This document shows, in pieces, positions 1 to 64,000 of a DNA stretch of 64,000 nucleotides. The position numbers were made by a program, and so were the translations under genes. The stretch is from an uncultured Ignavibacteria bacterium (GTDB lineage: Bacteria > Zixibacteria > MSB-5A5 > UM-FILTER-46-8). The first letter of the stretch is position 1, and every line of letters starts with the position of its first letter. The notes below the pieces were generated by a model that did not search any database, had not been told where the DNA came from, and saw only the letters and a program-made list of their open reading frames with translations. The stretch covers positions 64,091-128,090 of the forward strand of contig CAZLVS010000002.1 in NCBI GenBank assembly GCA_964563085.1, written 5' to 3'.

Positions 1-318
1 AGCGACTCCGAGGATTGGGTATTAAGCGGATGGGAGCTTGACCGGGAAACTCCTGAAAAAGCTGTATTCGTTAATAACTATCCCAATCCGTTCAACACCA
101 AAACTACAATAAGCTATCATCTTCCGGAGGCATCTGTTGTTAATCTCGATATTTTCAATTTACTCGGGCAGAAAGTGGCATCATTGGAAAGCGGTTATAA
201 ACAGACCGGCGAGTATTCGTTAACCTGGGATGCATCGGAGCATTCCAGTGGAATCTATTTCTACAAATTGGAAATTGGCGATAAGGTGTTCATGAAGCGG
301 ATGACATTGCTGAAGTAA
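1..318 (+). CDS. 3' end of a secreted protein with T9SS (Por) C-terminal sorting domain; 5' end cut by the window edge
   Basis: Frame-1 translation ...NYPNPFNTKTTISYHLPEASVVNLDIFNLLGQKVASLESGY...GIYFYKLEIGDKVFMKRMTLLK with TAA at 316-318. Same CTD signature as six other genes in the window. Confidence 0.8.
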   Translation, partial: SDSEDWVLSGWELDRETPEKAVFVNNYPNPFNTKTTISYHLPEASVVNLDIFNLLGQKVASLESGYKQTGEYSLTWDASEHSSGIYFYKLEIGDKVFMKRMTLLK

Positions 319-362
319 TATAACACTCCCCGTCTTTATCCTGCAAAATGCGGGATGAATCC

Positions 363-385
363 ACCCCTCTCTCAAGAGGGAATTT
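363..385 (+). terminator. putative intrinsic terminator hairpin downstream of the T9SS gene
   Basis: CCCTCT-CTCA-AGAGGG stem-loop followed by AATTTGATTG. Confidence 0.3.
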
Positions 386-595
386 GATTGCTTCGTCGTT
401 TTACTTCTTGGAGCGCGGCATGTTTAGCTGATGGATGCGCAATAATGCATCAGATAAACATGCTAATGGATACAAAAACATGCTTGTCTCTACGCCTGCG
501 GCTACGAGCTAAGCATGCCACTCATGTTTTTTATGCTGAGGCTATGCTACGGTACAGAAAAGTGGCGCCAGGTCGCCGCACCTGGCGCTAAGTTT

Positions 596-839
596 GTCAG
601 GGGGACAACCCTCTAACCTGGCCGTGAAGAATCCATGTCGGTTGTAAGTTGCTAACCTACGCTGAGGGAGAGGGATTGCTTCGCTGCGATCGTACTGTCA
701 ATTGAAGGTAAATTAACGACGGCTGCAACTTCGATGCGCGGGACAAGAATGTCCCGCCTACCGATCGTGAGGGAGAAGACTTACCTCGATTTCCTAAGGT
801 AATCTTACTGAGGTTACGAGACAGTATGTCCCCCCTGAC
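596..839. ncRNA. candidate structured RNA (closed stem-bounded ~244-nt domain) of unknown identity
   Basis: GTCAGGGGGACA (596-607) is complementary to TGTCCCCCCTGAC (827-839). Interior has CCCTCT/AGAGGG pairing and two copies of TGAGGGAGA. GC content is higher than the flanks. It lies between two convergent gene 3' ends, so it is not a 5' leader. A perfect 9-bp-stem hairpin (418-463) and a GGCGCCAGGT...ACCTGGCGC hairpin (564-588) lie just upstream. Confidence 0.25.
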
Positions 840-883
840 GCACCAGATTAACTATAGACATTAGATTATATCATGGATTCCGG

Positions 884-3862
884 TTACTTCGGATCACCCA
901 GCAAAAAAAATGCGCCCCAAAAATAGGGATGGGCGGCTCCGTATGATCGTCTAAATTCGTCGATAGCATCCAAAATGGATAAGCGAAGAGCCTGCTGTTT
1001 AGTCTGACCGTTGAGCCAATAGTCATAGAATCGCACCATTATCTCGCGTGTTTCTCTATCAGGTACATCCCATAGGCTCATTATGATGCTGCGGGCGCCG
1101 GCATGCTGAAACGCTCTTCGCAATCCATAAATCCCCTCGCCATTCTTGACTTCGCCAACTCCGCTTTCGCATGCCGAAAGGACTACTAACTCCGTCCCGT
1201 TAAGGTCTAATCCCGAGATTTCAAAAGCAGTTGCGATTCCGTCCTCAACTTGGATATCCTCTCCGATATCTTTCTTATTCCTAAAACAGTTTGCGCCGGC
1301 AAGGGCGATGCCCGAACGCAATAACGGGTTTTCGCTCAAACCCTCCCCTCCCAAATCGGTATCTTCGCAGAAAAAGCCGTGAGTTGCCAGATGAACTACT
1401 CTGGGAACGCTGGTCATCCTCTTCAGTACTTCCTCGAGTGCCTCCGCTCCATAATAAGCCCGCACTTCGAGGTCTGCTCGGAGCTTCAGAAGCTCCGTAA
1501 CCGCTACCGCTTCGGCTTTGGTATGAGGCAGCAGCGGGCTGAAATCGGAATTTAAACATCCACTGCTGCCTCGGTATGATTCGAATCGATAGCCAATATT
1601 CGGCATTCCAGGTGTAGCGAGCTCTTCGCCTGTTACCGTATATTCCGGAGAATGCGCAAAATCCGGCTCCGCCATTACAAGCGCCCAGTTTTCGTATTTC
1701 TGTCCGCCCCTGTATTTCATCAGGTCGCGTCCGGATGAAAGGTAGCTTATTTTATATTTCTCAATGTTGAATCGCTCGTCCGGACCGGGTAGTATCTCGA
1801 AGGGCAATAGGTTGAGCTGAGCATCGGGAGATATGAATATCTGACTGATATTTTTGTCGGAGGCTATTAAGGGCTTAAAAATGATATTATACAGCCTACG
1901 CGTAAACTTGTTAAGCATTCGTTCCGCTTTCCTATCTCCATATTTATAAATTTCGCGACGCGCATTATAAAGCATTTCCCTGGTAGTAAGAATTAGCTCA
2001 TCGATCTCCCTGGCATCGCCGATGTCGATCATGGCAATTTCTTCCTCATGGTCAATGGTTATGACGAAATATCTCGGCGCTCCAGTTCTCTCCTCGTCGC
2101 TTCCGAGTTTTTTGAAATCGTAAGGATTATATTTAAGGAATTCCCAAAGTACGCTTCCTTTGGGCAGCGCTTTAGCGATATCATGCAAGCTAAACCGGTT
2201 CCTGATAAACTCGTCGCGATACTCGGAGCAGTTTTTACTGAGTTCGGTTTCAAGCGAATCCTTGGCTTCATTGAGAGTTCGCAGTCTATTTTGATACATT
2301 TCCGGGTTCAAGCTCCCTGCTCCGGTGAGAGTCAATGCAGCAATCTCCCCGCAGATGTCAGCATGTTGTTTCGCCATCAGTTCGATCTCATCGTTATCGG
2401 AGCAGTAGGCGATTTCATGCTCAGCGGATACGGCATCTAAAACCACCGCCTTCCCTTTTAACAGCATATCGAGTGCGAATTCACGCGCATCTTTCGAATC
2501 ATTCTGCAATGCCCAGAATATGTAGGTGTCAATTATCGGAGAGTGTTTGGATGCGAATCTGATTTTCTGTTCTTCGGATGCATAGGAGAATGCGTATTCG
2601 ATAAAGTTCTGCCTTGATCGATGGAGCTTTTTAAAATATAAATACGCCTCAGTTGATTTACCCATGCAGGCGTATAACTTCGCCAGACTATTATACCTGT
2701 TAGCAGTGCGAGGATGATCCGAACCGAGGGCTTTTTCCCTGATAGCAAGCGCGCGTTTGTAAAGCGGTTCAGATTCCGAATATCTACCGGTGCGGTAATA
2801 TATATTTGCCAGATCATTAAGAATCGGCGCCAGTTGAATATTCTCGAAGCCCAGTACGTTTTCATTAATTTCCAGAGCCCTTTTCTGGAGTTGCTCAGCT
2901 TGACGGTATTTTCTCAGGTCGCAATATATATCTCCGAGGATATTCATGCAGATCGCAACCGTAGTGTGGTTTGAACCGTAATGCTCTTCAGCTATTTTCA
3001 AGGCTCTTTTAGCATGTTGCTCCGCTTCGGTGTGCCTATCGAGTCCATTATAGAGTTGGGCAAGATAATTATGGATTATTCCTACATCCGGGTGATCGGA
3101 GCCGAGTGCTTTTTCGCGAATTGCTAATGCGCTTACATAAAGCGACTCAGCCTCGTTATATCTGCTTAAGTAACGGTAGGTGGTGCCCAAATTAAATAGA
3201 CTCACCCCTACCTTGTCATGTTCAGGTCCAAGCGATTCCTCAAAGATATGTAAAATCCGTCTTTCAAGATTCGCAGCATCGGTGTAGCTTCCCCGTATCC
3301 GGTAGATCACAGCCAGCTTACTTTGGCAGTCTGCTACATCCGGATGGTTTGTACCCAGTTTACCCCGTTTTATATCCTGTGCTTCCTGCAAAGCATTTTC
3401 GGCATCAGCGTATTTTCCTAAATTCATATAGGTCAATCCAAGATAAATCAGACTCTCCGCTGTTTCGAGATGATCTGATCCAAGCAATTCCTTTCTTAAG
3501 GCTGCAGACTTTCCAAAAAGCTTTTCGGATAAAGCGAAGTTCTTACTATCGAAATAACATAGGCCCTTTATGTGATAAGCATAAGCGACCATCCTATCAC
3601 GTTCACCGAATACCGATTCCGCTTCCTTAAGAGCTGATTCAGCATAAACCAACGCCGAATCCGGTTGATTGGCTTTTCTCAGGGAGTCGGCAAAATTAAG
3701 TGTGGTTAGTATATCTCTTTCGTCTGACGCCAAAATTTGAGCATGAAGGCAAACTATCAGAACAGCCGAGATTACCATGAGGATCGCAGTGAATTTAATT
3801 CGATGCTTGAATGACCAGTTACTATATCTTATACCCATAAATTGAACTCGAAGAGTAGTCAA
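884..3862 (-). CDS. membrane-anchored TPR-repeat protein with C-terminal CHAT (caspase-like) peptidase domain
   Basis: 992 aa. N-terminal hydrophobic anchor FTAILMVISAVLIVCL. Many TPR_12-like repeats (ALxIREKALGSDHPDVA...). C-terminal CHAT signature with His/Cys dyad context VVHLATHGFF and LVVLSACESG. Confidence 0.85.
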   Translation of the reverse strand: MTTLRVQFMGIRYSNWSFKHRIKFTAILMVISAVLIVCLHAQILASDERDILTTLNFADSLRKANQPDSALVYAESALKEAESVFGERDRMVAYAYHIKGLCYFDSKNFALSEKLFGKSAALRKELLGSDHLETAESLIYLGLTYMNLGKYADAENALQEAQDIKRGKLGTNHPDVADCQSKLAVIYRIRGSYTDAANLERRILHIFEESLGPEHDKVGVSLFNLGTTYRYLSRYNEAESLYVSALAIREKALGSDHPDVGIIHNYLAQLYNGLDRHTEAEQHAKRALKIAEEHYGSNHTTVAICMNILGDIYCDLRKYRQAEQLQKRALEINENVLGFENIQLAPILNDLANIYYRTGRYSESEPLYKRALAIREKALGSDHPRTANRYNSLAKLYACMGKSTEAYLYFKKLHRSRQNFIEYAFSYASEEQKIRFASKHSPIIDTYIFWALQNDSKDAREFALDMLLKGKAVVLDAVSAEHEIAYCSDNDEIELMAKQHADICGEIAALTLTGAGSLNPEMYQNRLRTLNEAKDSLETELSKNCSEYRDEFIRNRFSLHDIAKALPKGSVLWEFLKYNPYDFKKLGSDEERTGAPRYFVITIDHEEEIAMIDIGDAREIDELILTTREMLYNARREIYKYGDRKAERMLNKFTRRLYNIIFKPLIASDKNISQIFISPDAQLNLLPFEILPGPDERFNIEKYKISYLSSGRDLMKYRGGQKYENWALVMAEPDFAHSPEYTVTGEELATPGMPNIGYRFESYRGSSGCLNSDFSPLLPHTKAEAVAVTELLKLRADLEVRAYYGAEALEEVLKRMTSVPRVVHLATHGFFCEDTDLGGEGLSENPLLRSGIALAGANCFRNKKDIGEDIQVEDGIATAFEISGLDLNGTELVVLSACESGVGEVKNGEGIYGLRRAFQHAGARSIIMSLWDVPDRETREIMVRFYDYWLNGQTKQQALRLSILDAIDEFRRSYGAAHPYFWGAFFLLGDPK

Positions 3863-3868
3863 ACCCTT

Positions 3869-4543
3869 CTACTTAACCGCAAATTCATATTCATACAGGG
3901 TGGAATCGTATGCAGCGTTTTCATGAGATACCCTCAAAATGTAATTTCCAGGCGCAAAATTATCCACCGGTATCCTAACGCTTCCAATGATTCTCCCTTG
4001 AAATTCCGTATTAAGAGAATAATCAATATTGGAGACGACTATCTCATCATCAGGTGAAAATACTCCTATTAGATATTGCTTCTGCGGGTTCGATTTACTC
4101 ATATCGAAGATGATTTTGGCTTTTTCTCCCTTATCTAATAAAAGGATGTTTCCGGCTGCGCCTCTTTCAGGCATTAAGTATAATGTCTGCTGTACTCCTG
4201 TGCCTAACCAGTTTGTGAAACCGGCATATATCGCTACAATTAGTATCATCTGCGCCAATACAAGTTTTGGGGATTTAAGGCGGGGAATCAGTTCAAACAA
4301 CCATACCCGGATTCTCGACCGAATCGGCGGTGTGGGAGGGGATACCATATCGGATACTATCTCTTGCGCTTCTTCATCGACTCTGATTTGTAATGTAACC
4401 TCCTGGAATTGCATGAATTTCTCGAAACAGTACTCGCATTGAGCCAGATGAAGTTCGAATGATTCTCGCTCCTTATCATTTAAAATACCCAGTTCAAAAG
4501 CATGAAGTAATTGTCCGATGGATGGATCATTACATTCTTTCAT
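3869..4543 (-). CDS. anti-sigma factor, zf-HC2 type, single-pass membrane protein
   Basis: N-terminal HLAQCEYC = H-x3-C-x2-C zinc-finger anti-sigma motif. TM helix LVLAQMILIVAIYAGFTNWLG and ~95-aa extracytoplasmic C-terminus. Start abuts the stop of the upstream sigma gene. Confidence 0.75.
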   Translation of the reverse strand: MKECNDPSIGQLLHAFELGILNDKERESFELHLAQCEYCFEKFMQFQEVTLQIRVDEEAQEIVSDMVSPPTPPIRSRIRVWLFELIPRLKSPKLVLAQMILIVAIYAGFTNWLGTGVQQTLYLMPERGAAGNILLLDKGEKAKIIFDMSKSNPQKQYLIGVFSPDDEIVVSNIDYSLNTEFQGRIIGSVRIPVDNFAPGNYILRVSHENAAYDSTLYEYEFAVK

Positions 4544-5107
4544 CTATTCCACCTTCCCCTTTTCAAGACATTCCTCGATTTTAGCCCGGGCAATTGATAA
4601 AAGGTAATAACAGTAATTTGTTGTAATGCTTATCTTTTGGCTTATCTCCGGCGCCTTGTAGCCTTCGTAACTCAGGGCAAGAACATTGGCATAGAGCTTC
4701 TCTGAACCAACAACCATTTCAAAACACCTAAGGATCATTCGCCTCAGTTCCGGATCTTCATCCATTGATGGCGCATTAATTTCATACTGGTAATCACTCA
4801 AAGGTATCTGAATTTTCTTCCACCGCTTCTGTTTGGTGAAATGATTCCATAGTTTAAGGGTCATAATACGGTCTGCCCATTTTAAAAAGCCTGTCTGGAA
4901 ATCCATCTTTCTGTATTCATTTGCCACTGTCATAAGAGCTTTCTGGACAACATCCTCGATATCCTGTTTGTTCTTCATATTATTATAGTTCGCCAATCTG
5001 GTAAACCTTAGAGTCAATATCTCAAAAAGACGACTTTCCGAACTTTTACCCCCGTTTTGAGCTTCTCTTAATAAATCATCAATATCCAAAACGACAATCC
5101 TGATCAA
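4544..5107 (-). CDS. RNA polymerase ECF-type sigma-70 family sigma factor
   Basis: 187 aa. Sigma-70 region 2 and region 4 (LYANVLALSYEGYKAPEISQKISITTNYCYYLLSIARAKIEE HTH). Translationally coupled to the anti-sigma gene. Confidence 0.8.
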   Translation of the reverse strand: MIRIVVLDIDDLLREAQNGGKSSESRLFEILTLRFTRLANYNNMKNKQDIEDVVQKALMTVANEYRKMDFQTGFLKWADRIMTLKLWNHFTKQKRWKKIQIPLSDYQYEINAPSMDEDPELRRMILRCFEMVVGSEKLYANVLALSYEGYKAPEISQKISITTNYCYYLLSIARAKIEECLEKGKVE

Positions 5108-5331
5108 ATTTAACTACTATAATATTCCTTTAGAGGCGGGAATGCAAGGATAGATTTCACACGGCATTCTGTTTGAGACCAATGATTCAATAAAATATGT
5201 ATTTTGGGGCCGCTTTTCTAAGAACCGGGCTTCCGGCAAACTTAAATCATGTGAAAGACGGATTACGCATGAAGATACGAGAATGAGAACTAAATGCCAC
5301 AAACCTAAAATTAATCAAAGGAGAAACTAAA

Positions 5332-8133
5332 ATGAAAAAGAGATTAATTTACCCCGCTGTCATAATTTGGGTTTGCGTCTTTGCGGCGATGCCGGCGAAC
5401 GCAAATTGGAGCAAACAGACTATTGATGGCAATTACGATGGGGCATTTATCGCCTATGCCGTCGACCTTGATTCCGACGGCGATATGGATGTTTTGGGAG
5501 CGGCTCGCGATGGCGATGAAATCACCTGGTGGGAAAATGACGGCAGCCAGAATTTCATCGAACGCATTATCGCTGAAAACTATCTCGGCGCCTATTCACT
5601 TGTTGTCGTCGACTTGGATATCGACGGCGATCTGGATATTGTAAGCGCCGCCTACGATGGGGACGAGATCACATGGTGGGAAAACGACGGTAACCAGAAT
5701 TTCGCCGAACGCCTAATCTCCGGTATTATTGACGGCCCCTCCGAACTCTTTGCTATCGACTTAGACAGTGATGGCGATATCGATGTGTTAGGAGCCGTCT
5801 ATGTGGGTGGTTTTATAACTTGGTGGGAAAATGACGGCAATCAGAACTTTGTCGAGCATCTCATCGATTTTACCTTCTTCGGCGCTCATCATGTCCATGC
5901 GGCCGACTTGGACGGCGACGGCGACCAGGATGTAATCGGGGCGGCTCGCATCAACAATGAAATCACCTGGTGGGAAAACGACGGCAACGGTAATTTTGGC
6001 CAACCTATTGTCATCGCCGCCTTTGAAAATGCGGTGGAAGCGTATGCCTATGATCTGGATAACGACGGCGATCTGGATATTTTGGGAGCCGGTCACGCTG
6101 TCGGCGTCAGCGGAATCGCTTGGTGGGAAAATGACGGCGCCCAGAATTTCACGGAACACACTATCGATCAGAACTTCAATGATCCCTTTCATGTCGCCGC
6201 CGTCGATTTTGACAACGATGGCGACCTGGATGTTCTGGCGGCTTCGAATGCCGATGATGAAATCGCTTGGTGGCAAAACGATGGAGACCAAACCTTCAGC
6301 AAGCAGGTTATCGACGGAGCTTTCAATGGAGCTAATTACGTTTGCGCCGCCGATATGGATGACGACGGCGATCTGGATGCCGTAGGAGCCGCTCGCTATG
6401 GGGATGAAATCGCCTGGTGGGAAAATGATATAGCGAGTTTCACCGAACATACACTCTATGAAAATTTCTGGGATTTCTGTGCGGCGGATGTCAACGGCGA
6501 CGGGCATGCCGATATCATAGGAGCCGATTCTATCGGCAATGAAATAATCCTGCTGCGTAATGATGGCAATGAGAATTTCAACTCCAGTCAAATCGAAGGC
6601 GGCTTTTTAGGCGCCAATACTGTGGACGTAGCGGATATCGATGGCGATGGGAATCTCGATATTCTGGGGGCGGCTTCCAGAGAAGGCGATGTGGCTTGGT
6701 GGAGGGGATTCGGTAATGGGACTTTCGGCGGTATGAACCTCATCGATGCGGTTTTCCATTGGGCGGGGGATGTAAAAGCGGTCGATCTGGACATTGATGG
6801 CGATATTGACATTCTGGGAGTTTCATCGGCCGCGGGCATTGGACTGCATTGGTGGGAAAATGACGGCAATCAGAATTTCACCGAACACACCATTGACTCA
6901 GACCAACTTGGCAAAAACCTCATTGTTGCAGATCTGGAAGACGATGCCGATTTGGATATCTTGATCTCCTGGGCGGATAATATATACTTGTGCGAAAATG
7001 ACGGCGCCGGTAATTTTCTCTGCTACCCCTTCTTCGGAGCGCCGGATGTCGAACGTATATATGCTATCGATTTAGACAATGATGGCGATACGGACGTACT
7101 GGATGCAGAACGCAACGGCTGTATCACTTGGTGGGAAAACCAGGGCAACATGGTTTTCGACCGCCATCACTGCGGCATCGGTATCGATTTCTTGGGGGCT
7201 TACGGCGTTCATGCGGGCGATATCGACAATGACGGCGACATAGATGTTTTGGGTTCCTCCGCTTCCCCGGATTTCGGCAAAGTTGCGTGGTTCGAGAATG
7301 ATGGAGACCAGAACTTTATCATGCACACTATCGATGGAGACTTCGATAACGGACGTGATGTTTATGCTATCGATGTTGACAATGATGGCGATTTGGATGT
7401 TTTGGGGTCTGCCACAGCCGGCAATCAAATGACTTGGTGGGAAAACGATCTTAATCCTCCCTGGTGCGATGTCAACATGATTCCCGACGATGATCCTGTT
7501 GTAGTTCCACCTGGGGGAAACTTCGGACTTACAGGAATCATCGGAAATCCAACTGAAGATCCGATTATAACTGATGTATGGGTCGGCGTGAAAAATCCGT
7601 TTGGTTCTCTTATAGTATTATATGAATTCTCGAACATTCCTCTTAATCCCGGGCAATATTTGGAATCGCACTTAAATCAATCCGTTCCTGTGAGCGCCCC
7701 ACCGGGAATCTACCAGTTCGAAGCTTATTGCGGTGATCTTAGTAGTTGGACAACCTGTGATTTCGCTTACTTCTCTTTCACGATAACGGGAGCGCGTTTA
7801 GCGGATGGCGCCACCGAATGGATTCTTGATGGAGGTTGGTTTGAGAATGAAACCGCGCCTGATATCCCGGCGGACTATACCCTGAATGAAGCCTATCCTA
7901 ATCCGTTTAACGCTACCACTACTATCAGCTACAATCTACCGATCGCGGGTAATGTTAAACTACAAGTTTACAACCTATTAGGTCAGAGAGTTGCCGTACT
8001 CGTGGATGGTAATTTAGATTCCGGGGAGCATACCGTAACATGGGATGCATCCGATTATTCCAGCGGTGTTTACTTCTACAAACTCATCGTTGGGGACAAA
8101 ATGTTTACAAAACGGATGACGCTGTTGAAATAA
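5332..8133 (+). CDS. secreted FG-GAP/VCBS-type repeat (beta-propeller) protein with conserved pre-CTD module and T9SS C-terminal sorting domain
   Basis: Signal peptide. About 14 repeats of DLDxDGDxDVLGAxxxGDEITWWENDGNQNF. Module MIPDDDPVVVPPGGNFGLTGIIGNP...YCGD...FTITGA. CTD AYPNPFNATTTISYNL...GVYFYKL...KRMTLLK. RBS AAAGGAG. Confidence 0.85.
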   Translation: MKKRLIYPAVIIWVCVFAAMPANANWSKQTIDGNYDGAFIAYAVDLDSDGDMDVLGAARDGDEITWWENDGSQNFIERIIAENYLGAYSLVVVDLDIDGDLDIVSAAYDGDEITWWENDGNQNFAERLISGIIDGPSELFAIDLDSDGDIDVLGAVYVGGFITWWENDGNQNFVEHLIDFTFFGAHHVHAADLDGDGDQDVIGAARINNEITWWENDGNGNFGQPIVIAAFENAVEAYAYDLDNDGDLDILGAGHAVGVSGIAWWENDGAQNFTEHTIDQNFNDPFHVAAVDFDNDGDLDVLAASNADDEIAWWQNDGDQTFSKQVIDGAFNGANYVCAADMDDDGDLDAVGAARYGDEIAWWENDIASFTEHTLYENFWDFCAADVNGDGHADIIGADSIGNEIILLRNDGNENFNSSQIEGGFLGANTVDVADIDGDGNLDILGAASREGDVAWWRGFGNGTFGGMNLIDAVFHWAGDVKAVDLDIDGDIDILGVSSAAGIGLHWWENDGNQNFTEHTIDSDQLGKNLIVADLEDDADLDILISWADNIYLCENDGAGNFLCYPFFGAPDVERIYAIDLDNDGDTDVLDAERNGCITWWENQGNMVFDRHHCGIGIDFLGAYGVHAGDIDNDGDIDVLGSSASPDFGKVAWFENDGDQNFIMHTIDGDFDNGRDVYAIDVDNDGDLDVLGSATAGNQMTWWENDLNPPWCDVNMIPDDDPVVVPPGGNFGLTGIIGNPTEDPIITDVWVGVKNPFGSLIVLYEFSNIPLNPGQYLESHLNQSVPVSAPPGIYQFEAYCGDLSSWTTCDFAYFSFTITGARLADGATEWILDGGWFENETAPDIPADYTLNEAYPNPFNATTTISYNLPIAGNVKLQVYNLLGQRVAVLVDGNLDSGEHTVTWDASDYSSGVYFYKLIVGDKMFTKRMTLLK

Positions 8134-8149
8134 TATAGCGTTATACTCC

Positions 8150-8182
8150 TTGAAAACGGACCGTGTATTATGGTCCGTTTTC
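8150..8182 (+). terminator. intrinsic terminator
   Basis: AAAACGGACC-GTGTATTAT-GGTCCGTTTTCTGTGG hairpin plus U-run, 17 bp after the stop. Confidence 0.55.
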
Positions 8183-8450
8183 TGTGGACAGTACTTGAGT
8201 AATACCAATCTATACATTAACAGCCGTAGAAAAGCTTCCGAATTGCGCGAAGCTTGAGGAGCAATCCGATAACATAAATCTCCTAATGTAAATGATCTAC
8301 TCAGAAAAGCATCTTCCCCGTTTTTCAACAATTCCTCTAAGAATCGAACCTTTCGCAAACTTTACCTATGTGACAGACAGAGCATTCGAAAAATGTGAGA
8401 AGAGAGTTTAAACAAGACTAATTCGCAAATCAATCAAAGGAGAAACAAAA

Positions 8451-10697
8451 ATGAAAAAGAGACAAATTCTAATAGCAATGATACTTGCTATCCTGGTTTC
8501 CACAAGCGGGGCGGAGGTTATAAACATCCCCGAAGACTATGAAACGATTCAGGAAGGGATAGACGCCAGCACAGACGGCGACATGGTTTTAGTTGCACCG
8601 GAGACCTATAATGAAAACATAAACTTCCATGGCCGCAAAATAATCGTAGCATCATATCATTTCACCACCGGTGACACAGCTTTCATAACATCGACCATCA
8701 TTGACGGGGGAGAGAACGGTTCAGTAGTTCGATTTTGTAATTATGAAGATAGTCTGTCTGTTTTAACCGGCTTCACAATCCGGAATGGAAGCACAATGGG
8801 ATTAGGGGGAGGAATTCAGTGCTGGGAATCCGGTCCAAAAATCACGCACAATAAAATTGTCGATAATGCCGCTGGCGAAGGCGGTGGAATCGGTTGTGGA
8901 TGCTGTGCGTATGGCGGTAGTGGTCCGATAATTTCCGACAATGAAATCGCCAATAATTCCGCAAATGATGGAATGGGAGGGGGAATAAGCTGCAATCAAG
9001 TCTCAGGGGCGAAGATCACCAATAATGTTATCTCCTACAATACCGCTTCAACCGGCGGAGGAATTGGGTTTGATGATACCTCCGATGAATGGGTTAACAA
9101 CAATACGATCTGTTACAATTTGGCTGACGATGGCGGCGGGATTAGTTGCAGCAGGATTGGACAGGTTACTATTACCAACAATGAGATTCTCGGTAATTCC
9201 GCCGAAAGAGGCGGGGGGATTAAAATGTATGAGAATTCGGGGGGCTGGATTGACAGCAATACTATCATATATAACTCGACCGATGATGGAGGCGGCATAT
9301 ACTGTGTCGGTAATTCAACGCCTTCCATTGCTAACAATATTCTTGCCAGTAATACCGCCAACAATAAAGGCGGAGGCATTTACTGCTGGGGAGCCGAACC
9401 TTCTATTAGCGATAATTCCATCGAAAACAATTCGGCATATGTTGGCGGAGGAATCTACTGTTATGAAATTACCGAACTGATAATCGATAACAACAACATC
9501 GACGGCAACTCTGCCGATGAAACCGGAGGCGGTATACTCGCAGATAGCGGAACTCCTATCATTATCAACAACACTATTACCGGTAATTCCGGTTCTTCGG
9601 GGAAAGGGATAGCATGTGTTAATTCAGATGCCTCAATAAGAAATAACCTTATCACCCTCAATCAGGAATTCGGGCATGGCGGAGGTCTTTTCTGTTCCCA
9701 TAGCGATCCCCAAGTTGATCACAATACCATCACCGATAATTCAGCCGGCAGAGGCGGCGGTGTTTACTGTTACAATTCCAATCCAATAATAACAAACACT
9801 ATTCTGTGGGGGAATTCGGCTACTTATGGTTCTGAAATCTATACAGTTGATAGCGATCCGAGCGTAACTTATTCGGACGTGGAAGGCGGATGGACAGGAG
9901 AAGGAAATATTAACGCAGATCCTTTGTTCTGCGATCCGCAGCTTCCGGATTTTTGGCTTGCAGAGAATTCTCCATGTGTTGGAAGCGGTCAAAATGGCGA
10001 GGATATAGGGGCTTATGGGATCGGATGCGAGGCGATTGGCATTTGCTGTGATATCGACATGATTCCAGATGATGATCCTGTCATTGTTCCTCCTGGCGGT
10101 TCATTTGGTTTGACAGGCATTATAGGCAATCCAACTGATGATCCGATTACAACCGACGTATGGGTAGGCGTAATATACATGGGGAGTTTCTACCAGCTCT
10201 GGAATTTCCCGAACATTCAGCTTAATTCCGATCAGTATCTGAATTCTCATCTTAATCAAAACGTTCCGGGCAATGCTCCGGTAGGGACTTATGACTATGT
10301 CGCTTATTGCGGCGACAAACCTGAAGTCTGCGACTCAGCAAAGTTTCAATTCACAGTAAGCGGAGCTCGTATTAACGGCGGCGCCGAAGAATGGAACCTT
10401 CAGGGAGGATGGAAGGAGGATGAACTTGCTCCGACCGAATGCATACTCGATAGTAACTATCCAAATCCCTTTAACCTGAAAACTACGATCACCTACGAGC
10501 TGCCGAAAGCATGTGAAATTTCTCTTACCATCTATAATTTGATGGGTCAGGAACTGGCTACGTTGGTGGAGGGCGTACAGGACGCAGGTAAACATCAAGT
10601 GCAATGGGATGCCGCTAATCGGTCCAGCGGAGTTTATTTCTATAAATTGGAGGTTGGTAATAGAGTATTCACAAGGCGGATGACATTGTTAAAGTAG
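8451..10697 (+). CDS. secreted right-handed parallel beta-helix repeat protein with conserved pre-CTD module and T9SS C-terminal sorting domain
   Basis: Signal peptide. About 20 repeats of NNxIxxNSAxxGGGIYC. Module MIPDDDPVIVPPGGSFGLTGIIGNP. CTD NYPNPFNLKTTITYEL...GVYFYKL...RRMTLLK. The 5' leader, RBS and MKKR start are near-identical to the preceding gene. Confidence 0.85.
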   Translation: MKKRQILIAMILAILVSTSGAEVINIPEDYETIQEGIDASTDGDMVLVAPETYNENINFHGRKIIVASYHFTTGDTAFITSTIIDGGENGSVVRFCNYEDSLSVLTGFTIRNGSTMGLGGGIQCWESGPKITHNKIVDNAAGEGGGIGCGCCAYGGSGPIISDNEIANNSANDGMGGGISCNQVSGAKITNNVISYNTASTGGGIGFDDTSDEWVNNNTICYNLADDGGGISCSRIGQVTITNNEILGNSAERGGGIKMYENSGGWIDSNTIIYNSTDDGGGIYCVGNSTPSIANNILASNTANNKGGGIYCWGAEPSISDNSIENNSAYVGGGIYCYEITELIIDNNNIDGNSADETGGGILADSGTPIIINNTITGNSGSSGKGIACVNSDASIRNNLITLNQEFGHGGGLFCSHSDPQVDHNTITDNSAGRGGGVYCYNSNPIITNTILWGNSATYGSEIYTVDSDPSVTYSDVEGGWTGEGNINADPLFCDPQLPDFWLAENSPCVGSGQNGEDIGAYGIGCEAIGICCDIDMIPDDDPVIVPPGGSFGLTGIIGNPTDDPITTDVWVGVIYMGSFYQLWNFPNIQLNSDQYLNSHLNQNVPGNAPVGTYDYVAYCGDKPEVCDSAKFQFTVSGARINGGAEEWNLQGGWKEDELAPTECILDSNYPNPFNLKTTITYELPKACEISLTIYNLMGQELATLVEGVQDAGKHQVQWDAANRSSGVYFYKLEVGNRVFTRRMTLLK

Positions 10698-10704
10698 CTG
10701 CCAA

Positions 10705-10860
10705 ACACTTATAGAGCGTAGACGGAACCGCGAAGGTTCGGTTTTAATTCGCTACGTCCCGTTGAAGTTGGTGCGATGACAGCAGGTCGGCGGACGTCCC
10801 CGCCAAAGGCGGGCAAGCCCGTCCGCCGACCCAGATTGATGACGAAGTGGATAAAAACCC
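10705..10860. repeat. GC-rich intergenic repeat (family B copy) plus long GC hairpin
   Basis: ...AATTCGCTACGTCCCGTTGAAGTTGGTGCGATGACAGC matches 28395-28440. Hairpin GTCGGCGGACG-TCCCCGCCAAAGGCGGGCAAGCC-CGTCCGCCGAC. GAACCGCGAAGGTTCGGTTTT terminator-like hairpin at 10729-10752. Confidence 0.5.
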
Positions 10861-10901
10861 GCCATTATTAATGATAATGGTCCTCCCGGTTCCGATTTCA
10901 C

Positions 10902-13103
10902 CTATGGGAACATTCGCCTCAACTGCGAGCCTGTTAACCCGGTCTTACCGCTATCGGATACCTGAACGATAAGGCTGCCGATTTTAAGCCGGACGTTATC
11001 ACCCACAGCGAGATATTTACCCAATTCGGGGGCTCTGTCAAGTATGGTGAAGTATGCGTCGGAGAACCTTTCTATTTCAATGTCGAATTCATCCGATTCG
11101 ATATCCCCCTGCACCCAAATATCGTCACCCGCTTTGAAGAAAGCTTTGGAGCCGACCTGGATCAGTAATGTATCGACCGCTTTGGATACGCCCGGCTGAT
11201 TGAACTCAGTCCCATCCATAAAACCCGCCCGGTTGGATCCCCGCTGCGCTTTCAATGCCATGGATTGACCGACCGCTCCCTTTCCGGTCTGTTCACTCCT
11301 CATCGCATCCAAATTATATGCCAGCTGCTTTTTCGCCATTGATTTAGCTCGCTCGGATGAACTCGCCCGGATGTAATCATCCCCGATGACGAGGAATGAA
11401 GTGTATTCCGTCACGATTCCGTATTTCTTGGAAAGGTCGATAACCTCATTGACCAGCTCCTCTGACTCGCCGTGCAATCTTAACTGCTGCAGAAGATATC
11501 CGATACGTCTGTTAGCCCAGAGAAGAGCGATATAGCTGTCATCATCGGAACCATCGGTGAATTCAACCGGAAAATGATACTTGGCTTGTTCCTTTCCCCT
11601 TTGACCGGTAATCTTCGCCGATGACTTACCCTCGCCTTTAAATCTACCGGATACGATTATTTCGGAACCATAAAAGAGATCGGGAAACGGATCCGGATAC
11701 AGGTTCTCAAAATCGATATCTTCGAAATCGATCTCAATATCGGCAAGCGCGGGACGGCTGATTCTGGTTGCCAATCTGGATACTTTCACTTCGATATCCT
11801 CATCAGGTTTCACATAATCCGGCAGCCCCCCATTCTCTTGCGCTAGTCTGTCCAGCAGGTGTGCGTTGACATCATACCCGACGCCGAATGCGAAGAGTTT
11901 AGCGCGGCTTTCGTTCTTTTCGGTGGTATTCTCGATGATCTGGTTGATATCGGTATTGCCCACCGAGGGAAGTCCATCGGTCAGGAAGATAATATAAGTC
12001 GGGTCGCCATCCGGCTCAATAATCTCGCATCCGACTTCCAATGCTTCATAAATATTTGTGCCGCCGTTAGCGTCCAAGCCCTGGACATATTCAATCAATT
12101 CCTCGATATTATCCTTACCCGCAGATATCATACGTTCGGAGAATGCGCTGACGTTATCGGAGTAGTCGAGCAGAGCAAACTCATCGCCGTCGTGCAGACT
12201 TAACAAGCAAAATTCCAGAGCGTCTTTAGCTTGTTTAATCTTCTCTCCCTTCATACTGCCGGATCTATCCAGGATGAAGATTACATTTTTATCAATCTTA
12301 CGGCTTTGCTTCTCCAGCGGTGGAGAAAGTATTCCAAAAAAGTGTCCGTATCGTTCACCCGGTTGGCGATAGCTTTTAAGGTAAAATCCAAAGTCCTTCT
12401 TCTGGCGAGCAAAGTAGAGAATAAAATCCCTTCTGGGTTTAACATTTTCCTCGTAATATTTGGCGGTTAGCTCCCTTTCGCTCTTTCTGTTTACTTCAAT
12501 CTGGTGCGTGGGACTATACACGGCAGTAATATCTTCGAAGGACCTGACATTCACTTCGACCTTACAGTCCTGCAGTTTCGAGCGGGAGTATTTTTCAGTA
12601 TTCAGAGGATAAAGATACTCAACAGCGCCGAAATCGGACTGCAGTGTTTGTTTGTATTCGATTTGAACCCGCACTTCCCCGTGAGCAGGTACGGGATAAA
12701 CACGCACGCGATACATCCCCCGGTCGGCATACTCCAGCAACGCCGGATCTTTTCGCTTGCGCACTATATCACGATAAATTTTTCGCGCTTGTTCGGCATC
12801 GAGCAATTCCGCTTCCATTTTACGGCCCCCAACCGTCATCGTAAAATCATCGATAGCGGCGTTTTCCGGAATCGGAAAGATGTAGTCCGCTTCGAGTTCC
12901 AAATGATGCGGATTGACGAAAACCTGGTCGATGCGGGTGATTGCCACCGGATCATCGATCTCCACATCGACATGATGATACTTTACATCCACAAGTGGTC
13001 TTTCCGGTAAGATCGGACTGGGGCGCGGTATAAGGACGCCATCGGCTAAAGCCGAACCTGCCAGCAAAATAGCCAGCATCATTGCGGTTAGTAGTTTGTT
13101 CAT
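10902..13103 (-). CDS. secreted VIT + von Willebrand factor A domain protein
   Basis: Signal peptide MNKLLTAMMLAILLAGSALA. N-terminal VIT-like region. vWA with MIDAS VIFILDRSGSM...TNIYEAL...IIFLTDG. Confidence 0.75.
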   Translation of the reverse strand: MNKLLTAMMLAILLAGSALADGVLIPRPSPILPERPLVDVKYHHVDVEIDDPVAITRIDQVFVNPHHLELEADYIFPIPENAAIDDFTMTVGGRKMEAELLDAEQARKIYRDIVRKRKDPALLEYADRGMYRVRVYPVPAHGEVRVQIEYKQTLQSDFGAVEYLYPLNTEKYSRSKLQDCKVEVNVRSFEDITAVYSPTHQIEVNRKSERELTAKYYEENVKPRRDFILYFARQKKDFGFYLKSYRQPGERYGHFFGILSPPLEKQSRKIDKNVIFILDRSGSMKGEKIKQAKDALEFCLLSLHDGDEFALLDYSDNVSAFSERMISAGKDNIEELIEYVQGLDANGGTNIYEALEVGCEIIEPDGDPTYIIFLTDGLPSVGNTDINQIIENTTEKNESRAKLFAFGVGYDVNAHLLDRLAQENGGLPDYVKPDEDIEVKVSRLATRISRPALADIEIDFEDIDFENLYPDPFPDLFYGSEIIVSGRFKGEGKSSAKITGQRGKEQAKYHFPVEFTDGSDDDSYIALLWANRRIGYLLQQLRLHGESEELVNEVIDLSKKYGIVTEYTSFLVIGDDYIRASSSERAKSMAKKQLAYNLDAMRSEQTGKGAVGQSMALKAQRGSNRAGFMDGTEFNQPGVSKAVDTLLIQVGSKAFFKAGDDIWVQGDIESDEFDIEIERFSDAYFTILDRAPELGKYLAVGDNVRLKIGSLIVQVSDSGKTGLTGSQLRRMFP

Positions 13104-13279
13104 AGCAAATCTCCTCCAAAGAACGTTTCTGTTTGGTTGTTATCTGTTTTTACGTTCCTTTTCAAATTTTGTGCGTTTTTTTATTTTGTTTGAGAATCAC
13201 CTCATAAGGAATGATTTTTCTTTTTGCCTTCAGCATTTTTCTGCTATATAAATACTTAAATTGGAAGCAGAGGTAAGTA

Positions 13280-15982
13280 ATGTATTCAATGTCTCGATCG
13301 AATTGCGATTCACAGCATAGCATTGGGCGGGATGGGAAAGAGAAATTTGAGCGACTCTTCAAATTATACGGAACCTGCTTCTTACTGCTGATACTCTCTC
13401 TTCTCATTCTCCCAAACTTCGTTCTTTCAGAGACGAAAATCGAAAAGCCCCGCAAGAAAATATCTGCTGTTCGTATCACTCAATATCCTCCGCAAATCGA
13501 TGGAAAGTTGAACGACCCCGCCTGGGATAAGGCGGTTTTTGCGTCTGGTTTCGTCCAGAAAGAGCCTGTAGAAGGGGCGGCGCCGACGGAGAGAACCGAA
13601 GTGGGAATACTCTACGATAACCACGCAATCTACGTGGCAGCGAGGATGTATAGCGATAATCCCGGTGAAATACCGTTGTATTTGAATCGCAGGGACAACC
13701 ACGGGAAGACCGAGCAGTTCGCAATTTCTTTGGATACCTATCACGATCGACGGACCGCTTACGGTTTTGGAGTAACGGCGTCCGGTGTCCGATTCGATCG
13801 TTACTACCCGAAGGATGTGGAATGGAATAAGGACTACTCTTTTGATCCGGTATGGGATGCGGCTGCATCGGTCGACTCGTTGGGATGGACTGCCGAGATG
13901 CGCATACCGTTCTCACAGCTTCGGTTCAATGATGAACATGAGCAGGTTTGGGGAATAAATCTCAACCGATGGATACCCTCAAGATTTGAAGATGATTACT
14001 GGATAGTAGTCCCCAAGGATTCCACTGGCTGGGCGTCGCGATTTGGTGAGTTGGTGGGAATTGAAGGTATCAATCCCTCTCGCCGGCTTGAGGTTCTGCC
14101 CTATTTCGCATTGAATTCTCATTTAACCGATGATTACGCAGAGGACGATCCATTCCATGATGGCAGCGACTTTTCAACCAATATCGGCGGCGATCTGAAA
14201 ATGGGATTGGGTCCCAACCTTACACTGGAAGCCACTATCAATCCGGATTTCGGGCAGGTGGAAGCGGACCCCGCAGTCGTGAATCTCTCTGCTTACGAGA
14301 CTATTTTTTCAGAGAAGAGACCGTTCTTTATAGAGGGTAACCAACTGCTCAGCTCAAGTGTAGGTTTTTACTCCAGACGTATCGGAGCCCCGCCGCACGG
14401 AAGCGCCTCGGGCGATTATGTGGATATGCCGAATAATACTACAATATTGGGAGCCGCAAAGATGTCCGGGCGGTTGAGTTCCGGGCTTTCGATTGCGGCT
14501 CTGGCAGCGGCAACGGAGCGGGAATATGCGAGCACATACGATACCACGACCGGAGTGAAAAGTAAGGTGGAGGTGGAACCGGCTGCGTTTTTTGGTGTAG
14601 CCAAGCTGCAACAGGAATTTGGAGAAGCGCGTTCCACCATCGGATGGCTCATCACCGGAGTTGCGCGGGATATATCCCATGAAGATCCTTTAGCCTCGCA
14701 ACTACGAGATAAAGCCTTAACCAGCGCAGTGGACTACAACCTCCGTTTCCGCGGAGGAGATTATTCACTCAGCGGTTTATTAGGTGTGAGTCATATAAGC
14801 GGAAGCAAACAGGCTATGCTGAGTACTCAAAAATCCAGTGTTCATTACTACCAAAGACCGGATGCGGATCATGTTACGCTGGATTCCAGTAGAACATCCC
14901 TGTCGGGCTTCGGATTCTCTGTCAACCTGAGCAGGAACAGCGGTAAACATTGGTTGTGGAATGGCGGTTTTACGGCTGAATCTCCGGGGCTGGATTTGAA
15001 TGATGCGGGGGTGCTGCAATCGGCCGATGATATCGGCGCAACTTACCGGGTGACTTATCGGGAGAATACACCCGGCAGTCTGTTTTACAGATACGACATA
15101 GACTTTTATACCGAATCGGGCTGGAATTTCGGAGGTGTCAGGCAATACACATACGGGGGTATAAATCCCGCATTCACCTGGAATAATTATTGGGAGACAT
15201 ATCTTGATCTGGGTTATGGGCTCCGTGCCGTCAGCGATGACTGGACCCGCGGAGGTCCGTTAATGGGCAAACCCCGCGGAGGATGGCTCGGAATCGGAAT
15301 TCACAACAGTTTCAGCGCTGATAGGCGCTATGGATTTGATTATGAGAATTCCTGGGATGAATTCGATGGTTACCATCATGAGTTTGAACTGAGTTTTTCT
15401 TCCCGCATCGGCGAAGCCCTGGAGATATCGATTAATCCCGAATATTACTTTTCCGAGAACTCCCGACAATATGTCGCCACACTGGACAACGGTTCCCCTT
15501 CGACTTACGGCAAGCGTTATATATTCGCGCGTATTGATAGAAATGAACTCTCGGCTCAGTTCCGCATTAATTATTTCTTCACGCCGGATTTAAGTCTGGA
15601 AATATATGCCCAACCGTTCGCATCCAGCGGCGACTATTTCGATTATGGCGAACTCCCTGCGCCGCGGAGCAGAGATATGAGGATATATGGCGAAGACGGC
15701 ACGACCATCATACGGACAAACGGGTTATACACGGTAACCGACGGCAACGAGACCTTCACCGTTCCCGACCGGGATTTCAGCTATCTTTCCTTCCGCAGTA
15801 ATATTGTCTTAAGATGGGAATTCAAACCGGGGAGCACCCTATATCTGGTTTGGCAGCAGAATCGAGATGAGGACAGGGATACAGATAAGGAAATCCGCAT
15901 CAAATCCCTGTGGAATTCGGTAAAATCCGACGGTGAGGATTTCATCGCTCTTAAAGTGAGTTACTGGATACCTGTGATGTAA
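13280..15982 (+). CDS. CBM9-like/DUF5916 family outer-membrane-associated protein
   Basis: 900 aa. Signal-like N-terminus. LNRRDNHGKTEQFAISLDTYHDRRTAYGFGVTASGVRFD region typical of the Bacteroidota DUF5916 hydrolase-like family. Confidence 0.65.
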   Translation: MYSMSRSNCDSQHSIGRDGKEKFERLFKLYGTCFLLLILSLLILPNFVLSETKIEKPRKKISAVRITQYPPQIDGKLNDPAWDKAVFASGFVQKEPVEGAAPTERTEVGILYDNHAIYVAARMYSDNPGEIPLYLNRRDNHGKTEQFAISLDTYHDRRTAYGFGVTASGVRFDRYYPKDVEWNKDYSFDPVWDAAASVDSLGWTAEMRIPFSQLRFNDEHEQVWGINLNRWIPSRFEDDYWIVVPKDSTGWASRFGELVGIEGINPSRRLEVLPYFALNSHLTDDYAEDDPFHDGSDFSTNIGGDLKMGLGPNLTLEATINPDFGQVEADPAVVNLSAYETIFSEKRPFFIEGNQLLSSSVGFYSRRIGAPPHGSASGDYVDMPNNTTILGAAKMSGRLSSGLSIAALAAATEREYASTYDTTTGVKSKVEVEPAAFFGVAKLQQEFGEARSTIGWLITGVARDISHEDPLASQLRDKALTSAVDYNLRFRGGDYSLSGLLGVSHISGSKQAMLSTQKSSVHYYQRPDADHVTLDSSRTSLSGFGFSVNLSRNSGKHWLWNGGFTAESPGLDLNDAGVLQSADDIGATYRVTYRENTPGSLFYRYDIDFYTESGWNFGGVRQYTYGGINPAFTWNNYWETYLDLGYGLRAVSDDWTRGGPLMGKPRGGWLGIGIHNSFSADRRYGFDYENSWDEFDGYHHEFELSFSSRIGEALEISINPEYYFSENSRQYVATLDNGSPSTYGKRYIFARIDRNELSAQFRINYFFTPDLSLEIYAQPFASSGDYFDYGELPAPRSRDMRIYGEDGTTIIRTNGLYTVTDGNETFTVPDRDFSYLSFRSNIVLRWEFKPGSTLYLVWQQNRDEDRDTDKEIRIKSLWNSVKSDGEDFIALKVSYWIPVM

Positions 15983-16114
15983 AGAGATCGCACAAAACGA
16001 TTACGACAGGTGAGGGCGCCGGTTGCTGCAATGAAACGTCTGTTCGAATACGCCGTTGATCAAAACCTTTGTGGTTTTAACAGATAGAATTGTCGAACCG
16101 GCAAGGAACTCCAT

Positions 16115-17077
16115 CTACGCTTCCGCCGGCAATGCTCTCAGATACTCGGTGCTTTTGTATTTCTGATGGATATCCTTCTGTGCTCTCTCCACCTGCTCCG
16201 GAGTAAGATTCAATACCGACGCCGCTTTCTCGTTAGGTATTCTATTCTCCAGCGCATACCAGATCAAATCCATGGTTTCGAAATCCAACCGGAAGAAAAA
16301 CTCCTTCTGAGTGACCTCTGCCGAATAGGTATCGGTGGTGGGAGTTCGTTTGATGATATCCTCGGGAACACCGAGATATTTACCGAGCTGGAACACCTGC
16401 GTTTTATAAAGATGCGCGATCGGCTTTACATCAGCGCCGCCATCGCCGTATTTAACGAAAAAGCCCTGCTCGTGTTCATTTTTGTTGCCGGTTCCGATAA
16501 CGCAGTAATTGTGCTTTTCCGCATGGTAGTATAACGTCATCATTCGTGTACGCTGCTTATAGTTGGAAGCGGCGACTATCTGCAGGTAGTTTTTGGGCGG
16601 CAATCGTTTCGTGATAACCTCGCCATCAGGGGATTCAACCGCCACGGAGAAAAAATTCAGTCCCCCGGTTTCCAGAAGATTCTGAGGTAGAACGATTTTA
16701 CACTTCCATCCTTCGCCGTATTCGGGTATCAGTTGCCTGATAGCATCATCACGCTTCCGGTAAACCTGTGCGCCTTCTAAAATCGGGGTGATATCCTCGA
16801 CAAGGTAGGTTATGCCGAATTTGTTCGCCAGGTTCTCCGCCAGCGGGGAGGAAACCGAGGAGGATTCTTTTTCGGGCATAGCGATGCCGATCACTTTCTC
16901 AGCTCCGAAAGCACGGGCGCAAAGAGCGGCTACCACGCTGGAATCGATTCCGCCGGAAATTCCAACTACAGCGCCGGCACGCTTGAAATTGGTCAATACA
17001 TGCTCACGAAGGAAATTGACAATTCGCCTGGTTTCCTTCTCGCAATCGAGATTAAGTATTTCTCTGTTGAATTCCAT
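16115..17077 (-). CDS. nadE: NH3-dependent NAD+ synthetase
   Basis: PP-loop GISGGIDSSVVAALC. 320 aa. Confidence 0.85.
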   Translation of the reverse strand: MEFNREILNLDCEKETRRIVNFLREHVLTNFKRAGAVVGISGGIDSSVVAALCARAFGAEKVIGIAMPEKESSSVSSPLAENLANKFGITYLVEDITPILEGAQVYRKRDDAIRQLIPEYGEGWKCKIVLPQNLLETGGLNFFSVAVESPDGEVITKRLPPKNYLQIVAASNYKQRTRMMTLYYHAEKHNYCVIGTGNKNEHEQGFFVKYGDGGADVKPIAHLYKTQVFQLGKYLGVPEDIIKRTPTTDTYSAEVTQKEFFFRLDFETMDLIWYALENRIPNEKAASVLNLTPEQVERAQKDIHQKYKSTEYLRALPAEA

Positions 17078-17092
17078 TATCGCTCCTTATAA

Positions 17093-17123
17093 GTAAGATT
17101 GTCGAAACCATAGAGGTTGCGAC
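17093..17123 (-). terminator. terminator-like hairpin immediately 3' of the acyl-CoA ligase gene (recurrent GTCGAAACC motif)
   Basis: ATTGTCGAAACC-ATAGAG-GTTGCGACC inverted repeat. Related copies at 16088, 31631-31668 and 31933-31950. Confidence 0.35.
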
Positions 17124-18665
17124 CTACACCTTTGTGAGTTCGTTCTTTAATTCGTGTTTCTTTACCTTCCCCGATGCGGTCTTTGTCAAGGATTCCTTAA
17201 ACTCCAGACGCCTCGGTATTTTGTAATGGGGAAGGTGCTTGTTACAAAATTTCAAAATTTCCGCCTCGCTTATAACCGCTCCCGGACGCGCCACTATCAC
17301 AGCAACTATCGCCTCTCCGAGTATTTCATCCGGCTCGCCGATTACCGCCACCTCATGCACCCGCTCATCTTCCATTATCAATTCCTCGATTTCCTTGGGG
17401 CTGATCCGATGCGCACCGGATTTTATCATGTCGGATTTTCGGGATACAATGTACAGGTAACCGTCTTCATCTATTGTTGCCAGATCACCGGTATGCAGTC
17501 CATCCGGTTTTAATACTATGCGGGTGTCATCCTCGTTTTTCCAGTATCCCATCATTATGTTATCGCCGCTGGCGATAATCTCCCCGGTTTCTCCCGGCGC
17601 CACCTCCAATCCCATCTCGTTTTTAACCTTCAGCGTCACTCCCGGAATCGCCTTCCCGATTGAGCCGGATTTTTTGGTAAGCATTTCAGGTTCAAGGTAT
17701 GACAGCCGCGCCGATGCTTCGGTTTGCCCGTACATGATATAAATCCGGGTATCCGGCAACGCGCCTCGGAGTTCATCGGCTAACGCCGGCGACATGGGAC
17801 CGCCGGCCTGTGTTATATACCGCAAATTTGATAAATCGAAATTCTTAAGACCTGCTTTATGCGCCAAAACCGCGAAAGTCGAAGGCACGCCAGCGAAACC
17901 TGTTACATTTTCCTCAACCATCCTTTGCAGAACTTTCTGCGGATATGCAAACCGATTATCAATAACAATACTTCCCCCGCAAGCTACATGAGTCAGAAGC
18001 AAGCTGTTTCCATAAGAATAATAAAACGGCAGGACAGCCATGACTCGATCATCGAAACTCAAACCGAGATATTGAATTATCGACTGAGTGTTAGCGTTAA
18101 GATTTTTATGAGAGAGCATCACTCCCTTGGGATTACCGGTTGTACCGGAGGTATATATAATCTGCGCCAACTCCTCTTCGTCTCTCGTCATCGGCTTAAA
18201 ATCGGTCGGCTGACTTGAATATATATCAAGCATCTCCCTTAGCTGTATATTCTCAGTCGATAGCGAATTCGGGAGTTTGTCGTCGTAGAAAACGAATTTT
18301 AGCGAGGGACATTCCCTGGCAATCTTCAAAGCCGTTTGTATATGTCTTCCGGAGGTTACGATTCCGGTCGCCTCGCAATGATTTATTATATTCTTAAGAT
18401 GACGTTCTTTATTTGCGGTGGATTGTCCAACCACTACTCCGCCTGCCATTAGACAGCCGAAGTATGAGACAACATATCCGATGGAATTATCGATATAAAG
18501 GACTATTCTTTCGCCCGGATTCATTCCCGCCTTTTTTGCGGCGAAAGCGAATTTCCCGGATAGGTCTAAAAGGTCGAAATAGTTAACCCTTTCCTGTTCG
18601 GATATAACCGCATCTTTAAACGGGAATTTATATGCGGAATTTATCATTAATTCAGATATCAGCAT
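17124..18665 (-). CDS. AMP-dependent synthetase/ligase (acyl-CoA synthetase family)
   Basis: AMP-binding motif IYTSGTTGNPKGVMLSHKNL. 513 aa. Confidence 0.85.
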   Translation of the reverse strand: MLISELMINSAYKFPFKDAVISEQERVNYFDLLDLSGKFAFAAKKAGMNPGERIVLYIDNSIGYVVSYFGCLMAGGVVVGQSTANKERHLKNIINHCEATGIVTSGRHIQTALKIARECPSLKFVFYDDKLPNSLSTENIQLREMLDIYSSQPTDFKPMTRDEEELAQIIYTSGTTGNPKGVMLSHKNLNANTQSIIQYLGLSFDDRVMAVLPFYYSYGNSLLLTHVACGGSIVIDNRFAYPQKVLQRMVEENVTGFAGVPSTFAVLAHKAGLKNFDLSNLRYITQAGGPMSPALADELRGALPDTRIYIMYGQTEASARLSYLEPEMLTKKSGSIGKAIPGVTLKVKNEMGLEVAPGETGEIIASGDNIMMGYWKNEDDTRIVLKPDGLHTGDLATIDEDGYLYIVSRKSDMIKSGAHRISPKEIEELIMEDERVHEVAVIGEPDEILGEAIVAVIVARPGAVISEAEILKFCNKHLPHYKIPRRLEFKESLTKTASGKVKKHELKNELTKV

Positions 18666-18817
18666 TTAACCTCCTTATTTACTTTTTATATCGGGTAAAA
18701 TTCGGAAATATCAATGTCCATTCACCAAAGCTGCAACCGCTTCAAAAACTGTAAATTTGGGTTGACAATCACGCGGCATCTCCGTATACTCGGAAGTTTA
18801 GAAAGTATTTGAGAATA

Positions 18818-19798
18818 ATGGTGATGTCCCCGATTGAAAAGATTTCAGATCCCGTAGCGGATTACCTCGATTATTACCGCCTGAAAATGCGAGAGTATTT
18901 AGCTGAGGAAACTAATCTGATTTCCGCCGTAACCCAGCACATATTCTCTTCAACAGGTAAAATGATCAGGCCGATCACGCTTTTTCTTTCAGCATCCGCA
19001 TTGGGTTGCAGCGATAAAAATATGGTGGAACCGGCGATAGCTCTGGAGCTAATCCATACCGCCACCTTGATGCACGACGACGTTATCGACCAATCGAATT
19101 TCAGACGGGGAATAGAGACGGTTAATTACCAATGGAGTAACCTGGTAGCCGTTTTGATGGGGGACTATTTTTTCGCCAAAGCATTGAGAATACTGGTAAA
19201 CACCAAACAGCAAAGCTTGCTGGAAGCGGTCTCAACTGCCACCGAACGAGTAAGTGTCGGCGAACTGGCTCAGGTGCAAGAACTTAACAACACCTCCCTG
19301 ACGGAACAGGAATACATGGCGATAATATCCGACAAAACTGCATCGCTTTTTTCCTGCGCCGGGCAATGCGGCGGAATTGTCGCCGGTACAAACGGCGAGA
19401 TTCTTATGTCATTGTATGAATATGGCGAAAATCTGGGCATTGCCTTTCAGATAACCGATGATTTACTGGATTTTGTCGGCGAAGAAGAAAAGCTGGGTAA
19501 AGGCACCGGTAATGACTTGAAGGAAGGATGGTTTACGCTGCCGTTGTTATATTCGCTCAACAATTGTACTCCCGCAGCCGGTAAGGAGATAAGGGATATT
19601 TTAAACAATGGGTTTCGGGAAGAGCAATTCGATAAGATCCTTTTATTCGTCAATGAATCGGGAGGAATCGAATATTCCCGTAAACGCGCCGAAAATTTCA
19701 GGAACAAAGCGCTGGATGCCCTGGAGGGAATCGAAGATTCTATCTTTAAGGACGCGCTGATAAATTTGACCGATTTCACGGTCACCCGTGAAAAATGA
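18818..19798 (+). CDS. polyprenyl diphosphate synthase (trans-isoprenyl diphosphate synthase)
   Basis: First DDxxD LMHDDVIDQS and second FQITDDLLDF motifs. Start is ambiguous (TTG 18809, ATG 18818, ATG 18824). Confidence 0.8.
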   Translation: MVMSPIEKISDPVADYLDYYRLKMREYLAEETNLISAVTQHIFSSTGKMIRPITLFLSASALGCSDKNMVEPAIALELIHTATLMHDDVIDQSNFRRGIETVNYQWSNLVAVLMGDYFFAKALRILVNTKQQSLLEAVSTATERVSVGELAQVQELNNTSLTEQEYMAIISDKTASLFSCAGQCGGIVAGTNGEILMSLYEYGENLGIAFQITDDLLDFVGEEEKLGKGTGNDLKEGWFTLPLLYSLNNCTPAAGKEIRDILNNGFREEQFDKILLFVNESGGIEYSRKRAENFRNKALDALEGIEDSIFKDALINLTDFTVTREK

Positions 19799-19909
19799 TG
19801 CGCACATATCGTTGATTTCGAAAAAGTACCAATTTTTGCAGCCGAAGGTTCTCCTTCGGTTATGTTTTATCGGGGAACTCTTTCTGTATAGACAACTATA
19901 ATCTGACCT

Positions 19910-22048
19910 ATGGACAACTGGTATATACAGTTCGGAAACAGCTCATATCCTTATCTTTTTGCTCTGGCTTTTTTGCTTATTGCCCTTAGCGCATTTTACT
20001 ACCGCAGAACTATCCCGCAACTGTCATTCGGAATGAGAGTTTTCCTATTCGCTTTGAGATCACTTGCCATAATCCTGGTTATTATATTCCTTTGCTTTCC
20101 CTCCTTAATTTTGACCGAAACCAGAAGTACGGGGGATAAACTTGCAATCCTGATTGACCGTTCGGGAAGTATGGAATTCGAAGAACAAGCTCAATCGAGG
20201 CTAACGGAGGTCAAAAGCAGTCTCGAATCGAAGGTTTTACCGAAGCTCGATAAGGAAGCCCTGATTTACTCATTCTCCGATTCTATTCTCAATCACCGAA
20301 CGGTAGATGAAATCTCGCCGGATAGTAATTTAACCGCATTGGGGAACGCCATCAAGGCGCTCCGAAACTCGGATAATGCCCTGGATATCGGGGGAATTCT
20401 TATAGTCAGCGATGGTAATTCCAACCTTGGTTCCGATGCATTACGCGAAGCGCTTCGCGCCGACATACCGATCTCCGCAATCGGCGTGGGGGATACTATC
20501 CCGATTCCCGACATATCCGTTGAGGATATCAGGGCGCCGGAAATTGTCTACAGGGGCGAAGAGATAGATATCACTGCCATTCTGAAATCGGACATCGAAG
20601 ATGAGATCACGGCGAATCTCAGCTTGTACCAGGGAAAGAAACGGATTAAGACTCAAACCGTTATGCTGCCCGGAGGAGGCGCGGAGAAGGAAGTCGAGTT
20701 ATCGGTTGATGCCGATTCCGTAGGCCAGTTTAATTATCGATTATCAATCAGCAGCGATTTCAAAGAGCAGTTTACCAAGAATAACACCCGCTCTTTATCT
20801 ATTCAGGTTCTGAAAGACCGATTGAAAATCTTATTAATTGCTGAAAAACCGGGTTGGGAATACTCATTTTTAAAACGTGAATTGCTAACCAATGACAAGT
20901 ATCAGGTTTCTTCGTATGTTCCTGGTCCGGGAAACAGGATGATTGAATCGCCGGAAACCGTCGAACTGGATGCCTACGATTGCGTTATCCTGATCGGCTG
21001 CGGCGCTGAAACCTACAATCGATTCGGACGCGATATTGGTAATCTGTACGGCTCGGGCAATCTCAACGCTGCCTTTTTCCTGTCGCCCAATTCAGCCCAA
21101 AATCCTTTCCGGCGCATACTGAGACAGACTGAGCTTATATACGAAGGCGCTTCTCCGATCGCCCAAAACGGGCAGTTTATTCCCGATGTAGTTAACGAAA
21201 ATATCCCGGATCCGCTGCTCAGGCTCCCCGACGGAGAAAAGCACAATGAATTCGCGGATATGCCGCCGATTCAGTATCAAATCCTTATGCTCCAACCTGC
21301 CGAACAGTGGGATATCGTTATAAATGGACGCACCGAGGACGGCCGTATTTCGCCTCTACTAATGAAAAGCACAGCCTCAGGGAACAGGCTGACGGTTTTC
21401 AACGGGGGTCCGACCTGGAGATGGCATTTCTACATGAACCGCAAAGATGAACCGGACCGTAAATACAGTCACCTGATTAACAATATAGTTACCTGGCTGA
21501 CAGTTGCCGGGCAGACCAAACCAATCGATCTGAATACTGATAAACGCCTGTATATGTCAGGGGAGCAAGTTAAATTCCGGGGACGGGTTTTGGATGAGAA
21601 TTACAGACCTATCGATAGAAGCTCGATCCTCGTTAAACTTCGCGATGAATCCGGCAATGAGATAAGTTTCGAGCTTGCCAGGCTTGATGAAGGCAATTTC
21701 GAGGGCTCTCCATGGAGGCTAACTGCGGGTAGTTATAACTATCGAGCCTATGCCGTGGTGTCAGGGGATACGATAGAAACCCTTGACGGCGGTTTTCAGG
21801 TTGAGCAATTCAGTGAGGAGTATAGAACCGTAACAGCAAATCGCAAGTTACTCAGAGAGATCGCTGATGTAAGCGGCGGGATATACTGGGATATTGAGGA
21901 TGATGCTGAAAATCCGATCCCGTTGAAGCAAGACTCCATTACAGAGAAGAATCCGATTAATCTGGCATCGCTCCCTGCGGCGCTGATCGCAGCGCTGCTG
22001 CTGTTAGTAGTTGAATGGGCTGTTCGCAAAAGAAAACAGCTTCCGTAG
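19910..22048 (+). CDS. membrane protein with N-terminal TM helices, vWA domain and C-terminal TM anchor (BatA-like)
   Basis: N-terminal hydrophobic helices, LAILIDRSGSM MIDAS motif, C-terminal LPAALIAALLLLVVEWAVRKRK. Confidence 0.7.
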   Translation: MDNWYIQFGNSSYPYLFALAFLLIALSAFYYRRTIPQLSFGMRVFLFALRSLAIILVIIFLCFPSLILTETRSTGDKLAILIDRSGSMEFEEQAQSRLTEVKSSLESKVLPKLDKEALIYSFSDSILNHRTVDEISPDSNLTALGNAIKALRNSDNALDIGGILIVSDGNSNLGSDALREALRADIPISAIGVGDTIPIPDISVEDIRAPEIVYRGEEIDITAILKSDIEDEITANLSLYQGKKRIKTQTVMLPGGGAEKEVELSVDADSVGQFNYRLSISSDFKEQFTKNNTRSLSIQVLKDRLKILLIAEKPGWEYSFLKRELLTNDKYQVSSYVPGPGNRMIESPETVELDAYDCVILIGCGAETYNRFGRDIGNLYGSGNLNAAFFLSPNSAQNPFRRILRQTELIYEGASPIAQNGQFIPDVVNENIPDPLLRLPDGEKHNEFADMPPIQYQILMLQPAEQWDIVINGRTEDGRISPLLMKSTASGNRLTVFNGGPTWRWHFYMNRKDEPDRKYSHLINNIVTWLTVAGQTKPIDLNTDKRLYMSGEQVKFRGRVLDENYRPIDRSSILVKLRDESGNEISFELARLDEGNFEGSPWRLTAGSYNYRAYAVVSGDTIETLDGGFQVEQFSEEYRTVTANRKLLREIADVSGGIYWDIEDDAENPIPLKQDSITEKNPINLASLPAALIAALLLLVVEWAVRKRKQLP

Positions 22049-22086
22049 GAAATTCATATATCTTTAGATACAATAGGAGATTGGCA

Positions 22087-22638
22087 ATGAGTCTATCAGA
22101 AACAGATCGTAAAAACTGGACAGAGACTCTTAATCTGGAGTGGAGTGCAACTTATCGGTATAAAATGCAGTCCGCCATTTTCAATAATCCTCACTTAGTG
22201 GCGATAATAGACGGGATAATGAGGAACGAGGCTGATCATATCGATATCTCCAGCGACTTTCTGCTCGAGGATTTTAAAACCGATGTTAAGGGATTCCGCA
22301 CCGCTCTATTTTACCTTTATATGAACCTGGAATTTGAACGTTTCGCCAACGCAACCTACGCTAAATTCAGCAGGGAAACAGACGATGAAAACGTGAAAGC
22401 GAAATTCAAGGAACTGGTGAAATCGGAGGCAGGGCATACGAAAATCTTCAGAGAACTGATTAAAGCTATAGAAGAAGGAAAATTCCCGGTATTAGTAATA
22501 TGTCCGGTTTGCGGATGGGAACTAAACTATGGATCCTCTCCGGATGAAGGAGCTGTGGTAACCTGCGAGAAATGCAAGGTCGATTTTCGGCTGGTAGATA
22601 ATCATGGCGACTGGGATGTGGAGCGGGTAAAAAAGTAA
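22087..22638 (+). CDS. ferritin-like/rubrerythrin-like protein with C-terminal zinc-ribbon
   Basis: E..H motifs (EADHIDI, EAGHTKIF). CPVC...CEKC ribbon. ATG at 22087 with AGGAG RBS was chosen over the ORF-track start 22015, which overlaps the upstream gene. Confidence 0.65.
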   Translation: MSLSETDRKNWTETLNLEWSATYRYKMQSAIFNNPHLVAIIDGIMRNEADHIDISSDFLLEDFKTDVKGFRTALFYLYMNLEFERFANATYAKFSRETDDENVKAKFKELVKSEAGHTKIFRELIKAIEEGKFPVLVICPVCGWELNYGSSPDEGAVVTCEKCKVDFRLVDNHGDWDVERVKK

Positions 22639-22731
22639 AGCAGCCGGATTCCTTCCGGCTTGCGGGAAAGGAAACGCCCGCCGGGCAATCTCGATGTTCG
22701 GTTGTAGACATGTCGCGGCGCCTACTTCCAT

Positions 22732-24111
22732 TCACACATACCGGGTCATCGTGGACAAGTAGGTTATGGCATTATCACCGTACGAATCCTTGATCTTGTC
22801 CATCGTTTCGCAGACACGGCTGAGTTTGCTTTCGCCGCTGGAGCAGAAGATATCCTCCTGAAAGCTGTTGTAAGTATCCCTTAATTTCGACACGGAGATA
22901 CCAACCAGCCTGATGGAATCGGTCCTTTGCCTGTTTTCCTTCAGAAGCCTGACCGCTTGATGAAAAATCGCTGTATCGGAACGTACATATCCGCTGAGTG
23001 TTTTTGCCCTGGTGAATGTGGAAAAATCGGCATAACGGAATTTCAGCGTCACCCGCCGCGCTTCGAAGCCCGATTTGCGCATTCTCCTGCCGACACGTTC
23101 TGATAGCATCCGAAGGTTCGCCGTCAGGATTGCATCGGATGCAGTGTCTTTAGGCAGCGTGGTTTCATGACCAATCGATTTCTCGTTCGGCTTTTGATAG
23201 AATGGAGTCACCTCGGTGTCGCCGCCGCCGTTGGCGATCTCATGCAGCGCCAATCCGCACACGCCGAACAGTCTCTTGAGAAGACTCCTGTCGGTTTTCG
23301 CCAGTTCGCCGACTGTATAGATGCCCACTTTCGCTAATGCCTTGCCGGTCGCTTTGCCGATCCCCCAAACCGCTTCCACCGGAAGATGTTCCAGGAATGC
23401 AGACACTTTCTGAGGGAAAATCTCAGTTAAACCATCAGGCTTATCCATCCCCGATGATATTTTCGCAATCATCTTGTTGGGACCGATACCGGCGGAACAG
23501 GTCAAGCCGGTTTTTGCTCTTATGGCATCCTTGATTACATTTACCATATCAGCCGGGGAACCGTACCGCTGCCATATACCGGTTATGTCGATAAACGCTT
23601 CGTCAATCGAAAACGGTTCAACCGTGGGCGAAAACTGCTTGAGCAAACTGAGTATCTCAACGGAAACCCAGGTGTATTTATGACCATCTGTCTGCAAAAA
23701 GATTCCATGCGGACATAACCGATAAGCCTCCGCCGACTGCATCCCCGATTTGACGCCGTATACCCGCGCCTCGTAGGAACAGGTGGACACCACCCCCCGA
23801 TAGCCCGGCAGCCCGCCGATTATTACCGGTTTATTCCTCAGGGCTGGATTATGCTGCTGCTCTACCGCCGCGAAAAATGCATCCATATCAAGATGCACTA
23901 TGGTTTTGTAACCTTCCCATCGACCGGCAACCTTATCCGACACGCTCCGAGGTAATCTCCGCTCGGGAGGAAATTCATCCGCTTGCCTAATATCCCTTAT
24001 TGAATGCTCCCCTTGAATGACATGAGTTAACTGTCTCCCCTTGCCGAATGAGCCGTTTGACCCGAAGTGTCTGCGCTTAGAATCATTAGCGCTCATATTA
24101 CTCTGCAGCAT
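22732..24111 (-). CDS. dinB: Y-family DNA polymerase IV
   Basis: IVHLDMDAFFAAVEQ...PVIIGG core. About 65-aa N-terminal extension relative to typical DinB. Confidence 0.85.
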   Translation of the reverse strand: MLQSNMSANDSKRRHFGSNGSFGKGRQLTHVIQGEHSIRDIRQADEFPPERRLPRSVSDKVAGRWEGYKTIVHLDMDAFFAAVEQQHNPALRNKPVIIGGLPGYRGVVSTCSYEARVYGVKSGMQSAEAYRLCPHGIFLQTDGHKYTWVSVEILSLLKQFSPTVEPFSIDEAFIDITGIWQRYGSPADMVNVIKDAIRAKTGLTCSAGIGPNKMIAKISSGMDKPDGLTEIFPQKVSAFLEHLPVEAVWGIGKATGKALAKVGIYTVGELAKTDRSLLKRLFGVCGLALHEIANGGGDTEVTPFYQKPNEKSIGHETTLPKDTASDAILTANLRMLSERVGRRMRKSGFEARRVTLKFRYADFSTFTRAKTLSGYVRSDTAIFHQAVRLLKENRQRTDSIRLVGISVSKLRDTYNSFQEDIFCSSGESKLSRVCETMDKIKDSYGDNAITYLSTMTRYV

Positions 24112-24128
24112 TTCGCTTGATTCCTTTA

Positions 24129-24425
24129 TTACCTGGGCTTCTCAGCTCTTCCCCGCTCCGGCGGATCCACCCAGATCCTGTCCAGAGTCCAAGCCAACTG
24201 CTGGTCATCATAAGAAAGCTGCATGAAATTATCGCTTTCATCGATTACCGTGAAATGACGGATATTGAATCTTCCGTTCGAGGATTTCCACTTGCCGGTC
24301 ACCTGCATCACTTTCACCGGCTTATTGTTCCACTGGAATTTAATAGGGGTTATTTTGCCTTTGGTAAAAAGCGCGATAACGTTCACCGCTTCGTTAATGT
24401 CCTGGTACATGTCGCACCTCTGCAA
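24129..24425 (-). CDS. small hypothetical protein immediately upstream of dinB
   Basis: 98-aa ORF 17 bp upstream of dinB on the same strand. No recognisable motif. Confidence 0.4.
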   Translation of the reverse strand: MQRCDMYQDINEAVNVIALFTKGKITPIKFQWNNKPVKVMQVTGKWKSSNGRFNIRHFTVIDESDNFMQLSYDDQQLAWTLDRIWVDPPERGRAEKPR

Positions 24426-24571
24426 ATCTCATTGCACAACAGTTTATAGAATTTCTCCTGATCAATCTTTGAATGCTCTTATACTGAATCATTGCGAGCA
24501 AAGCGAAGCAATCTGTTTGGTTAGCGCTGTGAGATGCCAATTGCCGCACCTATTTCGCACTTCGGTTCCCT

Positions 24572-25123
24572 GTGTTAAATATACTGCACAAACAGGCAGC
24601 TGTCAATGTTTTTTATCGGAATTTTCACGAAATCATCCAATATCCACCGACTAATCATCTTGACAATAGTCCCACTTCGATTTTCCTTAATCCTATGCAA
24701 ATCATTGACCTGACCACATCATATCTTGATGATTTTATTCGGGATGGAAACAGGGCAGAATATGAGAATTCTTTTCCCGAGTTGATCAAATGGCTGGCGA
24801 TTAATGGAGCCGAAGCGCTCTGGGCGGATTATCTGGATGAGAATAAAGCCAGGAACTGGATAGATGAATGCGAAAGAGAAACTCAGAATCTCCTTAAGAT
24901 AATCCATGAAAACCGGCATGAAACGGAGCAGAAATTGGAGATTTTTTATACTTCAAATCCCGAGGATATTTATCAATTTCGTTCAGGTTACTATATTGGA
25001 TTGAAATTGATTGATGAATACTCCAAGCTGGGTGATTTTACAGCTGTGGATCTGCTAAAACTCCCGAGAAAGTATTTCGAATCCGGGATTTGCGATTTGA
25101 TTTCCAAAAACCTGAAGTTGTAA
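24572..25123 (+). CDS. hypothetical protein (true start possibly the internal Met near 24695)
   Basis: 183-aa ORF. TTGACA-like box at 24660. Confidence 0.5.
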   Translation: MLNILHKQAAVNVFYRNFHEIIQYPPTNHLDNSPTSIFLNPMQIIDLTTSYLDDFIRDGNRAEYENSFPELIKWLAINGAEALWADYLDENKARNWIDECERETQNLLKIIHENRHETEQKLEIFYTSNPEDIYQFRSGYYIGLKLIDEYSKLGDFTAVDLLKLPRKYFESGICDLISKNLKL

Positions 25124-25131
25124 TCGTTAGA

Positions 25132-26064
25132 TTAGTTAGGAATATTAGGTTTTCTATCCCACCATCTGTATATCTGAGGTCCCCAAAAATAGCAGATTAT
25201 AGCTAATAACCAGCCGGCGATTACATCAATAAGATAATGATAGCGAAGGTAAACGGTTGCCCAGAATAACCCCAGGGCAAATGGTAGAAAAAACAATGCG
25301 AATTTGCGTTCATACCTGATTGCAAACATGAGCGCAACCAATATGGCGGCATTGTGAAGGCTGGGAAAGCAATCCCGTTTGGTATATTCCCAATCATCGA
25401 GTTTTTGCCTGATTGTCTGTGACATCTCAGAGCCGCCGATTTGGTTGGTATAACTATCGCTGATTACATACCGGGGTCCGACTGCCGGCGTTATTACATA
25501 TCCGATGTACCCGAGAAAAAAACTCAAGAACACCGCAGCCGATAATTTTCGGAAAATCCCATAATTTCCCCTGACGTAAAACAGAATCGCCAGGACCGGG
25601 GGGAAAAAGTAGTACGCAGCATAAGAAATTGTGGAGAAGGTTATAAGCGGTTCAAACATATATTCCTGCAAGAAAACCGAAAGCTGCATGCCGAACAAAT
25701 ACTGGTCAATCGCAAGTAAAATATGATCTGCATCCTTCGGATTTAAGGCTTGGATTAAAACCGGCAGATTGGAATAGATAACGAGAATGTAGAATAAAGG
25801 AGCGAAATCCCGAATGGTTTTCAAATAACTATTCGCTTCGCTGTATGCCGGTTTGTATAGAAAAAAAGCAATTAGCACGAAGGCAATTAACAGGCTGATT
25901 TTCTCCGGATCACCAAATAGTCTTGATGTCTGCCCTAATCGGAGTAAATTGAAGAGAATCGGAATCATAAAAACCAGACTGGCAGCTTCCTCGAAGCGTA
26001 GTCGGTATCTCCTGTCAGTTTTATCTCCTGCAGCCTTGTCGAACTTATTCGCCATCCTATTCAT
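25132..26064 (-). CDS. PAP2-superfamily integral membrane phosphatase
   Basis: Multi-TM. PAP2 motifs PSLHNA and RYHYLIDVIAG. Confidence 0.75.
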   Translation of the reverse strand: MNRMANKFDKAAGDKTDRRYRLRFEEAASLVFMIPILFNLLRLGQTSRLFGDPEKISLLIAFVLIAFFLYKPAYSEANSYLKTIRDFAPLFYILVIYSNLPVLIQALNPKDADHILLAIDQYLFGMQLSVFLQEYMFEPLITFSTISYAAYYFFPPVLAILFYVRGNYGIFRKLSAAVFLSFFLGYIGYVITPAVGPRYVISDSYTNQIGGSEMSQTIRQKLDDWEYTKRDCFPSLHNAAILVALMFAIRYERKFALFFLPFALGLFWATVYLRYHYLIDVIAGWLLAIICYFWGPQIYRWWDRKPNIPN

Positions 26065-26069
26065 ATTAG

Positions 26070-26235
26070 CCTGTATTATTCACCAATTTGGTTATTGGTT
26101 GCGGAAGCCTTGCGCTTCCGGCGTTTCTTTGAAATACTCAATTTCAATCTGCAAACGATCTACCTCTATTGAACCCCCGAAGGACAAACCTTCGGCTACG
26201 GATTATTCGGTTTTATGAATTCTCCGGGTTAGTTG
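26070..26235 (+). repeat. MITE-like intergenic repeat, family A copy 1
   Basis: CCTGTATTATTCACCAATTT...GCGGAAGCCTTGCGCTTCCGG...CCCGAAGGACAAACCTTCGG...TTTATGAATTCTCCGGGTTAG, shared with 39060, 46228, 59020 and 62435. Confidence 0.7.
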
Positions 26236-26315
26236 ATTTACTTATCGAATTGTATAATTATGGCATATATCTATCCAATAAGCGACTTTTTATTAATACT
26301 ATAAACAAAGTATCT

Positions 26316-26344
26316 TGACAAATTTGGTATATAATGCTATTATG
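26316..26344 (+). promoter_or_regulatory. sigma-70-like promoter TTGACA-N17-TATTAT upstream of the 26569 gene
   Basis: TTGACAaatttggtatataatgcTATTAT. Confidence 0.35.
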
Positions 26345-26568
26345 TAATTCAATCATATTTTCTACTGATTCATTGCCATTTCAATACGAGACTTCGAGAG
26401 CAGACAGCGATGGTTTATTTACACCATTTATTGGTTAGAAAACAATATTAATGAGTAACAAATTTTAATCTTCAAAATAGGATTGGAGGTGATATACAAT
26501 AAATACTCCTATTAGCATCTGGTGCTGTTATTAACTATATGTCGAATTCTAATTGAAGGAGAAAAGGA

Positions 26569-27972
26569 ATGTCAAAAAAAGTTTTGCTCATTCTCACCAT
26601 CTGTATTTTTACGTTGACGGCTTCTAATGTGCTTGCGGTGCAAAGAATGCCGGTGGGGGAATTATTCACCAACACATCATGCGGACCATGTTATAACGCC
26701 AACATAGCGCTTGACGGCATTGTTGAAGACCATTGGGATGAATTGCTGGTAGTTAGATATCACACCTGGTGGCCCTCATCCGGCGATCCTTTTTATCAAC
26801 ACAACGTTGCCGAAAACCAGACTCGAACCAACTATTATGGAGCCGATTATGTTCCTCATTTCTGGGTTGACGGAGTGGATAGAGGTTCGGGATATAGTGG
26901 ATGGGCATCCTATATTCAAGGTCGAATGGGGGTTTCCTCTCCCTTGGAGATGAGTATCGATGGTTCCTATGATCAGGACACAAGAGAAGTGGATATCACC
27001 ATCAATGTCAATGCGGTTGATGATCCCGGCATAAGCCTGCGTATCTTCTACGGCATCGCAGAAGATAGTATATATTTTAATGCGCCAAATAACTTGGATT
27101 GGCATCATCAGACATTCAGAGACTTTTTGACCTCCGCCTCGGGCGATCCTGTTACTTACGAGCAAGGTGAATCATATTCATACAGCGAGACATTCACATT
27201 GAACAACTCCTATGATTGGGAACAGACATTCATTTTCGCCTTCGTACAAGACTATGCCCACAGGGATATAAAGCAGGGAGCGAAAGCGTACCTGAAGGAT
27301 ATGTTCAGCTCGGTGGCGATCGACATGATCCCCGATGATGATCCGGTTATCGTCAATCCCGGCGGTCATTTCACGTATACAGGTGTTCTGACCAACAATG
27401 AAAACTTGTTCCAATGGGTAGATGTCTGGGTCATGATCGATGTTCCCGGCTATGGAATGTACCGTCCGGTGATGAGAGTAAACAATGTGTTCATGAATCC
27501 CTATGAAACCTTGACGGTACCGAATATTCGACAAAACGTTCCCAACATTGCGCCTGCGGGAGATTACAATTATATGGCTTATTGTGGGGACTTTGACACC
27601 AATGTAATAGATGAGGCTGCTTTCCCATTCACGGTGGCTGCGGGCCGAAGCGGCGATGCTGATAGCTGGAATGCCGAGGGCTGGTCAGATGGATTAGGTA
27701 ATGTCGTATCCGAAGCAATAATCACCAACGCTTATCCTAATCCGTTCAATGCCTCCACACAGATATCGTTCAATCTCGTCGATGAATCAAAAGTCACTCT
27801 GGAAGTATTCGACCTGATGGGTCGCAAAGTATCAACTTTAGCCAATGGCTCTTATTCTGCCGGTAATCATAATGTTAATTGGGACGCTTCTCAGTATGCC
27901 AGCGGAGTATACTTCTATAAATTATCCACCGATAATGAGACCATTACAAAGAGAATCACCTTGGTGAAGTAG
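26569..27972 (+). CDS. secreted protein with N-terminal CGPC (thioredoxin-like motif) domain, conserved pre-CTD module and T9SS sorting domain
   Basis: Signal peptide. SCGPCYN. Module MIPDDDPVIVNPGGHF. CTD AYPNPFNASTQISFNL...GVYFYKL...KRITLVK. Confidence 0.8.
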   Translation: MSKKVLLILTICIFTLTASNVLAVQRMPVGELFTNTSCGPCYNANIALDGIVEDHWDELLVVRYHTWWPSSGDPFYQHNVAENQTRTNYYGADYVPHFWVDGVDRGSGYSGWASYIQGRMGVSSPLEMSIDGSYDQDTREVDITINVNAVDDPGISLRIFYGIAEDSIYFNAPNNLDWHHQTFRDFLTSASGDPVTYEQGESYSYSETFTLNNSYDWEQTFIFAFVQDYAHRDIKQGAKAYLKDMFSSVAIDMIPDDDPVIVNPGGHFTYTGVLTNNENLFQWVDVWVMIDVPGYGMYRPVMRVNNVFMNPYETLTVPNIRQNVPNIAPAGDYNYMAYCGDFDTNVIDEAAFPFTVAAGRSGDADSWNAEGWSDGLGNVVSEAIITNAYPNPFNASTQISFNLVDESKVTLEVFDLMGRKVSTLANGSYSAGNHNVNWDASQYASGVYFYKLSTDNETITKRITLVK

Positions 27973-28002
27973 CCATTACTTGTTAGCTTTTGCTTATTAT
28001 AT

Positions 28003-28036
28003 GAATGTCCGAACCCTTAGGATTCGGACATTCTTC
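28003..28036 (+). terminator. intrinsic terminator
   Basis: AATGTCCGAA-CCCTTAGG-ATTCGGACATTCTTCT. Confidence 0.55.
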
Positions 28037-28252
28037 TATAAGCTAAACATGCTTACCCTTGCTAAGAGCGGAATATTTGGTTGAGGAAAATAGTATTCCT
28101 CAAGAGGATGTCAGGCTAAGAGTGGATTTGATCCACTAAGGTCCGACCGAATGCGCCGTACGGGCGTGTACGGCGCCGCATCCGGATCACCCATAGCGGG
28201 TCATAAGGTACAATCATCCGAATTGTCAATTCAGTGCATTTGATTAAGCAAT

Positions 28253-28310
28253 CCTCGGTGTTCTCTCTTACGGCGGTGTTCTCTCTTACGGCGGTGTTCT
28301 ATCCTACAAC
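28253..28310. repeat. 18-bp tandem repeat x3 (GGTGTTCTCTCTTACGGC)
   Basis: Three consecutive copies, the third slightly diverged. Confidence 0.7.
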
Positions 28311-28314
28311 CGTC

Positions 28315-28500
28315 GGCGTTGGAGCGCTGACCGGGGATCCGTTATAAATCGGTGTCGGGTTTCTCGCTCATTTCATTCGCTCGGAACCCGACCTGCAGCT
28401 CGCCGTGTCCCGATGAAGTTGGGGCAATGACAGAAACAGAATTCATTGCGAACCGGAGGCTTGCCGAGGGCTCGGCAATCTTTTATTCTCTCGCAACATT
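28315..28500. repeat. GC-rich REP-like intergenic repeat cluster (family B)
   Basis: GCGCTGACCG...AAATCGGTGTCGGGTTT...CATTCGCTCGGAACCCGACCTGC shared with 29800-29905. GAATTCATTGCGAACCGGAGGCTTGCCGAGGGCTCGGCAATCT shared with 31785-31830. Confidence 0.6.
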
Positions 28501-28547
28501 CCAAATTGTGAATTTGAGAAGCACGGATGAGTATCAGTCCTACGGCG

Positions 28548-28862
28548 TCAAATCAATGCAAATAGACCATTAATGATTAAATATATCGCGACTATTACGG
28601 CGTAAATGAAGGTCGTTTTATCTTTGCGGCGAGATAGCGTCAAGTAACCAATTATGGTGATGATGGGGATTAGTAGTATCAGTAACGTTACCGGCAATCC
28701 CGGAAAGGAAGGCGACAGGTCAACCTCCGCTCCCGAGAGATAGTTATCGGCATCGGTTATATAATCCCAATGCAAAACAATGCTGAATACAATCCCTATC
28801 AAGACTACCGCAACCGATATCCTGTAGAATTTTGCCAATTTACGCTGCAGTTCATTGTTCAT
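28548..28862 (-). CDS. DUF1634-like small membrane protein (TauE partner)
   Basis: 104 aa, three TM helices, directly downstream of TauE/SafE. Confidence 0.6.
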   Translation of the reverse strand: MNNELQRKLAKFYRISVAVVLIGIVFSIVLHWDYITDADNYLSGAEVDLSPSFPGLPVTLLILLIPIITIIGYLTLSRRKDKTTFIYAVIVAIYLIINGLFALI

Positions 28863-28867
28863 ACCAG

Positions 28868-29704
28868 TTATCCCTTCAAAAACATTCGTATCGCGGTATA
28901 AACCAGAATTAAGCTGAATGCTAAGTTAATGTAATCAGACTTGATTTTCGGCGCAATGGAGGCGCCGATCCGCGCCCCGATAAAAACCGATCCGGCTGCG
29001 ATTATAGCAGTCATTGGATTTACATATCCTCCGGTGAGATAATGCACCGCTCCAGCCGATGCCGTTATACCGATCATAAACGCCGATGTGGCGGTCGATT
29101 TCTTGATAGGTGCACCCAGAAGAAGATGCATTACAGGCACTTTTATCACGCCGCCGCCCACTCCCAGAATTGCTGAAACCAATCCCGCCATTATCCCTGA
29201 AAAGTAACTTTTCCCCCGCGCACTTTTGCTTATTTTCTTGAAATCCCATTCACCTTGATTCTCGTTCCCTGTTGCCGATGATTCCTTGATTTTGGAAACA
29301 GAGCGCTTAGCCATCTGGTAAGCGGTCCACAGCAAAACCACTCCGAAGGAAACCGCCACCGCACGCGCCGGCAGATATGGCGCGGACATACCTCCGATGG
29401 TGGCGCCCAATACGGTATATAGCTCCAAACTGAAAGCCATCGGCAGCGAGACAACTCCCCGACTGAGATATACCGATGAAGCGGCGGCCGATGTGATTAC
29501 AATCGCCACCAGGCTTGTCCCGACCGCTGATATAATAGGGAAATCGAATACAATCGCCAACACCGGCACCATGATAATCCCTCCTCCCAGACCGAGAATC
29601 GAACCCACAAAACCGGCAAAAGCGGTGGCGCCGATAAGAATCACAAAATCCAAACAAACCTCACGGAATCGAATAAAGTGGGATTCTAAGTAATCAGTTG
29701 ACAA
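28868..29704 (-). CDS. TauE/SafE family sulfite/anion exporter
   Basis: 278 aa polytopic. Duplicated 4-TM halves with GxGGG motifs (LGLGGGIIMVP, LGVGGGVIKVP). Confidence 0.75.
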   Translation of the reverse strand: MSTDYLESHFIRFREVCLDFVILIGATAFAGFVGSILGLGGGIIMVPVLAIVFDFPIISAVGTSLVAIVITSAAASSVYLSRGVVSLPMAFSLELYTVLGATIGGMSAPYLPARAVAVSFGVVLLWTAYQMAKRSVSKIKESSATGNENQGEWDFKKISKSARGKSYFSGIMAGLVSAILGVGGGVIKVPVMHLLLGAPIKKSTATSAFMIGITASAGAVHYLTGGYVNPMTAIIAAGSVFIGARIGASIAPKIKSDYINLAFSLILVYTAIRMFLKG

Positions 29705-29759
29705 AACACAATAGAAATCATCGAGCGGGCAGGGGCTTGCAATCCGCTACCACGACCCT

Positions 29760-29905
29760 TATTTCCGGTATTGCAGTAGAACAAGAGATTGCCGCGCCCT
29801 CGGAAACCGCGCGGCGTCAGCGCTGGCGCGCTGACCGACGGAGGATTGAAAAACGGTGTCGGGTTTTCATTCGCTACGCTCACTCGGAACCCGACCTGCT
29901 TCACT
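29760..29905. repeat. GC-rich REP-like intergenic repeat (family B)
   Basis: GTCAGCGCTGGCGCGCTGACCGACGGAGGATTGAAAAACGGTGTCGGGTTTTCATTCGCTACGCTCACTCGGAACCCGACCTGC. Confidence 0.6.
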
Positions 29906-29933
29906 TAAACTCACTTGTTGCGCATGGATCGGC

Positions 29934-31592
29934 TTATTCCAAGCCAGTCAGCAGCGCGTCGCTGTAGCCCTCCGGTGAATTCAGTACCTCCCGAGCCTTT
30001 TTTATTTCCGGGTGCTGTTTCAACCAAACCAACCGGTAACGCGCTTTCGATCCCAGCTTGATGGTGAGAATCTCCTCGGTTAATGCCCATTTAATTAACT
30101 CTCTGTCAGCGTCAAACATCTCCGATTTGAGTTTTTTAAAATTGTCACGGAAATTTTCGAGATACTCCTTCGTTCGGCTGGAAAGCCGTTCGCACGAAAA
30201 CGAGGTCAGGAAGGAATCGTATCGTATTTCGAATTCCGGTTTGTAATCGAAATCTTCTTCCTGCAAATATTCTTTAAATTGGCTGACTATGTTCTCATTA
30301 ACAACGAAATTCGAATCGATACTCACCCCGTATTCGGCAATATAATAAACCGCAAAATCAAATAGCATTCCTTTCCGTTTTAATGCTTTTATCAATTCGG
30401 TCTCATCGACAGGCTCCACCACAATGTCCGGCTGTATCCCGCCTTTGTCGCTAAGCTGCCGACCTGTTGATGTGAAATACAAAGAATGAGATGAATCACC
30501 GGTGCATTTGTAGTCATTCAAATCCAGTTTTCCCGCTTCGTTATCTTTCTGAAGACATCTACCCGATGGCGTATAATATTTGGAGGTTGTTAGTTTAAGA
30601 GCCGAATAGGAATCCAGCCTCAGTATCCGCTGCACCAGCCCTTTTCCGTAGGAATTGCTCCCTACAATCAAGCCCCTATCCCAGTCCTGGACAGCGCCCG
30701 CTACGATTTCCGCGGCGGATGCCGTCCCGCCGTCGATTAAAATCACAAGCGGTAATCCGGTGTAAACAATTCCGTCATTCGAGGAGTAATGCCGATTGAC
30801 ATCCCCGTTTCGGCTTCTGGTTTCCACCACCACCTTGCCGGATTCCAAGAATAGACCGGTAACCTTAACCGCTTCTAACAATAGTCCCCCGGAATTGGAG
30901 CGGAAATCCACGATCAGCGACTTTGCGCCATCTTCCGAAATGCTTCGGAGAGCTTCTTTCATCTCCACGTAACTGGTTTCCGTGAAACGCGTTAGCCGTA
31001 TATAACCGATTCCATCCGGCAATAGAGTATAAAACGGTATTGAATTAACTTCTACATATTCCCGGGGCAGTTTATAGCTAATAAAATCGGGAAATCCGGG
31101 ACGGAGAATCGAGAATGATAGGTAACTGCCGACGTGTCCTCGCATCAACTCCAAAGCCTTCTTTCGGGAAAGTTCAGAAGTGAGTTTTCCGCCCACCGAG
31201 ATAATTTTATCGCCCGGTCTTAATCCGGCGCGATAAGCCGGCGTTCCCTCCAGCACCGATACTATAATCAAGCTGTTATGACGCATATCGACCTCGATCC
31301 CGATCCCCTCGAATTCGCCGTGAGTATAATCCAGGATATCGCGATAATCATCCTGCTTCAGGTAACGGCTGTACGAATCCAGCGAATGCAGCATCCCGTT
31401 TATTCCATCCTCGATAATGCTGTCCAGCTCCACTTCCTCGGCATAACGTTCCTCGATTGTCATCGCCACCCGGCAGAGTTTTTTTAGATCGTAGTCATAA
31501 GAATCATAATCAGCATAAACGAAACTGAAGATAACTAACGCCAGCAGAACATAAGGAAACAGCATTAACCATTTCTTCATCTGTGGTGACAA
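29934..31592 (-). CDS. ctpA: S41 family carboxyl-terminal processing peptidase with PDZ domain
   Basis: PDZ region GIGIEVDMRHNSLIIVSVLEGTPAYRAGLRPGDKIISVGG. S41 motifs FRSNSGGLL and TASAAEIVAGAVQD. Confidence 0.85.
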   Translation of the reverse strand: MSPQMKKWLMLFPYVLLALVIFSFVYADYDSYDYDLKKLCRVAMTIEERYAEEVELDSIIEDGINGMLHSLDSYSRYLKQDDYRDILDYTHGEFEGIGIEVDMRHNSLIIVSVLEGTPAYRAGLRPGDKIISVGGKLTSELSRKKALELMRGHVGSYLSFSILRPGFPDFISYKLPREYVEVNSIPFYTLLPDGIGYIRLTRFTETSYVEMKEALRSISEDGAKSLIVDFRSNSGGLLLEAVKVTGLFLESGKVVVETRSRNGDVNRHYSSNDGIVYTGLPLVILIDGGTASAAEIVAGAVQDWDRGLIVGSNSYGKGLVQRILRLDSYSALKLTTSKYYTPSGRCLQKDNEAGKLDLNDYKCTGDSSHSLYFTSTGRQLSDKGGIQPDIVVEPVDETELIKALKRKGMLFDFAVYYIAEYGVSIDSNFVVNENIVSQFKEYLQEEDFDYKPEFEIRYDSFLTSFSCERLSSRTKEYLENFRDNFKKLKSEMFDADRELIKWALTEEILTIKLGSKARYRLVWLKQHPEIKKAREVLNSPEGYSDALLTGLE

Positions 31593-31739
31593 TATCCCCC
31601 CTTGATGCGTATAGAAGTATATGTTCCGGCATTGCAGGTCGAAACCTTTATGGTTTCGACAATTATAGATGCCCTAAGCCGGATAGGTTATCGTGCGCTC
31701 CAGTGGTCAGCAATCTGTCTCATAACGTCAAAAGGATTG

Positions 31740-31942
31740 CTTCGTAGTCCCGCGCTTCGCGGGACTCCTTGCAATGACGGGAAAATAATTCATTGCGAGC
31801 CCGAGGCTTGCCGAGGGCGCGGCAATCTCCTATCCTCATGCAATTCCCCAAATGAAGCTTGTGAGACAGATTGTCAGCCCTCTGGGCTGACGCAGCCGTA
31901 CCGTCAGCGCATGAGCGCTGACCGGCGGATTCAGGTTTCGAC
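31740..31942. repeat. GC-rich REP-like intergenic repeat (family B) plus GTCGAAACC hairpins
   Basis: AATTCATTGCGAGCCCGAGGCTTGCCGAGGGCGCGGCAATCT. GTCAGCGCATGAGCGCTGACCG hairpin. AGGTCGAAACC-TTTATG-GTTTCGAC palindrome at 31631-31668. Confidence 0.6.
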
Positions 31943-32590
31943 CTACAGTAATTTTTGTATCTCGGAATAAATCCTCTCCGATATAGAATCTATATCGTCT
32001 TCGGCAGAGATGATTTTAAACCGCTCCGCCTCCGATTTCGCAATTTCCAGAAAACCGTTTCTGACACGACGATGAAAATCGATTTTTTCCTCTTCCAGAC
32101 GGTCTTTAAATAAGGGAACGCTGGAGAATCTCGCCTGGGCGGTTTCCGCGGGGAGATCGAAAAGAAAAGTCACGTCCGGCTTTATGCCGGCGGACGCTAC
32201 CAGGTTCATTTTTTTGATCGATTCGATATCCAACCCGCGCCCGTAGCCCTGATATGCGGTCGAGGAATCGAAATACCTGTCCGAGAGTACGACCTTACCC
32301 GCCTGCTTGCCCGGGATAATCAGTTCGCGGGTTAATTGTGCGCGGGAAGCTTCATACAGAAGCAATTCCGCTTCCGCCGAAAGCCTTTTGTTGGCGGTAT
32401 CCAGAAGTATATCCCTGATCTTCTCGGATATCTCGGTACCGCCCGGTTCTCGTACCACCACCACCCCGTACCCTTTGCGCAAAAGCGTTGACGACAACAG
32501 CCTAACCTGGGTCGATTTACCGCAGTAATCGATCCCTTCGAAACTGATAAACAGACCGTTGGATATCTTTTTATAATCTAAATCTGCCAA
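31943..32590 (-). CDS. tmk: thymidylate kinase
   Basis: P-loop FEGIDYCGKST. DRYFDSSTAYQG. Confidence 0.85.
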   Translation of the reverse strand: MADLDYKKISNGLFISFEGIDYCGKSTQVRLLSSTLLRKGYGVVVVREPGGTEISEKIRDILLDTANKRLSAEAELLLYEASRAQLTRELIIPGKQAGKVVLSDRYFDSSTAYQGYGRGLDIESIKKMNLVASAGIKPDVTFLFDLPAETAQARFSSVPLFKDRLEEEKIDFHRRVRNGFLEIAKSEAERFKIISAEDDIDSISERIYSEIQKLL

Positions 32591-32886
32591 TATTCAATCT
32601 CCATCCCGCCAATATAACTGTATTAAATTTTATCGGCAAATATTTGGTGATAAATGTTGATACCTGCTGATTTAACACTTGAAATAATTTTATAAATTTA
32701 ATATTTTCATAGTTAAGGAGTTTAGACGCCATCCAGGGAAGTTGCATCAAGGCACGCAGGGGAAAAGGCGCAATTTCTGTTGTATTAACAGCAATTATGC
32801 TTGATGCATGTTCTTTCAAGAAACCAATATTTTCTTCATAATTTCATACTTTAATTCAAACCTAAAGTGCGTGAAGGAGGAATTCC

Positions 32887-35673
32887 ATGAAGCTACTTAC
32901 ACAATCCTTAACCATTTCTTTCATCTGTCTTTTCTTGATTCTGGCGATCAATCCACCAGCAAATAGCAGCACAATATATGTCGAGGGAGATGTCTGGGGG
33001 CAATGGAGCGCGGATACGGTGTTAGTTACCGATTCTATTCGTGTTCCCACTGATAGCAATCTTATTATCGATCCGGGAACCAAAGTCCTTTTCTGGGCGC
33101 ATGATAAATTCGTGGTGGATAGCGCTGCTACGTTGATTGCGGTTGGAACGGAAATGGATTCCATCCGGTTCGACGAATATTTCTCGGGGAATAAATGGCA
33201 TGGGATAAGATTTCTCAATGCCTCAGATTCGTGCATATTGGAATATTGTTGCCTAATACACGGCAAGGCTTCAGGTATCGGCGATGACGCTTATGGCGGC
33301 GCCATCTTTTGCAGTCATTCCGATATTACCATTAAAAATTGCCTTATTGATAGATGCTCCGCAAAAGAACGCGGAGGCGGCATTTCTTGTATACAGTCTA
33401 GCCCTATGATATCCGACAACATTATCATTAGGAACAACATCCTTAGAAACGAAGCCAATGACGGCGGGGGCGGGATTTATTGTGGAATTAATTCCAATCC
33501 CTCCATTATGGGGAACACGATTGGTGCAAATGAAACCGGCGGAGACAGCTATGGTGGCGGCATTTATTGTAGCAATTCCAGTCCGATAATCGATGGAAAT
33601 AACATTACTGGAAATAGAGGATACAACGGCGGTGGCGGCATTTGTTGCGAGGAAAATTCAAATCCAACGATAAATGATAATGTTATCAGTGAGAACTGGA
33701 CCGTATATTTTCAAGGTGGCGGCGGAGTGTACTGTATCAACTCCAGCCCCTCAATTACCGGAAATACCATCAGCGGAAACTGGACTGATGCCTATTATGG
33801 TTATGGAGGCGGAATCTCCTGCCAAAGTAACTCCAGTCCTACAATTACCGGCAACACCGTTGATAATAATTCAGCATCGAATTATGGAGGCGGAATCTCC
33901 TGCAGGGCTGACTCCCACCCCATAATTAGTGGCAACATCATAAATAGCAATTCTGTAGTGAATTACAGCGGTGGTGGTATTTACTGCTATAATTCCTGTC
34001 CCACAATCAGCGATAACACCCTTGACGGGAATAGCGCGAACCGGGATGGCGGAGGAATTTATTGCGACATTGGGTCCAACGCAAATATTGACGGGAATTA
34101 CTTCGTTGCGAATTCAGCGGCTGATTATGGCGGCGGGATTCGGACTTCGGGTAGTTCGCCGGTAATAAGTAACAATTTCATCACCTCCAATATTGCCGAT
34201 GACGGCGGAGGGATATCCGTAAGTTCGTATCATGGAATTGTTAACTATAATACTATTTCAGATAATACCGCCGGATCTAACGGTGGTGGAATTCATATTA
34301 CTAATTCCGGTTCTAATCTTATTTTGTTGAATAATTCAGTTATCGAAAACATAGCCGGTTCTGACGGTGGTGGGATTTACCTGTCCGCGTCCGATCCCCG
34401 GATCATCAATTCAATAATATTTTTAAATACTGCGACCAACGGTCCCCAAATCTGGCCCACTAACGGTTCCGATCCGGATGTGACCTATTCCTGTATTGAA
34501 GGCTACTGGCCCGGCGAGGGCAACATATTCGATGATCCCTTATTCCGCGATCCCGATAACGGGGATTATCACCTCCAGGATAATATCAACTGCGGCGATA
34601 CGCTTTACTCTCCCTGTATCGATGCCGGGGATCCCGCAATACTCGATGCGACACTGAGCTGTGAATGGGGACTGGGCGAGAGAATTAGCGACATCGGCGC
34701 CTACGGTGGCGGCGACAGGACTCCTACTATCAGCAATATGAGCCGCAATCCGGAGAATCCCGTCGAGGGCGAAGAGTGCGAGATCTCGGCAATTATAATT
34801 GATGAAACCGGATGGATCGACCATGCTGGTCTATATGCGGACATGGGTTCAGGTTTCTACCTATTTCCGATGAGTAATGTTGCGGATTCGTTTTTCGCCA
34901 CCATCCCCGGACTGCCCAAAGACACTACGGTCTTCTACTATATAACAGCGGTGGACGAAATCGGAGACTCCACCGTTAGCGACACTCTCTCATACACTGT
35001 CCTGCCCGCATTATGCTGCGACGTGGACATGGAAACCGATAGTTATCCGATCAATGTTCCTCCCGGCGGCTCCTTCGGACTCACCGGCATTATCGGAAAC
35101 CCTTCGTTGGAACCGATTATTACAGATGTCTGGGTAGGAGTAAGAAACGGCAGCGCTTTTATACAGCTTTACGACTTTCGGAATATTATTCTCAATGCTG
35201 GTCAGTATGTGTCGGCTCATTTAGTACAGAACGTACCGGTCTCTGCCGATCCCGGAGTTTATGGATACGCCGCCTTTTGCGGGGACTTCGATGGGTGGTC
35301 GGTATGCGATTCCGCTTCATTTGAATTCACCATAACCGGAGCGCCATTAGCGCGCGGCGCAATGGAATGGACGCTGGAAGGAGGCTGGGGAGGTGTTGCC
35401 GAAAAGCCGACAGATTACGCCCTTATAGCTAATTACCCCAATCCATTCAACGCCGCGACCACTATCGTTTATCAGCTTCCCGAATCCGGAGATGTAAATC
35501 TGAGCGTTTATAATATCGCCGGACAACGAGTTGAGACCTTGGTGAGCGGTTTGATGGAAACGGGGAATCACAGAGCTAATTGGGATGCGTCTAATTACTC
35601 CAGCGGTATATATTTCTACAAACTTACCGCCGGGGAGAAAGTGTTCACCAGGCGGATGACATTATTGAAATAG
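32887..35673 (+). CDS. secreted parallel beta-helix repeat protein with conserved pre-CTD module and T9SS sorting domain
   Basis: Signal peptide. Many NxIxGNxAxxGGGIYC repeats. Module DMETDSYPINVPPGGSFGLTGIIGNP. CTD NYPNPFNAATTIVYQL...GIYFYKL...RRMTLLK. Confidence 0.85.
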   Translation: MKLLTQSLTISFICLFLILAINPPANSSTIYVEGDVWGQWSADTVLVTDSIRVPTDSNLIIDPGTKVLFWAHDKFVVDSAATLIAVGTEMDSIRFDEYFSGNKWHGIRFLNASDSCILEYCCLIHGKASGIGDDAYGGAIFCSHSDITIKNCLIDRCSAKERGGGISCIQSSPMISDNIIIRNNILRNEANDGGGGIYCGINSNPSIMGNTIGANETGGDSYGGGIYCSNSSPIIDGNNITGNRGYNGGGGICCEENSNPTINDNVISENWTVYFQGGGGVYCINSSPSITGNTISGNWTDAYYGYGGGISCQSNSSPTITGNTVDNNSASNYGGGISCRADSHPIISGNIINSNSVVNYSGGGIYCYNSCPTISDNTLDGNSANRDGGGIYCDIGSNANIDGNYFVANSAADYGGGIRTSGSSPVISNNFITSNIADDGGGISVSSYHGIVNYNTISDNTAGSNGGGIHITNSGSNLILLNNSVIENIAGSDGGGIYLSASDPRIINSIIFLNTATNGPQIWPTNGSDPDVTYSCIEGYWPGEGNIFDDPLFRDPDNGDYHLQDNINCGDTLYSPCIDAGDPAILDATLSCEWGLGERISDIGAYGGGDRTPTISNMSRNPENPVEGEECEISAIIIDETGWIDHAGLYADMGSGFYLFPMSNVADSFFATIPGLPKDTTVFYYITAVDEIGDSTVSDTLSYTVLPALCCDVDMETDSYPINVPPGGSFGLTGIIGNPSLEPIITDVWVGVRNGSAFIQLYDFRNIILNAGQYVSAHLVQNVPVSADPGVYGYAAFCGDFDGWSVCDSASFEFTITGAPLARGAMEWTLEGGWGGVAEKPTDYALIANYPNPFNAATTIVYQLPESGDVNLSVYNIAGQRVETLVSGLMETGNHRANWDASNYSSGIYFYKLTAGEKVFTRRMTLLK

Positions 35674-35812
35674 AATTTAACAAGCTCTTTGCGCTATCGG
35701 GCGCCGCAACCCGATAGCGCCTCATACTAAGATATTGTATAGTTAGGGCGCTACTCATTTCGGATAAGGGCGAACGAATGTATCCGCCATCCACGACCAT
35801 GCTTCAAGCGTT

Positions 35813-36715
35813 TTACTGTATAGATGCGTCTACAGCAAGCCCTTCATTATTTTCCGATTCCTTTTCCGAATCAGTCTTCTGCGCAACGCCGCCTAATAAT
35901 TCATCCCCAAGAGCCAGGTAATCCTCCGCTCCGAATGACGAGGGAGAGGTCTGTAAAATAGTCCCGGCTTTCATGGCGCCTTCGGCAAGGCGTACATTCT
36001 TACGTATAACCGTGCTGAAAACCTTGCCGCCCAGATTCGGTGACTGACGCATTTTATCCAAAACATCATGGGAGTGCCTGGTGCGTCCGTCAAACATAAC
36101 CGCAAGGAATCCGCTGATCTTTAGGGATGGATTATATGCATTACGTATATGGCTCAGCTTTTCCAAAAATGATAAGGTGCTATTAAGAGCCAATATCTCC
36201 GTCTGTACCGGTATTATCACTTCATCGACCGCCACCAGCGAGTTAACGAGGAAATCACCATTGTATGACGGACAATCCAAAATAACAAAATCGTGATCGG
36301 TAGGCACAGCTTCGATCGCCTCCTTTAGTACTGAGTGGCGGTTGCCGCTGATTTCGAATATTGATCGCACTTCATCGATATCGCTTATCCCCTGCACGAG
36401 AAACAAGTTTTCCAATCCGGTTTCGCTGATAGCATCCACCAGCGGGATTCTGCCGGTGAGAACATGGCCGAGATGAAGCCGCTCTTTACCATTATTGGCT
36501 GCAAACCAGGAGGACAGAGAACCCTGAGGATCGCAGTCGATAAGCAGCGCTTTCTTGCCTGCTTTAGCCAGCGCTGCGGAAAGGTTGACAGCGGTTGTGG
36601 TTTTGGCAACGCCGCCTTTTTGATTGGCAATCGCTATTTTGCGGCAATTAGAACGATTATAAACACCGAAATTACCTGATGAGTCGGTATTACCGTACAT
36701 ACTTCTTAACTCCAT
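35813..36715 (-). CDS. ParA/Soj-family deviant Walker-A ATPase (orphan; no parB adjacent)
   Basis: KIAIANQKGGVAKTTTAVNL. Acidic C-terminal tail. Start ambiguous (Met1 or Met6). Confidence 0.75.
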   Translation of the reverse strand: MELRSMYGNTDSSGNFGVYNRSNCRKIAIANQKGGVAKTTTAVNLSAALAKAGKKALLIDCDPQGSLSSWFAANNGKERLHLGHVLTGRIPLVDAISETGLENLFLVQGISDIDEVRSIFEISGNRHSVLKEAIEAVPTDHDFVILDCPSYNGDFLVNSLVAVDEVIIPVQTEILALNSTLSFLEKLSHIRNAYNPSLKISGFLAVMFDGRTRHSHDVLDKMRQSPNLGGKVFSTVIRKNVRLAEGAMKAGTILQTSPSSFGAEDYLALGDELLGGVAQKTDSEKESENNEGLAVDASIQ

Positions 36716-37519
36716 TTTATATATTGTTTTAGATCGCGGTTCGATGTGCGGAAGAAAATAGTACCTTCCGATGATAAACCGATGTGTTATTATCTATTCC
36801 CTTTTAGCATAGATAATCCGCAGTGTCAAATAAAAATCGGAGTAATTTGGGTTATTATGACCCGAGTCACCCATGAAATCCGTTTTCGGTCGTAGAAGCA
36901 TGCCGTGAGCAAATAAACCTGCCGCTGCCGATAACGACGCTTGTTATTAATAAAGATTAGAACTTTTATTCAGGAATTTCCCTGAGAACCGGAGCTTGCC
37001 GCGCCATTAGCAATTTTCGGTTCCGCAACGTCTTCTATTTTTTCATCGCCTTGATTAATGGGGGATGGTGAGCTTGCGTCAGCCAGGGACTATCCGGTAT
37101 CGTATGAATTGCTTCACTTAATACACAGCAATGGATAAGCGCACCCTCACAAATACCAAAACCCACAAATTTCGCTTGATTTCCGCGAGTAAATTGCTTA
37201 TATAAAGCAGCATTCCCCTTGTTTCTCTAAAATGGATTTACCCCAAGGGGGCGTTCTCTGCAATCCGGTATCCATTATAAATAACAACTATTAGCAGTTG
37301 ACCTATGAGAATATCGGCGTCATTGGCAAAATATTACCTCCATGTAGTATTGCACCTTGATCCCGAAAGCGCCCAGGAATGACATGACGTTTAAGAGAAG
37401 AGCCAATCAATTTCCAGCTGCATTATTTCTGCAAACTCGCTGCGGGAGGAAGAACACTCACAAGATAAATGACGCCGAATAAGACAGGCAGACTTAACTA
37501 AAATGATACGGAGTAAATT

Positions 37520-38785
37520 ATGAGGATTCCCATTTTCTGTATTATAGCATTGGCCGTCTTTCTGTTAGCACATGCAAATTCGCTTACTACCCAAGCAGAT
37601 AATATTACTACGATTGAACGTATGACCGCGCACCGGCAAGAGACGGGAGGGGAACTACTAATTAGCCCCGAAGATATGATCGCTTATGATAACGCTCCAA
37701 TACGTTATTATCCTAATTGGACTGAATCCGCAATTATGTGGAGCGTTCGCTTCACGCCGGAACGATTTTGTTCCCTGAAATATATTCAGATAGCGACCTA
37801 TGAGGGCGCGGGAAACGCTGCGATTCATATATGGGAGGATGACGGGAGCGGCTGTCCGGGCAATGATATAATATCGCCTTTTACCATAACGTTATCAGGA
37901 GATCTCTCCTATCAGACCATCCATATAAATCCCCCCGTAGACATTGGAAACGCAGATTTCCATGCAGGTTTCGAATACTTAAATACTCCGCCTCCATACG
38001 CGACTACAGACGGCGACGGAGCGACCGAGGAACGAAGCAAGGTGTATTTTCCGGTAGACGAGTGGTCAAGTTTGCCCCACGACCTCAATATTCGAGCATT
38101 CGTAACCTATTATGAAAGAAGCATTTTAATTTCTATGTTTCCGCATAATCCTCCGATTGTTGTTCCCGCAGGAGGCTCCTTTCGGTACACCGGAGGATTG
38201 ATAAACCAGTTAAGTCAACCCACTGAAATCGATATTTGGGTGATGATTGAAGCGCCCGATTACGAGATGTATGGACCGGTTAAGCTGTATCAAGCGATTC
38301 CGATTGCGCCGCTGGATACCATTGTAGTGCATAGAATAACTCAGCAGGTTCCGGCATTCGCCCCTCCCGGATTCTATAATTATTATGCTTTCTGCGGCGA
38401 TTATCCTGCGCTGGAGGCGGCTTCCGATTCATTCAGGTTTGCGGTGACATCACCTGCCCGAGGCAAAGGTGATAATTGGGAATTGTCCGATTGGTTTGAT
38501 GATAGTGATAGTAATATACCGGATGAAATCACGCTTGACGCCAATTACCCCAATCCGTTTAATGCAAAGACCAAAATCAGCTTCACTCTGCCGGAATCAG
38601 GCAACATAAGCATGGAAGTATGTAATTTAATGGGACAGAAAGTCGCCGCCCTGGTGAACGGACATAAAGAAGCCGGCCACCATACCATAACCTGGGATGC
38701 ATCGAATCAATCCAGCGGGATTTATTTCTACAAGCTAATCGTTGGCGACAAAGTCTTCACGAAACGGATGACATTGCTGAAGTAA
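37520..38785 (+). CDS. secreted protein with conserved pre-CTD module and T9SS sorting domain
   Basis: Signal peptide. Module FPHNPPIVVPAGGSFRYTGGL (diverged). CTD NYPNPFNAKTKISFTL...GIYFYKL...KRMTLLK. Confidence 0.8.
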   Translation: MRIPIFCIIALAVFLLAHANSLTTQADNITTIERMTAHRQETGGELLISPEDMIAYDNAPIRYYPNWTESAIMWSVRFTPERFCSLKYIQIATYEGAGNAAIHIWEDDGSGCPGNDIISPFTITLSGDLSYQTIHINPPVDIGNADFHAGFEYLNTPPPYATTDGDGATEERSKVYFPVDEWSSLPHDLNIRAFVTYYERSILISMFPHNPPIVVPAGGSFRYTGGLINQLSQPTEIDIWVMIEAPDYEMYGPVKLYQAIPIAPLDTIVVHRITQQVPAFAPPGFYNYYAFCGDYPALEAASDSFRFAVTSPARGKGDNWELSDWFDDSDSNIPDEITLDANYPNPFNAKTKISFTLPESGNISMEVCNLMGQKVAALVNGHKEAGHHTITWDASNQSSGIYFYKLIVGDKVFTKRMTLLK

Positions 38786-39059
38786 TTTTATTCATAACGT
38801 AGCCCTCGCGGCTACCCTGGTGTTAATAAAGTGCAGGGGTCCCGATTTTATCGGGATCCCTACGGCGCTTTGAAAGATGCGGTCAGGTGCGGCGACACAA
38901 CTGCCTAAAAAACCCAAAAATCCCCTTGCCTTTCTGTATGTAACCCTGTATCTTTCTTATGAAGGCTGCCTCCATTAAATTTGTGGCGCTATCGCGACCA
39001 CGTGGTTAATTTATTTTCCTTAATTTAAAATGGCAGCCTTCTCTTTTTTACTCTTTTAT

Positions 39060-39232
39060 ACCTTAGTATCTACATTTGCTATCACCGGTAGCGGAAGCCT
39101 TGCGCTTCCGGCGTTTCTTTGAGATACTCAATTCCAATCTGTCAACGAGCTGCTTTTATTAGCCTCCCGAAGGACAAGCCTTCGGCTGCGGATTAATAGG
39201 TTTTATGAATTATCCGGGCTAAGCATACCGCC
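39060..39232 (+). repeat. MITE-like intergenic repeat, family A copy 2
   Basis: GGTAGCGGAAGCCTTGCGCTTCCGGCGTTTCTTTGAGATAC...CCCGAAGGACAAGCCTTCGG...TTTATGAATTATCCGGGCTAAG. Confidence 0.7.
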
Positions 39233-39312
39233 GTTCTCGATGGAAAAAGATCGCTTCGCTTCGTTCGCAATGACGGAAATTGGGATTTTTCAACAAGCCC
39301 CGCTTCAACTTT

Positions 39313-40302
39313 TCACGCCCTGGGGAATGCTTTCTTATAGGTCTTGCTTATGTGCGAAGATGAAACCTGAGTATATTTCTGAGTCACGCTCAAGGATGAA
39401 TGCCCTAACATCTCCTGTATCGCCCGTAAATCGGCGCCCCTGTCCAGCATGTGTGTGGCGAAACTATGCCTTAATGTATGCGGCGAAATCGCAGGATTAT
39501 TGGAGACTCTTTTCAAGGAGTTTTTGATCCTCTCTCTCATATTCCGCGCGGATATTCGCTTTCCAAACTTATTAAGAAAAAGATACTGATTATCCTCCTG
39601 TTTTTCCATCGGTAAGACCAACTCCCGGTACTCCAGATAAACCTTGATTGCATTTACCGCATATTCACCGATAGGTACTATCCTGTCCTTTTCTCCCTTT
39701 CCGCGTACGCGAACCACCGCGGAATTGAAATCTGTATCAAATATCCTTATCCCCAAAAGTTCGGACAATCTCAGACCGCTGGAATAGAACAACTCCAGCG
39801 CAGCCCTATCCCGCATGCCGGAGAAATTGCCGGCAAAAGCCTGACCAAAAAGCTCTCTTATCTGCTCTTCCGATAATATCGGGGGCAATTTACGCTTCTT
39901 ACGCATCCTGAATGTACCCGACACCGGATTTGTATCTATATGGTTCTCCTTGACCAGGTAATTGAAAAAATGCTTCAATGCAGCAAGTTTTCTTTCCAGA
40001 GACGATTCCATCAATCCCGCTGATATCAATGCCGAAAGGAAATTCCGTATATCCAGACGTTTCACTTTTTTCCAGACACCTACCGGAACATTCGGTTGCG
40101 CCTTCGACTCCTCACCCCCGTGTAATCGTGCGGTTCGGTCGCCGTACCCGGCCGCTTTATTTCCTTGAGCGAAATATTTATAAAACTGGGTTATATCAGA
40201 CATATATGCGGAAATCGTATGCATAGAATACCCTTTCTGATTCTCAAGATAGGAGGCAAATGCCTTTAAACGAGGGATATAACTAAATTCTGACTGATTC
40301 AA
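39313..40302 (-). CDS. xerC: tyrosine site-specific recombinase XerC/XerD family
   Basis: C-terminal catalytic RHSFATHMLDRGADLRAIQEMLGHSSLSVTQKYTQV. Confidence 0.8.
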   Translation of the reverse strand: MNQSEFSYIPRLKAFASYLENQKGYSMHTISAYMSDITQFYKYFAQGNKAAGYGDRTARLHGGEESKAQPNVPVGVWKKVKRLDIRNFLSALISAGLMESSLERKLAALKHFFNYLVKENHIDTNPVSGTFRMRKKRKLPPILSEEQIRELFGQAFAGNFSGMRDRAALELFYSSGLRLSELLGIRIFDTDFNSAVVRVRGKGEKDRIVPIGEYAVNAIKVYLEYRELVLPMEKQEDNQYLFLNKFGKRISARNMRERIKNSLKRVSNNPAISPHTLRHSFATHMLDRGADLRAIQEMLGHSSLSVTQKYTQVSSSHISKTYKKAFPRA

Positions 40303-40307
40303 ATCAA

Positions 40308-42554
40308 TTAACTTACGGTTTCGCTTTCCGGCATATTCTCTTTATGCTTACATCTCAGGCAAGCGAGATAACTACCCTTTGCTTTGGAGTGTTTTTCAAC
40401 CATAAAGCTATTCCCGCACTGGGGACAGGTCTTCGGTACCGGTTTGTTCCAGGCTGCGAATTTACAGTCAGGATAATTGCTGCAGGAGTAGAAAACCTTG
40501 CCGCGTCGAGACCTGCGCTCAACTATTTCGCCATCGCAATTCTCTTCGGGGCATTTCACGCCGGTGGAGAATGATTTGGTGAATTTGCATTTGGGATAAT
40601 TGCTGCAGGCTATAAACTTACCGAATCTACCGTTCTTCGCCACCAAATCCGAACCGCATTCCGGGCATTTTTCACCGATAGGTTTATTATTCTCATCGCC
40701 CTCGATAGGTTTGGTATTTTTACAATCAGGATAAGCTGAACATGCTAAAAACTTGCCGTGGCTGCCCCATTTTTCCACCATTTCGGCGCCGCATTTGTCA
40801 CATTTGATACCGGCGGCTTTGGTGGTTTCCTTTTTTATCTCATCCCGCCGTTGTTCCACTTCCTTGAGGTTTTTCAAAAACGGCTCGTAAAATTCCTCCA
40901 GTACTTGCCTCCATTCGTGAGTTCCATATTCGATCTTATCCAGTTCATTTTCCATCTCAGCGGTGAATTGCACATTGAATATCCGGTCGAAGTTCTTGGT
41001 CAATACCTTATTGACCACTCTTCCTAATTCGGTCGGGAAGAATCTCTTATTTTCGATATCTGTGTATTTTCGAGAGGCAAGAGTATCTATAATCTGGGCG
41101 TACGTTGACGGCCTGCCTATTCCCTGGGACTCCAATTCCTTAACCAGTGACGCTTCAGTATAACGCGGAGGAGGTTTGGTGAAATGCTGCTTTGGCGTCA
41201 CCGACAGAGTCTTAAGCGGTTCACCTTCGGTGACTTCCGGCATATCCTGCGTCTCAGAATCGCCGTTGCCGTTCTTCTCTTTAATATCCTCGTAAACCTT
41301 CAGAAATCCATCGAACGCCACCCGGCTGCCGGTTGCCCGGAAAAGAAATCTTCCGCCGGTGCAATCAATGGAGGTCTGTGCGATTTTCGCCGGAGCCATC
41401 TGCGACGCCATAAAACGCGCCCAAATGAGTGAGTATAATCTAAACTGATCACGGGTTAGAAATTTCTTGATCTCTTGAGGCGAATATTCCAGATACGTGG
41501 GGCGAATCGCTTCGTGAGCATCCTGAGCTTTATTCTTATTCTTAAACCTGCGGGCTTTGGGAGGCAGATAATCATCTCCGTAGATTCCGGAAATAATATT
41601 CCTGGCTCCGGCTAAAGCTTCTTCAGCCAAACGCACCGAGTCAGTCCTCATATATGTAATAAGACCGACTGAGCCGGAATCCCCCAACTCTACTCCCTCA
41701 TAAAGGGATTGAGCCACTCGCATAGTCTTCTTGGCGGAGAATCCCAACCTTCTTGCCGCATCCTGCTGAATTGTAGATGTTATAAACGGAGGATACGGAT
41801 TCCTGGTCTTTCTATCCTTCTTGAGTTTGGAAATTTCAAAATTCTCAGCCTTGACCTCATCGACTATCGATGAACTTTCTTTTTCATTTCCGATTTTAAA
41901 GTTTCTATTGTCGATCTTCTGGAGTTTCGCCGCAAACTTACCGTTCTTACACTTAAACTCAGAAGTTACTGACCAGAACTCCTCCGGTTTAAAAGCTTCG
42001 ATTTCGTCTTCCCGTTTGCAAATCAGCCTGAGCGCCACCGATTGAACACGCCCCGCTGACAGTCTTCGAGAAATAGTTTTCCACAATAGCGGTGACACTT
42101 TATAGCCGACTATGCGATCGAGAATCCTTCGCGCTTGCTGAGCATAGACTTTGTTCTGGTCTATATTGCCAGCAGCGGAGATACTCTCTTTAACCGCTTT
42201 TTCGGTGATCTCATTAAAAACGGCGCGCTTTATTTTGTCTCTGTCGTTTTCAAGCACCTCGGCAACATGCTGAGCGATTGCTTCGCCCTCCCTGTCCGGA
42301 TCGACCGCCAAATATATATTGGTCGCGGATTTCGCCGATTTCTTCAAACGTTCGATAATTTTATTCTTTCCGGAAATAATCTCGTAATCAGGCGCAAAAC
42401 CGTTTTCGATATCCACGCCTAACTTTCTTTTGGGCAGGTCTTTTATATGACCCAGGGTGGCTTGAATATCGAATCCGTTACCTAAAAACCGCTTGAGGGT
42501 TTTGGTTTTAGTCGGAGATTCAACGATTACTAATGATTTTTCGGCTGATGCCAT
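40308..42554 (-). CDS. topA: DNA topoisomerase I with C-terminal zinc-ribbon repeats
   Basis: Toprim SLVIVESPTKTKT. Catalytic region. Multiple C-x2-C...C-x2-C ribbons at the C-terminus. Confidence 0.9.
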   Translation of the reverse strand: MASAEKSLVIVESPTKTKTLKRFLGNGFDIQATLGHIKDLPKRKLGVDIENGFAPDYEIISGKNKIIERLKKSAKSATNIYLAVDPDREGEAIAQHVAEVLENDRDKIKRAVFNEITEKAVKESISAAGNIDQNKVYAQQARRILDRIVGYKVSPLLWKTISRRLSAGRVQSVALRLICKREDEIEAFKPEEFWSVTSEFKCKNGKFAAKLQKIDNRNFKIGNEKESSSIVDEVKAENFEISKLKKDRKTRNPYPPFITSTIQQDAARRLGFSAKKTMRVAQSLYEGVELGDSGSVGLITYMRTDSVRLAEEALAGARNIISGIYGDDYLPPKARRFKNKNKAQDAHEAIRPTYLEYSPQEIKKFLTRDQFRLYSLIWARFMASQMAPAKIAQTSIDCTGGRFLFRATGSRVAFDGFLKVYEDIKEKNGNGDSETQDMPEVTEGEPLKTLSVTPKQHFTKPPPRYTEASLVKELESQGIGRPSTYAQIIDTLASRKYTDIENKRFFPTELGRVVNKVLTKNFDRIFNVQFTAEMENELDKIEYGTHEWRQVLEEFYEPFLKNLKEVEQRRDEIKKETTKAAGIKCDKCGAEMVEKWGSHGKFLACSAYPDCKNTKPIEGDENNKPIGEKCPECGSDLVAKNGRFGKFIACSNYPKCKFTKSFSTGVKCPEENCDGEIVERRSRRGKVFYSCSNYPDCKFAAWNKPVPKTCPQCGNSFMVEKHSKAKGSYLACLRCKHKENMPESETVS

Positions 42555-42570
42555 TATTTATGCTCGCTCC

Positions 42571-42798
42571 TTATTCCCAGGACCTTTCGAATTTCAGCTT
42601 TCCATCAACAAGATCATAAAGCGCCTGACTTGTTACCCGCAAATACTGCTTGCTGCCTTCTTCCATATCTATTTCCTCATTTCGTTCCTTGTTGAGCCGG
42701 ATAGCATTTAATTTCCTGGCGTATTGAGCGGCAATCAAAACCGCTTCATACCCGTTGCGACAGACCTTGTCAGTGTCATCTATCGATATCAGTCTCAT
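42571..42798 (-). CDS. rpoZ: DNA-directed RNA polymerase subunit omega
   Basis: YEAVLIAAQYARKLN matches the rpoZ core. Located after gmk. Confidence 0.75.
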   Translation of the reverse strand: MRLISIDDTDKVCRNGYEAVLIAAQYARKLNAIRLNKERNEEIDMEEGSKQYLRVTSQALYDLVDGKLKFERSWE

Positions 42799-42834
42799 TT
42801 TTTATCCTCCGCAATAACGCCTAATTCTTTATTA

Positions 42835-43455
42835 CTACTTAAAAAACTTATTCTCAAAATATTTTTCAGGAAATCGTGAGGAGTTCAGGGATTCCGCCTT
42901 GATTATAGCCGCAACATCCTCGACGGCATCATCGAGAATATCGTTGATAACAACATAATTATAATTCGGCCATTCGGCGATTTCCTTTATAGCTTCCTGC
43001 AATCTCCTTTTGCAGACTTCGGGATCATCGGTCTTTCTATTGATCAGCCTCTTTTCCAGAACTTTTAACGAAGGCGGTAGAATAAATACTGTAACCGCTT
43101 CTTCATATAGGCTCGATAAATTTGCAGCGCCCTGAATATCCAGATCCAGCAGTATGACATCGCCATTTTGCAATGAACTGTCGATGAAATCCTTATAGGT
43201 GCCATAATAATTCCCGTAAACCTCCGCCCACTCGGCGAAATCTCCGGCGTCCCTTTTTCTTATAAACTCCTCTCTGTCGAGGAAATGATACGATTCACCA
43301 TCGATTTCGTTCGCTCGCTTCGGTCTTGTAGTTGCCGATACGGAGTATTTAAACTGCGGAAAACGCTTTAAAAGTTCCTCGTATACCGAAGTTTTGCCTC
43401 CGCCGGATGGGGAGGAAAGGACTATTAACAGACCTCGTAACCGATTATCGTTCAA
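42835..43455 (-). CDS. gmk: guanylate kinase
   Basis: P-loop SSPSGGGKTS. SATTRPKRANEIDGESYHFL. Confidence 0.85.
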   Translation of the reverse strand: MNDNRLRGLLIVLSSPSGGGKTSVYEELLKRFPQFKYSVSATTRPKRANEIDGESYHFLDREEFIRKRDAGDFAEWAEVYGNYYGTYKDFIDSSLQNGDVILLDLDIQGAANLSSLYEEAVTVFILPPSLKVLEKRLINRKTDDPEVCKRRLQEAIKEIAEWPNYNYVVINDILDDAVEDVAAIIKAESLNSSRFPEKYFENKFFK

Positions 43456-43516
43456 ACTTGATTTCCTGAATTATTCTTATTGCTGTAATGGAAATTTACG
43501 ATTTCGACGCCTTTTT

Positions 43517-44395
43517 CTACTCCAGGTTTGCAACTTGCTCGCGGATTTTTTCCAGCTCCTCTTTAATGCTCACAACATGAGAAGAGATTTCGGCGTTTCC
43601 GCACTTCGATCCGATAGTATTGGTTTCCCTACCCATCTCCTGCAGAATAAATGATAGTCTTTTGCCCAAATCTCCGCCGGTTTTGAGATCGGAATCGAAA
43701 TTCGCAAGATGAGATTGCAGCCTCACTAACTCCTCGGTAATATCATATCTCTCGGCGAGTATCCCCGCTTCCATTATCAGCCGTGATTCATCAATTTCAG
43801 TATCCCCAAGAACCGTCTTCAGTCTGTCCTTCAACTTGTTCAGTTGATATTCTGAATTTGCTGGCGCCAATGTTTCGATATTGCTGCATTCCATCTTTAC
43901 ACTTTGCAGCCGCCGGCGGATGTCGGCGGCGAGAACTTCGCCCTCGCGATTGCGGCTTACATTAAGCTCATCCAGAGCCTGATCTACTGCCCTGGCAACT
44001 ACCGCATACGCAATTTCCAATTCGCTTTCATCATAACTGTTAACAACTGCATCGGGCATGTTCAGCAAAACATTTATATCGATCTCGCTCGACAATCCCA
44101 ATTTACTTTTCAATAATACGACTTCATTATAAAACTTTTCTACCGAAGCGATATCGATTTTCATCGGTTTGAGGTCTGCTGTGGTGGAGTTAACATTTAT
44201 AAAAATACTCAGCTTGCCCCTTCTGATTTTACTCGCCACTATCTGACGAAGTCTGTACTCTAATGAGCTTAAGTAGCCGGGGAGCTTGAACTTGGCGTCC
44301 AGAAACCTGGAGTTAAGACTATTTATCTCCACCTCCACCGACAGGCCGCTTTCCACAGCGGTTCCCTTACCGAATCCTGTCATGCTGTATATCAA
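43517..44395 (-). CDS. yicC: YicC/YloC family protein
   Basis: MIYSMTGFGKG N-terminus. Conserved yicC-gmk-rpoZ synteny. Confidence 0.8.
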   Translation of the reverse strand: MIYSMTGFGKGTAVESGLSVEVEINSLNSRFLDAKFKLPGYLSSLEYRLRQIVASKIRRGKLSIFINVNSTTADLKPMKIDIASVEKFYNEVVLLKSKLGLSSEIDINVLLNMPDAVVNSYDESELEIAYAVVARAVDQALDELNVSRNREGEVLAADIRRRLQSVKMECSNIETLAPANSEYQLNKLKDRLKTVLGDTEIDESRLIMEAGILAERYDITEELVRLQSHLANFDSDLKTGGDLGKRLSFILQEMGRETNTIGSKCGNAEISSHVVSIKEELEKIREQVANLE

Positions 44396-44473
44396 CTTCC
44401 ACCTCCGATAAATCCCTCATTATAAAAATTCCTAAGGCTTTGTCAATCAAATTTTATATATTAGTTACGAGTA

Positions 44474-46195
44474 TTGATTATGTGGCTAAATTCATTACAT
44501 ATTCACTTATTAATCGATGAACTTCGGCATTCGCTTGTTGGAAAACTAATTAACGATATCTTCACCGCAAGCGAAACCGCCAAATTATACTTATCTATCG
44601 GACGTCCTTCCGACCGCCTTTGGCTTATGTATGCCGGGCAAGGTAAAGCCTGCCGATTGAACCTTATTGATTATAACTCCTTGCCTCCTAAAACCGAAAG
44701 AAATTCGATTCCCATACCCTTTCGTAAATTCAAAATAACCGAATGCGAACAGGTGAATTTCGATCGCATTGTAAGAATGATGTTGCTGGATGAGGGAAAG
44801 AATAACGAGCATTTCTTGTACTTTTCCCTGGCGCCGTCTTTTTCTAATCTTATCCTTACAGATTCTCAATCTTCGCAAGTTGAATGGTCCTTATTTAGAG
44901 GTCGATTGGTTAATGAAGGAATTCTAAAACTTCCCTCGCCCCCGCCATTACCCGCGCCCGATGAAATCAGTCTGGAATATTTGCGGGAAATCAGCTTATC
45001 CAAGCCGGATCTGAGCGTCTTTAAACTGCTGCACAGCAGCGTTCGCGGGATTGATAAACCAACTGCAAAGTTAATCCTCCTTATATCTGAATTGGAGGAT
45101 GATAGAAAAGTCAATTCATTGAGTAATTTAGAGATGGATAGGATTACTAAGATACTGTCTGAGCTAAAACCGATTGCCGAAACCTGGAACTTCGGGATAG
45201 AGTATTATAATGATAAACCATCTCGAATGATACTCATAGATTTCAATTCTCAGCTGCTCAAAAACCTGCGAATATATGAGTCGCCTTCGGAGGCGATCTC
45301 CATTATGGGTCGGCAATTGGAAGAAGAAGCCGCCACCAAGGGCTTGAGAAAATCATTGAATTCTATTCTCGATAGGGAGTTATCCAAATCCGACAAGCTT
45401 ATAAATGAGTTGAGTTTGACCCTGGAGGATTATGAAAATGCCGACCTTTACAAGAAATACGGCGATCTCCTGCTTGCCAATCCCCGGAAAACCAAGGGAA
45501 AGGATCATGTAGTTGTCAATGATATCTTTGAAGAAGAAGATAAGGAAATAGCTATCCCGCTAAATTCAGCCAAAACCTTACCCGAAAATGCCGTCGCCTA
45601 CTATAAAAGGCATAAAAAAGCCAAAAGGGGACTAAAAGTAACCTTAAAAAGGCTTGCCGAGATTTCCGACCGTAAGAATCAGCTTAAAACCATTCAGCGC
45701 GATCTGGCACAGAGCGAATCGCCCGATGAGTTAGAAATTATCAGAAGTAAGTGTAAGAAAATCGGCCTGATATCGGATGAGAAGACGAGAAGAAAAAGCG
45801 CTAAAAGCGAGGATGGTTCAAAGAAATTCTGGCAATTTCAATTGAGCCATGACCTGAGGTTATATGTGGGAAGGAACAGCAAAGAGAATGATGAACTCAC
45901 TTTTGGATTCGCAAACAAGTATGATTTATGGTTTCATACCGAGCAATCGGAGGGTTCTCATGTGGTCCTAAAACGCCCCCACAAAAACTACCAATTCCCC
46001 CAACATATTATCAAGCAGGCAGCCGCCGCCGCCGCATACTATAGCAAAGCCCGCAATTCTTCCGCTGTATCGGTTATCTATACGGAGGTCCGTTATGTAC
46101 GGAAGCCGAAAGGAGCTCCCCGCGGAAAGGCGATTTACAGCAATGTTAAATCTCTGCTGATCGAGCCTCAGAAGCCAATATCAAAGGTTAATTGA
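44474..46195 (+). CDS. NFACT-family (RqcH/FbpA-like) protein with C-terminal NFACT-R/DUF814 domain
   Basis: C-terminal ...LWFHTEQSEGSHVVLKRPHKNYQFPQHIIKQAAAAAAYYSKARNSSAVSVIYTEVRYVRKP. Confidence 0.75.
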   Translation: MIMWLNSLHIHLLIDELRHSLVGKLINDIFTASETAKLYLSIGRPSDRLWLMYAGQGKACRLNLIDYNSLPPKTERNSIPIPFRKFKITECEQVNFDRIVRMMLLDEGKNNEHFLYFSLAPSFSNLILTDSQSSQVEWSLFRGRLVNEGILKLPSPPPLPAPDEISLEYLREISLSKPDLSVFKLLHSSVRGIDKPTAKLILLISELEDDRKVNSLSNLEMDRITKILSELKPIAETWNFGIEYYNDKPSRMILIDFNSQLLKNLRIYESPSEAISIMGRQLEEEAATKGLRKSLNSILDRELSKSDKLINELSLTLEDYENADLYKKYGDLLLANPRKTKGKDHVVVNDIFEEEDKEIAIPLNSAKTLPENAVAYYKRHKKAKRGLKVTLKRLAEISDRKNQLKTIQRDLAQSESPDELEIIRSKCKKIGLISDEKTRRKSAKSEDGSKKFWQFQLSHDLRLYVGRNSKENDELTFGFANKYDLWFHTEQSEGSHVVLKRPHKNYQFPQHIIKQAAAAAAYYSKARNSSAVSVIYTEVRYVRKPKGAPRGKAIYSNVKSLLIEPQKPISKVN

Positions 46196-46227
46196 ACGAT
46201 ACCATTAAGGTTATTAGATCAATCTAA

Positions 46228-46345
46228 AAACTGACCTAACCCGAATTATTCACGGAAATGCGGATATGATCTACTTCTATTGAACTCCCGAAGGACAAGC
46301 CTTCGGCTGTGAATAAATTCTTTTCACGAATTATCCGGGCTAAAT
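46228..46345 (+). repeat. MITE-like repeat family A copy 3 (internally truncated; lacks first hairpin)
   Basis: ...GATCTACTTCTATTGAACTCCCGAAGGACAAGCCTTCGGCTGTGAATAAATTCTTTTCACGAATTATCCGGGCTAAA. The 3' end overlaps the stop codon (CTA, 46340-46342) of the minus-strand gene. Confidence 0.65.
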
Positions 46346-47245
46346 TTCGAGATTCTCGATAGAGGGAGAATCAAACCCATTTCTTTGAAGATATTTCAGA
46401 ATCTCCACCGAAACTTCCTCGATTGCGCGTCGACTGACATCAATCACGGGACAACCTATTTCAGCAAAGAGTTCACGGCAAAACCTGAGCTCCTTCTGAA
46501 TCTGCTTTATATCGGCGTATTCGTCGAGGCAAGTGTATTTATACCGGTCACCGGATAACACCTTGGCTCTTTCTTCTCTAACCCGCAGAAGTATGTCGGG
46601 TTTCATAAGCAGTCCGAAAACAGCGCCATGCTCCACGTTTTGCAGCCTCTTCAATAATGAATCCCGCATTGCGGGGTCGGGAACTATCGGTATATTAGCC
46701 GCCTTTAATCCAATGTTACAGGCGAGATAAACACTGATGGGTGTTTTGCAGGTGCGGGATAAGCCGATTAAAACCACATCCGCTTCGTTTATGTAATTCC
46801 CCATGCCATCATCATGTTCAACGGTGAATCCGATTGCATCCACTTTACGATAATACCTGTCATCCACAATTTGCAGTATTCCGGGTTGATAATCCGGATG
46901 AACGCCGAGAAATTTAGACATGGTTTTCAACATCGGTTCCAGTACGTTCAAATGAAGCAATTCCCTCTCCATCAGCGCATTATGTGCATGAGCCCGAAGA
47001 TCGTCGGATATGATCGACACCACCACCAGATAATCATCGCCGATCTCCTTTAAAGCGGCGTCGAAGGTTTGGCGATCCCGCACTTCCTGATAAACTTTTA
47101 CCAGCTTATACCTGACCTCCTGAGTATTGTATTGATAAAGGACGGCATCCATCAGCCTTTTTGCGGTTTTGCCGGTGCCATCGGAAATTATTATTATCTT
47201 TTTTGTTTCATCCGCCAATTTTTCTAATCCCGATAATTTTTGCAA
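46340..47245 (-). CDS. PEP synthetase / pyruvate-phosphate dikinase regulatory protein (bifunctional kinase-pyrophosphorylase, DUF299)
   Basis: GLSRTCKTPISVYLA P-loop-like motif. 301 aa. Confidence 0.8.
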   Translation of the reverse strand: MQKLSGLEKLADETKKIIIISDGTGKTAKRLMDAVLYQYNTQEVRYKLVKVYQEVRDRQTFDAALKEIGDDYLVVVSIISDDLRAHAHNALMERELLHLNVLEPMLKTMSKFLGVHPDYQPGILQIVDDRYYRKVDAIGFTVEHDDGMGNYINEADVVLIGLSRTCKTPISVYLACNIGLKAANIPIVPDPAMRDSLLKRLQNVEHGAVFGLLMKPDILLRVREERAKVLSGDRYKYTCLDEYADIKQIQKELRFCRELFAEIGCPVIDVSRRAIEEVSVEILKYLQRNGFDSPSIENLEI

Positions 47246-47512
47246 CTATTTCGCCCTCAACTTAAATCACAAGTCAAATTTTGTAAAGCGATAAATGTGA
47301 GAAATGCGTATAATAGTGTTTAATTTGCTCCGAATAAGACGAATATTATGGTAGAAGTAGTATCACAATGCGGATTAAACACTTGCGAAAAAAGGATTTG
47401 AGATTATATTTAGATTGATTTGAAAGCCCGGGAGTAATACTTTCAATGGGGCAAGCAGGGATGCCGAATTAGTTTTATAACTAAGGTGAATTCTTCTAAA
47501 TAGTTATTTATT

Positions 47513-48670
47513 TTGGCAATTGAAATTATAGACAATTTAAACGCTTTTGATAGCCTGAGAAAAGAATGGACAGAGCTTTTAAGCCGTTGTTGCAATGATG
47601 ATTTCTTTCTTGGCCATACCTGGTTATCCAACTATCTAACTCACAAATCCAGCGGCGAGCTGATACAAATCCTGCTTATCAAAAAAGGCGGCAGGCTGAT
47701 CGGCGCGGCTCCCCTGGCTATAACCCAAAGCGGAGTAACCACTCCCGGCGGCATAAGGCTGCCTTTTCCGATAAAACGGATCCACTTTATCGGAGATACT
47801 TTCGCGCCTCGATGCGACCTGATAGCGACCAAGGATCCGGAATATATTGTTGATGAGTTGGCAAGATATATAACTGAAGTTGCGCCGCACTGGGATATGA
47901 TTGAATTAAGGCAGGTTTCTTCATCATCTCCCAATTACCAACTACTAAAAGACGGATTTAGCCATGTAGATATCGATATTTCCATTGCTAAGGACTCGCA
48001 CTGTCCTTATCTGAGATTCGATGAGTTGATAATAAGGGATGGAAAACCATTTCCCGAAAGCTACAGTAGTAAGCTAAACCGTTTAATTAACAAAGCTTAC
48101 AGGGAACTAAGCAAAAAAGGTGATGTTGAGATTAAGTTATATACTGATAATGATAGCAGAACCAGGTTAGCCGAGCATATAGCGGCAATTGAGAATGAAA
48201 GCTGGAAAAAGAAAAGAGGACATCGATTGTTCAGTCGCGATATGGCGGATTTCACCTCGAGTTTGATTGATAGAACCAGTAAAGAAGACCAGATGATAGC
48301 CATAATACTGAAATTCAGCAATTCCCCAATCGCCTACAACCTGGGATTTATATATCGCAATAAATATTTCAGTTATTCGTCGGCTTACAAAGAGGAGTTC
48401 AAGAATTACAAACCGGGGTATATTTTGCACCGGGAAATGATAAAGACTATACATACTAAGAACTTAGTCGAATACGATTTTTTGATGGGCGATAGCAGGT
48501 ATAAGCGAAGTTTTTGTAACAAAGGCCGTCAGAATTATGTTATCCGCGCCTTTAATGATCATCCGATATCCCGCTTGTTGTTAGGCCTATACAAAGGTGT
48601 TCGTCCCCTTTACAGTCAGTTTGTGGGTTATTTATACCCAAAATCAAAGGATGGAAGCGACCGAATATAG
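47513..48670 (+). CDS. GNAT-fold acyltransferase, FemAB/CelD(BcsL)-like family
   Basis: 385 aa. TTG start. Architecture and motifs resemble Acetyltransf_6/CelD-like proteins. Confidence 0.6.
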   Translation: MAIEIIDNLNAFDSLRKEWTELLSRCCNDDFFLGHTWLSNYLTHKSSGELIQILLIKKGGRLIGAAPLAITQSGVTTPGGIRLPFPIKRIHFIGDTFAPRCDLIATKDPEYIVDELARYITEVAPHWDMIELRQVSSSSPNYQLLKDGFSHVDIDISIAKDSHCPYLRFDELIIRDGKPFPESYSSKLNRLINKAYRELSKKGDVEIKLYTDNDSRTRLAEHIAAIENESWKKKRGHRLFSRDMADFTSSLIDRTSKEDQMIAIILKFSNSPIAYNLGFIYRNKYFSYSSAYKEEFKNYKPGYILHREMIKTIHTKNLVEYDFLMGDSRYKRSFCNKGRQNYVIRAFNDHPISRLLLGLYKGVRPLYSQFVGYLYPKSKDGSDRI

Positions 48671-48671
48671 T

Positions 48672-49772
48672 TTATCCGCCTTCCATCAATGTCGCAATAG
48701 GCTTAAGAGTATTAATATTCTCGCAAACGAGCTTAAAAGCGGAGGTTAACGGAATTGCCAGTATCATACCGGGAATACCCCACAACCATCCCCAGAATAT
48801 CAATGCCAGAATCACTATCAGCGGGGAGAGGTTGAGCTGTTTGCCCATTATTCTGGGCTCAACCATGTTGCCCATAATCACTTGAATCGTGGTAAGAAGA
48901 ATCACGGTTAATATTAACTCACCGCCAAAACCAAATTGAATGAACGCTATCAATATCGGAGGAATTGTCGCTATTATTGAACCTACGGTTGGAATAAAAT
49001 TAAGAATGAATGTGAAAAATCCCCACATTATGGCAAAATCGACCCCCAGAATCATCAATACGATGGTTGCCAAAACCCCTGTTGCCAAACTTACGGCGGT
49101 TTTGGCTATCAGGTAGAGCTGAACCTGAGAATTGATAGCAATCAGCGCGGTTTGAGCTTTCTTAATACGGCGGTGATCATTTTGGAAAATCCTCTCCAGT
49201 TTGCTCCCCATCTTTCCTCTGCCCGGGATAATAAATAAAAGAAGTAAAATCACCATAATTGTTTTGCTGAGAAAATCGAAGAAAGTACCTAAAGTCGATG
49301 AGATTACATTCTGAATGCGAATATCGCTCATTGCTTGCTTCCAGTCCAGTTGATCCACGTAATTCTTAACATCGCTATGGGGAATCTCGAAATAGGTTAA
49401 TGCATCCTGCACCATCACGGTAACCCTGGCTTCGTATTTAGGAAACTCCTCGATAAAGCTGTTGCTGGATGAGTATATTAGCAGTCCGACCAGATAAATG
49501 ACCGAAAACACGATAATTACCATAACTATCATCGCCGCCCATAGAGGGAACTTTCTTCGTGCTAACAGCTCAACGAAAGGTCCCAGTAAAAACGATAGGA
49601 GCAAAGCAACCATAAGCGGGAGCATAATCGACTGCAATTGCCGCAGGGCAACCACAATAATGGCTGCCAGGATTAGTCCCAGAAACAGCGCAACTATTTT
49701 TAATATTCTTTCAGCATCCATTGATCTCACCATTCCCGTTAATACATCGGAATTATCATATAACAACTGCAT
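48672..49772 (-). CDS. AI-2E family (PerM/YhhT-like) transporter
   Basis: 366 aa, about 8 TM helices. Conserved GIPG...LAIPL region. Confidence 0.75.
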   Translation of the reverse strand: MQLLYDNSDVLTGMVRSMDAERILKIVALFLGLILAAIIVVALRQLQSIMLPLMVALLLSFLLGPFVELLARRKFPLWAAMIVMVIIVFSVIYLVGLLIYSSSNSFIEEFPKYEARVTVMVQDALTYFEIPHSDVKNYVDQLDWKQAMSDIRIQNVISSTLGTFFDFLSKTIMVILLLLFIIPGRGKMGSKLERIFQNDHRRIKKAQTALIAINSQVQLYLIAKTAVSLATGVLATIVLMILGVDFAIMWGFFTFILNFIPTVGSIIATIPPILIAFIQFGFGGELILTVILLTTIQVIMGNMVEPRIMGKQLNLSPLIVILALIFWGWLWGIPGMILAIPLTSAFKLVCENINTLKPIATLMEGG

Positions 49773-49931
49773 AATTGCAACAGATTATTTCATACTTCAT
49801 CCGCCGGTTTTTTAAATTTTCATAGTATGCCGAGATATCTTTGGGAACTTCAGGATATTTTCATTGCGTTTGCGTATTAGAAACTTTATAATGCGAAATT
49901 CAAAATTCAAAATCCAAGATTAGGAGTAAAT

Positions 49932-50432
49932 ATGTTAGAAGAGGTAACATTAAAGAAAAGTATAGAGTTTGCAATAGCAACCGAGGAAAATGGCGCTAAG
50001 TTTTACGCTCGCTTAGCGAATAAATTCTCGGATAAAGAAGACCTGGCGGAGCTGTTCGCCAGATTGGCTAAGGATGAAGAAGTCCACAAGCGCCAGTTTT
50101 CCGCGCTGCTGGAAAAAGCCCCGGAAGAGAAAGATATAAGCGGCGCTCCGGAGAAGACCCAGTATCTGAAGGCGATGTCCGTTTCTGAGTTCTTTTCCAC
50201 CGATAGAGGACCTTTTGCGGATGCCGACTCTATCGAGACTTTCGATGATGCTTTGGGTAGGGCATTTGAATTGGAGAAAGCGACCTTAAGTTTTTATCAG
50301 GCAGTAAGCGACGTACTCGGTGAAAACGACATTCTTAACCAGATAATGGAGGCGGAAAAAGAGCATATTACCGCCATTATGAAAGTTATGATTACCGGGG
50401 GCAAATTCCGCAGTCTGCAGGATAAGTGGTAA
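49932..50432 (+). CDS. ferritin-like/rubrerythrin-family protein
   Basis: Paired helices with E..H motifs (DEEVHKRQF, EAEKEHITA). Confidence 0.65.
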   Translation: MLEEVTLKKSIEFAIATEENGAKFYARLANKFSDKEDLAELFARLAKDEEVHKRQFSALLEKAPEEKDISGAPEKTQYLKAMSVSEFFSTDRGPFADADSIETFDDALGRAFELEKATLSFYQAVSDVLGENDILNQIMEAEKEHITAIMKVMITGGKFRSLQDKW

Positions 50433-50489
50433 GCTAAAGACGGCTTATTGTCAGTACACGAATTAGTTTAACTTCAGAGTCCGCCTGTC

Positions 50490-50700
50490 AGCCAGAGGCT
50501 GGTTAACGCTCTCCCGAATCTATCGGGTACAAAAACCTGATGCGGTGTCAGACGACCTCGTCCGCCAACTAAACAAGGTATACGGGGACGCATGACTTGC
50601 ACGACGCGGCGTCAAACGTCCCCACCCGAACCCTATTCTATCGGGCCGCAAGGTGCGTCCGGTAGTGCGGGGCGCCGTTGTAAGGGCAAACGCTGAGAAA
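50490..50700. repeat. GC-rich structured intergenic element (family C repeat)
   Basis: CCCGAATCTATCGGG and CCCGAACCCTATTCTATCGGG palindromic motifs. 50630-50700 is the reverse complement of 58925-58985. Confidence 0.55.
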
Positions 50701-50871
50701 TGTATCATCATATATTTTTGATTTATACAACGAATGTTTACACCATTTGATCCACAATTCGTGAATGATAGAAATGGCGGGTCAAAAGTAATGTGCGTCA
50801 GTGATATGGATAATACACTGAGAAATTAGCTCTATCTGCATAAATCAGCCAGCTTAGAATCGGGAGATAAA

Positions 50872-52242
50872 ATGAAACTATTCGACACGCATGCGCATCT
50901 GGATTTTCCTCAATACGATAATATTCGTAAGGAAATCATAAAGGAGGCATTTGATTCCGGTCTGGACGGTATAATTAATATTGGGGTGGATATGGAATCC
51001 TCGGAAAAATCGATACAACTGGCGGATAGTTATGAAAATATCTGGGCGGCGGTCGGATTTCATCCGCACGATGCCAGCAAGCTGGGAAGGAGCAATTTCT
51101 ACAGATTAGAGAGGTTGGCGAAATCAAATAAAGTTGCAGCTATTGGTGAAACCGGACTGGACTTCTATCGCGATCTCAGCCCGCGCAAGGAGCAATATAA
51201 AGCGTTCGAAATGCAGATAGATTTGGCGAAGCGATTGGATTTACCGCTGGTTATTCATATACGCGATGCCTATGATGAGGCGATTGAGGCGCTGGAAACC
51301 GCCGAGGCAAGCGCAGTCGGCGGAGTCCTTCATTGTTTTGCAGGTGAAGAAAGACATATCGATAAGGCTAAGGAATTGGGATTTATCTTCTCCTTTAATG
51401 GCACCATTACATACAAAAATTCCAAAGCCCCGCGTATGGCGGCTTACGCCGGACTTGAAAATATTATAATCGAAACAGATTGCCCGTATCTCGCTCCTCA
51501 AGCTTACCGGGGTAAACTGAACAAACCATCCTATGTAAGTTATGTTGCCGATAAACTCTCGGAGATATTCGACCGTTACAGCCCCGAAGATATCGCTCGC
51601 ATAACTTATGATAATGCCACTGAGCTATTCAAAATAGGAACCGATGCCGGTACGATTGCCTATGAAATCAAAGGAAACCTGTATCTGAATATTACCAACA
51701 GGTGTAGTAATAGCTGCTTCTTCTGTGCCGGAAACAGCGATTACACGGTTAGAGGCAATTATCTTAAACTAAATCGAGAGCCCTCCGTGGAAGAAATCAA
51801 AAATGCCGTCGGCGACATTTCCGGCTACGAAGAAATTGTCTTTTGCGGCTATGGAGAACCGACCTATCGGATGGAGATTATGCTGGAGGCTGCCGGGTAT
51901 CTGAAATCAAAAGGGGCGCAATTGAGATTAAATACTAACGGACAGGGCTCGCTATTAAACAATCGCGATATTACCGATGACCTCGCTAAGTATTTCGATA
52001 GAGTGTCAATCAGCATAAATGCGCCGACCAAGGAGCAGTACAATAAAATATGCAAACCGGAATCTCCCGAAAAAGCGTTCGATTCAGTTGTGGATTTTAT
52101 CCGTGATTGTCGCGGAAAAATCCCTGAGGTAATCGTATCGGTAGTCGATATTCCCAAATTAGATATAAGCGAGTGCCAGAGGTTTGCAGATGAGTTGGGA
52201 GTTCAATTTCGCTTAAGACCACTAAATAAGTTATCGAGATAA
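50872..52242 (+). CDS. TatD-family metal-dependent hydrolase fused to a C-terminal radical SAM domain
   Basis: N-terminal MKLFDTHAHLDFPQYD TatD signature (~255 aa). C-terminal CSNSCFFC (CxxxCxxC) plus GYGEPT SAM-binding motif. Confidence 0.8.
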   Translation: MKLFDTHAHLDFPQYDNIRKEIIKEAFDSGLDGIINIGVDMESSEKSIQLADSYENIWAAVGFHPHDASKLGRSNFYRLERLAKSNKVAAIGETGLDFYRDLSPRKEQYKAFEMQIDLAKRLDLPLVIHIRDAYDEAIEALETAEASAVGGVLHCFAGEERHIDKAKELGFIFSFNGTITYKNSKAPRMAAYAGLENIIIETDCPYLAPQAYRGKLNKPSYVSYVADKLSEIFDRYSPEDIARITYDNATELFKIGTDAGTIAYEIKGNLYLNITNRCSNSCFFCAGNSDYTVRGNYLKLNREPSVEEIKNAVGDISGYEEIVFCGYGEPTYRMEIMLEAAGYLKSKGAQLRLNTNGQGSLLNNRDITDDLAKYFDRVSISINAPTKEQYNKICKPESPEKAFDSVVDFIRDCRGKIPEVIVSVVDIPKLDISECQRFADELGVQFRLRPLNKLSR

Positions 52243-52250
52243 GTATATAA

Positions 52251-53039
52251 TTGAGCAAAAAATCGCTTTCCCAGTATTTCCTGATCAATTATGAGATAGC
52301 GCGGGATATGGCTGAGATCGCTGCGCGTTATTCGCCAGATGAAAATGTTGTTGAGATAGGCGGCGGCAGGGGGATACTCACCAGGGCTCTTCTGCAGCAG
52401 GGATTAAGCGTAAGAACTGTTGAAATAGACCCGAAGTTAGCGGATTACCTTGCGGAGAGCTATCGCAATAATACCAGCCTTACCGTTGTGAATGAAGATA
52501 TATTAAAACTGAATCCGGCTGCCGTCTCAAAAAACGGTGATATTTCATTATGCGGCAATATACCTTATCATATATCGGGTTTAATTCTCAGATGGATCTC
52601 CGAGAACTCCCGGCATATCTCACATGTGGTTTTAATGGTGCAAAAGGAGGTCGGTTTGAGGATTTCCGGCAGGCCCGGGGATAGAGAATTCGGCGCGCTT
52701 AGTATAATCCTGGGTATTGATTATGATACCGAGTATTTGTTTGATGTGAATAAAGAGAATTTTAAACCGCAGCCAAAGGTAGATTCGGCTGTGGTGCGGC
52801 TTGGAAGGAAGCCGGAACCTATGATATGCGCTGACGATAGAGCTGCATTCATTATGCTGGTTAAACGAGCGTTTTCGGCAAGAAGGAAAAAGATAATTAA
52901 CAGTCTTAAGGGGTATCGAGGTTTAAATACGGAGAGGCTATCCGAATTCTTTAATAGGTGCGGTTTGGATTCAAACCTCCGTCCCGATAAAATATCTATT
53001 TCGGAATATATAAAGCTTTATTATGTTATCCATCGGTGA
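52251..53039 (+). CDS. rsmA: 16S rRNA (adenine1518/1519-N6)-dimethyltransferase
   Basis: SLSQYFL (GQNFL-like). SAM motif VVEIGGGRGILT. TTG start 8 nt after the upstream stop. Confidence 0.8.
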   Translation: MSKKSLSQYFLINYEIARDMAEIAARYSPDENVVEIGGGRGILTRALLQQGLSVRTVEIDPKLADYLAESYRNNTSLTVVNEDILKLNPAAVSKNGDISLCGNIPYHISGLILRWISENSRHISHVVLMVQKEVGLRISGRPGDREFGALSIILGIDYDTEYLFDVNKENFKPQPKVDSAVVRLGRKPEPMICADDRAAFIMLVKRAFSARRKKIINSLKGYRGLNTERLSEFFNRCGLDSNLRPDKISISEYIKLYYVIHR

Positions 53040-53067
53040 TAACCTCTCAGATAAACATAGATAAATT

Positions 53068-54927
53068 ATGACAAAGACTGCCGCAGCCGCTTTTTCACTT
53101 ATTCTGTGCTTCTTCCTCACTTCGGGCGATTTACTGAGTTCCTCATTAACCGCAATATTCAACCAGGATAATCAGACATACAGATGGGACACTTCGCTTC
53201 TCTACAACTACAATCCGAGTTCAGATTTTACCCTCGAGCTTTCCACAAACACCCAATCGACTCTTATAAAAAGATCACTATTAGCCGACGGGGCGAATCA
53301 ATGGCAGGAAAACCGGGACGCGAGGGCAAGGGGTTTCTACGATTTCAGTGATAATTTCGGGATCACCGCCGAAATTTTCCGGGGTTACTCCGCCCTCGGG
53401 GACAGGAATATAGACGATTCGGAGATATTAACCGGAGCCGACTACAGACCGAATGATTGGCTTTCGTTTCAATATTTACTTGGGGCGATGATCACTTCGC
53501 GGGATGAACCAATCGGCAGCCGTATAGATAAGGGAGCAAAAATGAGTTGGAAGGGAGTTCTGGATAAGCAGATTCTGGGTGCGGACAAATTTAATATTCA
53601 GCTCGGTATCGAGGAGGAGATTTTCCGTGCGATCCCCTCCAATCAGTTCGCTTTAAGCAGCGTCTATCAGAAGAGTTTTAGCACCGGGGACAGTCTTAGT
53701 CTGCAATTCGAGAGTCTTAACGCAAAGAAGAGGTATTATTCCTCATCTCTGGAGTTCGAGGAAACCAACACACAGAAGAAGCGCGAGTACGATTTTAACG
53801 GAAAGGTGTTCAAACATCTCTTTCTCGATCTGAATTTGATTACCGAAGGAGATGCAGCCTTTCAGGAGTATTTATACGAGACAACGGATACTGCCAGCGG
53901 TTTTATTAACATCACGAATCGTGACAATGCCAGGCTTTCTCAGAATGTCATCTTTAAATTGCAAAGGATTTTCAGACCATACTCGATGCATATTCAAACA
54001 TCCGTATCATACAGATACAACGGCTACGATGAGGATTTCGGGCAGGATGACCGCGATGAGAAATCAGCATTCGGGGAATTCGGTTCCTCCGTTACGGTTC
54101 TTATTACCGAGAGCGATACGGTTGCATCCGAATATTTCGCAGCGGTGCGTTCCTTTTATCATCCGAATGAATTCGCGCCAAATCTGGACAGGGATGTTGT
54201 AAGTCAGCTTTGGAACCTGCGATACTCGCGAATCTGGAGCGAATATCTAAATAGCTCAATTCAATTCAGCTACAGGAATTATCATCAAGTATACATTTAC
54301 GGAGAGCGTTCCGCTGATAACAACCGCAATTATACCTATCTGCTGGCGCCTAAAATTAGCTGGTATATATCGCCTCGGCTAATCGTCTCACAGGCATTCG
54401 AAATACAAGCCAACTATATAACCTATGACTACGAAAGGGCTATTCTGAGTTCTCGAAACCGGATATTCAGAAGGGGCGATAACAGAAGTAGAATAACATT
54501 CATCACGGGTAGAAATCTCACCGTTAACCTTGAATATGGATATCGATACGAAGATTATGGACAGTTGGTTTACCAGGAGCAATGGCAGCAGCTAACCAGC
54601 TGGGACAGGCGAACCCATCTGGGATTTATCGGGTTTGATTATTATCCGGTATCGCATGTAAGGGTGTCGCCGGGATACAGCTTTGATTACAAAAGGGAAT
54701 GGGATCATTCCGAGGAGATAGAAGTCATTGAAAATGATACTACTTACACAAAAGTGAGGACTATGGTGGATCGTCAAGATCAGCGAACCATATTGCTTGA
54801 GGTTGAGTATAAATTCAGTGAGACCGAGCAGCTGCTATTTGGCATCAGTAATCGAATAATTAATGGATGGAGGCGCGGGCATATCCGCGATGAGAATTTT
54901 ACTATTTCTTTAATGAAGTTTTTTTAG
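53068..54927 (+). CDS. putative outer-membrane beta-barrel protein, unknown family
   Basis: Signal peptide. Alternating amphipathic strands. C-terminal ...SLMKFF (terminal Phe). Confidence 0.6.
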   Translation: MTKTAAAAFSLILCFFLTSGDLLSSSLTAIFNQDNQTYRWDTSLLYNYNPSSDFTLELSTNTQSTLIKRSLLADGANQWQENRDARARGFYDFSDNFGITAEIFRGYSALGDRNIDDSEILTGADYRPNDWLSFQYLLGAMITSRDEPIGSRIDKGAKMSWKGVLDKQILGADKFNIQLGIEEEIFRAIPSNQFALSSVYQKSFSTGDSLSLQFESLNAKKRYYSSSLEFEETNTQKKREYDFNGKVFKHLFLDLNLITEGDAAFQEYLYETTDTASGFINITNRDNARLSQNVIFKLQRIFRPYSMHIQTSVSYRYNGYDEDFGQDDRDEKSAFGEFGSSVTVLITESDTVASEYFAAVRSFYHPNEFAPNLDRDVVSQLWNLRYSRIWSEYLNSSIQFSYRNYHQVYIYGERSADNNRNYTYLLAPKISWYISPRLIVSQAFEIQANYITYDYERAILSSRNRIFRRGDNRSRITFITGRNLTVNLEYGYRYEDYGQLVYQEQWQQLTSWDRRTHLGFIGFDYYPVSHVRVSPGYSFDYKREWDHSEEIEVIENDTTYTKVRTMVDRQDQRTILLEVEYKFSETEQLLFGISNRIINGWRRGHIRDENFTISLMKFF

Positions 54928-54939
54928 TAGATTGATGAT

Positions 54940-55554
54940 ATGAGCTTGAGAATACAATCGTTAGTTTTCCTTTTAATATTCTTGCTATCCGTAATAGGAT
55001 GTAAAAATCCCTTCTCTCACCGTTCCAGTGATGAACCTGTGGGGACATCCGGTACCTGGGATTTTCCGGCGGCGCCGGAAATAGTGATAAGCAATCTGCT
55101 TTTCTCATATAATGAGCGGAATATTAATAACTTCCGCCGATGCTTGTCTGATTCCTTTATGTTTTCCGCTTATGAGGATTCAATAGAAGCGGAGCAAAAC
55201 GGCGAGGGATTTCTTTTTCACGGATGGGATGCGGATACAGAGGAATCGGTGACACGACGTATCTTTCAGGCGTTCCCGGCGGGATCAGATTCGCTGCAGA
55301 TGATATTATTAATAGACCTATCATCCAATCCGATCGATGAGATCGATGATTCTACGGCAACCCTGGTCAGAACCTATAACATAACCGCAATAGATTTCAC
55401 ATCCGATGCAACGGATACCTTGGGCGTCGAGGGTGAAGCGACTTTTAAGATGAGCCGGTCAAGCCTGGAGGGCTGGAGCATTTATTTGTGGTCGGATAGA
55501 GCGGCTAAGGGCGTGGATTTCAATTGGGCTGATTTTAAGGCTTTATTTAGGTGA
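54940..55554 (+). CDS. putative lipoprotein (paralog of next gene)
   Basis: Lipobox LLSVIGC. Shares NIxxF..L.P.F.F.YxD pattern with 55551-56111. Confidence 0.6.
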   Translation: MSLRIQSLVFLLIFLLSVIGCKNPFSHRSSDEPVGTSGTWDFPAAPEIVISNLLFSYNERNINNFRRCLSDSFMFSAYEDSIEAEQNGEGFLFHGWDADTEESVTRRIFQAFPAGSDSLQMILLIDLSSNPIDEIDDSTATLVRTYNITAIDFTSDATDTLGVEGEATFKMSRSSLEGWSIYLWSDRAAKGVDFNWADFKALFR

Positions 55555-56111
55555 ATATGTTCCTTCGGCTCCTCTCCATACTGATATTCGCCGCACTGTC
55601 AGCTATCGTTTCGGTTTGTGTTAATCCTTTTTCTCCCCCGGAAGCCGGTTCCGGTTTGTATAAACCGATTGCGGCTCAAAGCGACCCCGATAGCGTTTTG
55701 GCGAACTTTAAATACGCTTATGAAAACCGAGATATAAATATCTATGAACATACGCTGGCGCCGGGATTCGTTTTCGTCTATTACGATCAGGACCTCGAAG
55801 GAAGAATCGAGACAATTACCGTACCGCGTGATGGAATCGGCGGTGATATCTATCGCACGACCGGTTTATTCGAAGCTTTCGATGAGATTCGGCTGGGGAC
55901 CTGGCAGGTTCTGGAAACTGACCCGGAACCCGAGGATCCGCCGGACTGGGAAGCTCGTCAGGTTTTGTTTCACTTATCTTTAAAGGATATAAGCGGCGAT
56001 CTCGGTTATTTACAGATGGAAGCCACCGGCAGAGCCCTATTTAAGTTCGAAAAGGATGAGGGCGGTACCTGGCGTATTATTGTATGGGAAGACCTCTCCA
56101 TCCCAAATTAA
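55551..56111 (+). CDS. putative secreted/lipo-protein (paralog of previous gene)
   Basis: 4-nt overlap with the upstream gene. Signal peptide ending VSVC. Confidence 0.6.
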   Translation: MNMFLRLLSILIFAALSAIVSVCVNPFSPPEAGSGLYKPIAAQSDPDSVLANFKYAYENRDINIYEHTLAPGFVFVYYDQDLEGRIETITVPRDGIGGDIYRTTGLFEAFDEIRLGTWQVLETDPEPEDPPDWEARQVLFHLSLKDISGDLGYLQMEATGRALFKFEKDEGGTWRIIVWEDLSIPN

Positions 56112-56129
56112 GAGGAAAGTCGCAGATAA

Positions 56130-57305
56130 TTGGCTTCGAAAGGGAAAAAGGAAAGTTCATCTAAAGGCAGGATCAGCCGCAAACAGCGGGCGAAGTCTAC
56201 CGGCAGTCTTAGTTGGAAAGTATTTTTCGTCATAATCGCAGCAGCTATATTGTTCGTGGGGACTATCATCCTCCACAAGGATTTAGCCCGCCTTTTCGAT
56301 TCATTAACGGCAGAACGGGCAGGGCAATCAAGTGATTATACGGCGCTTGAGGATGCAATCATGGCTGCTGCGGTCTCATTCGGAATAAATCCGGATAATA
56401 TCCGGGTTAGTTTCTCCGGTCCGGATGAGGATTTAACCGGAGCCAGCAATGATATCAGGATATCGCATTTATATCCCAAAACGCTATTTCATCTCAAACT
56501 CCGCGACAATTTGGTGCCTACCGGTTTTACGATAGAAGATTGTATTGAAAGCAGAAATGGGGATTTTATGACCTTTCAAATCTCTCATCCCGATTTCCGC
56601 GACTATCGTTTCAATTTAATATCGGACCGGTCGGCGAAACCCCAAGCCTCTTATTATTCCGTGATTATCGATCACGTTCAATCACTGCCCTCGGAACAGA
56701 GGGTTAGGTTAGCCGATGATGGGGCATTCTATACGTTCATATTGACTCCCGGTGTAAGAGGATTTACCAAAACCAGACAAGAGCTGGTTTCCAAACAGAG
56801 ACAGATTATATACGAGGTGCCGCTGGAGAGCCGTAAATTTGTTGGATTGATGAATGCCGCCGCTTCGATAGTAGGACTTAGGAGGGTCAGCGATTTGGAA
56901 CAGGCTATGAACACCTTAAAGGGTTTATGCCGGGATTTTAACTATCTTTATGTGCGCGGCAAGGAATGGAACTTGAGCGAAGAGCTGGCAAGGAAATTGG
57001 GCGAGGCTGGATTTGTTATATTCGCCGGTGGAGAACCGGTGAATCGAAAGGAGATCGACATATTCCTGCAAGGCGGCGGCAGGATAGTTAAAACGACCGA
57101 GCGTATGGAAAGCGATTCCCGGGATAAACTTCGCATGGATCTACTCCGATACCACCGCGAAGAACTGCTTTTTAATAATTGGGGTATCATTATTGTAGAA
57201 GCCAATGCCGGTCTGCATGAAAACCTCGGTAATTCCGTTGACTATTTAAACAGATTTAATTGTAAATTAACTCCGATTTCTCAGATTCTTCTGAGGATCG
57301 GATAA
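56130..57305 (+). CDS. membrane-anchored hypothetical protein (basic N-terminus, single TM, large extracytoplasmic domain)
   Basis: MASKGKKESSSKGRISRKQRAK followed by a TM helix FFVIIAAAILFVGTIIL. Confidence 0.6.
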   Translation: MASKGKKESSSKGRISRKQRAKSTGSLSWKVFFVIIAAAILFVGTIILHKDLARLFDSLTAERAGQSSDYTALEDAIMAAAVSFGINPDNIRVSFSGPDEDLTGASNDIRISHLYPKTLFHLKLRDNLVPTGFTIEDCIESRNGDFMTFQISHPDFRDYRFNLISDRSAKPQASYYSVIIDHVQSLPSEQRVRLADDGAFYTFILTPGVRGFTKTRQELVSKQRQIIYEVPLESRKFVGLMNAAASIVGLRRVSDLEQAMNTLKGLCRDFNYLYVRGKEWNLSEELARKLGEAGFVIFAGGEPVNRKEIDIFLQGGGRIVKTTERMESDSRDKLRMDLLRYHREELLFNNWGIIIVEANAGLHENLGNSVDYLNRFNCKLTPISQILLRIG

Positions 57306-57335
57306 TCTTCTATTGAATAATAAGGATAAAAGGAA

Positions 57336-58049
57336 ATGGCGAGATTAAGTATTCGGATCGATGAGATTGCGGCATTGCGGGAGATTGGCGACCGAAAATC
57401 GCCCGATCCGGTCAAGGTTGCGGTTGCCGCTGAAATGTACGGCGCCAATGGGATTACAATCCGTTTGGGCGAAAAGCGCTACTATTCCAAAGAACGCGAC
57501 CTGTTTCTTCTTAAGGATTTGCTGAATATCGGATTGATGCTGGAAATAACTCCCACCGAATCAATGATTGAGCTGGCGCTGAAAGCCAAACCGGAGATAG
57601 TCAATCTTATTCCGGTCAATCAACAAGCTCTGTCAGAAGGGATGGGTCTGGATCTGGAGAACGAGTTCGATCTGATTACCGAAACATCAGCTCGATTGCA
57701 ATTACAGGATATTCTGGTATCACTATTTATCGCCCCCGAAATCGATCAACTGAAAAGAGCGGCTAAAATCAAGGCTGACTACGTTGAATTATCCACAATT
57801 CCCTATGCGATTGCCGATACTGCAGTAAAGGAATCCGAGGAGCTGGAAAGGTTATCATCGATTAGCATGGCAGCATCCAAACTGCAGCTCGGGGTAATGG
57901 GGGGGCGCGGGCTTCGATATGATAACATCAAAGCGGTAGCCGAACTGGGAACTTTCGAAGAATTTATCATTGGCCACTCACTTATGAGCCGAGCTGTATT
58001 TGTAGGTTTAAACCAAGCGATAAAAGACATGGAAAATCTCATCAAATGA
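57336..58049 (+). CDS. pdxJ: pyridoxine 5'-phosphate synthase
   Basis: IRIDEIAALREIGDRKSPDPVKVAVAAEMYGANGITIRLGEKRYYSKERDL matches the PdxJ N-terminal signature. Confidence 0.8.
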   Translation: MARLSIRIDEIAALREIGDRKSPDPVKVAVAAEMYGANGITIRLGEKRYYSKERDLFLLKDLLNIGLMLEITPTESMIELALKAKPEIVNLIPVNQQALSEGMGLDLENEFDLITETSARLQLQDILVSLFIAPEIDQLKRAAKIKADYVELSTIPYAIADTAVKESEELERLSSISMAASKLQLGVMGGRGLRYDNIKAVAELGTFEEFIIGHSLMSRAVFVGLNQAIKDMENLIK

Positions 58050-58186
58050 TTACATAGGGTCTCAAATTGTTCGGCGAGAGCTGAAATATATTTTCAAGCT
58101 GGACAACGCAATTCCTATTGCCTTAATTTCAAAAGCGGTTTAGGTTTAATCCGAGTGGATTTACCAATCGATAATCATAGGATACG

Positions 58187-58840
58187 ATGTTACATAATAA
58201 AATACGTCTGCTTCTCGCTGAAAATCATGAATTGTTATCCGATGGTTTGATCCGGATGTTATCGACTAAAGATGATCTGGAAGTTATCGAGACGGCTCGC
58301 GACGGCGAGGAGGTATTCGAAAAAGTCGGCTCATTAAGCCCTGATGTAGTGATTATCAGCCTGATGCTGCCTTTGGTTGGCGGCGTACCGGTAGTAAAAC
58401 GGATCTCCAAGCATTATCCGAAAACTCATTCGGTTATCCTGAGTCCGTTTGGTAACGAGGCGCAACTGAGGGAATCATTGGAAGCCGGGAGCCGCGGATT
58501 TCTTATTCGGCAGAGTCCGTTCGATGAATTAATCCACGCTATTTATCACGCATCGAGGGGCGATTACTACCTGCCTCCTCAACTCGGCAAAAATCTCGTG
58601 TCGGAATATATAAGACCTATCGTGGAATTCCGCAAAAGCTCCGGCGCCATCACTCAACGCGAGCGCGAAATCGCTATACTTCTTTCCAATGGTTATTCCA
58701 CCAAGGAAGCCGCGGAATTACTTCATATAAGCCCTAAAACTGCTGAAACTCATCGCGCCTCCATTATGAAGAAACTATCGGCAAAGAATGTCACCGATGT
58801 CGTCAAGTACTGCGTCCGCAATAAGCTCATAGAGCCTTAA
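58187..58840 (+). CDS. LuxR/NarL-family response regulator with degenerate (Asp-less) receiver domain
   Basis: C-terminal HTH REREIAILLSNGYSTKEAAELLHISPKTAETHRASIMKKL. Receiver has ENHE in place of DD and Ser at the phospho-acceptor position (VVIISLMLP). Confidence 0.75.
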   Translation: MLHNKIRLLLAENHELLSDGLIRMLSTKDDLEVIETARDGEEVFEKVGSLSPDVVIISLMLPLVGGVPVVKRISKHYPKTHSVILSPFGNEAQLRESLEAGSRGFLIRQSPFDELIHAIYHASRGDYYLPPQLGKNLVSEYIRPIVEFRKSSGAITQREREIAILLSNGYSTKEAAELLHISPKTAETHRASIMKKLSAKNVTDVVKYCVRNKLIEP

Positions 58841-58924
58841 CCGGTGTCCCTTATCAATTCAGAAGATGCAGGAGTGGGTCAAATGGTGCAAGTATCGGCT
58901 GCATTAATCAGATGCACTGGATGA

Positions 58925-58985
58925 AGACATGCTTAAGCGCTCTCTTTTACAACGGCGAACCACCCTACCGGACGCAACTTGCGGT
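58925..58985. repeat. family C repeat copy (inverted relative to 50630-50700)
   Basis: TTACAACGGCGAACCACCCTACCGGACGCAACTTGCGGTCCGATAGAATCGGG. Confidence 0.55.
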
Positions 58986-59019
58986 CCGATAGAATCGGGA
59001 TCGCGCTTGGTTAACCTGT

Positions 59020-59178
59020 ATTATTCACGAATTTAGTTATCGGTGGAGGAAGCCTTGCGCTTCCGGCGTTTTTTGAAATCCTCTATTCCAATCCGTAAAT
59101 GATCTACTTCTATCAAACTCCCAAAGGACATGTCTTCGGCTGCGGATTAACAGTCTTTATGAATTATCCGGGCTAAGG
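59020..59178 (+). repeat. MITE-like intergenic repeat, family A copy 4
   Basis: CCTGTATTATTCACGAATTT...GGAAGCCTTGCGCTTCCGG...CCCAAAGGACATGTCTTCGG...TTTATGAATTATCCGGGCTAAG. Confidence 0.7.
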
Positions 59179-59571
59179 CGGGTATGTCTTCTGCTCCAAT
59201 AACGAAATTTATGAATAATACAGACCAGGGTTGGCTGTGCAGATAATTTACCACAAACTGCATAATATTGCATGGCATTCATCAAAAATTTGGTTAAGTA
59301 TTCGCAAAATTTCTGCCATCGTAGCTGCAATCTATTATCTGTTTAAACCTTATACAGATTAACTCAATCCGAATTTAAGTACACAGGCATCGGCATAAAA
59401 ATTGCTTAATTCTAACATTGGTAGTGATTTTATCTCTATAATTATATTCGAATATGACCATTTATACCGTTGGTAGTTGGTATTAGTGGTTTGGACTGGT
59501 AGTAGGTTTTCCTAACCAGATACATTTATATACTTGAGTTTTAACAGTTCATATTAAACAAAGGAGTGACC

Positions 59572-60384
59572 GTGAAGAGAATTTTACTAAGTACAACTGT
59601 TCCTTTATTGTTTTTTGCCGTAACCCTTTTTGCTCAACCGGCTTATATAGTACATCATCAGGATCCGCCGGAAGGTCGCTCGGGCGATATTGAGATAATT
59701 CCTTACGATTCTACCTTAATTGTGGATCCCGATGGGGGATTCGTCTGCTTTGATGTTGTCATAAACAACTATGACAGCAGATCTGTACTCGGTTATGTAT
59801 GGGCGGAAGTCTACTGTCCGGCTACCGGCAGGCAATGGGAACCGCTGAACTTGGTATCGATGACACTCGGCCCTCACGAGACATTCATGTATGAAGACGG
59901 ATGTTTATATGTGCCGTGGTGTATCGACGGGGGATTGTACCAACTAATTGGAAAGGTGGGCTGCTATCCCTTTATAACTGATACAGATACGATCACCTTC
60001 TATAAGGATGGCGGTGGGGATTGGGATTGTCCTCCCAATTTCTTCATCGAGCTAAATACTATCCTTCCTTCGGGTACTGTTGTTTCGGAATGTCAGCGGA
60101 TCGAAGGCGAGACTGTGCCGGGCGTGGTTACTATCGGAGAGGTCTATCCCAATCCGTTCAATGCTTCCACGAATGTAAAGTTCAGCCTTTATGAGACCAC
60201 GGATGTTGAAGTAAAAATCTTCGACTTGTTGGGTGAAGAGGTCGTTTCCCTCGTAAACAGGGAGTTATACGCCGGCACCCATGAGGTGACCTGGGACGCC
60301 TCGATGATGTCCTCAGGAATCTATTTTGTGGAAATCAAAGCGGGTTCGGCTAAGCTGGTGAAAAAGCTCACGCTGGTTAAATAG
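59572..60384 (+). CDS. small secreted protein with T9SS C-terminal sorting domain (lacks the shared pre-CTD module)
   Basis: GTG start 5 nt after AAAGGAG. CTD VYPNPFNASTNVKFSL...GIYFVEIKAG...KKLTLVK. Confidence 0.75.
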   Translation: MKRILLSTTVPLLFFAVTLFAQPAYIVHHQDPPEGRSGDIEIIPYDSTLIVDPDGGFVCFDVVINNYDSRSVLGYVWAEVYCPATGRQWEPLNLVSMTLGPHETFMYEDGCLYVPWCIDGGLYQLIGKVGCYPFITDTDTITFYKDGGGDWDCPPNFFIELNTILPSGTVVSECQRIEGETVPGVVTIGEVYPNPFNASTNVKFSLYETTDVEVKIFDLLGEEVVSLVNRELYAGTHEVTWDASMMSSGIYFVEIKAGSAKLVKKLTLVK

Positions 60385-60401
60385 TCGTTATTGACTTAAA
60401 T

Positions 60402-62327
60402 TTACTTAGGTGTCTCACGAAGGAGTTCCTCGTCGGCCTCTTCGGATATTCCCTTATTCAGTTGTTCGCTTTTATCGTCGTTTTCATCGTCGAGGTTTTC
60501 CATTTCGGAGAGGTAATCCAAGTCCTCTTTGGATAGCGCATCCTCCATTTTCTCATCGGTGATCTCGGATTCCTTTCCCCCGGAGCTTTCCCCTTGATTT
60601 TCCGTATTCATCTCAGATTTAGGATCCGCCGAATCCTGTTCAGGGTTTGAAAACAACTCCTCAAGTTCCTCAGAATCAACGTTGGAACTCTCATTTTGCT
60701 CTTGGGCAGTTACTTTGCTTTCACTGTCGGATTGTTCTTCATTGCCCGATGACTCCTCGTTGTCAGCTTTACCTTCAACGCTGCCGATTATATCATCGAA
60801 TTCACCATCCATAAAACTCTTATTATCATTGGCGTCATGCTCCGTTCCATTCCATTCCGGAGTTTGATGAGGCGACTGTTGTTGTGGAGGATACTGTTTT
60901 TGTTTCGCTCGTTCCTGCGATTGGGTTTCATGTTGAGGCTGAGGCTGTTCAGTTTGCTGTGCCGGTTCCCGCTTGAGCGGTTCATTGAGCCCGCTGCTTG
61001 ATGCAAACCGTCTCAGTTCTTCATCCAATGAGTTATCAACCGTATTGGAAAATCCGCCAACCTGATTCAACAGATTAGACACCTGGTCAACATTGTTAAT
61101 AATCTCCTTAAGCTCCTGCCGCGTCTTTTCCACATCTTTTATGCTGGAAGTGATACTGTTGTCGTTTTCCTTCATTATCTCCCTGGTTTCCTCCGCCAAA
61201 CGCAGAGTGAAATAAACCAGTTTTCTTATTTCGTTTTCACCTACTTTTGCGGCTTTTACCGCCAACTCCTGAGCTTCTGCAATCGAGGAGTATGAAATAT
61301 CGGAAGCCGATTTCATCAAACCGGATATCTTGCTGGCATTCCGGTAGGTTTGTACAAATTGCGAGGCAACATCCGAAGTATCCTTAGCGCCGGCAGCCGA
61401 AATTTTGCTAACGGTTTTGCTGAGGTTTTTAATATTATCCGGAGTATTGTGAATCTCATCGGATGATGGTTGCGCCTCCGTTTGGTTTTCTGAGTTCTTA
61501 TCGGCGCTGCGGAGACTGTTTTCTGGGCGATCATAACTCTGCTTTTGTGTTTCGGGTTGAGCGAAGCTGCGAGGGCGCTCCTTTGCGCTTTCACTCTTGG
61601 CGTTACTCATCGCTTTAGGGGGCGTTGACACGGTTTTTGACGAAGGTAGTTTGCCCTTCTTAGGAAGTCTTTTTGATTTGATGCGATTAGATGCGAAAAA
61701 CAGCCCCGCCGCAGCCACAATTGAGACCAACGCAATTATCAACTCAATATTGCGGGCGAAAATTATACTTTCTTTCTCCTTATTGAAATCCGCAATATTC
61801 GCTTGGGCGAAATTGTCCAGCGATTGTCGCAGCTTATTTACGAAACCTGCAATGCTCTTTGATTGAGGTTCCAATTGTGACAGCGAAACCTCCCAGGCTT
61901 TGGTCCGCAGGTTGTTGAAGCTGAAATCCTGAGCTTTCAGATGATTGGTGATAAAAACAGCTACAACCGATTTTATACTATCAATATATCCCCACTGGGA
62001 ACCATCCAGCTTCTCCTCAATACTATAGATCGAATCGAGCAGGTTGTTTTGAAGTATGGTAATTTCTTCGAGATATGTCTGTTTTTCCGGTTGGGAATCT
62101 GCCAGAATATGCTTGTTGACCGTAGCCACGACCTGTTTGGGAGCATGGGAGATATAGTCCAAATGCTGTTTGGTGCTGTCGATATCCTCCTTAACGGTTA
62201 TAATCTGATTATCTACTTGCGATATTCCGCGATTGGATGATACCAAAGCATGTACAACCAGGATTATCGATAACAGCACCAGTAAGGGGGGCAACCAAAT
62301 CTTGAATTCACGCAGTTTACTACTCAT
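60402..62327 (-). CDS. hypothetical bitopic membrane protein with coiled-coil region and long acidic, low-complexity C-terminus
   Basis: TM near residue 15 and near residue 195. Q/E/D/S-rich C-terminal 250 aa. Confidence 0.6.
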   Translation of the reverse strand: MSSKLREFKIWLPPLLVLLSIILVVHALVSSNRGISQVDNQIITVKEDIDSTKQHLDYISHAPKQVVATVNKHILADSQPEKQTYLEEITILQNNLLDSIYSIEEKLDGSQWGYIDSIKSVVAVFITNHLKAQDFSFNNLRTKAWEVSLSQLEPQSKSIAGFVNKLRQSLDNFAQANIADFNKEKESIIFARNIELIIALVSIVAAAGLFFASNRIKSKRLPKKGKLPSSKTVSTPPKAMSNAKSESAKERPRSFAQPETQKQSYDRPENSLRSADKNSENQTEAQPSSDEIHNTPDNIKNLSKTVSKISAAGAKDTSDVASQFVQTYRNASKISGLMKSASDISYSSIAEAQELAVKAAKVGENEIRKLVYFTLRLAEETREIMKENDNSITSSIKDVEKTRQELKEIINNVDQVSNLLNQVGGFSNTVDNSLDEELRRFASSSGLNEPLKREPAQQTEQPQPQHETQSQERAKQKQYPPQQQSPHQTPEWNGTEHDANDNKSFMDGEFDDIIGSVEGKADNEESSGNEEQSDSESKVTAQEQNESSNVDSEELEELFSNPEQDSADPKSEMNTENQGESSGGKESEITDEKMEDALSKEDLDYLSEMENLDDENDDKSEQLNKGISEEADEELLRETPK

Positions 62328-62434
62328 TTAAAAACCTCCGGAGGGGTATTATATATTTACTCCTTTTATACATTATAAATTATCGGAGGAAAGGTGAGAT
62401 TTATTGAGTATCTTTTTTGTGCAAATTTAACCTG

Positions 62435-62597
62435 TATTATTCATAAATTTCGGCGCCGGTAGCGGAAGCCTTGTGCTTCCGGCATTTCTTTGGAATCATC
62501 AATTACAGTTTGTGAAGGATCTACTTCTATTGAACTCCCGAAGGACAAGCCTTCGGCTGCGGATGAATGGGTTTTATGAATAGTCCGGGTTAGTTTG
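62435..62597 (+). repeat. MITE-like intergenic repeat, family A copy 5
   Basis: CCTGTATTATTCATAAATTT...GGAAGCCTTGTGCTTCCGG...CCCGAAGGACAAGCCTTCGG...TTTATGAATAGTCCGGGTTAG. Terminal inverted repeat TATTCATAAA / TTTATGAATA. Confidence 0.7.
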
Positions 62598-62653
62598 TTA
62601 CGGTGGAATCCAAAGGGGAGCAGTGATTATGACTGACCGATAATATAGAGCAA

Positions 62654-63088
62654 TTATTCTCTGAGTTTATCGAAACTCTCTTCGGTAATATTGTCGAGTA
62701 CGCCATTGACAAAACGGCTGGAATCCTTGGTGCTGTACCTTTTTGCTAATTCGATACTTTCATCGATTGTTACTTTTCGCGGGATTTCGGGGAAGAAAGT
62801 GATCTCGCAAACGCCGATCCTGAGTATATTGAGATCGATGATAGCCACGCGAGACATTTGCCAGTTTTTCAAGTTTCGTTTGATAAGCTCATCAATAGTT
62901 ATATGGTTTCTTAAGACGGTGCGAAAAATATTCTCGCCGAAATAACTCGCTTTCTCGCCTAATTCATAACGCTCCGAACAGTGATCCCATATTTCCTGGA
63001 TTACATCTGCCTCATCCTTGCATCCCAATATCTCGTAAGCGTATAGCGCTTCCAGTACTGCCTGTCTCGCTTTTCGTCTCGGACCCAT
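62654..63088 (-). CDS. nusB: transcription antitermination factor NusB
   Basis: ARQAVLEALYAYEILG...RVAIIDLNILRIGVCEI. Confidence 0.85.
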   Translation of the reverse strand: MGPRRKARQAVLEALYAYEILGCKDEADVIQEIWDHCSERYELGEKASYFGENIFRTVLRNHITIDELIKRNLKNWQMSRVAIIDLNILRIGVCEITFFPEIPRKVTIDESIELAKRYSTKDSSRFVNGVLDNITEESFDKLRE

Positions 63089-63163
63089 ATTCGCTTTTAA
63101 AAGAACAAAACTAAGTAGTTTGCGACCAACTGATAATATTATAAAATAAACTATATAATCGAA

Positions 63164-63628
63164 CTAAATAATGTCAAGTAAATTAGCCATTTCGATTGCG
63201 GATAACGCCGCGTTCCATCCTTTGTTGCCCGCCTTAGTTCCGGTGCGCTCGATGGCTTGTTCTAAAGTATCGGTAGTTATCACGCCGTATATAACCGGAA
63301 CTCCGGTCGATAATGAAACATTGGCTACGCCCTTGGTGACTTCATTGGCGACGAAATCAAAGTGCGGAGTTGCTCCACGAACAACGGCGCCGATCGCTAC
63401 GATAGCGTCGTATTTCTTGGACTCCGCCATTTTCTTGGCTGCATAAGGGATCTCAAAAGAGCCGGGTACCCGGACAATTTTGATATCTTCATCCTTACAG
63501 CCATGTCTGTTAAGACAATCGAGCGCCCCCTCAAGCAGTTTCTCGGTAAAAAAATCATTGAACCGGGAGACAATCAAACCGAATCTCTTTCCTTCGGCTT
63601 TTAATGGAGCGGATATGTATTCAGGCAT
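63164..63628 (-). CDS. ribH: 6,7-dimethyl-8-ribityllumazine synthase
   Basis: [22 protein letters not shown]...[15 protein letters not shown]. Confidence 0.85.
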
Positions 63629-63640
63629 TTGAATCCTCCT

Positions 63641-64000
63641 CTATTGTTCCTTCCGGATATTAAGTAAATGTCCCAATTTATCTCTTTTTGTTTCCAGATA
63701 ATGAAGATTGAATTCGTTATTCTCAACTTCTAATTTAACTCTATCGGTAATCTTTAATCCATGCCCTTCCAACCCAACTATTTTTTTGGGATTATTGGTC
63801 AGCACCCTAATCGTGGTTAAACCGAGATCCCGAAGTATCTGTGCGCCGATACCATAATCGCGCAAGTCCGGTTTGAATCCTAACTTCACATTAGCCTCTA
63901 CCGTATCGTAGCCCTCATCCTGCAATTCGTAAGCTTTAATTTTGTTAGATAAACCGATCCCGCGGCCTTCCTGTCGCATATACAAAACCACTCCGCATCC
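63641..64000 (-). CDS. ribBA: 3' part of bifunctional DHBP synthase / GTP cyclohydrolase II (continues beyond the window)
   Basis: GTP cyclohydrolase II C-terminal [30 protein letters not shown]. The reading frame stays open to the window end. Confidence 0.75.

Follow-up and report, generated by a model that had tools for sequence, protein, structure and literature searches.

A conserved ECF sigma, anti-sigma and TPR-CHAT gene module as a possible split counterpart of DdvS/DdvA

Classical anti-sigma proteolysis pairs RseA with DegS and RseP, RsiW with PrsW and RasP, and FecR-type factors with Prc and RseP. In Myxococcus xanthus, DdvS/DdvA consists of an ECF sigma factor and an anti-sigma factor fused to a periplasmic TPR-CHAT protein (PMC6061681; PMC11506125). 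Structures of DdvA are available (PDB 8rot and 8rw5), and its bulky domain was proposed to block RseP sterically; proteolysis by its CHAT domain has only been proposed, and dyad mutants behaved like wild type (PMC11506125). Reports of DdvA-like fusions are limited to Myxococcota and one Comamonas. In the type III-E Craspase, Cas7-11 is combined with the TPR-CHAT protein Csx29, which cleaves Csx30, a binder of the ECF sigma factor RpoE (PMC10028731).

Composition of the operon

The window, which is the whole 64-kb stretch of DNA analyzed, carries three minus-strand genes encoding a divergent ECF sigma factor (4544..5107; 187 aa as an ORF), a class I zinc-type anti-sigma factor (3869..4543; 224 aa), and a TPR-CHAT protein (884..3862; 992 aa). 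ORF calling re-derived the coordinates given for these ORFs in the preliminary description, and HMM searches upheld the identities that it had assigned. The sigma stop codon TAG directly abuts the anti-sigma ATG (0 nt), and the TTG start of the TPR-CHAT gene lies 6 nt past the anti-sigma stop, in agreement with the 0-6 bp packing described earlier; the alternative start used by public gene callers, an ATG at 3838, widens the second gap to 30 nt and yields 984 aa. The three genes are one co-transcribed unit, and a terminator-like hairpin on the same strand (565..588; stem of 9 pairs, 7 of them GC, followed by a T-rich tail), which comes approximately 300 nt after the CHAT stop, is a possible operon end.

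On profile evidence, the sigma factor is of a divergent ECF type. The Pfam score for Sigma70_ECF was 21.3 bits (cutoff 21.1), that for Sigma70_r2 (21.7 bits) was slightly under the cutoff of 24, and the top NCBIfam match, TIGR02989, scored under its cutoff. Among the orthologs, Sigma70_r2 was detected in 15/26 and Sigma70_r4_2 in 9/26, and one ortholog is labelled 'hypothetical protein' at NCBI. In PDB searches, the family profile matched the ECF sigma factors SigW, SigH, and sigma-E over positions 3-174, and the protein is not specifically related to DdvS. Residues C128 and C180 are invariant. The true start is probably TTG 5089, giving 181 aa, rather than the TTG at 5107 taken previously (187 aa), since an AGGA lies 8 nt upstream of it, gene callers and orthologs concur, and the exact 181-aa protein is already on record.

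The anti-sigma factor matched zf-HC2 with 23.8 bits (Pfam cutoff 22.2) and contains the H-x3-C-x2-C zinc motif noted before, as H32-x3-C36-x2-C39; C4 is nearly invariant across its family. The best PDB structural matches of its cytoplasmic domain are RslA and RsiW, and its profile is not specifically related to the DdvA N-terminal domain (8rlz, E 0.61). A single transmembrane helix (about residues 92-112) is followed by an extracytoplasmic part of approximately 112 aa (residues 113-224), longer than the ~95-aa tail first proposed, which the structure model folds into an eight-strand Ig-like beta-sandwich (118-223). R127, in a conserved P-x-R-[SG] loop, is nearly invariant in the family and invariant in the 12 closest orthologs; the model places it in a loop of the folded domain, with approximately 5 residues between the transmembrane helix and beta-strand 1. 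The top four PDB matches of the anti-sigma model in Foldseek were all the cysteine-protease inhibitor EhICP2 (E 3e-5 to 4e-4).

In the TPR-CHAT protein, Pfam detected TPR_12 repeats (E 9.8e-75) and a CHAT domain at residues 653-990 (E 7.6e-69). The AlphaFold model (pLDDT 87.2, pTM 0.83) showed approximately 9 kinesin-light-chain-type TPRs, as helix pairs across residues 67-427, where about 15 had been counted earlier, and a helical linker between this array and the CHAT domain. Across 66 homologs, the catalytic dyad of H828 (codon 1381..1379) and C898 (codon 1171..1169) shows no variation. A hydrophobic stretch near the N-terminus, KHRIK-FTAILMVISAVLIVCL-HAQILA|SD (about residues 19-45), was previously taken for a membrane anchor; it looks like a cleavable Sec signal, with a permanent anchor not established, and the protein is thus exported and extracytoplasmic. 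The CHAT orthologs of the same module have N-termini that are classic signal peptides, which places both CHAT and the anti-sigma ectodomain in the periplasm.

Comparison with described systems

Craspase had been put forward as the only well-studied precedent, but DdvS/DdvA is closer. DdvA was the sole PDB match of the CHAT-region sequence profile (8rot/8rw5, E 2e-5) and ranked first in Foldseek (E 3.5e-13), ahead of separase and Csx29 among the top matches. Both systems combine an N-terminal zinc (CHCC-type) anti-sigma domain that sequesters an ECF sigma factor, a single transmembrane helix, and a periplasmic TPR-CHAT part with an intact His-Cys dyad, and the logic proposed for both is cleavage by CHAT as the site-1 protease followed by RseP. 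In contrast to DdvA, which is one chain without an Ig-like ectodomain, the anti-sigma factor and TPR-CHAT protein are separate polypeptides here and the anti-sigma factor has such an ectodomain; moreover, DdvA has a long flexible linker, whereas R127 lies in a folded-domain loop. No CBASS or CRISPR island accompanies the present genes, whose neighbors are T9SS cargo genes, and loci with the split form come from Zixibacteria, Ignavibacteria, Glassbacteria, Gemmatimonadota, Acidobacteriota, and Chthoniobacterales.

Craspase shares with this locus the genetic linkage of a TPR-CHAT protease to an ECF sigma factor and a sigma-binding inhibitor, and Csx29 has a similar fold (Foldseek E of about 1e-12 for its chains, TM up to 0.6 on the target). 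However, Craspase works in the cytoplasm and responds to crRNA-guided target RNA bound to Cas7-11, whereas the protease here bears a Sec signal and must reach the anti-sigma ectodomain in the periplasm. Cas7-11, Csx30, Csx31, and a CRISPR array are absent here, and a classical zinc anti-sigma factor in the membrane serves as the inhibitor.

As in the classical systems, the sigma and anti-sigma genes are translationally abutted, and the periplasmic domain of a single-pass anti-sigma factor must go before sigma is released. The classical site-1 proteases are serine (DegS and Prc) or metallo (PrsW) enzymes, whereas here the candidate, which the operon itself encodes, belongs to the clan-CD caspase-like cysteine proteases and carries a TPR sensor array. 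Eukaryotic separase, the TPR-like/CHAT protease paired with securin, likewise joins a helical-repeat scaffold to a caspase-like domain, and human separase was among the top structural matches. Separase cleaves after Arg, which the conserved Arg of the candidate substrate loop calls to mind, although an Arg specificity of the CHAT protein is speculation. Beyond the fold there is no sequence-level relation, and compartment and biology differ.

Distribution of the module and its candidate promoters

The trio is a conserved module across several uncultivated bacterial phyla. Searching from the CHAT side, a sigma gene followed by a single-pass anti-sigma gene and a signal-peptide TPR-CHAT gene was found in 25/80 genome loci, among them those of all 10 closest relatives that could be assessed, from Zixibacteria, Glassbacteria, Gemmatimonadota, and Ignavibacteria. 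Fourteen of the 25 loci come from Acidobacteriota and Chthoniobacterales, in which the anti-sigma factor has lost the Cys ligands and retained the periplasmic domain and a P-x-x-R-G motif. Searching from the sigma side, the anti-sigma gene follows sigma in 37/38 loci, and a CHAT gene lies at most 5 kb from sigma in 13/19, a count over the loci of at least 3 kb that takes in the convergent case L118. A second locus with a convergent CHAT gene, L125, lies outside this set. Recurrence across phyla places the arrangement far from chance. With the dyad invariant and the neighborhood conserved, both computable tests of the preliminary description favor its reading.

The anti-sigma variants follow the presence of CHAT. 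The short 224-aa type is accompanied by CHAT in 13/14 loci; in L129, which has sigma and a short anti-sigma factor, CHAT was not found within 4 kb. In five of the six CHAT-less loci, the anti-sigma factor is itself fused to a periplasmic TPR array (L124, with TPR_12 repeats, L126, L127, L132, and L134). Together with DdvA (PMC11506125), these fusions link the anti-sigma factor and TPR(-CHAT) as physical partners.

A bipartite element, [CG]TAAG[AG]-N12-15-GC[AG]AAC, occurs three times in the window (0.23 expected). One copy, CTAAGG-N12-GCGAAC (4988..5011, minus strand), lies in sense orientation inside the sigma coding sequence, over codons L33-N40, and its position and orientation are shared in 19/59 loci. 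An extreme bias among synonymous codons at this site shows that the internal element is under codon-level selection, with Arg encoded by AGA in 39/44 cases (19% elsewhere) and Val by GTA in 28/39 (18% elsewhere), and the element is a candidate sigma-dependent promoter for the anti-sigma and CHAT genes. A second copy, CTAAGAAC-N10-GCAAAC (5218..5241, plus strand), points toward the divergent gene for an FG-GAP repeat protein with a T9SS C-terminal sorting domain (5332..8133, plus strand; FG-GAP_3 E 6.3e-73, Por_Secre_tail E 1.4e-10, Pfam), 91 nt before its ATG; its place and orientation are shared in 15/59 loci and the reverse orientation never occurs, and the L001 ortholog has this copy 90 nt from its cargo ATG. 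The third, CTAAGAAT-N10-GCAAAC (8337..8360, plus strand), lies 91 nt before the ATG of a beta-helix protein gene with the same type of sorting domain (8451..10697, plus strand; Beta_helix E 3.3e-30, Por_Secre_tail E 8.9e-9, Pfam), at the distal edge of an approximately 130-nt block that the FG-GAP upstream region also contains. In L001, a beta-helix cargo ortholog adjoins the module. L095 and L114 have extra copies directly before CHAT, and a comparable motif was looked for in the acidobacterial branch and not found. The element is probably the target promoter of sigma, its polarity being one that we infer from position only, and the two adjacent T9SS cargo genes are putative members of its regulon, probably under its control; the spacer, shorter than in typical ECF promoters, counts against the promoter reading. 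Just upstream of the sigma start, a weak sigma-70-like promoter, TTGCAT-N17-TATTAT (5119..5147, minus strand), was read from the sequence. It scores under the promoter-scanner threshold, and at least 35/56 orthologous loci have an equivalent site, TTGAC-N14-19-TAnnnT, near the consensus TTGACA/TATAAT.

Role of the TPR-CHAT protein

Synteny, shared periplasmic location, and domain-fusion logic make CHAT in place of the signal-dependent protease the best reading. We therefore propose, at a probability of about 0.5, that the trio is a split, trans-acting counterpart of DdvS/DdvA in which CHAT cleaves the anti-sigma factor and sigma transcribes from the bipartite element.

Two other accounts of the protein were weighed. 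It may be a sigma output rather than an activator: a protease or scaffold of the periplasm, switched on along with the T9SS cargo, that could for example process exported proteins or control their quality, with the anti-sigma factor inactivated by conventional site-1 proteases of, for instance, the DegS, Prc, or CtpA type. Co-transcription alone is equally compatible with this account, genes that share a transcript with such a sigma/anti-sigma pair often being regulon members, and the element inside the sigma gene together with the copies before CHAT in L095 and L114 suggests that CHAT is sigma-induced. In addition, the three tandem CHAT genes behind a single sigma/anti-sigma pair in L008 resemble an expanded effector more than a dedicated regulator, and a Peptidase_S41 (Prc/Ctp-type) ORF lies elsewhere in the window. 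However, sigma induction is no argument against a regulatory role, since anti-sigma factors and other negative regulators are usually sigma-induced themselves. The tracking of CHAT by the short ectodomain and the TPR arrays carried by the anti-sigma factor in CHAT-less loci also speak against an output role, as does the union of both functions in the DdvA chain (PMC11506125), and we regard it as unlikely.

Alternatively, the protein may be a non-proteolytic partner whose TPRs sense a ligand and shield or unshield the ectodomain from other proteases or, in reverse, the Ig-like ectodomain may be a securin- or chagasin-like inhibitor that quiets the protease until a signal arrives. The EhICP2 matches, the control of separase by a pseudosubstrate inhibitor, the steric RseP block proposed for DdvA (PMC11506125), and the TPR-only fusions, which work without a CHAT domain, point in this direction, and these possibilities are given little weight here.

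A regulator of antiviral or conflict systems, like DdvS/DdvA or the Craspase, CalpL, and SAVED-CHAT sigma circuits, is very improbable, although the characterized links of CHAT or other proteases to ECF sigma factors are all in defence contexts (PMC11506125; PMC10028731; bioRxiv 10.1101/2023.06.23.546230): an array search found no CRISPR-like array and a PADLOC scan of 30 large ORFs matched no Cas models, as the preliminary description had held, sigma and anti-sigma had no PADLOC match, the CHAT protein had a generic TPR match only, the 27 other large ORFs gave, with no Cas model among them, four isolated generic matches (five models: mad2, DpdF, QatD, and two pVip), and both the window and related loci have T9SS cargo and housekeeping genes as neighbors.

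If the trio is a split DdvS/DdvA counterpart, the housekeeping-type promoter would drive the ECF sigma gene, and in the resting state the zinc anti-sigma domain would hold sigma at the inner membrane. The Ig-like beta-sandwich would be displayed in the periplasm, and TPR-CHAT would be exported to the same compartment, where its kinesin-light-chain-type TPR array may dock the ectodomain, a ligand, or both. Upon an envelope or extracellular cue, we infer, CHAT (His828/Cys898) would cleave the ectodomain as the site-1 protease. The conserved P-x-R-[SG] loop around R127 is a candidate cleavage site, although the placement of R127 in a folded-domain loop and the short helix-to-strand distance in the model count against cleavage there. 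Cleavage would clear the way for an RseP-type site-2 protease, with release of sigma. The freed sigma would then transcribe from the bipartite element upstream of both T9SS cargo genes, and the copy inside its own gene would re-supply the anti-sigma factor and CHAT as negative feedback.

Sequence and model features of the three proteins

The three minus-strand open reading frames were recovered at exactly the coordinates of the preliminary description, namely those of the ECF sigma factor (4544..5107), the anti-sigma factor (3869..4543) and the TPR-CHAT protein (884..3862), with lengths of 187, 224 and 992 aa, respectively. The stop codon of sigma directly abuts the ATG of the anti-sigma gene (TAGATG), and the TPR-CHAT gene starts either at a TTG 6 nt past the anti-sigma stop codon or at an ATG 30 nt past it, the latter being the choice of public gene callers. 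The true start of sigma is likely TTG 5089, which would give a protein of 181 aa; AGGA lies 8 nt 5' of this codon, and an identical 181-aa protein is already on record. This TTG is located just 3' of a weak promoter, TTGCAT-N17-TATTAT.

The Pfam scores of sigma were borderline (Sigma70_ECF, 21.3 bits against a cutoff of 21.1; Sigma70_r2, 21.7 bits, below the cutoff of 24), indicating a very divergent sigma factor, and NCBIfam returned sub-threshold matches only, with TIGR02989 the best. Among 26 sigma orthologs, Sigma70_r2 was matched in 15 and Sigma70_r4_2 (region 4) in 9, and positions 3-174 of the family profile aligned to SigW, SigH and sigma-E in the PDB with E values of 1e-7 to 1e-5. Judged by these profile matches, the identity as an ECF (group IV) sigma-70 factor is secure at the family level. 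The family is invisible to routine annotation, and the NCBI orthologs of sigma and the anti-sigma factor (MBD3233826.1 / GF315_08890), the sole named records found, are both labelled 'hypothetical protein'. CHAT is absent from the main text of the ECF classification paper (PMC7826278); the sigma family may already be listed in the ECF Hub. Two sigma cysteines, C128 where region 4 begins and C180 close to the C-terminus, were invariant in 26 sequences from the FCB-type and acidobacterial subfamilies alike, an indication of a disulfide, metal or redox feature of sigma itself.

The anti-sigma factor matched zf-HC2 above cutoff (23.8 bits vs. 22.2), and the H-x3-C-x2-C zinc motif noted earlier is present. 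Word-indexed homology searches with this protein gave 2 to 4 proteins only, and an unindexed profile search was needed to reveal the family, which comprised 1098 relatives in all and 490 cluster representatives at E ≤ 1e-10. The best 150 of the 1098 were ~180-260 aa long, mostly ~210-240 aa, and nearly all covered most of the profile. In 117 of these, H32, C36 and C39 were invariant and C4 nearly invariant, a H-x3-C-x2-C motif plus an upstream Cys ligand that conforms to the CHCC-type zinc anti-sigma pattern, class I (zf-HC2). The AlphaFold model (pLDDT 87) contains a helical anti-sigma domain at the N-terminus and a transmembrane helix at residues 92-112, and the Arg/Lys-rich stretch ahead of this helix places the N-terminus inside and the C-terminus outside. 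An eight-strand beta-sandwich at residues 118-223, ~5 residues past the transmembrane helix, forms the modelled ectodomain. Within it, R127 in the P-x-R-[SG] loop after strand 1 is nearly invariant, being retained in all of the 12 closest orthologs and in at least 90% of the 117 relatives. Mimicry of a T9SS C-terminal sorting domain by the ectodomain was also considered and rejected, as the probability was 0.6% when profiles of the ectodomain and of cargo sorting domains were compared; faint Por_Secre_tail matches occur in a few family members.

The TPR-CHAT protein matched CHAT with E 7.6e-69 (residues 653-990) and TPR_12 with E 9.8e-75 in Pfam, and its PF12770 match spans profile positions 3-289 of 289. 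The His/Cys dyad, whose absence had been named as refuting the proposed sigma switch, is present: H828 (motif ATHG) and C898 (LSACESG) occur without exception in the homologs aligned, 14 of them CHAT-only and 66 full-length. Homology and the dyad assign the protein to a clan CD (caspase-hemoglobinase fold) family, as a predicted protease. The structural model (pLDDT 87.2, pTM 0.83) consists, in order, of a hydrophobic N-terminal helix, TPRs, a helical linker and a caspase-like domain; its TPRs number about nine, each of 42 residues and of the kinesin-light-chain type, instead of the ~15 estimated before. The hydrophobic N-terminal segment, previously taken for a membrane anchor, does exist, and the N-terminus KHRIK-FTAILMVISAVLIVCL-HAQILA|SD is more consistent with a cleavable Sec signal; textbook signal peptides occur in orthologs of the same gene context. 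These features indicated export, and a periplasmic location is predicted from sequence. Residues 742-768 (~nt 1559..1639) form a low-confidence loop (pLDDT below 50) that precedes the conserved R764-G-x4-C769-L...F-x-P-L-P, right ahead of the catalytic core. In the model, this loop could be an autoprocessing or regulatory loop.

Conservation and surroundings of the trio

The three-gene neighbourhood, put forward in the preliminary description as a check, was conserved in searches from both directions. In the CHAT-side survey, one genome per species was scanned with the CHAT half, which yielded 80 loci, followed by ORF calling and local HMMs. Sigma, then a single-pass protein, then TPR-CHAT were found in 25/80 loci. 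Each of the 10 closest relatives that could be assessed (Zixibacteria, Glassbacteria, Gemmatimonadota and Ignavibacteria) had the trio, with an anti-sigma factor of ~224 aa carrying H-x3-C-x2-C, and so did fourteen loci of Acidobacteriota and Chthoniobacterales, where the middle protein is 266-368 aa long and has lost the Cys ligands. This acidobacterial-type protein still matches zf-HC2 (10 of the 17 sequences of a mixed alignment) and has the same C-terminal ectodomain with a P-x-x-R-G motif. No such trio was found at the TPR-CHAT genes of Desulfobacterota, Cyanobacteria and others within the 80-locus survey. Closest to the window is a MAG of candidate division Zixibacteria, in which the anti-sigma factor is 84% identical and both the trio and the beta-helix neighbour recur.

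The sigma-side survey was a metagenome scan with a narrow sigma alignment. The anti-sigma gene followed sigma in 37 of the 38 assessable loci, and a CHAT gene lay within 5 kb in 13 of the 19 loci with 3 kb or more of downstream sequence. One of these 13, L118, has its CHAT gene in convergent orientation, as does L125, which has less than 3 kb downstream. Five of the six CHAT-less loci encode anti-sigma fusions to periplasmic TPR arrays and represent the module in a form that lacks CHAT. The anti-sigma factor of L124 (547..1992; 481 aa) is joined to a TPR_12 array as in the CHAT proteins, and those of L126 (1763..4075), L127 (2422..4821), L132 (4619..7006) and L134 (1434..3827) are fusions of 761-770 aa, in which the fused region of ~550 aa contains FlgO/CsgG-like and TPR segments. 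L129 was the only locus with a short anti-sigma factor and no CHAT gene nearby; a CHAT gene thus stands beside a short Ig-domain anti-sigma factor in 13/14 loci. CHAT was found in no other reading frame of the CHAT-less loci, L129 included. Further arrangements were observed in two loci: three tandem TPR-CHAT genes follow a single sigma/anti-sigma pair in L008 (6024..17005 on the Zixibacteriota chromosome CP070674.1), and L020 has two modules apparently in tandem. These arrangements indicate that the protease component has expanded in some lineages.

On its other side, sigma is divergent from a gene for T9SS cargo in the window, in L001 and in 6 of 10 large neighbours tested, which were picked for their size. 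Three further Por_Secre_tail (T9SS cargo) proteins occurred among 27 other large ORFs between 10.9 and 62.3 kb; with cargo proteins of this kind so common in the genome, adjacency carries less weight as an argument. The same 27 ORFs included one Peptidase_S41 (Prc/Ctp-type) protein, a conventional candidate site-1 protease nearby. The remaining window encodes housekeeping functions (topoisomerase, NAD synthase, KsgA, TatD, a DinB-type polymerase, the S41 peptidase and others).

A bipartite element inside and upstream of the sigma gene

The upstream regions of 56 sigma orthologs contain a housekeeping-type, sigma-70-like promoter ~65 nt 5' of the start, with TTGAC-N14-19-TAnnnT, near the TTGACA/TATAAT consensus, in at least 35 of them. 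In addition, a bipartite element, [CG]TAAG[AG]-N12-15-GC[AG]AAC in the favoured orientation, occurs exactly three times in the 64-kb window vs. 0.23 copies expected. Two copies are on the plus strand (5218..5241 and 8337..8360), each 91 nt before the ATG of a T9SS cargo gene, the FG-GAP gene (5332..8133) and the beta-helix gene (8451..10697), respectively; both are located at the far edge of a ~130-nt block common to the two cargo upstream regions. The third (5011..4988, minus strand) lies inside the sigma gene in the sense direction, over codons L33-N40. The same pattern was found in L001 (6734..6756 on the minus strand and 6961..6983 on the plus strand). Across 59 loci, 34 of 38 matches fell at these two places, with 19 inside the sigma gene in sense and 15 upstream pointing away from sigma, where none was reversed; shuffled sequences gave ~6 matches in total. 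The first base is C in both the upstream and the internal elements of the lineage of the window and L001, and G elsewhere.

Codon usage at the internal element was markedly biased. Arg was encoded by AGA in 39/44 cases, Val by GTA in 28/39 and Lys by AAA in 37/38, compared with 19%, 18% and 60% elsewhere in the same genes, and the contrast held even in GC-rich genes. The pattern of codon choice is that of nucleotide-level selection on the internal element.

We propose that the element is the target promoter of sigma, its polarity being argued from position only. Transcription of the divergent T9SS cargo gene(s) would start from the upstream copies, and that of the anti-sigma and CHAT genes from the internal copy, closing a feedback loop. 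With the opposite polarity, the element would be an autoregulatory promoter pointing at sigma, together with an antisense one. We consider this alternative less probable, as it would make the second copy of the window direct transcription into the 3' end of the FG-GAP gene. Both plus-strand copies also lie exactly 91 nt from a cargo ATG and border a duplicated block, and the internal copy points at the anti-sigma and CHAT genes, as do extra sense-oriented elements between these two genes in L095 and L114. The gap between the FG-GAP and beta-helix genes (8134..8336, minus strand) holds a 21-aa ORF (8275..8210) with AGGAG upstream and, past this ORF, a strong bidirectional hairpin, AAAACGGACC...GGTCCGTTTT (~8140-8175); with the alternative polarity, these would make up a short sigma-dependent transcript. 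An inverted repeat acting in RNA pairing or as an invertible switch is unlikely, as only the two end boxes match within a locus (~16/25 positions in L091) and the spacers between them lack both conservation and complementarity. In the acidobacterial branch, no shared promoter motif was found above shuffles.

Relation to DdvA and the proposed role of the CHAT protein

Craspase had been regarded as the only well-studied precedent for a TPR-CHAT protease controlling an ECF sigma factor; a closer one was found in DdvS/DdvA of Myxococcus xanthus, an ECF sigma factor and a transmembrane anti-sigma factor carrying a periplasmic TPR-CHAT (PMC11506125). The structure of DdvA was determined by cryo-EM in 2024, and its authors proposed that a signal induces CHAT autoproteolysis in trans, by which the domain is removed before RseP acts (PMC11506125). 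The RseP step was demonstrated, and dyad mutants behaved like wild type, so that CHAT cleavage remains a proposal; it is unproven because protease and substrate form one chain and the signal is unknown (PMC11506125). DdvA has been called the only characterised anti-sigma factor of the TPR-CHAT kind, with DdvA-like proteins found solely in Myxococcota and one Comamonas (PMC11506125). The CHAT profile matched DdvA as the sole sequence hit in the PDB (8rot/8rw5, E 2e-5), and Foldseek with the TPR-CHAT model placed DdvA first (E 3.5e-13), followed by human separase and Csx29.

Like that of DdvA, the TPR-CHAT portion here is predicted to be in the periplasm. DdvA, however, is one polypeptide, whereas two genes (3869..4543 and 884..3862) are used here, and both products carry their own signal for export or topology. 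Moreover, the anti-sigma profile matched the DdvA N-terminal domain (8rlz_A) only with E 0.61, and DdvS was not among the matches of the sigma profile. The split architecture and the lack of a specific relationship to DdvS/DdvA indicated that the trio is not a member of the DdvA family, but it plausibly works like DdvA. It differs from Craspase in that no Cas7-11 (gRAMP), Csx30/Csx31 or CRISPR array was found in the window or in the neighbourhoods of relatives, and in that Craspase components are cytoplasmic, while the protease and the anti-sigma ectodomain would share the periplasm here. In the searchable literature, periplasmic TPR-CHAT was tied to an anti-sigma factor in DdvA papers only, and a split trio of ECF sigma, anti-sigma and periplasmic TPR-CHAT is undescribed.

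We propose that the anti-sigma factor would keep sigma at the membrane, while the exported TPR-CHAT protein would bind the Ig-like ectodomain, a ligand, or both via its TPR groove. A cue would activate the His-Cys dyad, CHAT would cleave the ectodomain, for which the R127 loop is a candidate site, and a site-2 protease would complete the processing. Indirect support comes from the tight co-inheritance, the shared compartment, the invariant dyad and the 'Rosetta-stone' fusions, namely DdvA and the anti-sigma/TPR fusions within the same sigma family; the stretch from the transmembrane helix to the ectodomain is very short in the model, which counts against this reading. We assign this site-1 protease reading as a whole a probability of about one half.

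Co-transcription fits equally well with CHAT being an output of sigma and not its regulator, an explanation that we consider rather improbable, at roughly one chance in five. A similarly small chance is given to TPR-CHAT acting on the anti-sigma factor as a non-catalytic partner or through an inhibitor relation. A defence role is very improbable, since PADLOC assigned no defence-system membership, neither Cas nor CBASS models were matched among 30 large window ORFs, and no CRISPR-like array was found in the window, in agreement with the earlier statement that cas genes and an array are absent; the lack of a CBASS/CRISPR defence island in the window also distinguishes the trio from DdvA.

The trio, which is not categorically new, is best classified as a split, trans-acting, widely distributed and non-defence version of the DdvA principle that has an anti-sigma ectodomain family of its own and a predicted regulon of T9SS cargo. 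The full combination, an unannotated and widespread ECF switch family in which a free periplasmic TPR-CHAT is a signal-dependent trans site-1 protease and a promoter inside the sigma gene feeds back on anti-sigma factor and protease, mirrored upstream for T9SS surface proteins, is advanced more tentatively and is on balance doubtful. As protease and substrate are two small, separately expressible proteins, the cleavage hypothesis is directly testable in vitro. The element copies offer a concrete regulon prediction, and the internal one is an example of a regulatory site within the coding sequence of the regulator itself. The trio is now known from six phylum-level lineages outside any defence context, far wider than reported, and the CHAT-operated mechanism may be general. 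Should the full combination hold, proteolysis by the caspase family would be a general mode of envelope signalling in FCB-group and acidobacterial lineages, and caspase-type control of sigma factors would be more than a myxobacterial or CRISPR-defence curiosity.

Follow-up and report, generated by a model that had tools for sequence, protein, structure and literature searches.

A pre-CTD Ig-like domain of Zixibacteria that precedes the T9SS type A sorting domain of secreted proteins

Seven genes in the window (the whole analysed stretch of 64,000 nucleotides) end in a common two-part tail. Its first part, in the following termed module, is an Ig-like β-sandwich that has not been described before and is so far known only from Zixibacteria. 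It is located immediately before the second part, a T9SS type A C-terminal sorting domain (CTD). Both parts occur on a large share of the secreted cargo of Zixibacteria. It is fairly probable that the module is a pre-CTD domain with a spacer or pedestal function, as judged by analogy to RgpB of Porphyromonas gingivalis, that the copies in the window are ancient, and that recombination occurred at the constant ends of these genes over evolutionary time.

Seven genes with a common tail

The initial annotation had listed five genes (g1 to g5) with this tail. All five open reading frames were confirmed at their coordinates, but two more copies (g0 and g6) had been missed. The family genes and their parts are as follows.

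1..318, + strand: g0, 3' end of a seventh member, truncated at the window start; module end 'WVLSGWE' and CTD
5332..8133, + strand: g1, signal peptide, 13 FG-GAP_3 stretches, module and T9SS CTD, 933 aa
7468..7839, + strand: pre-CTD module of g1, Ig-like β-sandwich of 124 aa
7894..8130, + strand: T9SS type A C-terminal sorting domain of g1 (PF18962, TIGR04183)
8451..10697, + strand: g2, signal peptide, right-handed β-helix, module (10050-10412) and CTD (10458-10694)
26569..27972, + strand: g3, Omp28-like/CxxC head, module (27319-27687) and CTD (27733-27969)
32887..35673, + strand: g4, β-helix/NosD-like head, module (35020-35388) and CTD (35434-35670)
37520..38785, + strand: g5, head without family match, module (38129-38497) and CTD (38546-38782)
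59566..60384, + strand: g6, headless diverged member with signal peptide, module-like domain (59686-60042) and CTD (60145-60381)

The module profile matched each of g1 to g5 with E-values from 1e-55 to 1e-60, and the best chance match in the six-frame translation of the window was not below E~1. With a measured length of 121-124 aa, the module is slightly longer than the about 110 aa first assigned to it. The diverged protein g6 was recognized by the module profile (E 3e-5) and by the CTD profile (E 4e-27), and it also matched PF18962; g0 retains the final W.L.GW motif of the module, followed by the CTD. In g1 to g6 the CTD was detected by TIGR04183 (44-55 bits, cutoff 23) and by PF18962 (36-53 bits, cutoff 27), and these matches end at the last residues of the proteins. 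The module is thus carried by all CTD proteins of the window (7/7). A Sec signal peptide, judged by inspection from basic residue(s), a hydrophobic stretch and an A-x-A-like site, was found in 6/6 complete proteins. The heads are unrelated, as had been proposed: they comprise FG-GAP_3 stretches (g1), a Beta_helix (g2), an Omp28-like domain with a CGPC motif (g3), a Beta_helix/NosD-like domain (g4) and a head without family match (g5). The exact g1 protein is also present in the Logan assemblies of SRR7048218 and SRR7048220.

The only tandem array is that of g1 and g2. The genes g3, g4, g5 and g6 are dispersed, and the family as a whole is found among housekeeping genes (nadE, tmk, topA, xerC, dinB, ctpA), which speaks against the dedicated locus that had been suggested. 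No genes for the T9SS translocon or sortase (SprA/Sov, PorK-N, PorV, PorU) were detected among the scanned open reading frames of the window, and the window showed neither tRNA genes nor Rfam families. Literature searches retrieved no paper that treats Zixibacteria and T9SS together.

Size, range and position of the module family

The statement that the module corresponds to no nameable domain held: it mapped to no described domain in Pfam or NCBIfam, even at E≤10, and isolated modules compared with Pfam at this threshold returned noise only (Y_Y_Y 0.065, ML 0.12). At NCBI, members bear no label other than "T9SS type A sorting domain-containing protein". A word-indexed homolog search with two matches had suggested that the module is rare. 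This was overturned by an exhaustive HMMER search, which yielded at least 2,871 cluster representatives at 50% identity; 1,289 of these reached E≤1e-10. All organism-named members (7/7) and all genome loci (28/28) belong to Zixibacteria, and the range given here refers to these two sets; the genome scan used a 4-sequence subfamily, and its two peptide patterns bias towards the g1/g2/g4 subtype.

Among the best 151 members, 139 possess a CTD. It starts 14-29 aa past the module in 131 of these 139 (median gap 17 aa) and 14-19 aa past it in 110. The remaining 12 members, in which no CTD was detected, mostly terminate inside or right after the module. The tail is carried by more than 40 unrelated clusters of heads; the figure of 44 clusters is approximate, as single linkage merges repeat proteins (FG-GAP with β-helix). 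The heads include S8, C1 and M28 peptidases, PQQ/FG-GAP/BNR propellers, and cupredoxin, CBM96, Omp28 and PETase-like domains.

Seven CTD proteins of related loci do not contain the module, and therefore it is not required for secretion. Some proteins (g6, P0004, P0009 and P0041) consist only of a signal peptide, one to three modules and a CTD, and internal modules far from any CTD occur in L026 and L017. On account of these headless proteins and internal copies, the module may exert some activity in addition to spacing.

Fold and conserved residues

The AlphaFold model of the module (pLDDT 93.3) is all-β and shows an Ig-like/CARDB-type β-sandwich, with two sheets in Greek-key topology and significant structural matches, as is characteristic of the Ig-like/E-set fold. 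These matches are generic Ig-like sandwiches with at most 18% identity, and many of them are non-binding spacers (GH2/GH3 FnIII-like, MG domains). [quoted passage not shown] Several polar and aromatic positions of the module are near-invariant (N27, D36, W38, Q71, Y82 and Y84).

Membership in two known families was rejected. CARDB (PF07705) gave no family HMM match even at E≤10, and the IgSF domain of C25 peptidases (PF03785, Peptidase_C25_C) matched 0/8 modules at E≤10. A profile search of PDB sequences with the module returned noise only (E≥0.14), and no gingipain was among these matches.

Age of the copies in the window

The module had been described as nucleotide-conserved, and the tail as recombined onto variable heads by gene conversion or duplication. 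For the stretch cited for the conservation, 78% identity was indeed found (89/114 nt), but the description is overstated for the whole module, where nucleotide identity is 44-65% and about equal to amino-acid identity. Within the 114-nt stretch, 34/38 residues are identical, yet the third codon position agrees in only 18/38 codons. Where two window paralogs have the same amino acid, they use the same codon in 32-51% of cases, against an expectation of 35-40% based on codon usage. Each of the ten module pairs, and likewise each CTD pair, is at this expectation or close to it (best uncorrected p 0.02 for the module and 0.009 for the CTD). The DNA similarity is therefore a by-product of protein conservation. 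The same test detected an excess in the tails of the MAG Bin_336 (0.61-0.78 vs 0.37 expected), which served as positive control.

Furthermore, the nearest relative of each window module is located in another genome, and the copies are therefore old. An excess of synonymous identity confined to the shared region, as a mark of concerted evolution, was not found among the window paralogs; their synonymous sites are saturated, so that dN/dS was computed on the ortholog pair of g2 described below, and recent gene conversion among the five copies left no sign. These observations show that the window paralogs are ancient and that selection on the protein keeps them similar.

Recombination at the constant ends

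Three sites of the window are relevant here.

5217..5343, + strand: upstream block of g1, TCTAAGAAYCG..GCAAACTT..ATGTGA.AGAC, with the 31-nt leader/RBS/start repeat at 5313-5343
8336..8462, + strand: paralogous upstream block of g2 with the 31-nt leader repeat at 8432-8462; junction of g1 presence/absence relative to Bin_336
about 10400..10415, + strand: recombination breakpoint in g2 at the module/linker boundary, where synteny with Bin_336 ends

The common leader of g1 and g2, already noticed in the initial annotation, is real (2 matches in the window vs 0 in 100 shuffles). The gene g1 is flanked by the 31-bp repeat on both sides; it is absent at the equivalent site of Bin_336, and the junction lies inside the repeat. 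Scans for sigma-70 promoters and terminators around g1-g2 gave results not above shuffled expectation, and the upstream regions of g3, g4, g5 and g6 are unrelated. An ECF sigma factor is encoded at 4544-5107 and may drive the conserved block in front of g1 and g2.

A full-length ortholog of g2 is present in Bin_336 (L001 1402-3648, 84% aa identity). Between the two genes, dS increases from 0.51 in the head and 0.74 in the module to 2.1 in the CTD, where amino-acid identity is 58%, and the DNA downstream of the break is unrelated. Hence, g2 and its ortholog have a common head and module and different CTDs, and the two parts of the tail are separable. The tails of four paralogs in Bin_336 are mosaic and near-identical. 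Their elevated codon sharing is significant (p 1e-11 to 1e-31) and restricted to the tails, since the heads are at expectation; the head of one of these genes (L010) is unrelated to the others. Recombination at the constant ends is thus real in this family. The junctions, located at the leader and between module and CTD, show how genes of the secretome can be gained, lost or re-tagged by way of constant ends.

Proposed role of the module and alternative explanations

The role of the module is probably that of a spacer or pedestal, as suggested by its position, its fold and the analogy to RgpB. In the observed architecture, a signal peptide is followed by any one of dozens of unrelated heads, the module, the linker and the CTD. 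Once the protein has been exported by Sec and translocated by the T9SS, its CTD may be cut off within the linker, by analogy to the IgSF-CTD tandem of RgpB, which would leave the module as the C-terminal domain of the mature protein, close to the membrane. By the same analogy, it might be a protease-resistant pedestal, which shields the head against the sorting domain and holds the cleavage or attachment site at a fixed distance. The tail of about 200 aa on every family gene, and the promoter and leader on some, probably serve as substrates of homologous recombination. Over evolutionary time, this leads to loss or gain of whole genes in tandem arrays, to CTD swaps and, in some genomes, to homogenisation of tails, with no recent events of this kind among the window copies.

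The cassette idea of the initial annotation goes further: a constant stalk plus tag would at present be recombined or gene-converted onto variable heads in this genome. Its modular tail and the recombination at constant ends hold, the latter over evolutionary time. An active system is in agreement with the tail-specific mosaics of Bin_336, including the gene with an unrelated head, with the promoter block, leader and tail common to g1 and g2, and with an array content that varies between genomes, where the junctions fall in the leader and between module and CTD. It is nevertheless unlikely for the genome studied here, as the window modules and CTDs are at or near codon-usage expectation, the closest relatives of the modules are in other genomes, the dispersed genes have unrelated upstream regions, toxin and immunity features are missing, and the head-module combination of g2 is kept at 84% in its ortholog.

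The other alternatives concern the module itself. It might be a binding domain (CBM-like or matrix-binding) instead of a passive spacer and hold the cargo non-covalently on cell-surface glycan or LPS, or connect cells or matrix with each other. The headless proteins, the internal copies away from a CTD and the near-invariant residues would fit such a function; the generic fold matches with their many non-binding spacers and the lack of a sequence match to any CBM family argue against it, and the fixed site beside the CTD would be left unexplained, so that this function is rather improbable. It is doubtful to a similar degree that the module takes an active part in the assembly of a surface coat, within a standardised two-domain C-terminal device of Zixibacteria. 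In this case, it might receive a covalent anchor, bind glycan of its own cell or make lateral contacts in the coat, and a common promoter/leader and tail would make cargo genes exchangeable by recombination. The module-only proteins, the near-constant spacing and the presence of the module in every CTD protein of the window are compatible with this. It is very unlikely that the T9SS signal itself has been extended by the module in this lineage, to be read by a zixibacterial translocon, shuttle or sortase together with the CTD. Such an extension would account for the narrow gap between module and CTD (<30 aa in 131/139) and for the complete co-occurrence in the window, and motifs of both adjacent Ig-like domains were suggested to dictate CTD processing (PMC4804311). 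However, CTD proteins of the same genomes lack the module, the CTD was exchanged independently of it, and internal modules have no adjacent CTD.

Comparison with known systems

The genes had also been likened to polymorphic adhesin or toxin loci. Polymorphic toxin/CDI/Rhs loci likewise combine constant and variable parts and recombine at the constant part. Here, the polarity is reversed, with a variable N-terminus and a constant C-terminus, and as heads there are ordinary enzymes, propellers and binding domains. A polymorphic toxin or adhesin cassette locus was rejected, as the genes are dispersed and neither toxin domains nor immunity genes were found; a six-frame search of the window detected no orphan module or CTD fragments. 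In P. gingivalis, the paralogous gingipain/HagA surface proteins have common C-terminal regions that are homogenised by recombination. Their common parts are adhesin domains in few related genes, whereas in Zixibacteria a generic pre-CTD domain and a CTD are attached to unrelated cargo. CARDB, MG and FnIII-like accessory β-sandwiches differ from the module, since the fixed position in front of the T9SS CTD is specific to the zixibacterial family.

The advance is incremental, the fold being generic and the function deduced. Still, a large domain family is defined which is named in no curated library. The module can serve as an annotation marker for surface and secreted proteins of Zixibacteria, and its family offers a natural test of what a pre-CTD domain contributes to T9SS processing and anchoring.

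The closest described analogue is the IgSF-linker-CTD tandem of RgpB. In cargo proteins of P. gingivalis (RgpB, Kgp, PPAD; PMC4804311), an Ig-like β-sandwich is likewise located directly N-terminal to a type A CTD and follows the catalytic or functional head. In RgpB the two domains are joined by a short flexible linker and have no fixed orientation to each other (PMC4804311). The IgSF domain was proposed as a spacer or insulator, and the geometry of the linker matters for processing, its length affecting A-LPS attachment (PMC4804311). With the module, the arrangement of an Ig-like domain before the CTD, known from a few proteins of P. gingivalis, becomes a standard part throughout an uncultured phylum.

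Module-tailed genes and their neighborhood

The five ORFs of the initial annotation (g1 to g5) were recovered at their coordinates, and the common two-part tail was seen at the C-terminal end of all five translations. A profile of the first tail part, the module (121–124 aa), matched each of them with E-values of 1e-55 to 1e-60 in the six-frame translation of the window, where all chance matches had E ≥ 1. The other tail part, a T9SS type A C-terminal sorting domain (CTD), scores above the curated cutoffs of PF18962 and TIGR04183. The N-terminal heads are unrelated. Two copies had been overlooked (g6 and g0), and thus the module is present on 7/7 CTD-bearing ORFs of the window:

1-318, g0: cut by the window start; module-terminal W.L.GW motif and CTD retained
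5332-8133, g1: head of 13 FG-GAP_3 stretches; module 7468-7839
8451-10697, g2: right-handed β-helix head; module 10050-10412
26569-27972, g3: Omp28-like head with CGPC motif; module 27319-27687
32887-35673, g4: β-helix/NosD-like head; module 35020-35388
37520-38785, g5: head (~200 aa, 37520-38128) for which no family match and no Pfam match whatsoever was found; module 38129-38497
59566-60384, g6: small, diverged, headless module member

The g3 head (26569-27318) also matches DUF1223 and the NCBIfam model 'Omp28-related selenoprotein' (NF045500, E 6e-20, below cutoff). Its CGPC motif occupies the position where the selenoprotein family would have Sec, so that this head appears, from its sequence, to belong to a thioredoxin-like surface protein in which Cys takes the place of Sec.

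The module genes are chromosomal and interspersed with housekeeping genes (nadE, AMP ligase, polyprenyl synthase, dinB, tmk, S41 protease, parA, xerC-like, topA, NFACT, ksgA and pdxJ); only g1 and g2 are adjacent. Neither tRNA genes nor Rfam families were found in the window. Envelope and surface proteins are abundant in this region, and three large proteins without CTD are probably extracytoplasmic, namely a VIT+VWA protein (10902-13103, - strand), a DUF5916/CBM9-like protein (13280-15982, + strand) and an MG2-domain protein (19910-22048, + strand). In a single 456-aa ORF (50872-52242), a complete TatD DNase domain (4-254) is followed by a radical SAM domain (272-440). The two are either fused, which would be unusual, or belong to separate genes that were read as a single ORF. 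The ORFs 53068-54927 (619 aa) and 56130-57305 (391 aa) had no Pfam match whatsoever.

The genes g1 and g2, which share their 5' ends, make up a tandem array divergent from an operon:

884-3862, - strand: TPR-CHAT protein (992 aa)
3869-4543, - strand: zf-HC2 anti-sigma factor
4544-5107, - strand: ECF sigma factor

This operon is conserved (85% nt) beside the g2 ortholog in the Zixibacteria MAG Bin_336 (WJIR01). A block TCTAAGAAYCG..GCAAACTT..ATGTGA.AGAC is conserved upstream of g1, g2 and a third family gene of Bin_336; speculatively, it might be the target promoter of the operon's sigma system. Directly past the g1 stop, a strong hairpin GAAAACGGACC..GGTCCGTTTTC (8152-8182; -23 kcal/mol for the 67-nt segment) looks like an intrinsic terminator, and was not among the results of a consensus terminator scan. 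As a terminator, it would make g1 and g2 separate transcription units.

Predicted fold, distribution and architecture

The initial annotation could name no domain for the module, and indeed no Pfam-A or NCBIfam model covered it, even when the isolated domain was searched at E ≤ 10; a profile search of PDB sequences gave only noise. AlphaFold2 predicted an all-β domain of 8–9 strands (pLDDT 93.3), for which Foldseek returned GH3 FnIII-like domains, the AlkC Ig-like domain and RbmA. Modeled as a whole, the tail (pLDDT 90, pTM 0.58) has two confident sandwiches joined by ~10 residues with pLDDT < 50, a predicted beads-on-a-string arrangement of module and CTD.

A word-indexed search gave only two relatives; an exhaustive HMMER search of 1.84 billion representatives gave 2,871 matches at E ≤ 1e-3 (1,289 at E ≤ 1e-10; 146 at E ≤ 1e-30). 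A CTD is present in 139 of the best 151 proteins, and the 12 in which none was detected mostly terminate within or immediately past the module. Measured to the CTD model made in this analysis, the gap is 14–19 aa in 110 and < 30 aa in 131 of the 139 (median 17). The last ~8 gap residues are the first CTD strand, and the true linker is therefore ~6–10 acidic or polar residues.

The heads fall into about 44 clusters, including S8, C1 and M28 peptidases, PQQ/FG-GAP/BNR propellers, cupredoxins, CBM96, Omp28-like and PETase-like domains. Certain proteins consist only of a signal peptide, 2–3 modules and a CTD. Internal copies also exist: L026 (1051-4782, [head + module] x 3) and L017 (826-3366), both of Bin_336, carry two or three tandem units of a ~250-aa propeller-like head and a module before a single terminal CTD. 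Hence the module is also duplicated with its head and can be distant from the CTD. Another Bin_336 gene (L006, 2749-3558) is broken within the module by a stop or frameshift (first module part in ORF 2749-3228, the rest and a partial CTD in 3232-3558), possibly a pseudogene or a sequencing error.

All 28/28 loci from species-representative genomes are in three Zixibacteria MAGs (Bin_336, 22; PFXJ01, 5; Bin_366, 1), and the 7/7 representatives for which NCBI names an organism are likewise from Zixibacteria; their annotation goes no further than "T9SS type A sorting domain-containing protein" or hypothetical. Seven CTD proteins without module occur in the recovered loci; the module is not universal.

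Recombination at the constant ends

The module had been described as nucleotide-conserved. The identity of the g1/g2 stretch cited for this is 78% (89/114 nt), but the description is overstated, as only 18/38 third codon positions match while 34/38 residues are identical. Over whole modules, nucleotide identity of the window copies (44–65%) approximately equals amino-acid identity. At identical-amino-acid sites, window module pairs share 32–51% of codons versus 35–40% expected from window codon usage (lowest p among ten pairs 0.02, uncorrected). Synonymous sites are saturated, and it is protein conservation that makes the DNA similar. The nearest relative of each window module is in a different genome (g2, Bin_336 L001, 83%; g4, Bin_366 L002, 72%; g3, Bin_336 L014, 51%); the window paralogs are old.

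Gene conversion confined to the tails does take place in the family, as seen in Bin_336. The heads of its genes L007, L011 and L012 are homologous and saturated at synonymous sites (same-codon 0.34–0.49 versus ~0.4 expected), whereas the tails reach 0.67–0.78 (0.37 expected), with up to 100% identity that begins exactly at the module boundary, then falls and climbs again as a mosaic. L010 has an unrelated ~790-aa head and the same tail (same-codon 0.61–0.66, p 1e-11 to 1e-16).

At the 5' end, the near-identical leader, RBS and start of g1 and g2 proved to be 31 nt (30/31 matching, 5313-5343 versus 8432-8462) and to close a paralogous upstream block of ~130 nt, in which identity is only 58%. 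In Bin_336, which lacks g1, a g1-type upstream region (92% identical) precedes the g2 ortholog. Window 3926-5349 aligns with L001 1-1419 and window 8427-10697 with L001 1378-3648, the overlap falling on the leader. Divergence between the two window upstream copies far exceeds that between the orthologous regions, so the duplication is older than the split from Bin_336, and g1 was most likely lost there through recombination between the leader repeats. The third Bin_336 family gene has the same block and leader and a DUF5122-propeller head without window counterpart.

The g2 ortholog is full length (84% aa). Identity is high in the head (89%; dN 0.058, dS 0.51) and module (82%; dN 0.096, dS 0.74) and low in the linker (33%, identity only) and CTD (58%; dN 0.365, dS 2.1). 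Nucleotide identity drops from 0.80–0.91 to 0.51–0.64 at about codon 650 (window ~10400-10415), and the downstream DNA is unrelated, which places a recombination breakpoint at the module/CTD junction and makes the CTD exchangeable independently of the module. The dN/dS of the module in this pair (0.13) indicates purifying selection.

Taken together, tail conversion, leader junction and CTD breakpoint identify the constant ends as recombination substrates over evolutionary time. The proposed cassette system with gene conversion is partly supported in this respect; the window copies are not being homogenized at present.

Putative role of the module

Position, fold, flexible linker, head diversity and purifying selection were shown for the module. 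In RgpB, an IgSF domain precedes the CTD without fixed orientation between them; a role as spacer or insulator has been proposed for it, and A-LPS attachment is influenced by the length of the linker (PMC4804311). By analogy, the CTD would be cleaved within the linker, leaving the module as the last domain of the mature cargo, proximal to the membrane, where it may act as a pedestal resistant to proteases.

Alternatively, the module could bind glycan or matrix, as the headless module proteins and the fold matches to RbmA, Wzt and CBM would suggest. The module might also extend the sorting signal, as the constant module-CTD spacing would suggest, but CTD proteins without module and the independent exchange of the CTD weaken this reading.

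Relation to known architectures

As a kind of element, the Ig-like domain in front of a T9SS CTD is known. PF03785 and CARDB gave no match, and the module is not a member of either by sequence; its family is unnamed in the libraries searched (Pfam-A, NCBIfam). A literature search for Zixibacteria and T9SS found no paper linking them. Comparative evidence for recombination at the constant ends of the family is clear, and the description that suits the module best is that of a new, lineage-specific case of the known Ig-like plus CTD architecture.

Follow-up and report, generated by a model that had tools for sequence, protein, structure and literature searches.

Intergenic repeats of two related Zixibacteria are very probably non-autonomous DNA transposons with IS1380-type ends

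The IS1380 family of insertion sequences, with ISEcp1, IS1247, and ISPme1 as examples, is characterized by CC ends and a target duplication of 4-5 bp, while members of the IS5 group duplicate YTAR and carry GG ends. On the side of non-coding elements, the Correia elements of Neisseria are approximately 100-160 bp in size, possess terminal inverted repeats of approximately 20-26 bp, and generate a short TA-containing duplication. They occur in dozens to hundreds of intergenic copies, often near gene ends, give rise to long-hairpin transcripts, and include internally deleted variants. A 5-bp repeat has been recorded for IS1247 as a member of the IS1380 family (PMC3281130, Table 2), and in relation to the TTAA-targeting piggyBac transposases, those of this family serve as the prokaryotic outgroup (PMC10813416). 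The IS701 family duplicates exactly 4 bp of its target (PMC2266710) and has the end consensus ---YACT-Y--YR (PMC2266710, Table 1). No description of the mobile-element biology of Zixibacteria, including MITEs, was found in the literature searched.

Analysis of the window, i.e., the whole 64-kb stretch of DNA investigated here, revealed five copies of a short repeat, according to the alignment all located on the + strand and all intergenic. We consider it highly probable that these repeats are non-coding, non-autonomous DNA transposons (MITEs) of approximately 159 bp, located in the chromosomes of two related Zixibacteria (that of the window and the MAG Bin_336) and equipped with IS1380-type ends. 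This assignment is based on the terminal repeats, a 4-bp duplication, the copy number, intergenic sites on both strands, nested and solo ends, differences between orthologous sites, and the IS1380 terminus. A preliminary description of this DNA had proposed five copies in the same orientation, which was confirmed by motif counts and alignment. Its five loci were retained, whereas its length of approximately 165 bp and its edges had to be corrected to approximately 159 bp with slightly shifted bounds. The features of the window are the following:

26066-26069 and 26229-26232: duplication flanking copy 1, TTAG and TTAG, perfect match
26070..26228, + strand: MITE copy 1, full length, 159 bp (nhmmer 144 bits, model positions 1-159)
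39060..39218, + strand: MITE copy 2 (nhmmer 134 bits, model positions 5-159)
46236-46239 and 46340-46343: duplication flanking copy 3, CTAA and CTAA, perfect match
46240..46339, + strand: MITE copy 3, internally deleted, 100 bp
59015..59172, + strand: MITE copy 4, full length, 158 bp (nhmmer 136 bits)
59191..59224, - strand: solo 5' terminal fragment of another copy (TCTGTATTATTCATAAATTTCGTTATTGGAGCAG), located by inverted-repeat search and motif scan
62431..62589, + strand: MITE copy 5, full length, 159 bp (nhmmer 152 bits)

The MITE has a length of 157-159 bp, with variants ranging from 100 to 223 bp. The architecture read from the sequence in the preliminary description holds in the alignments, showing the order 5' block, hairpin 1, variable center, hairpin 2, and 3' block, with the variable center defining the MITE subfamilies. 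The boundaries were derived from an alignment of 41 copies (CCYGKATTATTCAY... and ...RTGAATTATMCGGG). An imperfect terminal inverted repeat of approximately 20 bp, likewise described before, consists of CCYGKATTATTCAYRAATTT at the 5' end and its reverse complement at the 3' end and reaches the very ends of the MITE (CCTGTATTATTCA... / ...TGAATTATCCGGG); over 35 copies, complementarity at the 14 terminal pairs amounts to 79%. Copies 1, 3, and 4 of the window carry an ATTCAC variant of the terminus, which they have in common with the ends of L187 and L188, two IS1380 elements introduced below. One GC-rich hairpin is located inside each terminus. Hairpin 1 (GTAG-CGGAAGC-CTTGC-GCTTCCG) and hairpin 2 (CCGAAGG-ACAAG-CCTTCGG-CTAC) are near mirror images, with hairpin 1 resembling the reverse complement of hairpin 2. 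Reverse-strand nhmmer matches, although weak, cover the full length of the MITE profile; as the reverse strand matches the profile from end to end, the MITE constitutes a long imperfect palindrome. The coding capacity is nil, and overlaps of copies with ORFs of 110 or more codons never exceed 30 nt. The full-length inverted ends, the 4-bp duplication, the solo 5' end on the - strand, and the palindromic nature of the whole element had been absent from the preliminary description. Within the loop of hairpin 1, a 19-nt palindromic insert was found in both orientations, and the loop is flipped in one copy.

Shuffling of the sequence was used to assess the motif counts in the window. Hairpin 2 (CCGAAGGACAAGCCTTCGG) yielded five matches (0.00 expected), hairpin 1 four (0.19 expected), the 3' block five (0.08 expected), and the 5' block six (0.35 expected). 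The window copies share a pairwise identity of 77-83%. Divergence among copies (77-95% identity) indicates real loci instead of assembly duplicates, and in separate Logan assemblies of this population, copies 3, 4, and 5 are again present, located at contig ends, showing that these are genuine loci. The possibility of assembly artefacts, raised earlier for the copies, was thereby dismissed. The termination of the Logan contigs inside copies shows in turn that the MITE repeat breaks those assemblies.

The genomic context varies from copy to copy in a window hosting housekeeping genes and proteins with T9SS sorting tails. Copy 1 is located 5 nt upstream of the start codon of a PAP2-family gene (26064, - strand). 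Copy 2, positioned between the convergent genes of a T9SS-tail protein and a tyrosine recombinase, has retained both hairpins and the 3' terminal repeat, its 5' terminal repeat being decayed (ACCTTAGTATCTACATTTGC) and its flanks non-matching (TTAT versus CTAA). The internal deletion of copy 3, recognized already in the preliminary description, removed hairpin 1 and the center and left both termini and hairpin 2, and the stop codon of a kinase/pyrophosphorylase (PpsR-like) gene (46340-47245, - strand) lies inside its right-hand duplication. Copy 4 has a + strand gene on each side and is flanked by TTAA (59011-59014) and CTAA (59173-59176), matching at three of four positions; the solo fragment on the - strand begins 14 nt past this right-hand flank. 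Copy 5 is inserted between two - strand genes, encoding a 641-aa protein and NusB, and its flanks TTAA (62427-62430) and TTAG (62590-62593) also match at three of four positions. In total, a perfect duplication is found in one of the four full-length window copies (copy 1) and in the deleted copy 3, and differences at one to two positions in the flanks of the other three are expected for old copies.

Extension of the search toward a sister genome, the Zixibacteria MAG Bin_336 (GCA_014730175.1), showed that the family is much larger than its representation in the window. A flanking window protein is 95% identical to a Bin_336 protein. The Bin_336 contig WJIR01000076.1 is syntenic with window positions 42.4-57.2 kb at 85-87% nucleotide identity (blastn), and by gene order this synteny extends to about 64 kb of the window (locus L077). 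Scanning one genome per species for the hairpin-2 pattern returned at least 73 stretches, more than 55 of which belong to Bin_336; among the matches listed, three are located in another Zixibacteria MAG, and the others are single, evidently chance matches in unrelated taxa. An nhmmer profile of the window copies detected 41 full-length copies, 37 of them in Bin_336 loci, plus many partial ones, so that the search for further copies supported the earlier proposal of a mobile miniature element. That proposal is also borne out by the 4-bp duplication and by autonomous IS1380-family relatives, both described below.

In Bin_336, at least 37 full copies are present on both strands, all of them intergenic. 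The copies in Bin_336 loci are distributed over the - strand (33) and the + strand (28), and neighboring copies share the same orientation in six pairs and have opposite orientations in four. The intergenic and non-coding character claimed for the window copies holds for the family, as all 44 full-length copies checked for their location were found to be intergenic. The varied gene contexts described earlier were equally retrieved on this larger scale: 13 copies have convergent and 8 have divergent flanking genes, while both flanking genes lie on the strand opposite to the MITE in 12 cases and on its own strand in 7; this count reveals no orientation bias relative to the flanking genes. A nested insertion was detected in locus L025, where a copy has entered the terminus of another copy at ATAA and is flanked by an ATAA duplication.

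Inspection of the flanks provided a clear answer to the question of target-site duplications. Identical 4-bp flanks surround 24 of the 41 full copies, compared with a mean of 6.2 and a maximum of 15 when the right flanks were shuffled among copies in 5000 trials. The target is NTAN, with TTAG, CTAA, and TTAA as the commonest flanks. Matching pairs are moreover found for the non-consensus flanks CCAA/CCAA, TCAG/TCAG, CTAT/CTAT, ATAA/ATAA, and ATAG/ATAG. The matching flanks are direct and not inverted repeats and are consequently located outside the terminal repeat: flanks being part of an inverted repeat would pair TTAG with CTAA, whereas the same 4-mers were observed on both sides. The MITE thus generates a 4-bp target-site duplication at NTAN.

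Comparison of orthologous sites in the window and Bin_336 revealed differences in occupancy, orientation, or subfamily at four sites. At the copy-3 site, the copy of Bin_336 is full-length, points the other way, and has the flanks CTAT/CTAT, as compared with CTAA/CTAA in the window. As the flanks agree within each genome and differ between the genomes, two independent insertions are favored; two insertions into an already differing site are more parsimonious than an ancestral insertion followed by an inversion and two parallel mutations. The copy-4 site is occupied in Bin_336 by a copy of a different subfamily, and no copy is present in the Bin_336 intergenic region orthologous to the copy-5 site. 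Conversely, two convergent genes separated by only 17 nt in the window enclose an additional, decayed copy in Bin_336. The differing occupancy and orientation at orthologous sites indicate that the MITE family has been active since the lineages split. An exact-match metagenome scan for the predicted empty copy-1 site returned none, and no clean empty site with a single 4-mer between the flanks was retrieved, the regions orthologous to copies 4 and 5 being too rearranged.

The MITE termini were subsequently traced in metagenomes. A scan with the 20-bp terminus, combined with an IUPAC filter against the canonical hairpin-1 continuation, yielded 105 loci. At most of these, TTAA, TTAG, or CTAA precedes the terminus, which is followed by quite different short interiors; one terminus combined with varied interiors implies that the same end caps many MITE-like families. 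Two viral contigs also contain the 20-mer, in seemingly unrelated sequence. At four metagenomic loci (L183, L105, L086, and L106), a transposase gene was found beside the terminus. L183 (1668 bp) and L105 (1665 bp) carry the terminus CCYGKATTATTCATAAATTT at both ends, L183 with perfect 20-bp repeats and L105 with the duplication TTAA/TTAA. The 20-mer forms the left end of L086, which has a diverged right end and a TTAA/TTAA duplication, and it is found at the single available end of L106, the transposase gene of which is truncated where the contig stops. With 454 aa each, the L183 and L105 transposases match the profile NF033539 'IS1380 family transposase' with 352 and 380 bits, respectively (cutoff 180), as well as Pfam PF13701 with E-values of 1e-129 and 1e-134; for L086 and L106, recognition was possible solely by tblastn against these two proteins. 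The four transposases are only 34-43% identical, and the terminus is kept. More distant IS1380 elements, L187 and L188, are located on long contigs and have CCCGGATAATTCACGAATGAG ends and CTAG/CTAG duplications. Like L105, L086, L187, and L188, the MITE has ends beginning with CC and a 4-bp duplication. The transposase-encoding relatives share the terminus of approximately 20 bp with the MITE but not the subterminal hairpins.

Of the insertion sequences with matching termini, to which the preliminary description had pointed as a potential parent, IS1380-family relatives exist in metagenomes, and none was found in the searched Zixibacteria sequence. Pfam scans of 20 window ORFs identified no transposase of the IS1380 or any other family, and tblastn identified none in approximately 0.5 Mb of Bin_336 loci. 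In a profile search, none of the source-named proteins among the best 120 of thousands of homologues was assigned to Zixibacteria, with most being without a name. As a resident transposase was not found in the searched sequence, we infer both the mobilization in trans in these genomes and the identity of the resident enzyme. If this reading is true, the resident mobilizer would be encoded by a gene of the IS1380 family with CCYGKATTATTCAYAAATTT and a 4-bp duplication at its borders.

Several other candidates were discarded. The ORFs beside solo 3' ends (L044, L057, L033, and L007) encode Rho, T9SS-tail, and TPR proteins. The tyrosine recombinase next to copy 2 (39313-40302) has the look of a Xer-type housekeeping enzyme and is without link to the MITE. 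For IS1380 relatives with ~40% amino-acid identity from plasmids of Pseudanabaena and Rhizobium, no matching termini were recognizable. IS701 and IS5 were likewise rejected as source families: the IS701 end consensus and the GG ends of the IS5 group are unlike the CCYGKATTATTCA termini of the MITE, and the transposases found with these termini are of the IS1380 family.

The IS1380 family is among the closest of the described systems. The MITE shares its CC start, and over 20 bp the MITE terminus is identical to those bounding L183 and L105 and to that on the left of L086. The duplication comprises 4 bp in both cases, at TTAA or CTAG in the IS1380 relatives found and at NTAN in the MITE. In contrast to IS1380 elements, the MITE lacks a transposase gene, is ten times shorter, and has an interior (two REP-like hairpins and a variable center) unrelated to the autonomous interiors found; no autonomous IS1380-type copy was found in the window or the searched Bin_336 loci. 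The Correia elements resemble the MITE in size, non-coding nature, terminal inverted repeats, TA-containing duplication, intergenic copies, long hairpin, and internal deletions. They differ in their termini, host phylum, and transposase family, and in their duplication, which is TA instead of the 4-bp NTAN. A further point of difference is promoter or IHF-site function, which would be putative for the Zixibacteria MITE. Eukaryotic piggyBac transposons and their MITEs share the 4-bp TTAA-type duplication and termini beginning with CC(C) with the Zixibacteria MITE. The latter has a bacterial host and a relaxed target (TTAG, CTAA, TTAA, ATAG, and others), while piggyBac is strictly bound to TTAA; a relationship would exist only at the superfamily level. 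With REP/BIME sequences and REPINs, the MITE has in common that its inner hairpins combine GTAG with a palindrome in an inverted doublet, and that the hairpin-2 module occurs in mosaic palindrome arrays. It is distinguished from them by the DDE-type termini and 4-bp duplication of the whole element and by hairpin 1 being confined to the MITE.

The shared strand of all five window copies invites two explanations other than a MITE. On the one hand, the repeats could be genes of small regulatory RNAs or a cis-acting structured RNA transcribed from the + strand, with the hairpins and the terminal stem forming a functional RNA, as the preliminary description had hinted. The RNA folds into one rod-like hairpin of great stability (-59 kcal/mol, z = -4.5), which together with the terminator-like character of hairpin 1 and its T-rich tract speaks in favor of this view, although a stable fold is already a consequence of the MITE being an inverted repeat. 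On the other hand, an IS200/IS605-derived, palindrome-associated element would account for the orientation by single-strand transposition tied to replication, and subterminal hairpins are indeed located near both MITE ends. Both explanations are confronted with Bin_336, where copies reside on both strands, neighbors are in part oppositely oriented (the six and four pairs given above), and the orthologous copy-3 site is inverted. The two-sided probability of finding five of five copies on one strand is 1/16, and chance is the best reading of the shared orientation in the window. Regarding the RNA, no window match to Rfam 15 was obtained at the gathering threshold, and the sole match at an E-value of up to 10, near copy 4, is at chance level (11 bits). 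The covariation analysis proposed earlier for the two hairpins revealed none of the 14 hairpin pairs to be changed on both sides in 35 copies. Paired cells amount to 87.8% versus 88.7% in column shuffles, and the covariation score lies at or below the shuffles; mutations breaking hairpin pairs without compensation are what is expected for decaying copies of mobile DNA. The absence of an orientation bias relative to the flanking genes (13, 12, 8, and 7 as above), promoter-like sites not being enriched (8 found versus 9.6 expected), and a 4-bp target duplication together with transposon-type termini, unexpected for RNA genes, point in the same direction. The small-RNA reading is thus largely refuted and, in our view, highly improbable. 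To our knowledge, elements of the IS200/IS605 type lack terminal inverted repeats as well as target duplications, both of which the MITE possesses, and its termini match those of IS1380-family elements. An IS200/IS605 derivation is refuted by the duplication and the terminal repeats, and we assign it next to no probability.

The hairpins themselves resemble another class of repeats. According to a further explanation, the element would be a REP/REPIN-type doublet of inverted REP sequences spread by a REP-associated tyrosine transposase (RAYT) and not by a DDE transposase. The REP signature is present in an inverted doublet (GTAG-CGGAAGCCTTGCGCTTCCG and CCGAAGGACAAGCCTTCGG-CTAC), the hairpin-2 module is also found on its own in Bin_336, among arrayed short palindromes of other kinds that in several cases end in CTAC, and a RAYT-like ORF is found in another Zixibacteria MAG (L017, 5942-6625). 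However, we know of no target-site duplications for REPs, REPINs, and other HUH-transposase substrates, and the clear 4-bp duplication argues against this origin. The conserved unit moreover runs approximately 30 bp past each hairpin to CC termini identical to IS1380-family ends, and hairpin 1 was never found outside MITE copies, all 34 occurrences being inside, which renders a pure REP/REPIN origin very unlikely. A combination of both worlds, with a REPIN-like doublet of REP hairpins captured between IS1380-type termini, is unlikely as well, and if true, two unrelated enzyme systems could act on the 159-bp unit or on its hairpin modules, moving or reshuffling them. Compatible with such a capture are the recurrence of the hairpin-2 module in BIME-like palindrome arrays of Bin_336, the hairpin loops and the 19-nt insert occurring in both orientations, and the position of L105 and L183 at palindrome centers, one of them adjoining a RAYT gene. 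These hairpin oddities may leave room for an exchange of modules between REP-like sequences and the MITE, with the main conclusion being unaltered.

For the MITE with IS1380-type ends, mobilization in trans by an IS1380-family DDE transposase is the most likely mechanism. The enzyme would bind both termini of approximately 20 bp and excise or copy the MITE at its CC ends. Integration would occur at NTAN, with YTAR being preferred (TTAG, CTAA, and TTAA), through a 4-bp staggered cut, the repair of which would leave the 4-bp direct duplication.

The MITE is an element of an ordinary kind from a phylum that has received little study, and what is known about the mechanism of such elements is unchanged by it. 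For the uncultured Zixibacteria, it adds a defined high-copy MITE family with its termini, target, and likely transposase family. Knowledge of this family helps annotation and explains breaks in these metagenome assemblies, and the copies can be used as markers of strain-level variation. Furthermore, many short elements of sediment metagenomes that are unrelated to one another end in the same 20-bp terminus of IS1380 type. This shared end suggests that MITEs may be generated in large numbers by the respective clade of IS1380 transposases, the TTAA-like target of which recalls that of piggyBac.

Effects on neighboring genes are considered to be incidental. Hairpin 1 followed by a T-rich tract resembles a weak terminator; its selection for this role was rejected, the upstream gene being found equally often (20 cases each) on the strand of the element and on the opposite one. 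At the PAP2 gene, the upstream region is displaced by copy 1. In 7 of 44 copies, including the one at the PpsR-like gene, the stop codon of a gene is located within the duplication. TAA or TAG is part of the target, on one strand or the other. An insertion at such a stop codon keeps the reading frame intact, and copy 3, sitting on such a codon, has it preserved by its duplication.

In metagenome contigs from JGI and ENA (L080-L184), short interiors of many unrelated kinds are bounded by the same 20-bp terminus, CCYGKATTATTCATAAATTT, which usually has TTAA, TTAG or CTAA directly before it; one recurrent family among these contigs continues from the terminus with TTTTGCCACAAAGCCACTAAGTCACAAAG. 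The range of unrelated interiors that carry this end makes it look as if a single clade of IS1380 ends is shared by many MITE families. The 20-nt terminus was also detected in two viral contigs from IMG/VR (L185, ~1892-1911; L186, 7966-7985), where no obvious element is present at the terminus and unrelated sequence follows it.

Two metagenomic contigs bear autonomous, transposase-encoding copies of the IS1380 family with this terminus.

Autonomous IS1380-family copies
L105, at 212 of the reverse complement, 1665 bp: element
L183, 1231-2898: element
L183, 502-1155, minus strand: RAYT-like gene (REP-associated tyrosine transposase) adjoining the element

Each of the two elements lies midway in a palindrome, with a left flank that is the reverse complement of the right one, e.g., ...GGCCCTTTTAA | TTAAAAGGGCC....

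The hairpin-2 module of the MITE, CCCGAAGGACAAGCCTTCGGCTAC, was also found outside the element, in the sister genome Bin_336 and in a second Zixibacteria MAG.

Hairpin-2 modules outside the MITE
Bin_336: L008 ~1487-1518; L012 ~855-873; L014 3595-3613 and 3944-3962; L016 1166-1184; L021 27-45; L054 4420-4438; L059 405-423; L063 3569-3587 and 4201-4219
Second Zixibacteria MAG: L017; L034; L072

Around these modules lie arrays of further GC-rich palindromes, all short and several likewise terminating in CTAC, and this is a REP/BIME-like arrangement. In the second MAG, stem variation in the hairpin-2-like palindromes is compensated (CCGAGGG...CCCTCGG), and the same MAG hosts a RAYT-like ORF of 227 aa (L017, 5942-6625, minus strand) whose HUH and tyrosine motifs (HFHILV, YIHYNPV) are those characteristic of REP-associated tyrosine transposases. 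Within the hairpin-1 loop, some MITE copies contain a 19-nt palindromic insert, TTTATGCGCCTCTGGCGAA, seen in both orientations (L022 4814-4990, L061 3481-3658 and L074 4030-4207 versus L053 4969-5144, L037 1462-1638 and L060 1399-1533), and one copy (L011, 4194-4352) has its 5-nt loop inverted, reading GCAAG, not CTTGC. The two insert orientations together with the flipped loop suggest hairpin or cruciform events at the DNA level.

In respect to neighbouring genes, seven out of 44 MITE copies (window 46340-46343; L036, L003, L015, L010, L055 and L076) have a 4-bp target-site duplication that takes in the stop codon of a gene 100 or more codons long. The NTAN target includes TAA or TAG, and the stop codon stays intact through the duplication. 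Copy 1 lies upstream of a PAP2-family gene on the minus strand, only 5 nt from its start codon (window 26064-26070); consequently, the promoter of this gene must be located inside or beyond the element.

The intergenic DNA of the window hosts further repeat families.

Other repeats in the window
28424-28519, 31771-31866, 29751-29806; 28309-28334, 29813-29838, 31900-31925; 38790-38900: intergenic repeats
50627-50703 versus 58927-59003: 77-nt inverted pair, one arm abutting copy 4
5332-8133: 933-aa ORF with 147-nt tandem coding repeats
79-319, 7894-8134, 10458-10698, 35434-35674, 38546-38786: mutually similar gene 3' ends, ~240 nt

One of the intergenic families, a ~96-nt repeat, occurs in both orientations. 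The stretches between genes appear to be hotspots for repeats. The tandem repeats, with motifs like D-x-D-G-D and WWEND, and the 3' ends, whose similarity comes from the T9SS C-terminal sorting domains that they code for, are ordinary coding repeats.

Follow-up and report, generated by a model that had tools for sequence, protein, structure and literature searches.

Outer-membrane barrels with lipoprotein partners, such as LptDE, BAM, SusCD and MtrCAB, are central to how the diderm envelope is built and used, and to our knowledge the well-understood barrel-lipoprotein systems all come from cultured phyla. Here we ask what is encoded by four closely packed genes in a 64 kb stretch of a Zixibacteria genome (the window, along which all coordinates are counted), which an earlier note on this DNA had read as a four-gene envelope operon of unknowns.

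Results

An ORF check and an independent gene call on a public contig both returned the four reading frames with the positions, sizes and gaps (12, -4 and 18 bp) originally proposed (Table 1), except that the independent call starts L2 at ATG 55557, two codons later, giving 184 aa and a +2 gap in place of the -4 overlap. The genes are as tightly packed as first described but are not a free-standing operon, as they form part of a tightly spaced co-directional unit of seven genes (50872-58049) that also holds tatD/rSAM, rsmA and pdxJ. The gap between rsmA and the barrel gene is 28 bp in the window, and in many relatives, for example at locus L002, these two genes overlap. It is probable that rsmA is co-transcribed with the barrel gene directly 3' of it, and that the four-gene set is embedded in an rsmA/pdxJ unit and co-transcribed with both. 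The only terminator-like hairpin of the unit follows pdxJ and is a possible end of transcription. The tatD/radical-SAM fusion gene opens the cluster and sits 5' of rsmA in all Zixibacteria loci; we regard it as context outside the envelope module. Four Por_Secre_tail genes are scattered across the 64 kb, so that the placement of the locus among T9SS cargo genes holds only loosely, and the immediate neighbours of the four-gene set are housekeeping genes. Searches of the four proteins against Pfam and NCBIfam at E<=1 gave nothing above noise, in agreement with the initial view that no motif could be assigned.

Table 1. Genes and other features of the co-directional cluster
Feature	Coordinates	Strand	Evidence or description
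tatD / radical-SAM fusion gene	50872..52242	+	Pfam TatD_DNase 3.8e-75, Radical_SAM 4.3e-19
rsmA/ksgA, 16S rRNA dimethyltransferase	52251..53039	+	TIGR00755 1.2e-64
Barrel gene, 619 aa	53068..54927	+	predicted ~28-strand outer-membrane beta-barrel
L1 gene, 204 aa	54940..55554	+	predicted lipoprotein, C-K-N-P-F linker, NTF2-like domain
L2 gene, 186 aa, GTG start	55551..56111	+	L1 paralog; predicted lipoprotein, C-V-N-P-F; NTF2-like by homology
Fourth gene, 391 aa, TTG start	56130..57305	+	predicted bitopic inner-membrane protein
pdxJ, last gene of the cluster (context)	57336..58049	+	PF03740 4.5e-64
Terminator-like hairpin	58070..58085	+	3' of pdxJ; consensus scan alone, weak evidence

The first product carries a hydrophobic N-terminal signal peptide and ends in MKFF, from which an outer-membrane barrel had been proposed, and the AlphaFold model (pLDDT 86) bears this out. 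From residue 26 up to the C-terminal Phe the model is all-beta, and it has ~28 strands, a longest loop of <=14 residues, no plug, and no globular insert, N-terminal domain or periplasmic extension. On this model the protein is an outer-membrane beta-barrel, and it belongs to a family that has neither annotation nor a database model. TM-scores to solved structures were all <0.5 among the matches listed, the nearest being MtrB (PDB 6r2q_B, TMq 0.49), which forms a sheath around a partner protein. The only other outer-membrane barrels reported or predicted to have 28 strands are the SlpA proteins of Deinococcus-Thermus, with 28-30 (bioRxiv 10.1101/2022.05.18.492506). SlpA forms trimers and has an internal plug as well as SLH and coiled-coil domains, whereas the protein in the window consists of the barrel alone, and the structural matches listed for it did not include SlpA. 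Four polar motifs, NDRDEL, ERSANNNWNR, ANYxxYDFE and EDxGxLxW, are invariant across the barrel family and most likely sit at extracellular strand ends.

The two following genes encode tandem paralogs that are predicted lipoproteins, as had been claimed. L1 has the lipobox VIGC, of which Cys21 is invariant in 43 relatives and is followed by a K-N-P-F that is invariant or nearly so. In L2 the lipobox reads VSV before C-V-N-P-F, with a -1 Val that is atypical in this genome and a Cys23 that is conserved across the L2 family. Both proteins combine a signal peptide with a lipobox containing a conserved Cys, and are predicted lipoproteins. BLASTP aligned L1 and L2 over ~190 residues at 25% identity (E = 6e-12), and phmmer searches with either recovered orthologs of the other, identifying them as paralogs by sequence comparison. 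The L1 fold is NTF2-like, an alpha+beta cone with three helices packed on a curved antiparallel sheet, and by homology L2 is predicted to be NTF2-like as well. Relatives in this superfamily include DUF4440, SnoaL and CaMKII-association-domain-like proteins and the NTF2-like domain of MlaC, but no NTF2-like member-family HMM was reached by L1 or L2. Unlike these families, the two proteins are predicted to be lipid-anchored, carry a conserved C-x-N-P-F linker, and are encoded in tandem directly after a gene for a giant barrel, an arrangement for which we found no described case in the literature. Conservation in L1 is among the highest in the ~25-residue linker that follows the Cys (invariant residues C21, N23, P24, F25, R28, S30, P33, G38, T39, P43 and P46), but the monomer model shows this linker as unstructured (pLDDT 53-59), a combination typical of a partner-binding segment. 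Median identity is 44% for L1 and 50% for L2, the latter the best-conserved gene in the module, against 35% for rsmA and 41% for pdxJ. With conservation this high, an enzymatic role is equally compatible, and many NTF2-like proteins are enzymes.

Synteny in relatives had been set beforehand as a test of the proposed gene set, and the order tatD/rSAM–rsmA–barrel–L1–L2 recurs in all informative loci from Zixibacteria species representatives (46 fetched), and in many of them pdxJ comes next, following either L2 or the fourth gene. Barrel identity among these 46 species-level genomes is 26-51%, and the same gene order across them is far beyond chance. Start and stop codons overlap in many loci (-4/-4 in L002, for instance), and the L1 and L2 genes are predicted to be translationally coupled. 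Each of three complete Zixibacteria chromosomes (CP070742.1, CP070813.1 and CP070839.1) has one barrel locus. Given this phylum-wide synteny, the barrel, L1 and L2 very probably constitute one functional module. The barrel family itself, with 640 cluster representatives, extends to KSB1 and Latescibacterota, where the barrels have the same length, lie in the context eno–ftsB–DUF502–barrel–rsbW-like in 72 of 85 loci, and have no L1 or L2 nearby. The barrel is therefore not universally dependent on L1/L2, barring partners that are non-homologous or distally encoded. A mirror-tree comparison of the barrel with L1/L2 gave a signal no stronger than the barrel-rsmA control.

Sensitive searches and structure prediction took the barrel, L1 and L2 to no known family model, and the resemblance to Bam, Lpt or Tol machines or a T9SS-accessory module that had been suggested for the locus was not upheld. 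One parallel in plan is LptD-LptE, in which a lipoprotein of ~170-190 aa occupies part of the lumen of a very large 26-strand outer-membrane barrel. The E. coli operon lptD-surA-pdxA-rsmA likewise holds rsmA and a PLP-pathway gene, echoing the rsmA upstream and pdxJ downstream here. An exporter of LPS or glycolipid with the barrel in the place of LptD and L1/L2 in that of LptE would fit these features, but is very unlikely. Unlike LptD, the window barrel has ~28 strands and no N-terminal beta-jellyroll (OstA_N) to receive LPS. It gave no Pfam match to LptD (PF04453) or OstA_N (PF03968), an hhalign probability of 2.6% against E. coli LptD, and TM-scores to LptD of 0.26-0.33. In place of one LptE-fold protein there are two NTF2-fold lipoproteins, with neither the LptE fold nor its HMM (PF04390) found in L1 or L2, and one Latescibacteria-like contig carries a canonical LptE gene as well as a member of the barrel family.

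It is extremely unlikely that the genes encode a T9SS accessory module, a Bam/Tol-like trans-envelope machine or an MtrB-like porin-cytochrome conduit. The T9SS cargo genes of the window, a SprA gene ~6 kb away in one relative, and the rank of MtrB as best global structural match would agree with one or other of these. However, genomes of this kind commonly carry T9SS cargo genes, and T9SS core and accessory components (SprA/Sov, PorV, PorP, PorK-N, PorU, PorZ) were neither matched in Pfam/NCBIfam nor conserved in the neighbourhood. Omp85/BamA-TamA proteins combine POTRA domains with a 16-strand barrel, differing from the window barrel in strand count and architecture, and neither PF01103 nor PF07244 matched it; nor did MtrB/PioB (PF11854). 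The four translated proteins contain no CxxCH motif, the locus has no multiheme cytochrome gene, and the neighbours across the 46 loci are tatD, rsmA and pdxJ, with no T9SS, Omp85/POTRA, Tol or cytochrome gene co-conserved. The idea of a trans-envelope machine is weakened further because the gene for the inner-membrane partner is missing from ~20 informative loci, making it dispensable in ~40% of them.

Discussion

The module is probably an undescribed housekeeping envelope complex. For its architecture we tentatively favour, at somewhat less than even confidence, a stoichiometric three-protein assembly of barrel, L1 and L2 in the outer membrane. The conserved N-terminal C-x-N-P-F linkers of L1 and L2 would dock onto the barrel, and their ~150-residue NTF2 domains would occlude or cap an otherwise wide-open lumen to give a gated conduit, in the manner of LptE in LptD, the plug of TonB-dependent receptors, or MtrA/MtrC with MtrB. 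A plug-less ~28-strand barrel with short loops would need something to fill its lumen, and the strict contiguity, overlapping codons, conservation of L1/L2, and single locus per complete chromosome also count in favour of such a complex, as does the sheath-like nature of MtrB. The NTF2 cone typically binds hydrophobic ligands, and together with the housekeeping operon (rsmA ... pdxJ) this would make a lipid, glycolipid, lipoprotein or other hydrophobic or amphipathic component of the envelope likelier as cargo than T9SS cargo or a nutrient. A further point in favour is that NTF2-like domains do serve in envelope lipid traffic, MlaC being reported to contain one (PMC12153054).

Counting against a complex are the mirror-tree result, the KSB1 and Latescibacterota barrels that lack L1/L2, and the possibility that L1 and L2 are enzymes. 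The same observations would be expected if the barrel were a housekeeping outer-membrane protein that works on its own in several FCB candidate phyla, kept elsewhere in a different conserved context, and L1/L2 were periplasmic-face enzymes or binders merely recruited to its operon in Zixibacteria. We consider this unlikely, given the strict adjacency and frequent translational coupling in the 46 species-representative loci fetched, the conserved unstructured L1 linker that suggests a binding partner, and the open hole that a plug-less barrel of this size would otherwise leave.

The polar motifs at presumed extracellular strand ends also count against the favoured complex, as a surface-side functional site fits them better than a periplasmic plug. 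They would suit an uptake channel of the SusCD or BtuB-BtuG kind, though lacking a TonB-dependent plug, with L1/L2 exposed at the cell surface, where they would form a lid on the barrel and bind a substrate that is hydrophobic or a small molecule. In those systems, from the same FCB superphylum, an outer-membrane barrel gene likewise adjoins its lipoprotein partner gene(s). Surface-exposed lipoproteins are common in this superphylum, and the FCB-group lineage, the T9SS cargo genes in the window and the ligand-binding capacity of NTF2 cones are all consistent with such a channel. We nevertheless judge it improbable. The barrel shows neither a plug nor a TonB box nor a TonB-dependent receptor/SusC signature (plug PF07715, 22-strand PF00593), the lipoproteins are NTF2 proteins rather than TPR or beta-propeller proteins, and the rsmA and pdxJ housekeeping context, with no regulator or catabolic genes co-conserved, is unlike that of nutrient-uptake loci. 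In addition, the C-x-N-P-F motif after the Cys is presumably distinct from the acidic Bacteroidota export signal.

A broader extension of the three-protein complex, which we regard as doubtful and quite unlikely, is that the barrel represents a previously undescribed class of ~28-strand outer-membrane translocon, inherited vertically in Zixibacteria, KSB1 and Latescibacterota, with an L1/L2 heterodimer serving for gating and cargo handling in Zixibacteria. Such a translocon would be new as a machine of envelope biogenesis, exporting for instance lipid, glycolipid or surface lipoproteins, and would have no counterpart among Bam, Lpt, Lol, Tam and Slam. The barrel family has a predicted strand number absent from solved structures, is single-copy, lies in housekeeping operons in several uncultured FCB phyla, and in one phylum is tied to two NTF2-fold lipoproteins of very high conservation. 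Should barrel, L1 and L2 associate, their complex would represent a new way of plugging or gating so large a barrel, and would be a candidate for an unassigned envelope function in these lineages. As the family is invisible to current annotation, it merits a name and a model even if no complex forms.

The fourth protein would be an accessory periplasmic partner of the complex in part of the phylum. It has a basic N-terminus of 29 residues carrying an R-I-S-R-K-Q-R motif, a hydrophobic segment at ~30-48 and then ~340 residues, and hydropathy supports the earlier assignment of a predicted inner-membrane anchor of one TM helix with a periplasmic body. By iterative HMM search of the informative Zixibacteria loci its gene lies directly 3' of L2 in ~26 and is missing in ~20, where pdxJ directly follows L2; it is an accessory gene restricted to part of the phylum. 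The periplasmic body is tentatively YibQ-like, possibly a degenerate fold of that type. One of 24 family members matches PF04748 ('divergent polysaccharide deacetylase'; 9.7e-5, 22.0 bits against a gathering cut-off of 27.5) across model positions 8-200 of 212, the window's own protein giving no match to this model. An hhalign comparison of the family with E. coli YibQ gave a collinear motif order at a probability of only 3.6%, and in that alignment the YibQ positions 'IDDFG', 'HLPM' and 'NNHMGS', which we take to be catalytic, are not conserved in the family, whose only invariant residues are R17, R20 and P116. Both proteins have an N-terminal TM helix and a periplasmic domain of ~200 residues, and unlike YibQ the fourth protein has an extra domain of ~100 residues N-terminal to the YibQ-like part.

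A conserved operon of envelope genes in Zixibacteria

The four open reading frames that the earlier note had described as an envelope operon lie exactly where it placed them, with the sizes it gave and intergenic gaps of 12, -4 and 18 bp (see table). They encode a large outer-membrane protein (the barrel), two lipoproteins (L1 and L2) and an inner-membrane-anchored product (the fourth protein), and this structural description proved accurate in the AlphaFold2 model of the barrel, the BLASTP paralogy of the lipoproteins and the hydrophobic helix of the last product. In a public contig encoding an identical barrel protein (L001) the four genes are called likewise, the sole change being the start of L2. 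This start is ambiguous (window 55551-55559): GTG at 55551 gives 186 residues and a 4-bp overlap with L1, and ATG at 55557, two codons downstream and used by the public gene call, gives 184.

The flanking genes are housekeeping genes, and the stretch from tatD to pdxJ comprises seven genes in one direction, with every gap at most 30 bp. A terminator-like hairpin directly after pdxJ is the sole plus-strand noncoding one, which is weak evidence, and a LuxR-type response regulator gene comes after pdxJ. Matches in a promoter scan were no more frequent than in shuffled sequence. The TatD hydrolase and radical-SAM fusion (456 residues) shows approximately 47% identity and is upstream of rsmA in all examined Zixibacteria loci.

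Features of the window discussed in the text
Feature	Position	Strand	Remark
TPR-repeat protein	884-3862	-	992 aa, C-terminal CHAT domain
T9SS C-terminal-domain cargo gene	5332-8133		
T9SS C-terminal-domain cargo gene	8451-10697		
CBM9 and DUF5916 protein	13280-15982	+	900 aa
T9SS C-terminal-domain cargo gene	32887-35673		
tatD/radical-SAM fusion	50872-52242	+	upstream
rsmA	52251-53039	+	upstream
barrel gene	53068-54927	+	619 aa
L1 gene	54940-55554	+	204 aa
L2 gene	55551-56111	+	186 aa, GTG start
fourth gene	56130-57305	+	391 aa, TTG start
pdxJ	57336-58049	+	downstream
terminator-like hairpin	58070-58085	+	
T9SS C-terminal-domain cargo gene	59566-60384		
protein with weak MCP-signalling match	60402-62327	-	641 aa

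The source organism belongs to the candidate phylum Zixibacteria. When one genome was scanned for each GTDB species, 46 loci were recovered, all from this phylum, with one locus in each of three complete chromosomes (CP070742.1, CP070813.1 and CP070839.1). The order tatD/radical-SAM, rsmA, barrel, L1, L2 is kept in every locus with sufficient sequence to be informative, so that the synteny among relatives on which the operon reading depended is upheld. Many loci have overlapping stop and start codons (for example -8, -4, -4 and +2 in L002), and the linkage of barrel, L1 and L2 is strict, phylum-wide and often translationally coupled. We note that several contigs (L009, L013-L015, L020, L026, L038, L040, L044, L049 and L051) are titled 'uncultured Ignavibacteria bacterium' at NCBI despite a Zixibacteria-type cluster, which is probably a taxonomic mislabel by the submitting pipeline. 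In Zixibacteria bacterium SM1_73 (L042, 7001-8774) the barrel gene is present as two overlapping reading frames (7001-7894 and 7887-8774), to be explained by a frameshift or by an error in assembly.

A giant barrel outside described families

The barrel protein starts with a hydrophobic signal peptide, and its last residues are ...MKFF. AlphaFold2, supplied with 46 homologs, gave a confident model (pLDDT 86.2, pTM 0.70) with beta structure throughout, starting at residue 26 and running to the C-terminal Phe, with no connection longer than 14 residues and no N-terminal or inserted globular domain. DSSP assigns 29 strand elements to this model, two of which (419-426 and 429-435) are two residues apart and each too short to span the membrane; these would most simply form one kinked strand, giving a predicted barrel of 28 strands, the even number that a closed barrel needs if its two termini are both periplasmic. 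In the literature that could be searched, the only outer-membrane barrels of 28 strands are the predicted SlpA orthologues of Thermus and Meiothermus (bioRxiv 10.1101/2022.05.18.492506), which unlike the present protein contain SLH and coiled-coil domains. The barrel is giant, plug-less and short-looped, and its family is unannotated. Scanned against Pfam and NCBIfam, the four proteins matched no model, in agreement with the earlier note, which had found no assignable motif; a Pfam scan of ten distant barrel relatives returned only sub-threshold noise, and phmmer and profile searches of PDB sequences with the barrel gave no meaningful match.

The earlier note had likened the gene set to trans-envelope machines of the Bam, Lpt or Tol kind or to a T9SS accessory module. 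Identification of the barrel as LptD, an idea arising from the rsmA/pdx neighbourhood, was rejected on an hhalign probability of 2.6% against E. coli LptD, and also on the structure of the barrel (Foldseek TM-score 0.26-0.33 to LptD) and the fold of the lipoproteins. In a Latescibacteria-like contig (L055) with an rsmA-barrel pair, a canonical LptE (PF04390) is encoded 3 kb away (11777-12289, minus strand), so that at least one lineage has both the Lpt outer-membrane lipoprotein and a member of the barrel family. The Lpt likeness is unsupported, and an LptDE-like exporter is very unlikely. With the barrel model Foldseek found no solved structure at a TM-score of 0.5 or above, the top match being MtrB at 0.49. 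Affinity of the set to Bam, Tol or T9SS likewise found no support: four T9SS cargo genes are indeed present, as the earlier note had observed, but they are spread across the 64 kb rather than surrounding the locus, whose flanks are housekeeping. Roles of the T9SS, Bam, Tol or Mtr kind are the most improbable of the readings considered. The window encodes another large predicted outer-membrane barrel, the CBM9 and DUF5916 protein, and kinship with it was rejected (hhalign probability 0.3%).

Twin NTF2-fold lipoproteins as candidate partners of the barrel

L1 and L2 are lipoproteins of NTF2-like fold, and their paralogy is established by pairwise BLASTP (25% identity over approximately 190 residues, E = 6e-12) and by phmmer cross-retrieval, in which each recovers orthologs of the other and 33 matches are common to both sets. 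Their lipoboxes are VIG/C in L1 and ...VSV/C in L2, and a C-x-N-P-F motif begins at the lipobox cysteine in both. The 25-residue linker of L1 is near-invariant (C21, N23, P24, F25, R28, S30, P33, G38, T39, P43 and P46) yet has no structure when L1 is modelled as a monomer (pLDDT 53-59), as expected of a stretch that becomes folded on binding a partner. Among approximately 40 distant Zixibacteria, median identity is 50% for L2 and 44% for L1, above pdxJ (41%) and rsmA (35%), and the barrel is the least conserved of the genes compared (28%).

Large barrels of solved structure have their lumen occupied by a plug domain or by a partner protein. A barrel as wide as the present one would not be left open, making L1 and L2 the obvious candidates for its filling. 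We therefore tentatively favour a complex in which barrel, L1 and L2 would assemble in fixed stoichiometry, with the NTF2 domains occluding or capping the lumen. The cargo may be a hydrophobic envelope component, since the genes have housekeeping neighbours and NTF2 cones tend to bind ligands; MlaC contains an NTF2-like domain (PMC12153054). An uptake channel in the style of SusCD or BtuBG, with the lipoproteins as a surface lid, is an unlikely alternative arrangement of the same components. Absence of any physical complex between the barrel and L1 or L2 is similarly improbable, and is favoured by the occurrence of the barrel without L1 and L2 in other phyla and by an uninformative mirror-tree test, in which the partial correlations of 0.39 (barrel-L1) and 0.37 (barrel-L2) do not exceed the barrel-rsmA control (0.40).

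An accessory inner-membrane protein

The fourth protein is an accessory bitopic inner-membrane protein, with a basic 29-residue N-terminus followed by one hydrophobic helix. Direct search recovered only five close relatives, and an iterative HMM search of syntenic loci found a collinear gene of 381-407 residues directly after L2 in approximately 26 loci; in approximately 20 others pdxJ follows L2 directly. The family comprises two sub-clades of only 13-17% mutual identity. Conserved in it are the TM helix, a W-P-x-x-[LF]-P motif and, on the cytoplasmic side, R-[IV]-S-R-x-x-R, in which R17 and R20 are invariant. The L025 member matches PF04748 (divergent polysaccharide deacetylase of the YibQ type) from position 8 to position 200 of the 212 in the model, at 22 bits, below the cut-off of 27.5. 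Aligned by hhalign with E. coli YibQ, the family is collinear for 165 columns, at a probability of only 3.6%. The family does not keep the acidic and His motifs of YibQ, phmmer with E. coli YibQ matched none of the locus reading frames, and phmmer and profile searches of PDB sequences with the fourth protein gave no meaningful match. From these alignments, a degenerate YibQ-like periplasmic domain is possible.

Apart from the fold-level NTF2 assignment and this tentative YibQ link, all four proteins are outside described families, and no literature on the gene cluster was found. Large outer-membrane barrels that have lipoprotein partners are well known as a general kind; the particular combination seen here, of some 28 strands with a pair of NTF2 lipoproteins in a housekeeping operon, is not.

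The barrel family in other phyla

In a full HMMER profile search the barrel family has 640 cluster representatives (328 at E<=1e-10), all of approximately 600-650 residues, and those distant relatives for which cluster look-ups gave a name are hypothetical proteins of KSB1 or Latescibacterota. The neighbourhood in this branch differs from that in Zixibacteria and is equally conserved, and no L1- or L2-like reading frames were found near its barrels. In the non-Zixibacteria barrel loci (L052, L053, L056, L057 and L059-L138), eno (43 loci), ftsB (42) and DUF502 (32) are found upstream, and in 72 of 85 loci the next gene after the barrel, at a median distance of 22 bp, encodes an RsbW-like HATPase_c_2 protein of approximately 145 residues. 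The KSB1-like branch keeps eno, ftsB and DUF502 in that order upstream. The RsbW-like product is a cytoplasmic partner-switching (anti-sigma) kinase, here tightly paired with an outer-membrane barrel, and a STAS gene is sometimes next. Polar motifs invariant across the family (N-D-R-D-E-L, E-R-S-A-N-N-N-W-N-R, A-N-Y-x-x-Y-D-F-E, R-S-x-x-F-R and E-D-x-G-x-L-x-W) would, in the model and assuming the usual topology, lie at the extracellular ends of strands 18-24. The invariant motifs include D374, D376, S415, N418, D454, R468 and G498.

Other features of the window

No tRNA genes or Rfam families at the gathering threshold were found across window positions 1-64000. The CHAT domain of the TPR-repeat protein is caspase-like. 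The protein with a weak, sub-threshold match to MCP signalling has one N-terminal TM segment and a long acidic low-complexity tail rich in Q, E and S.
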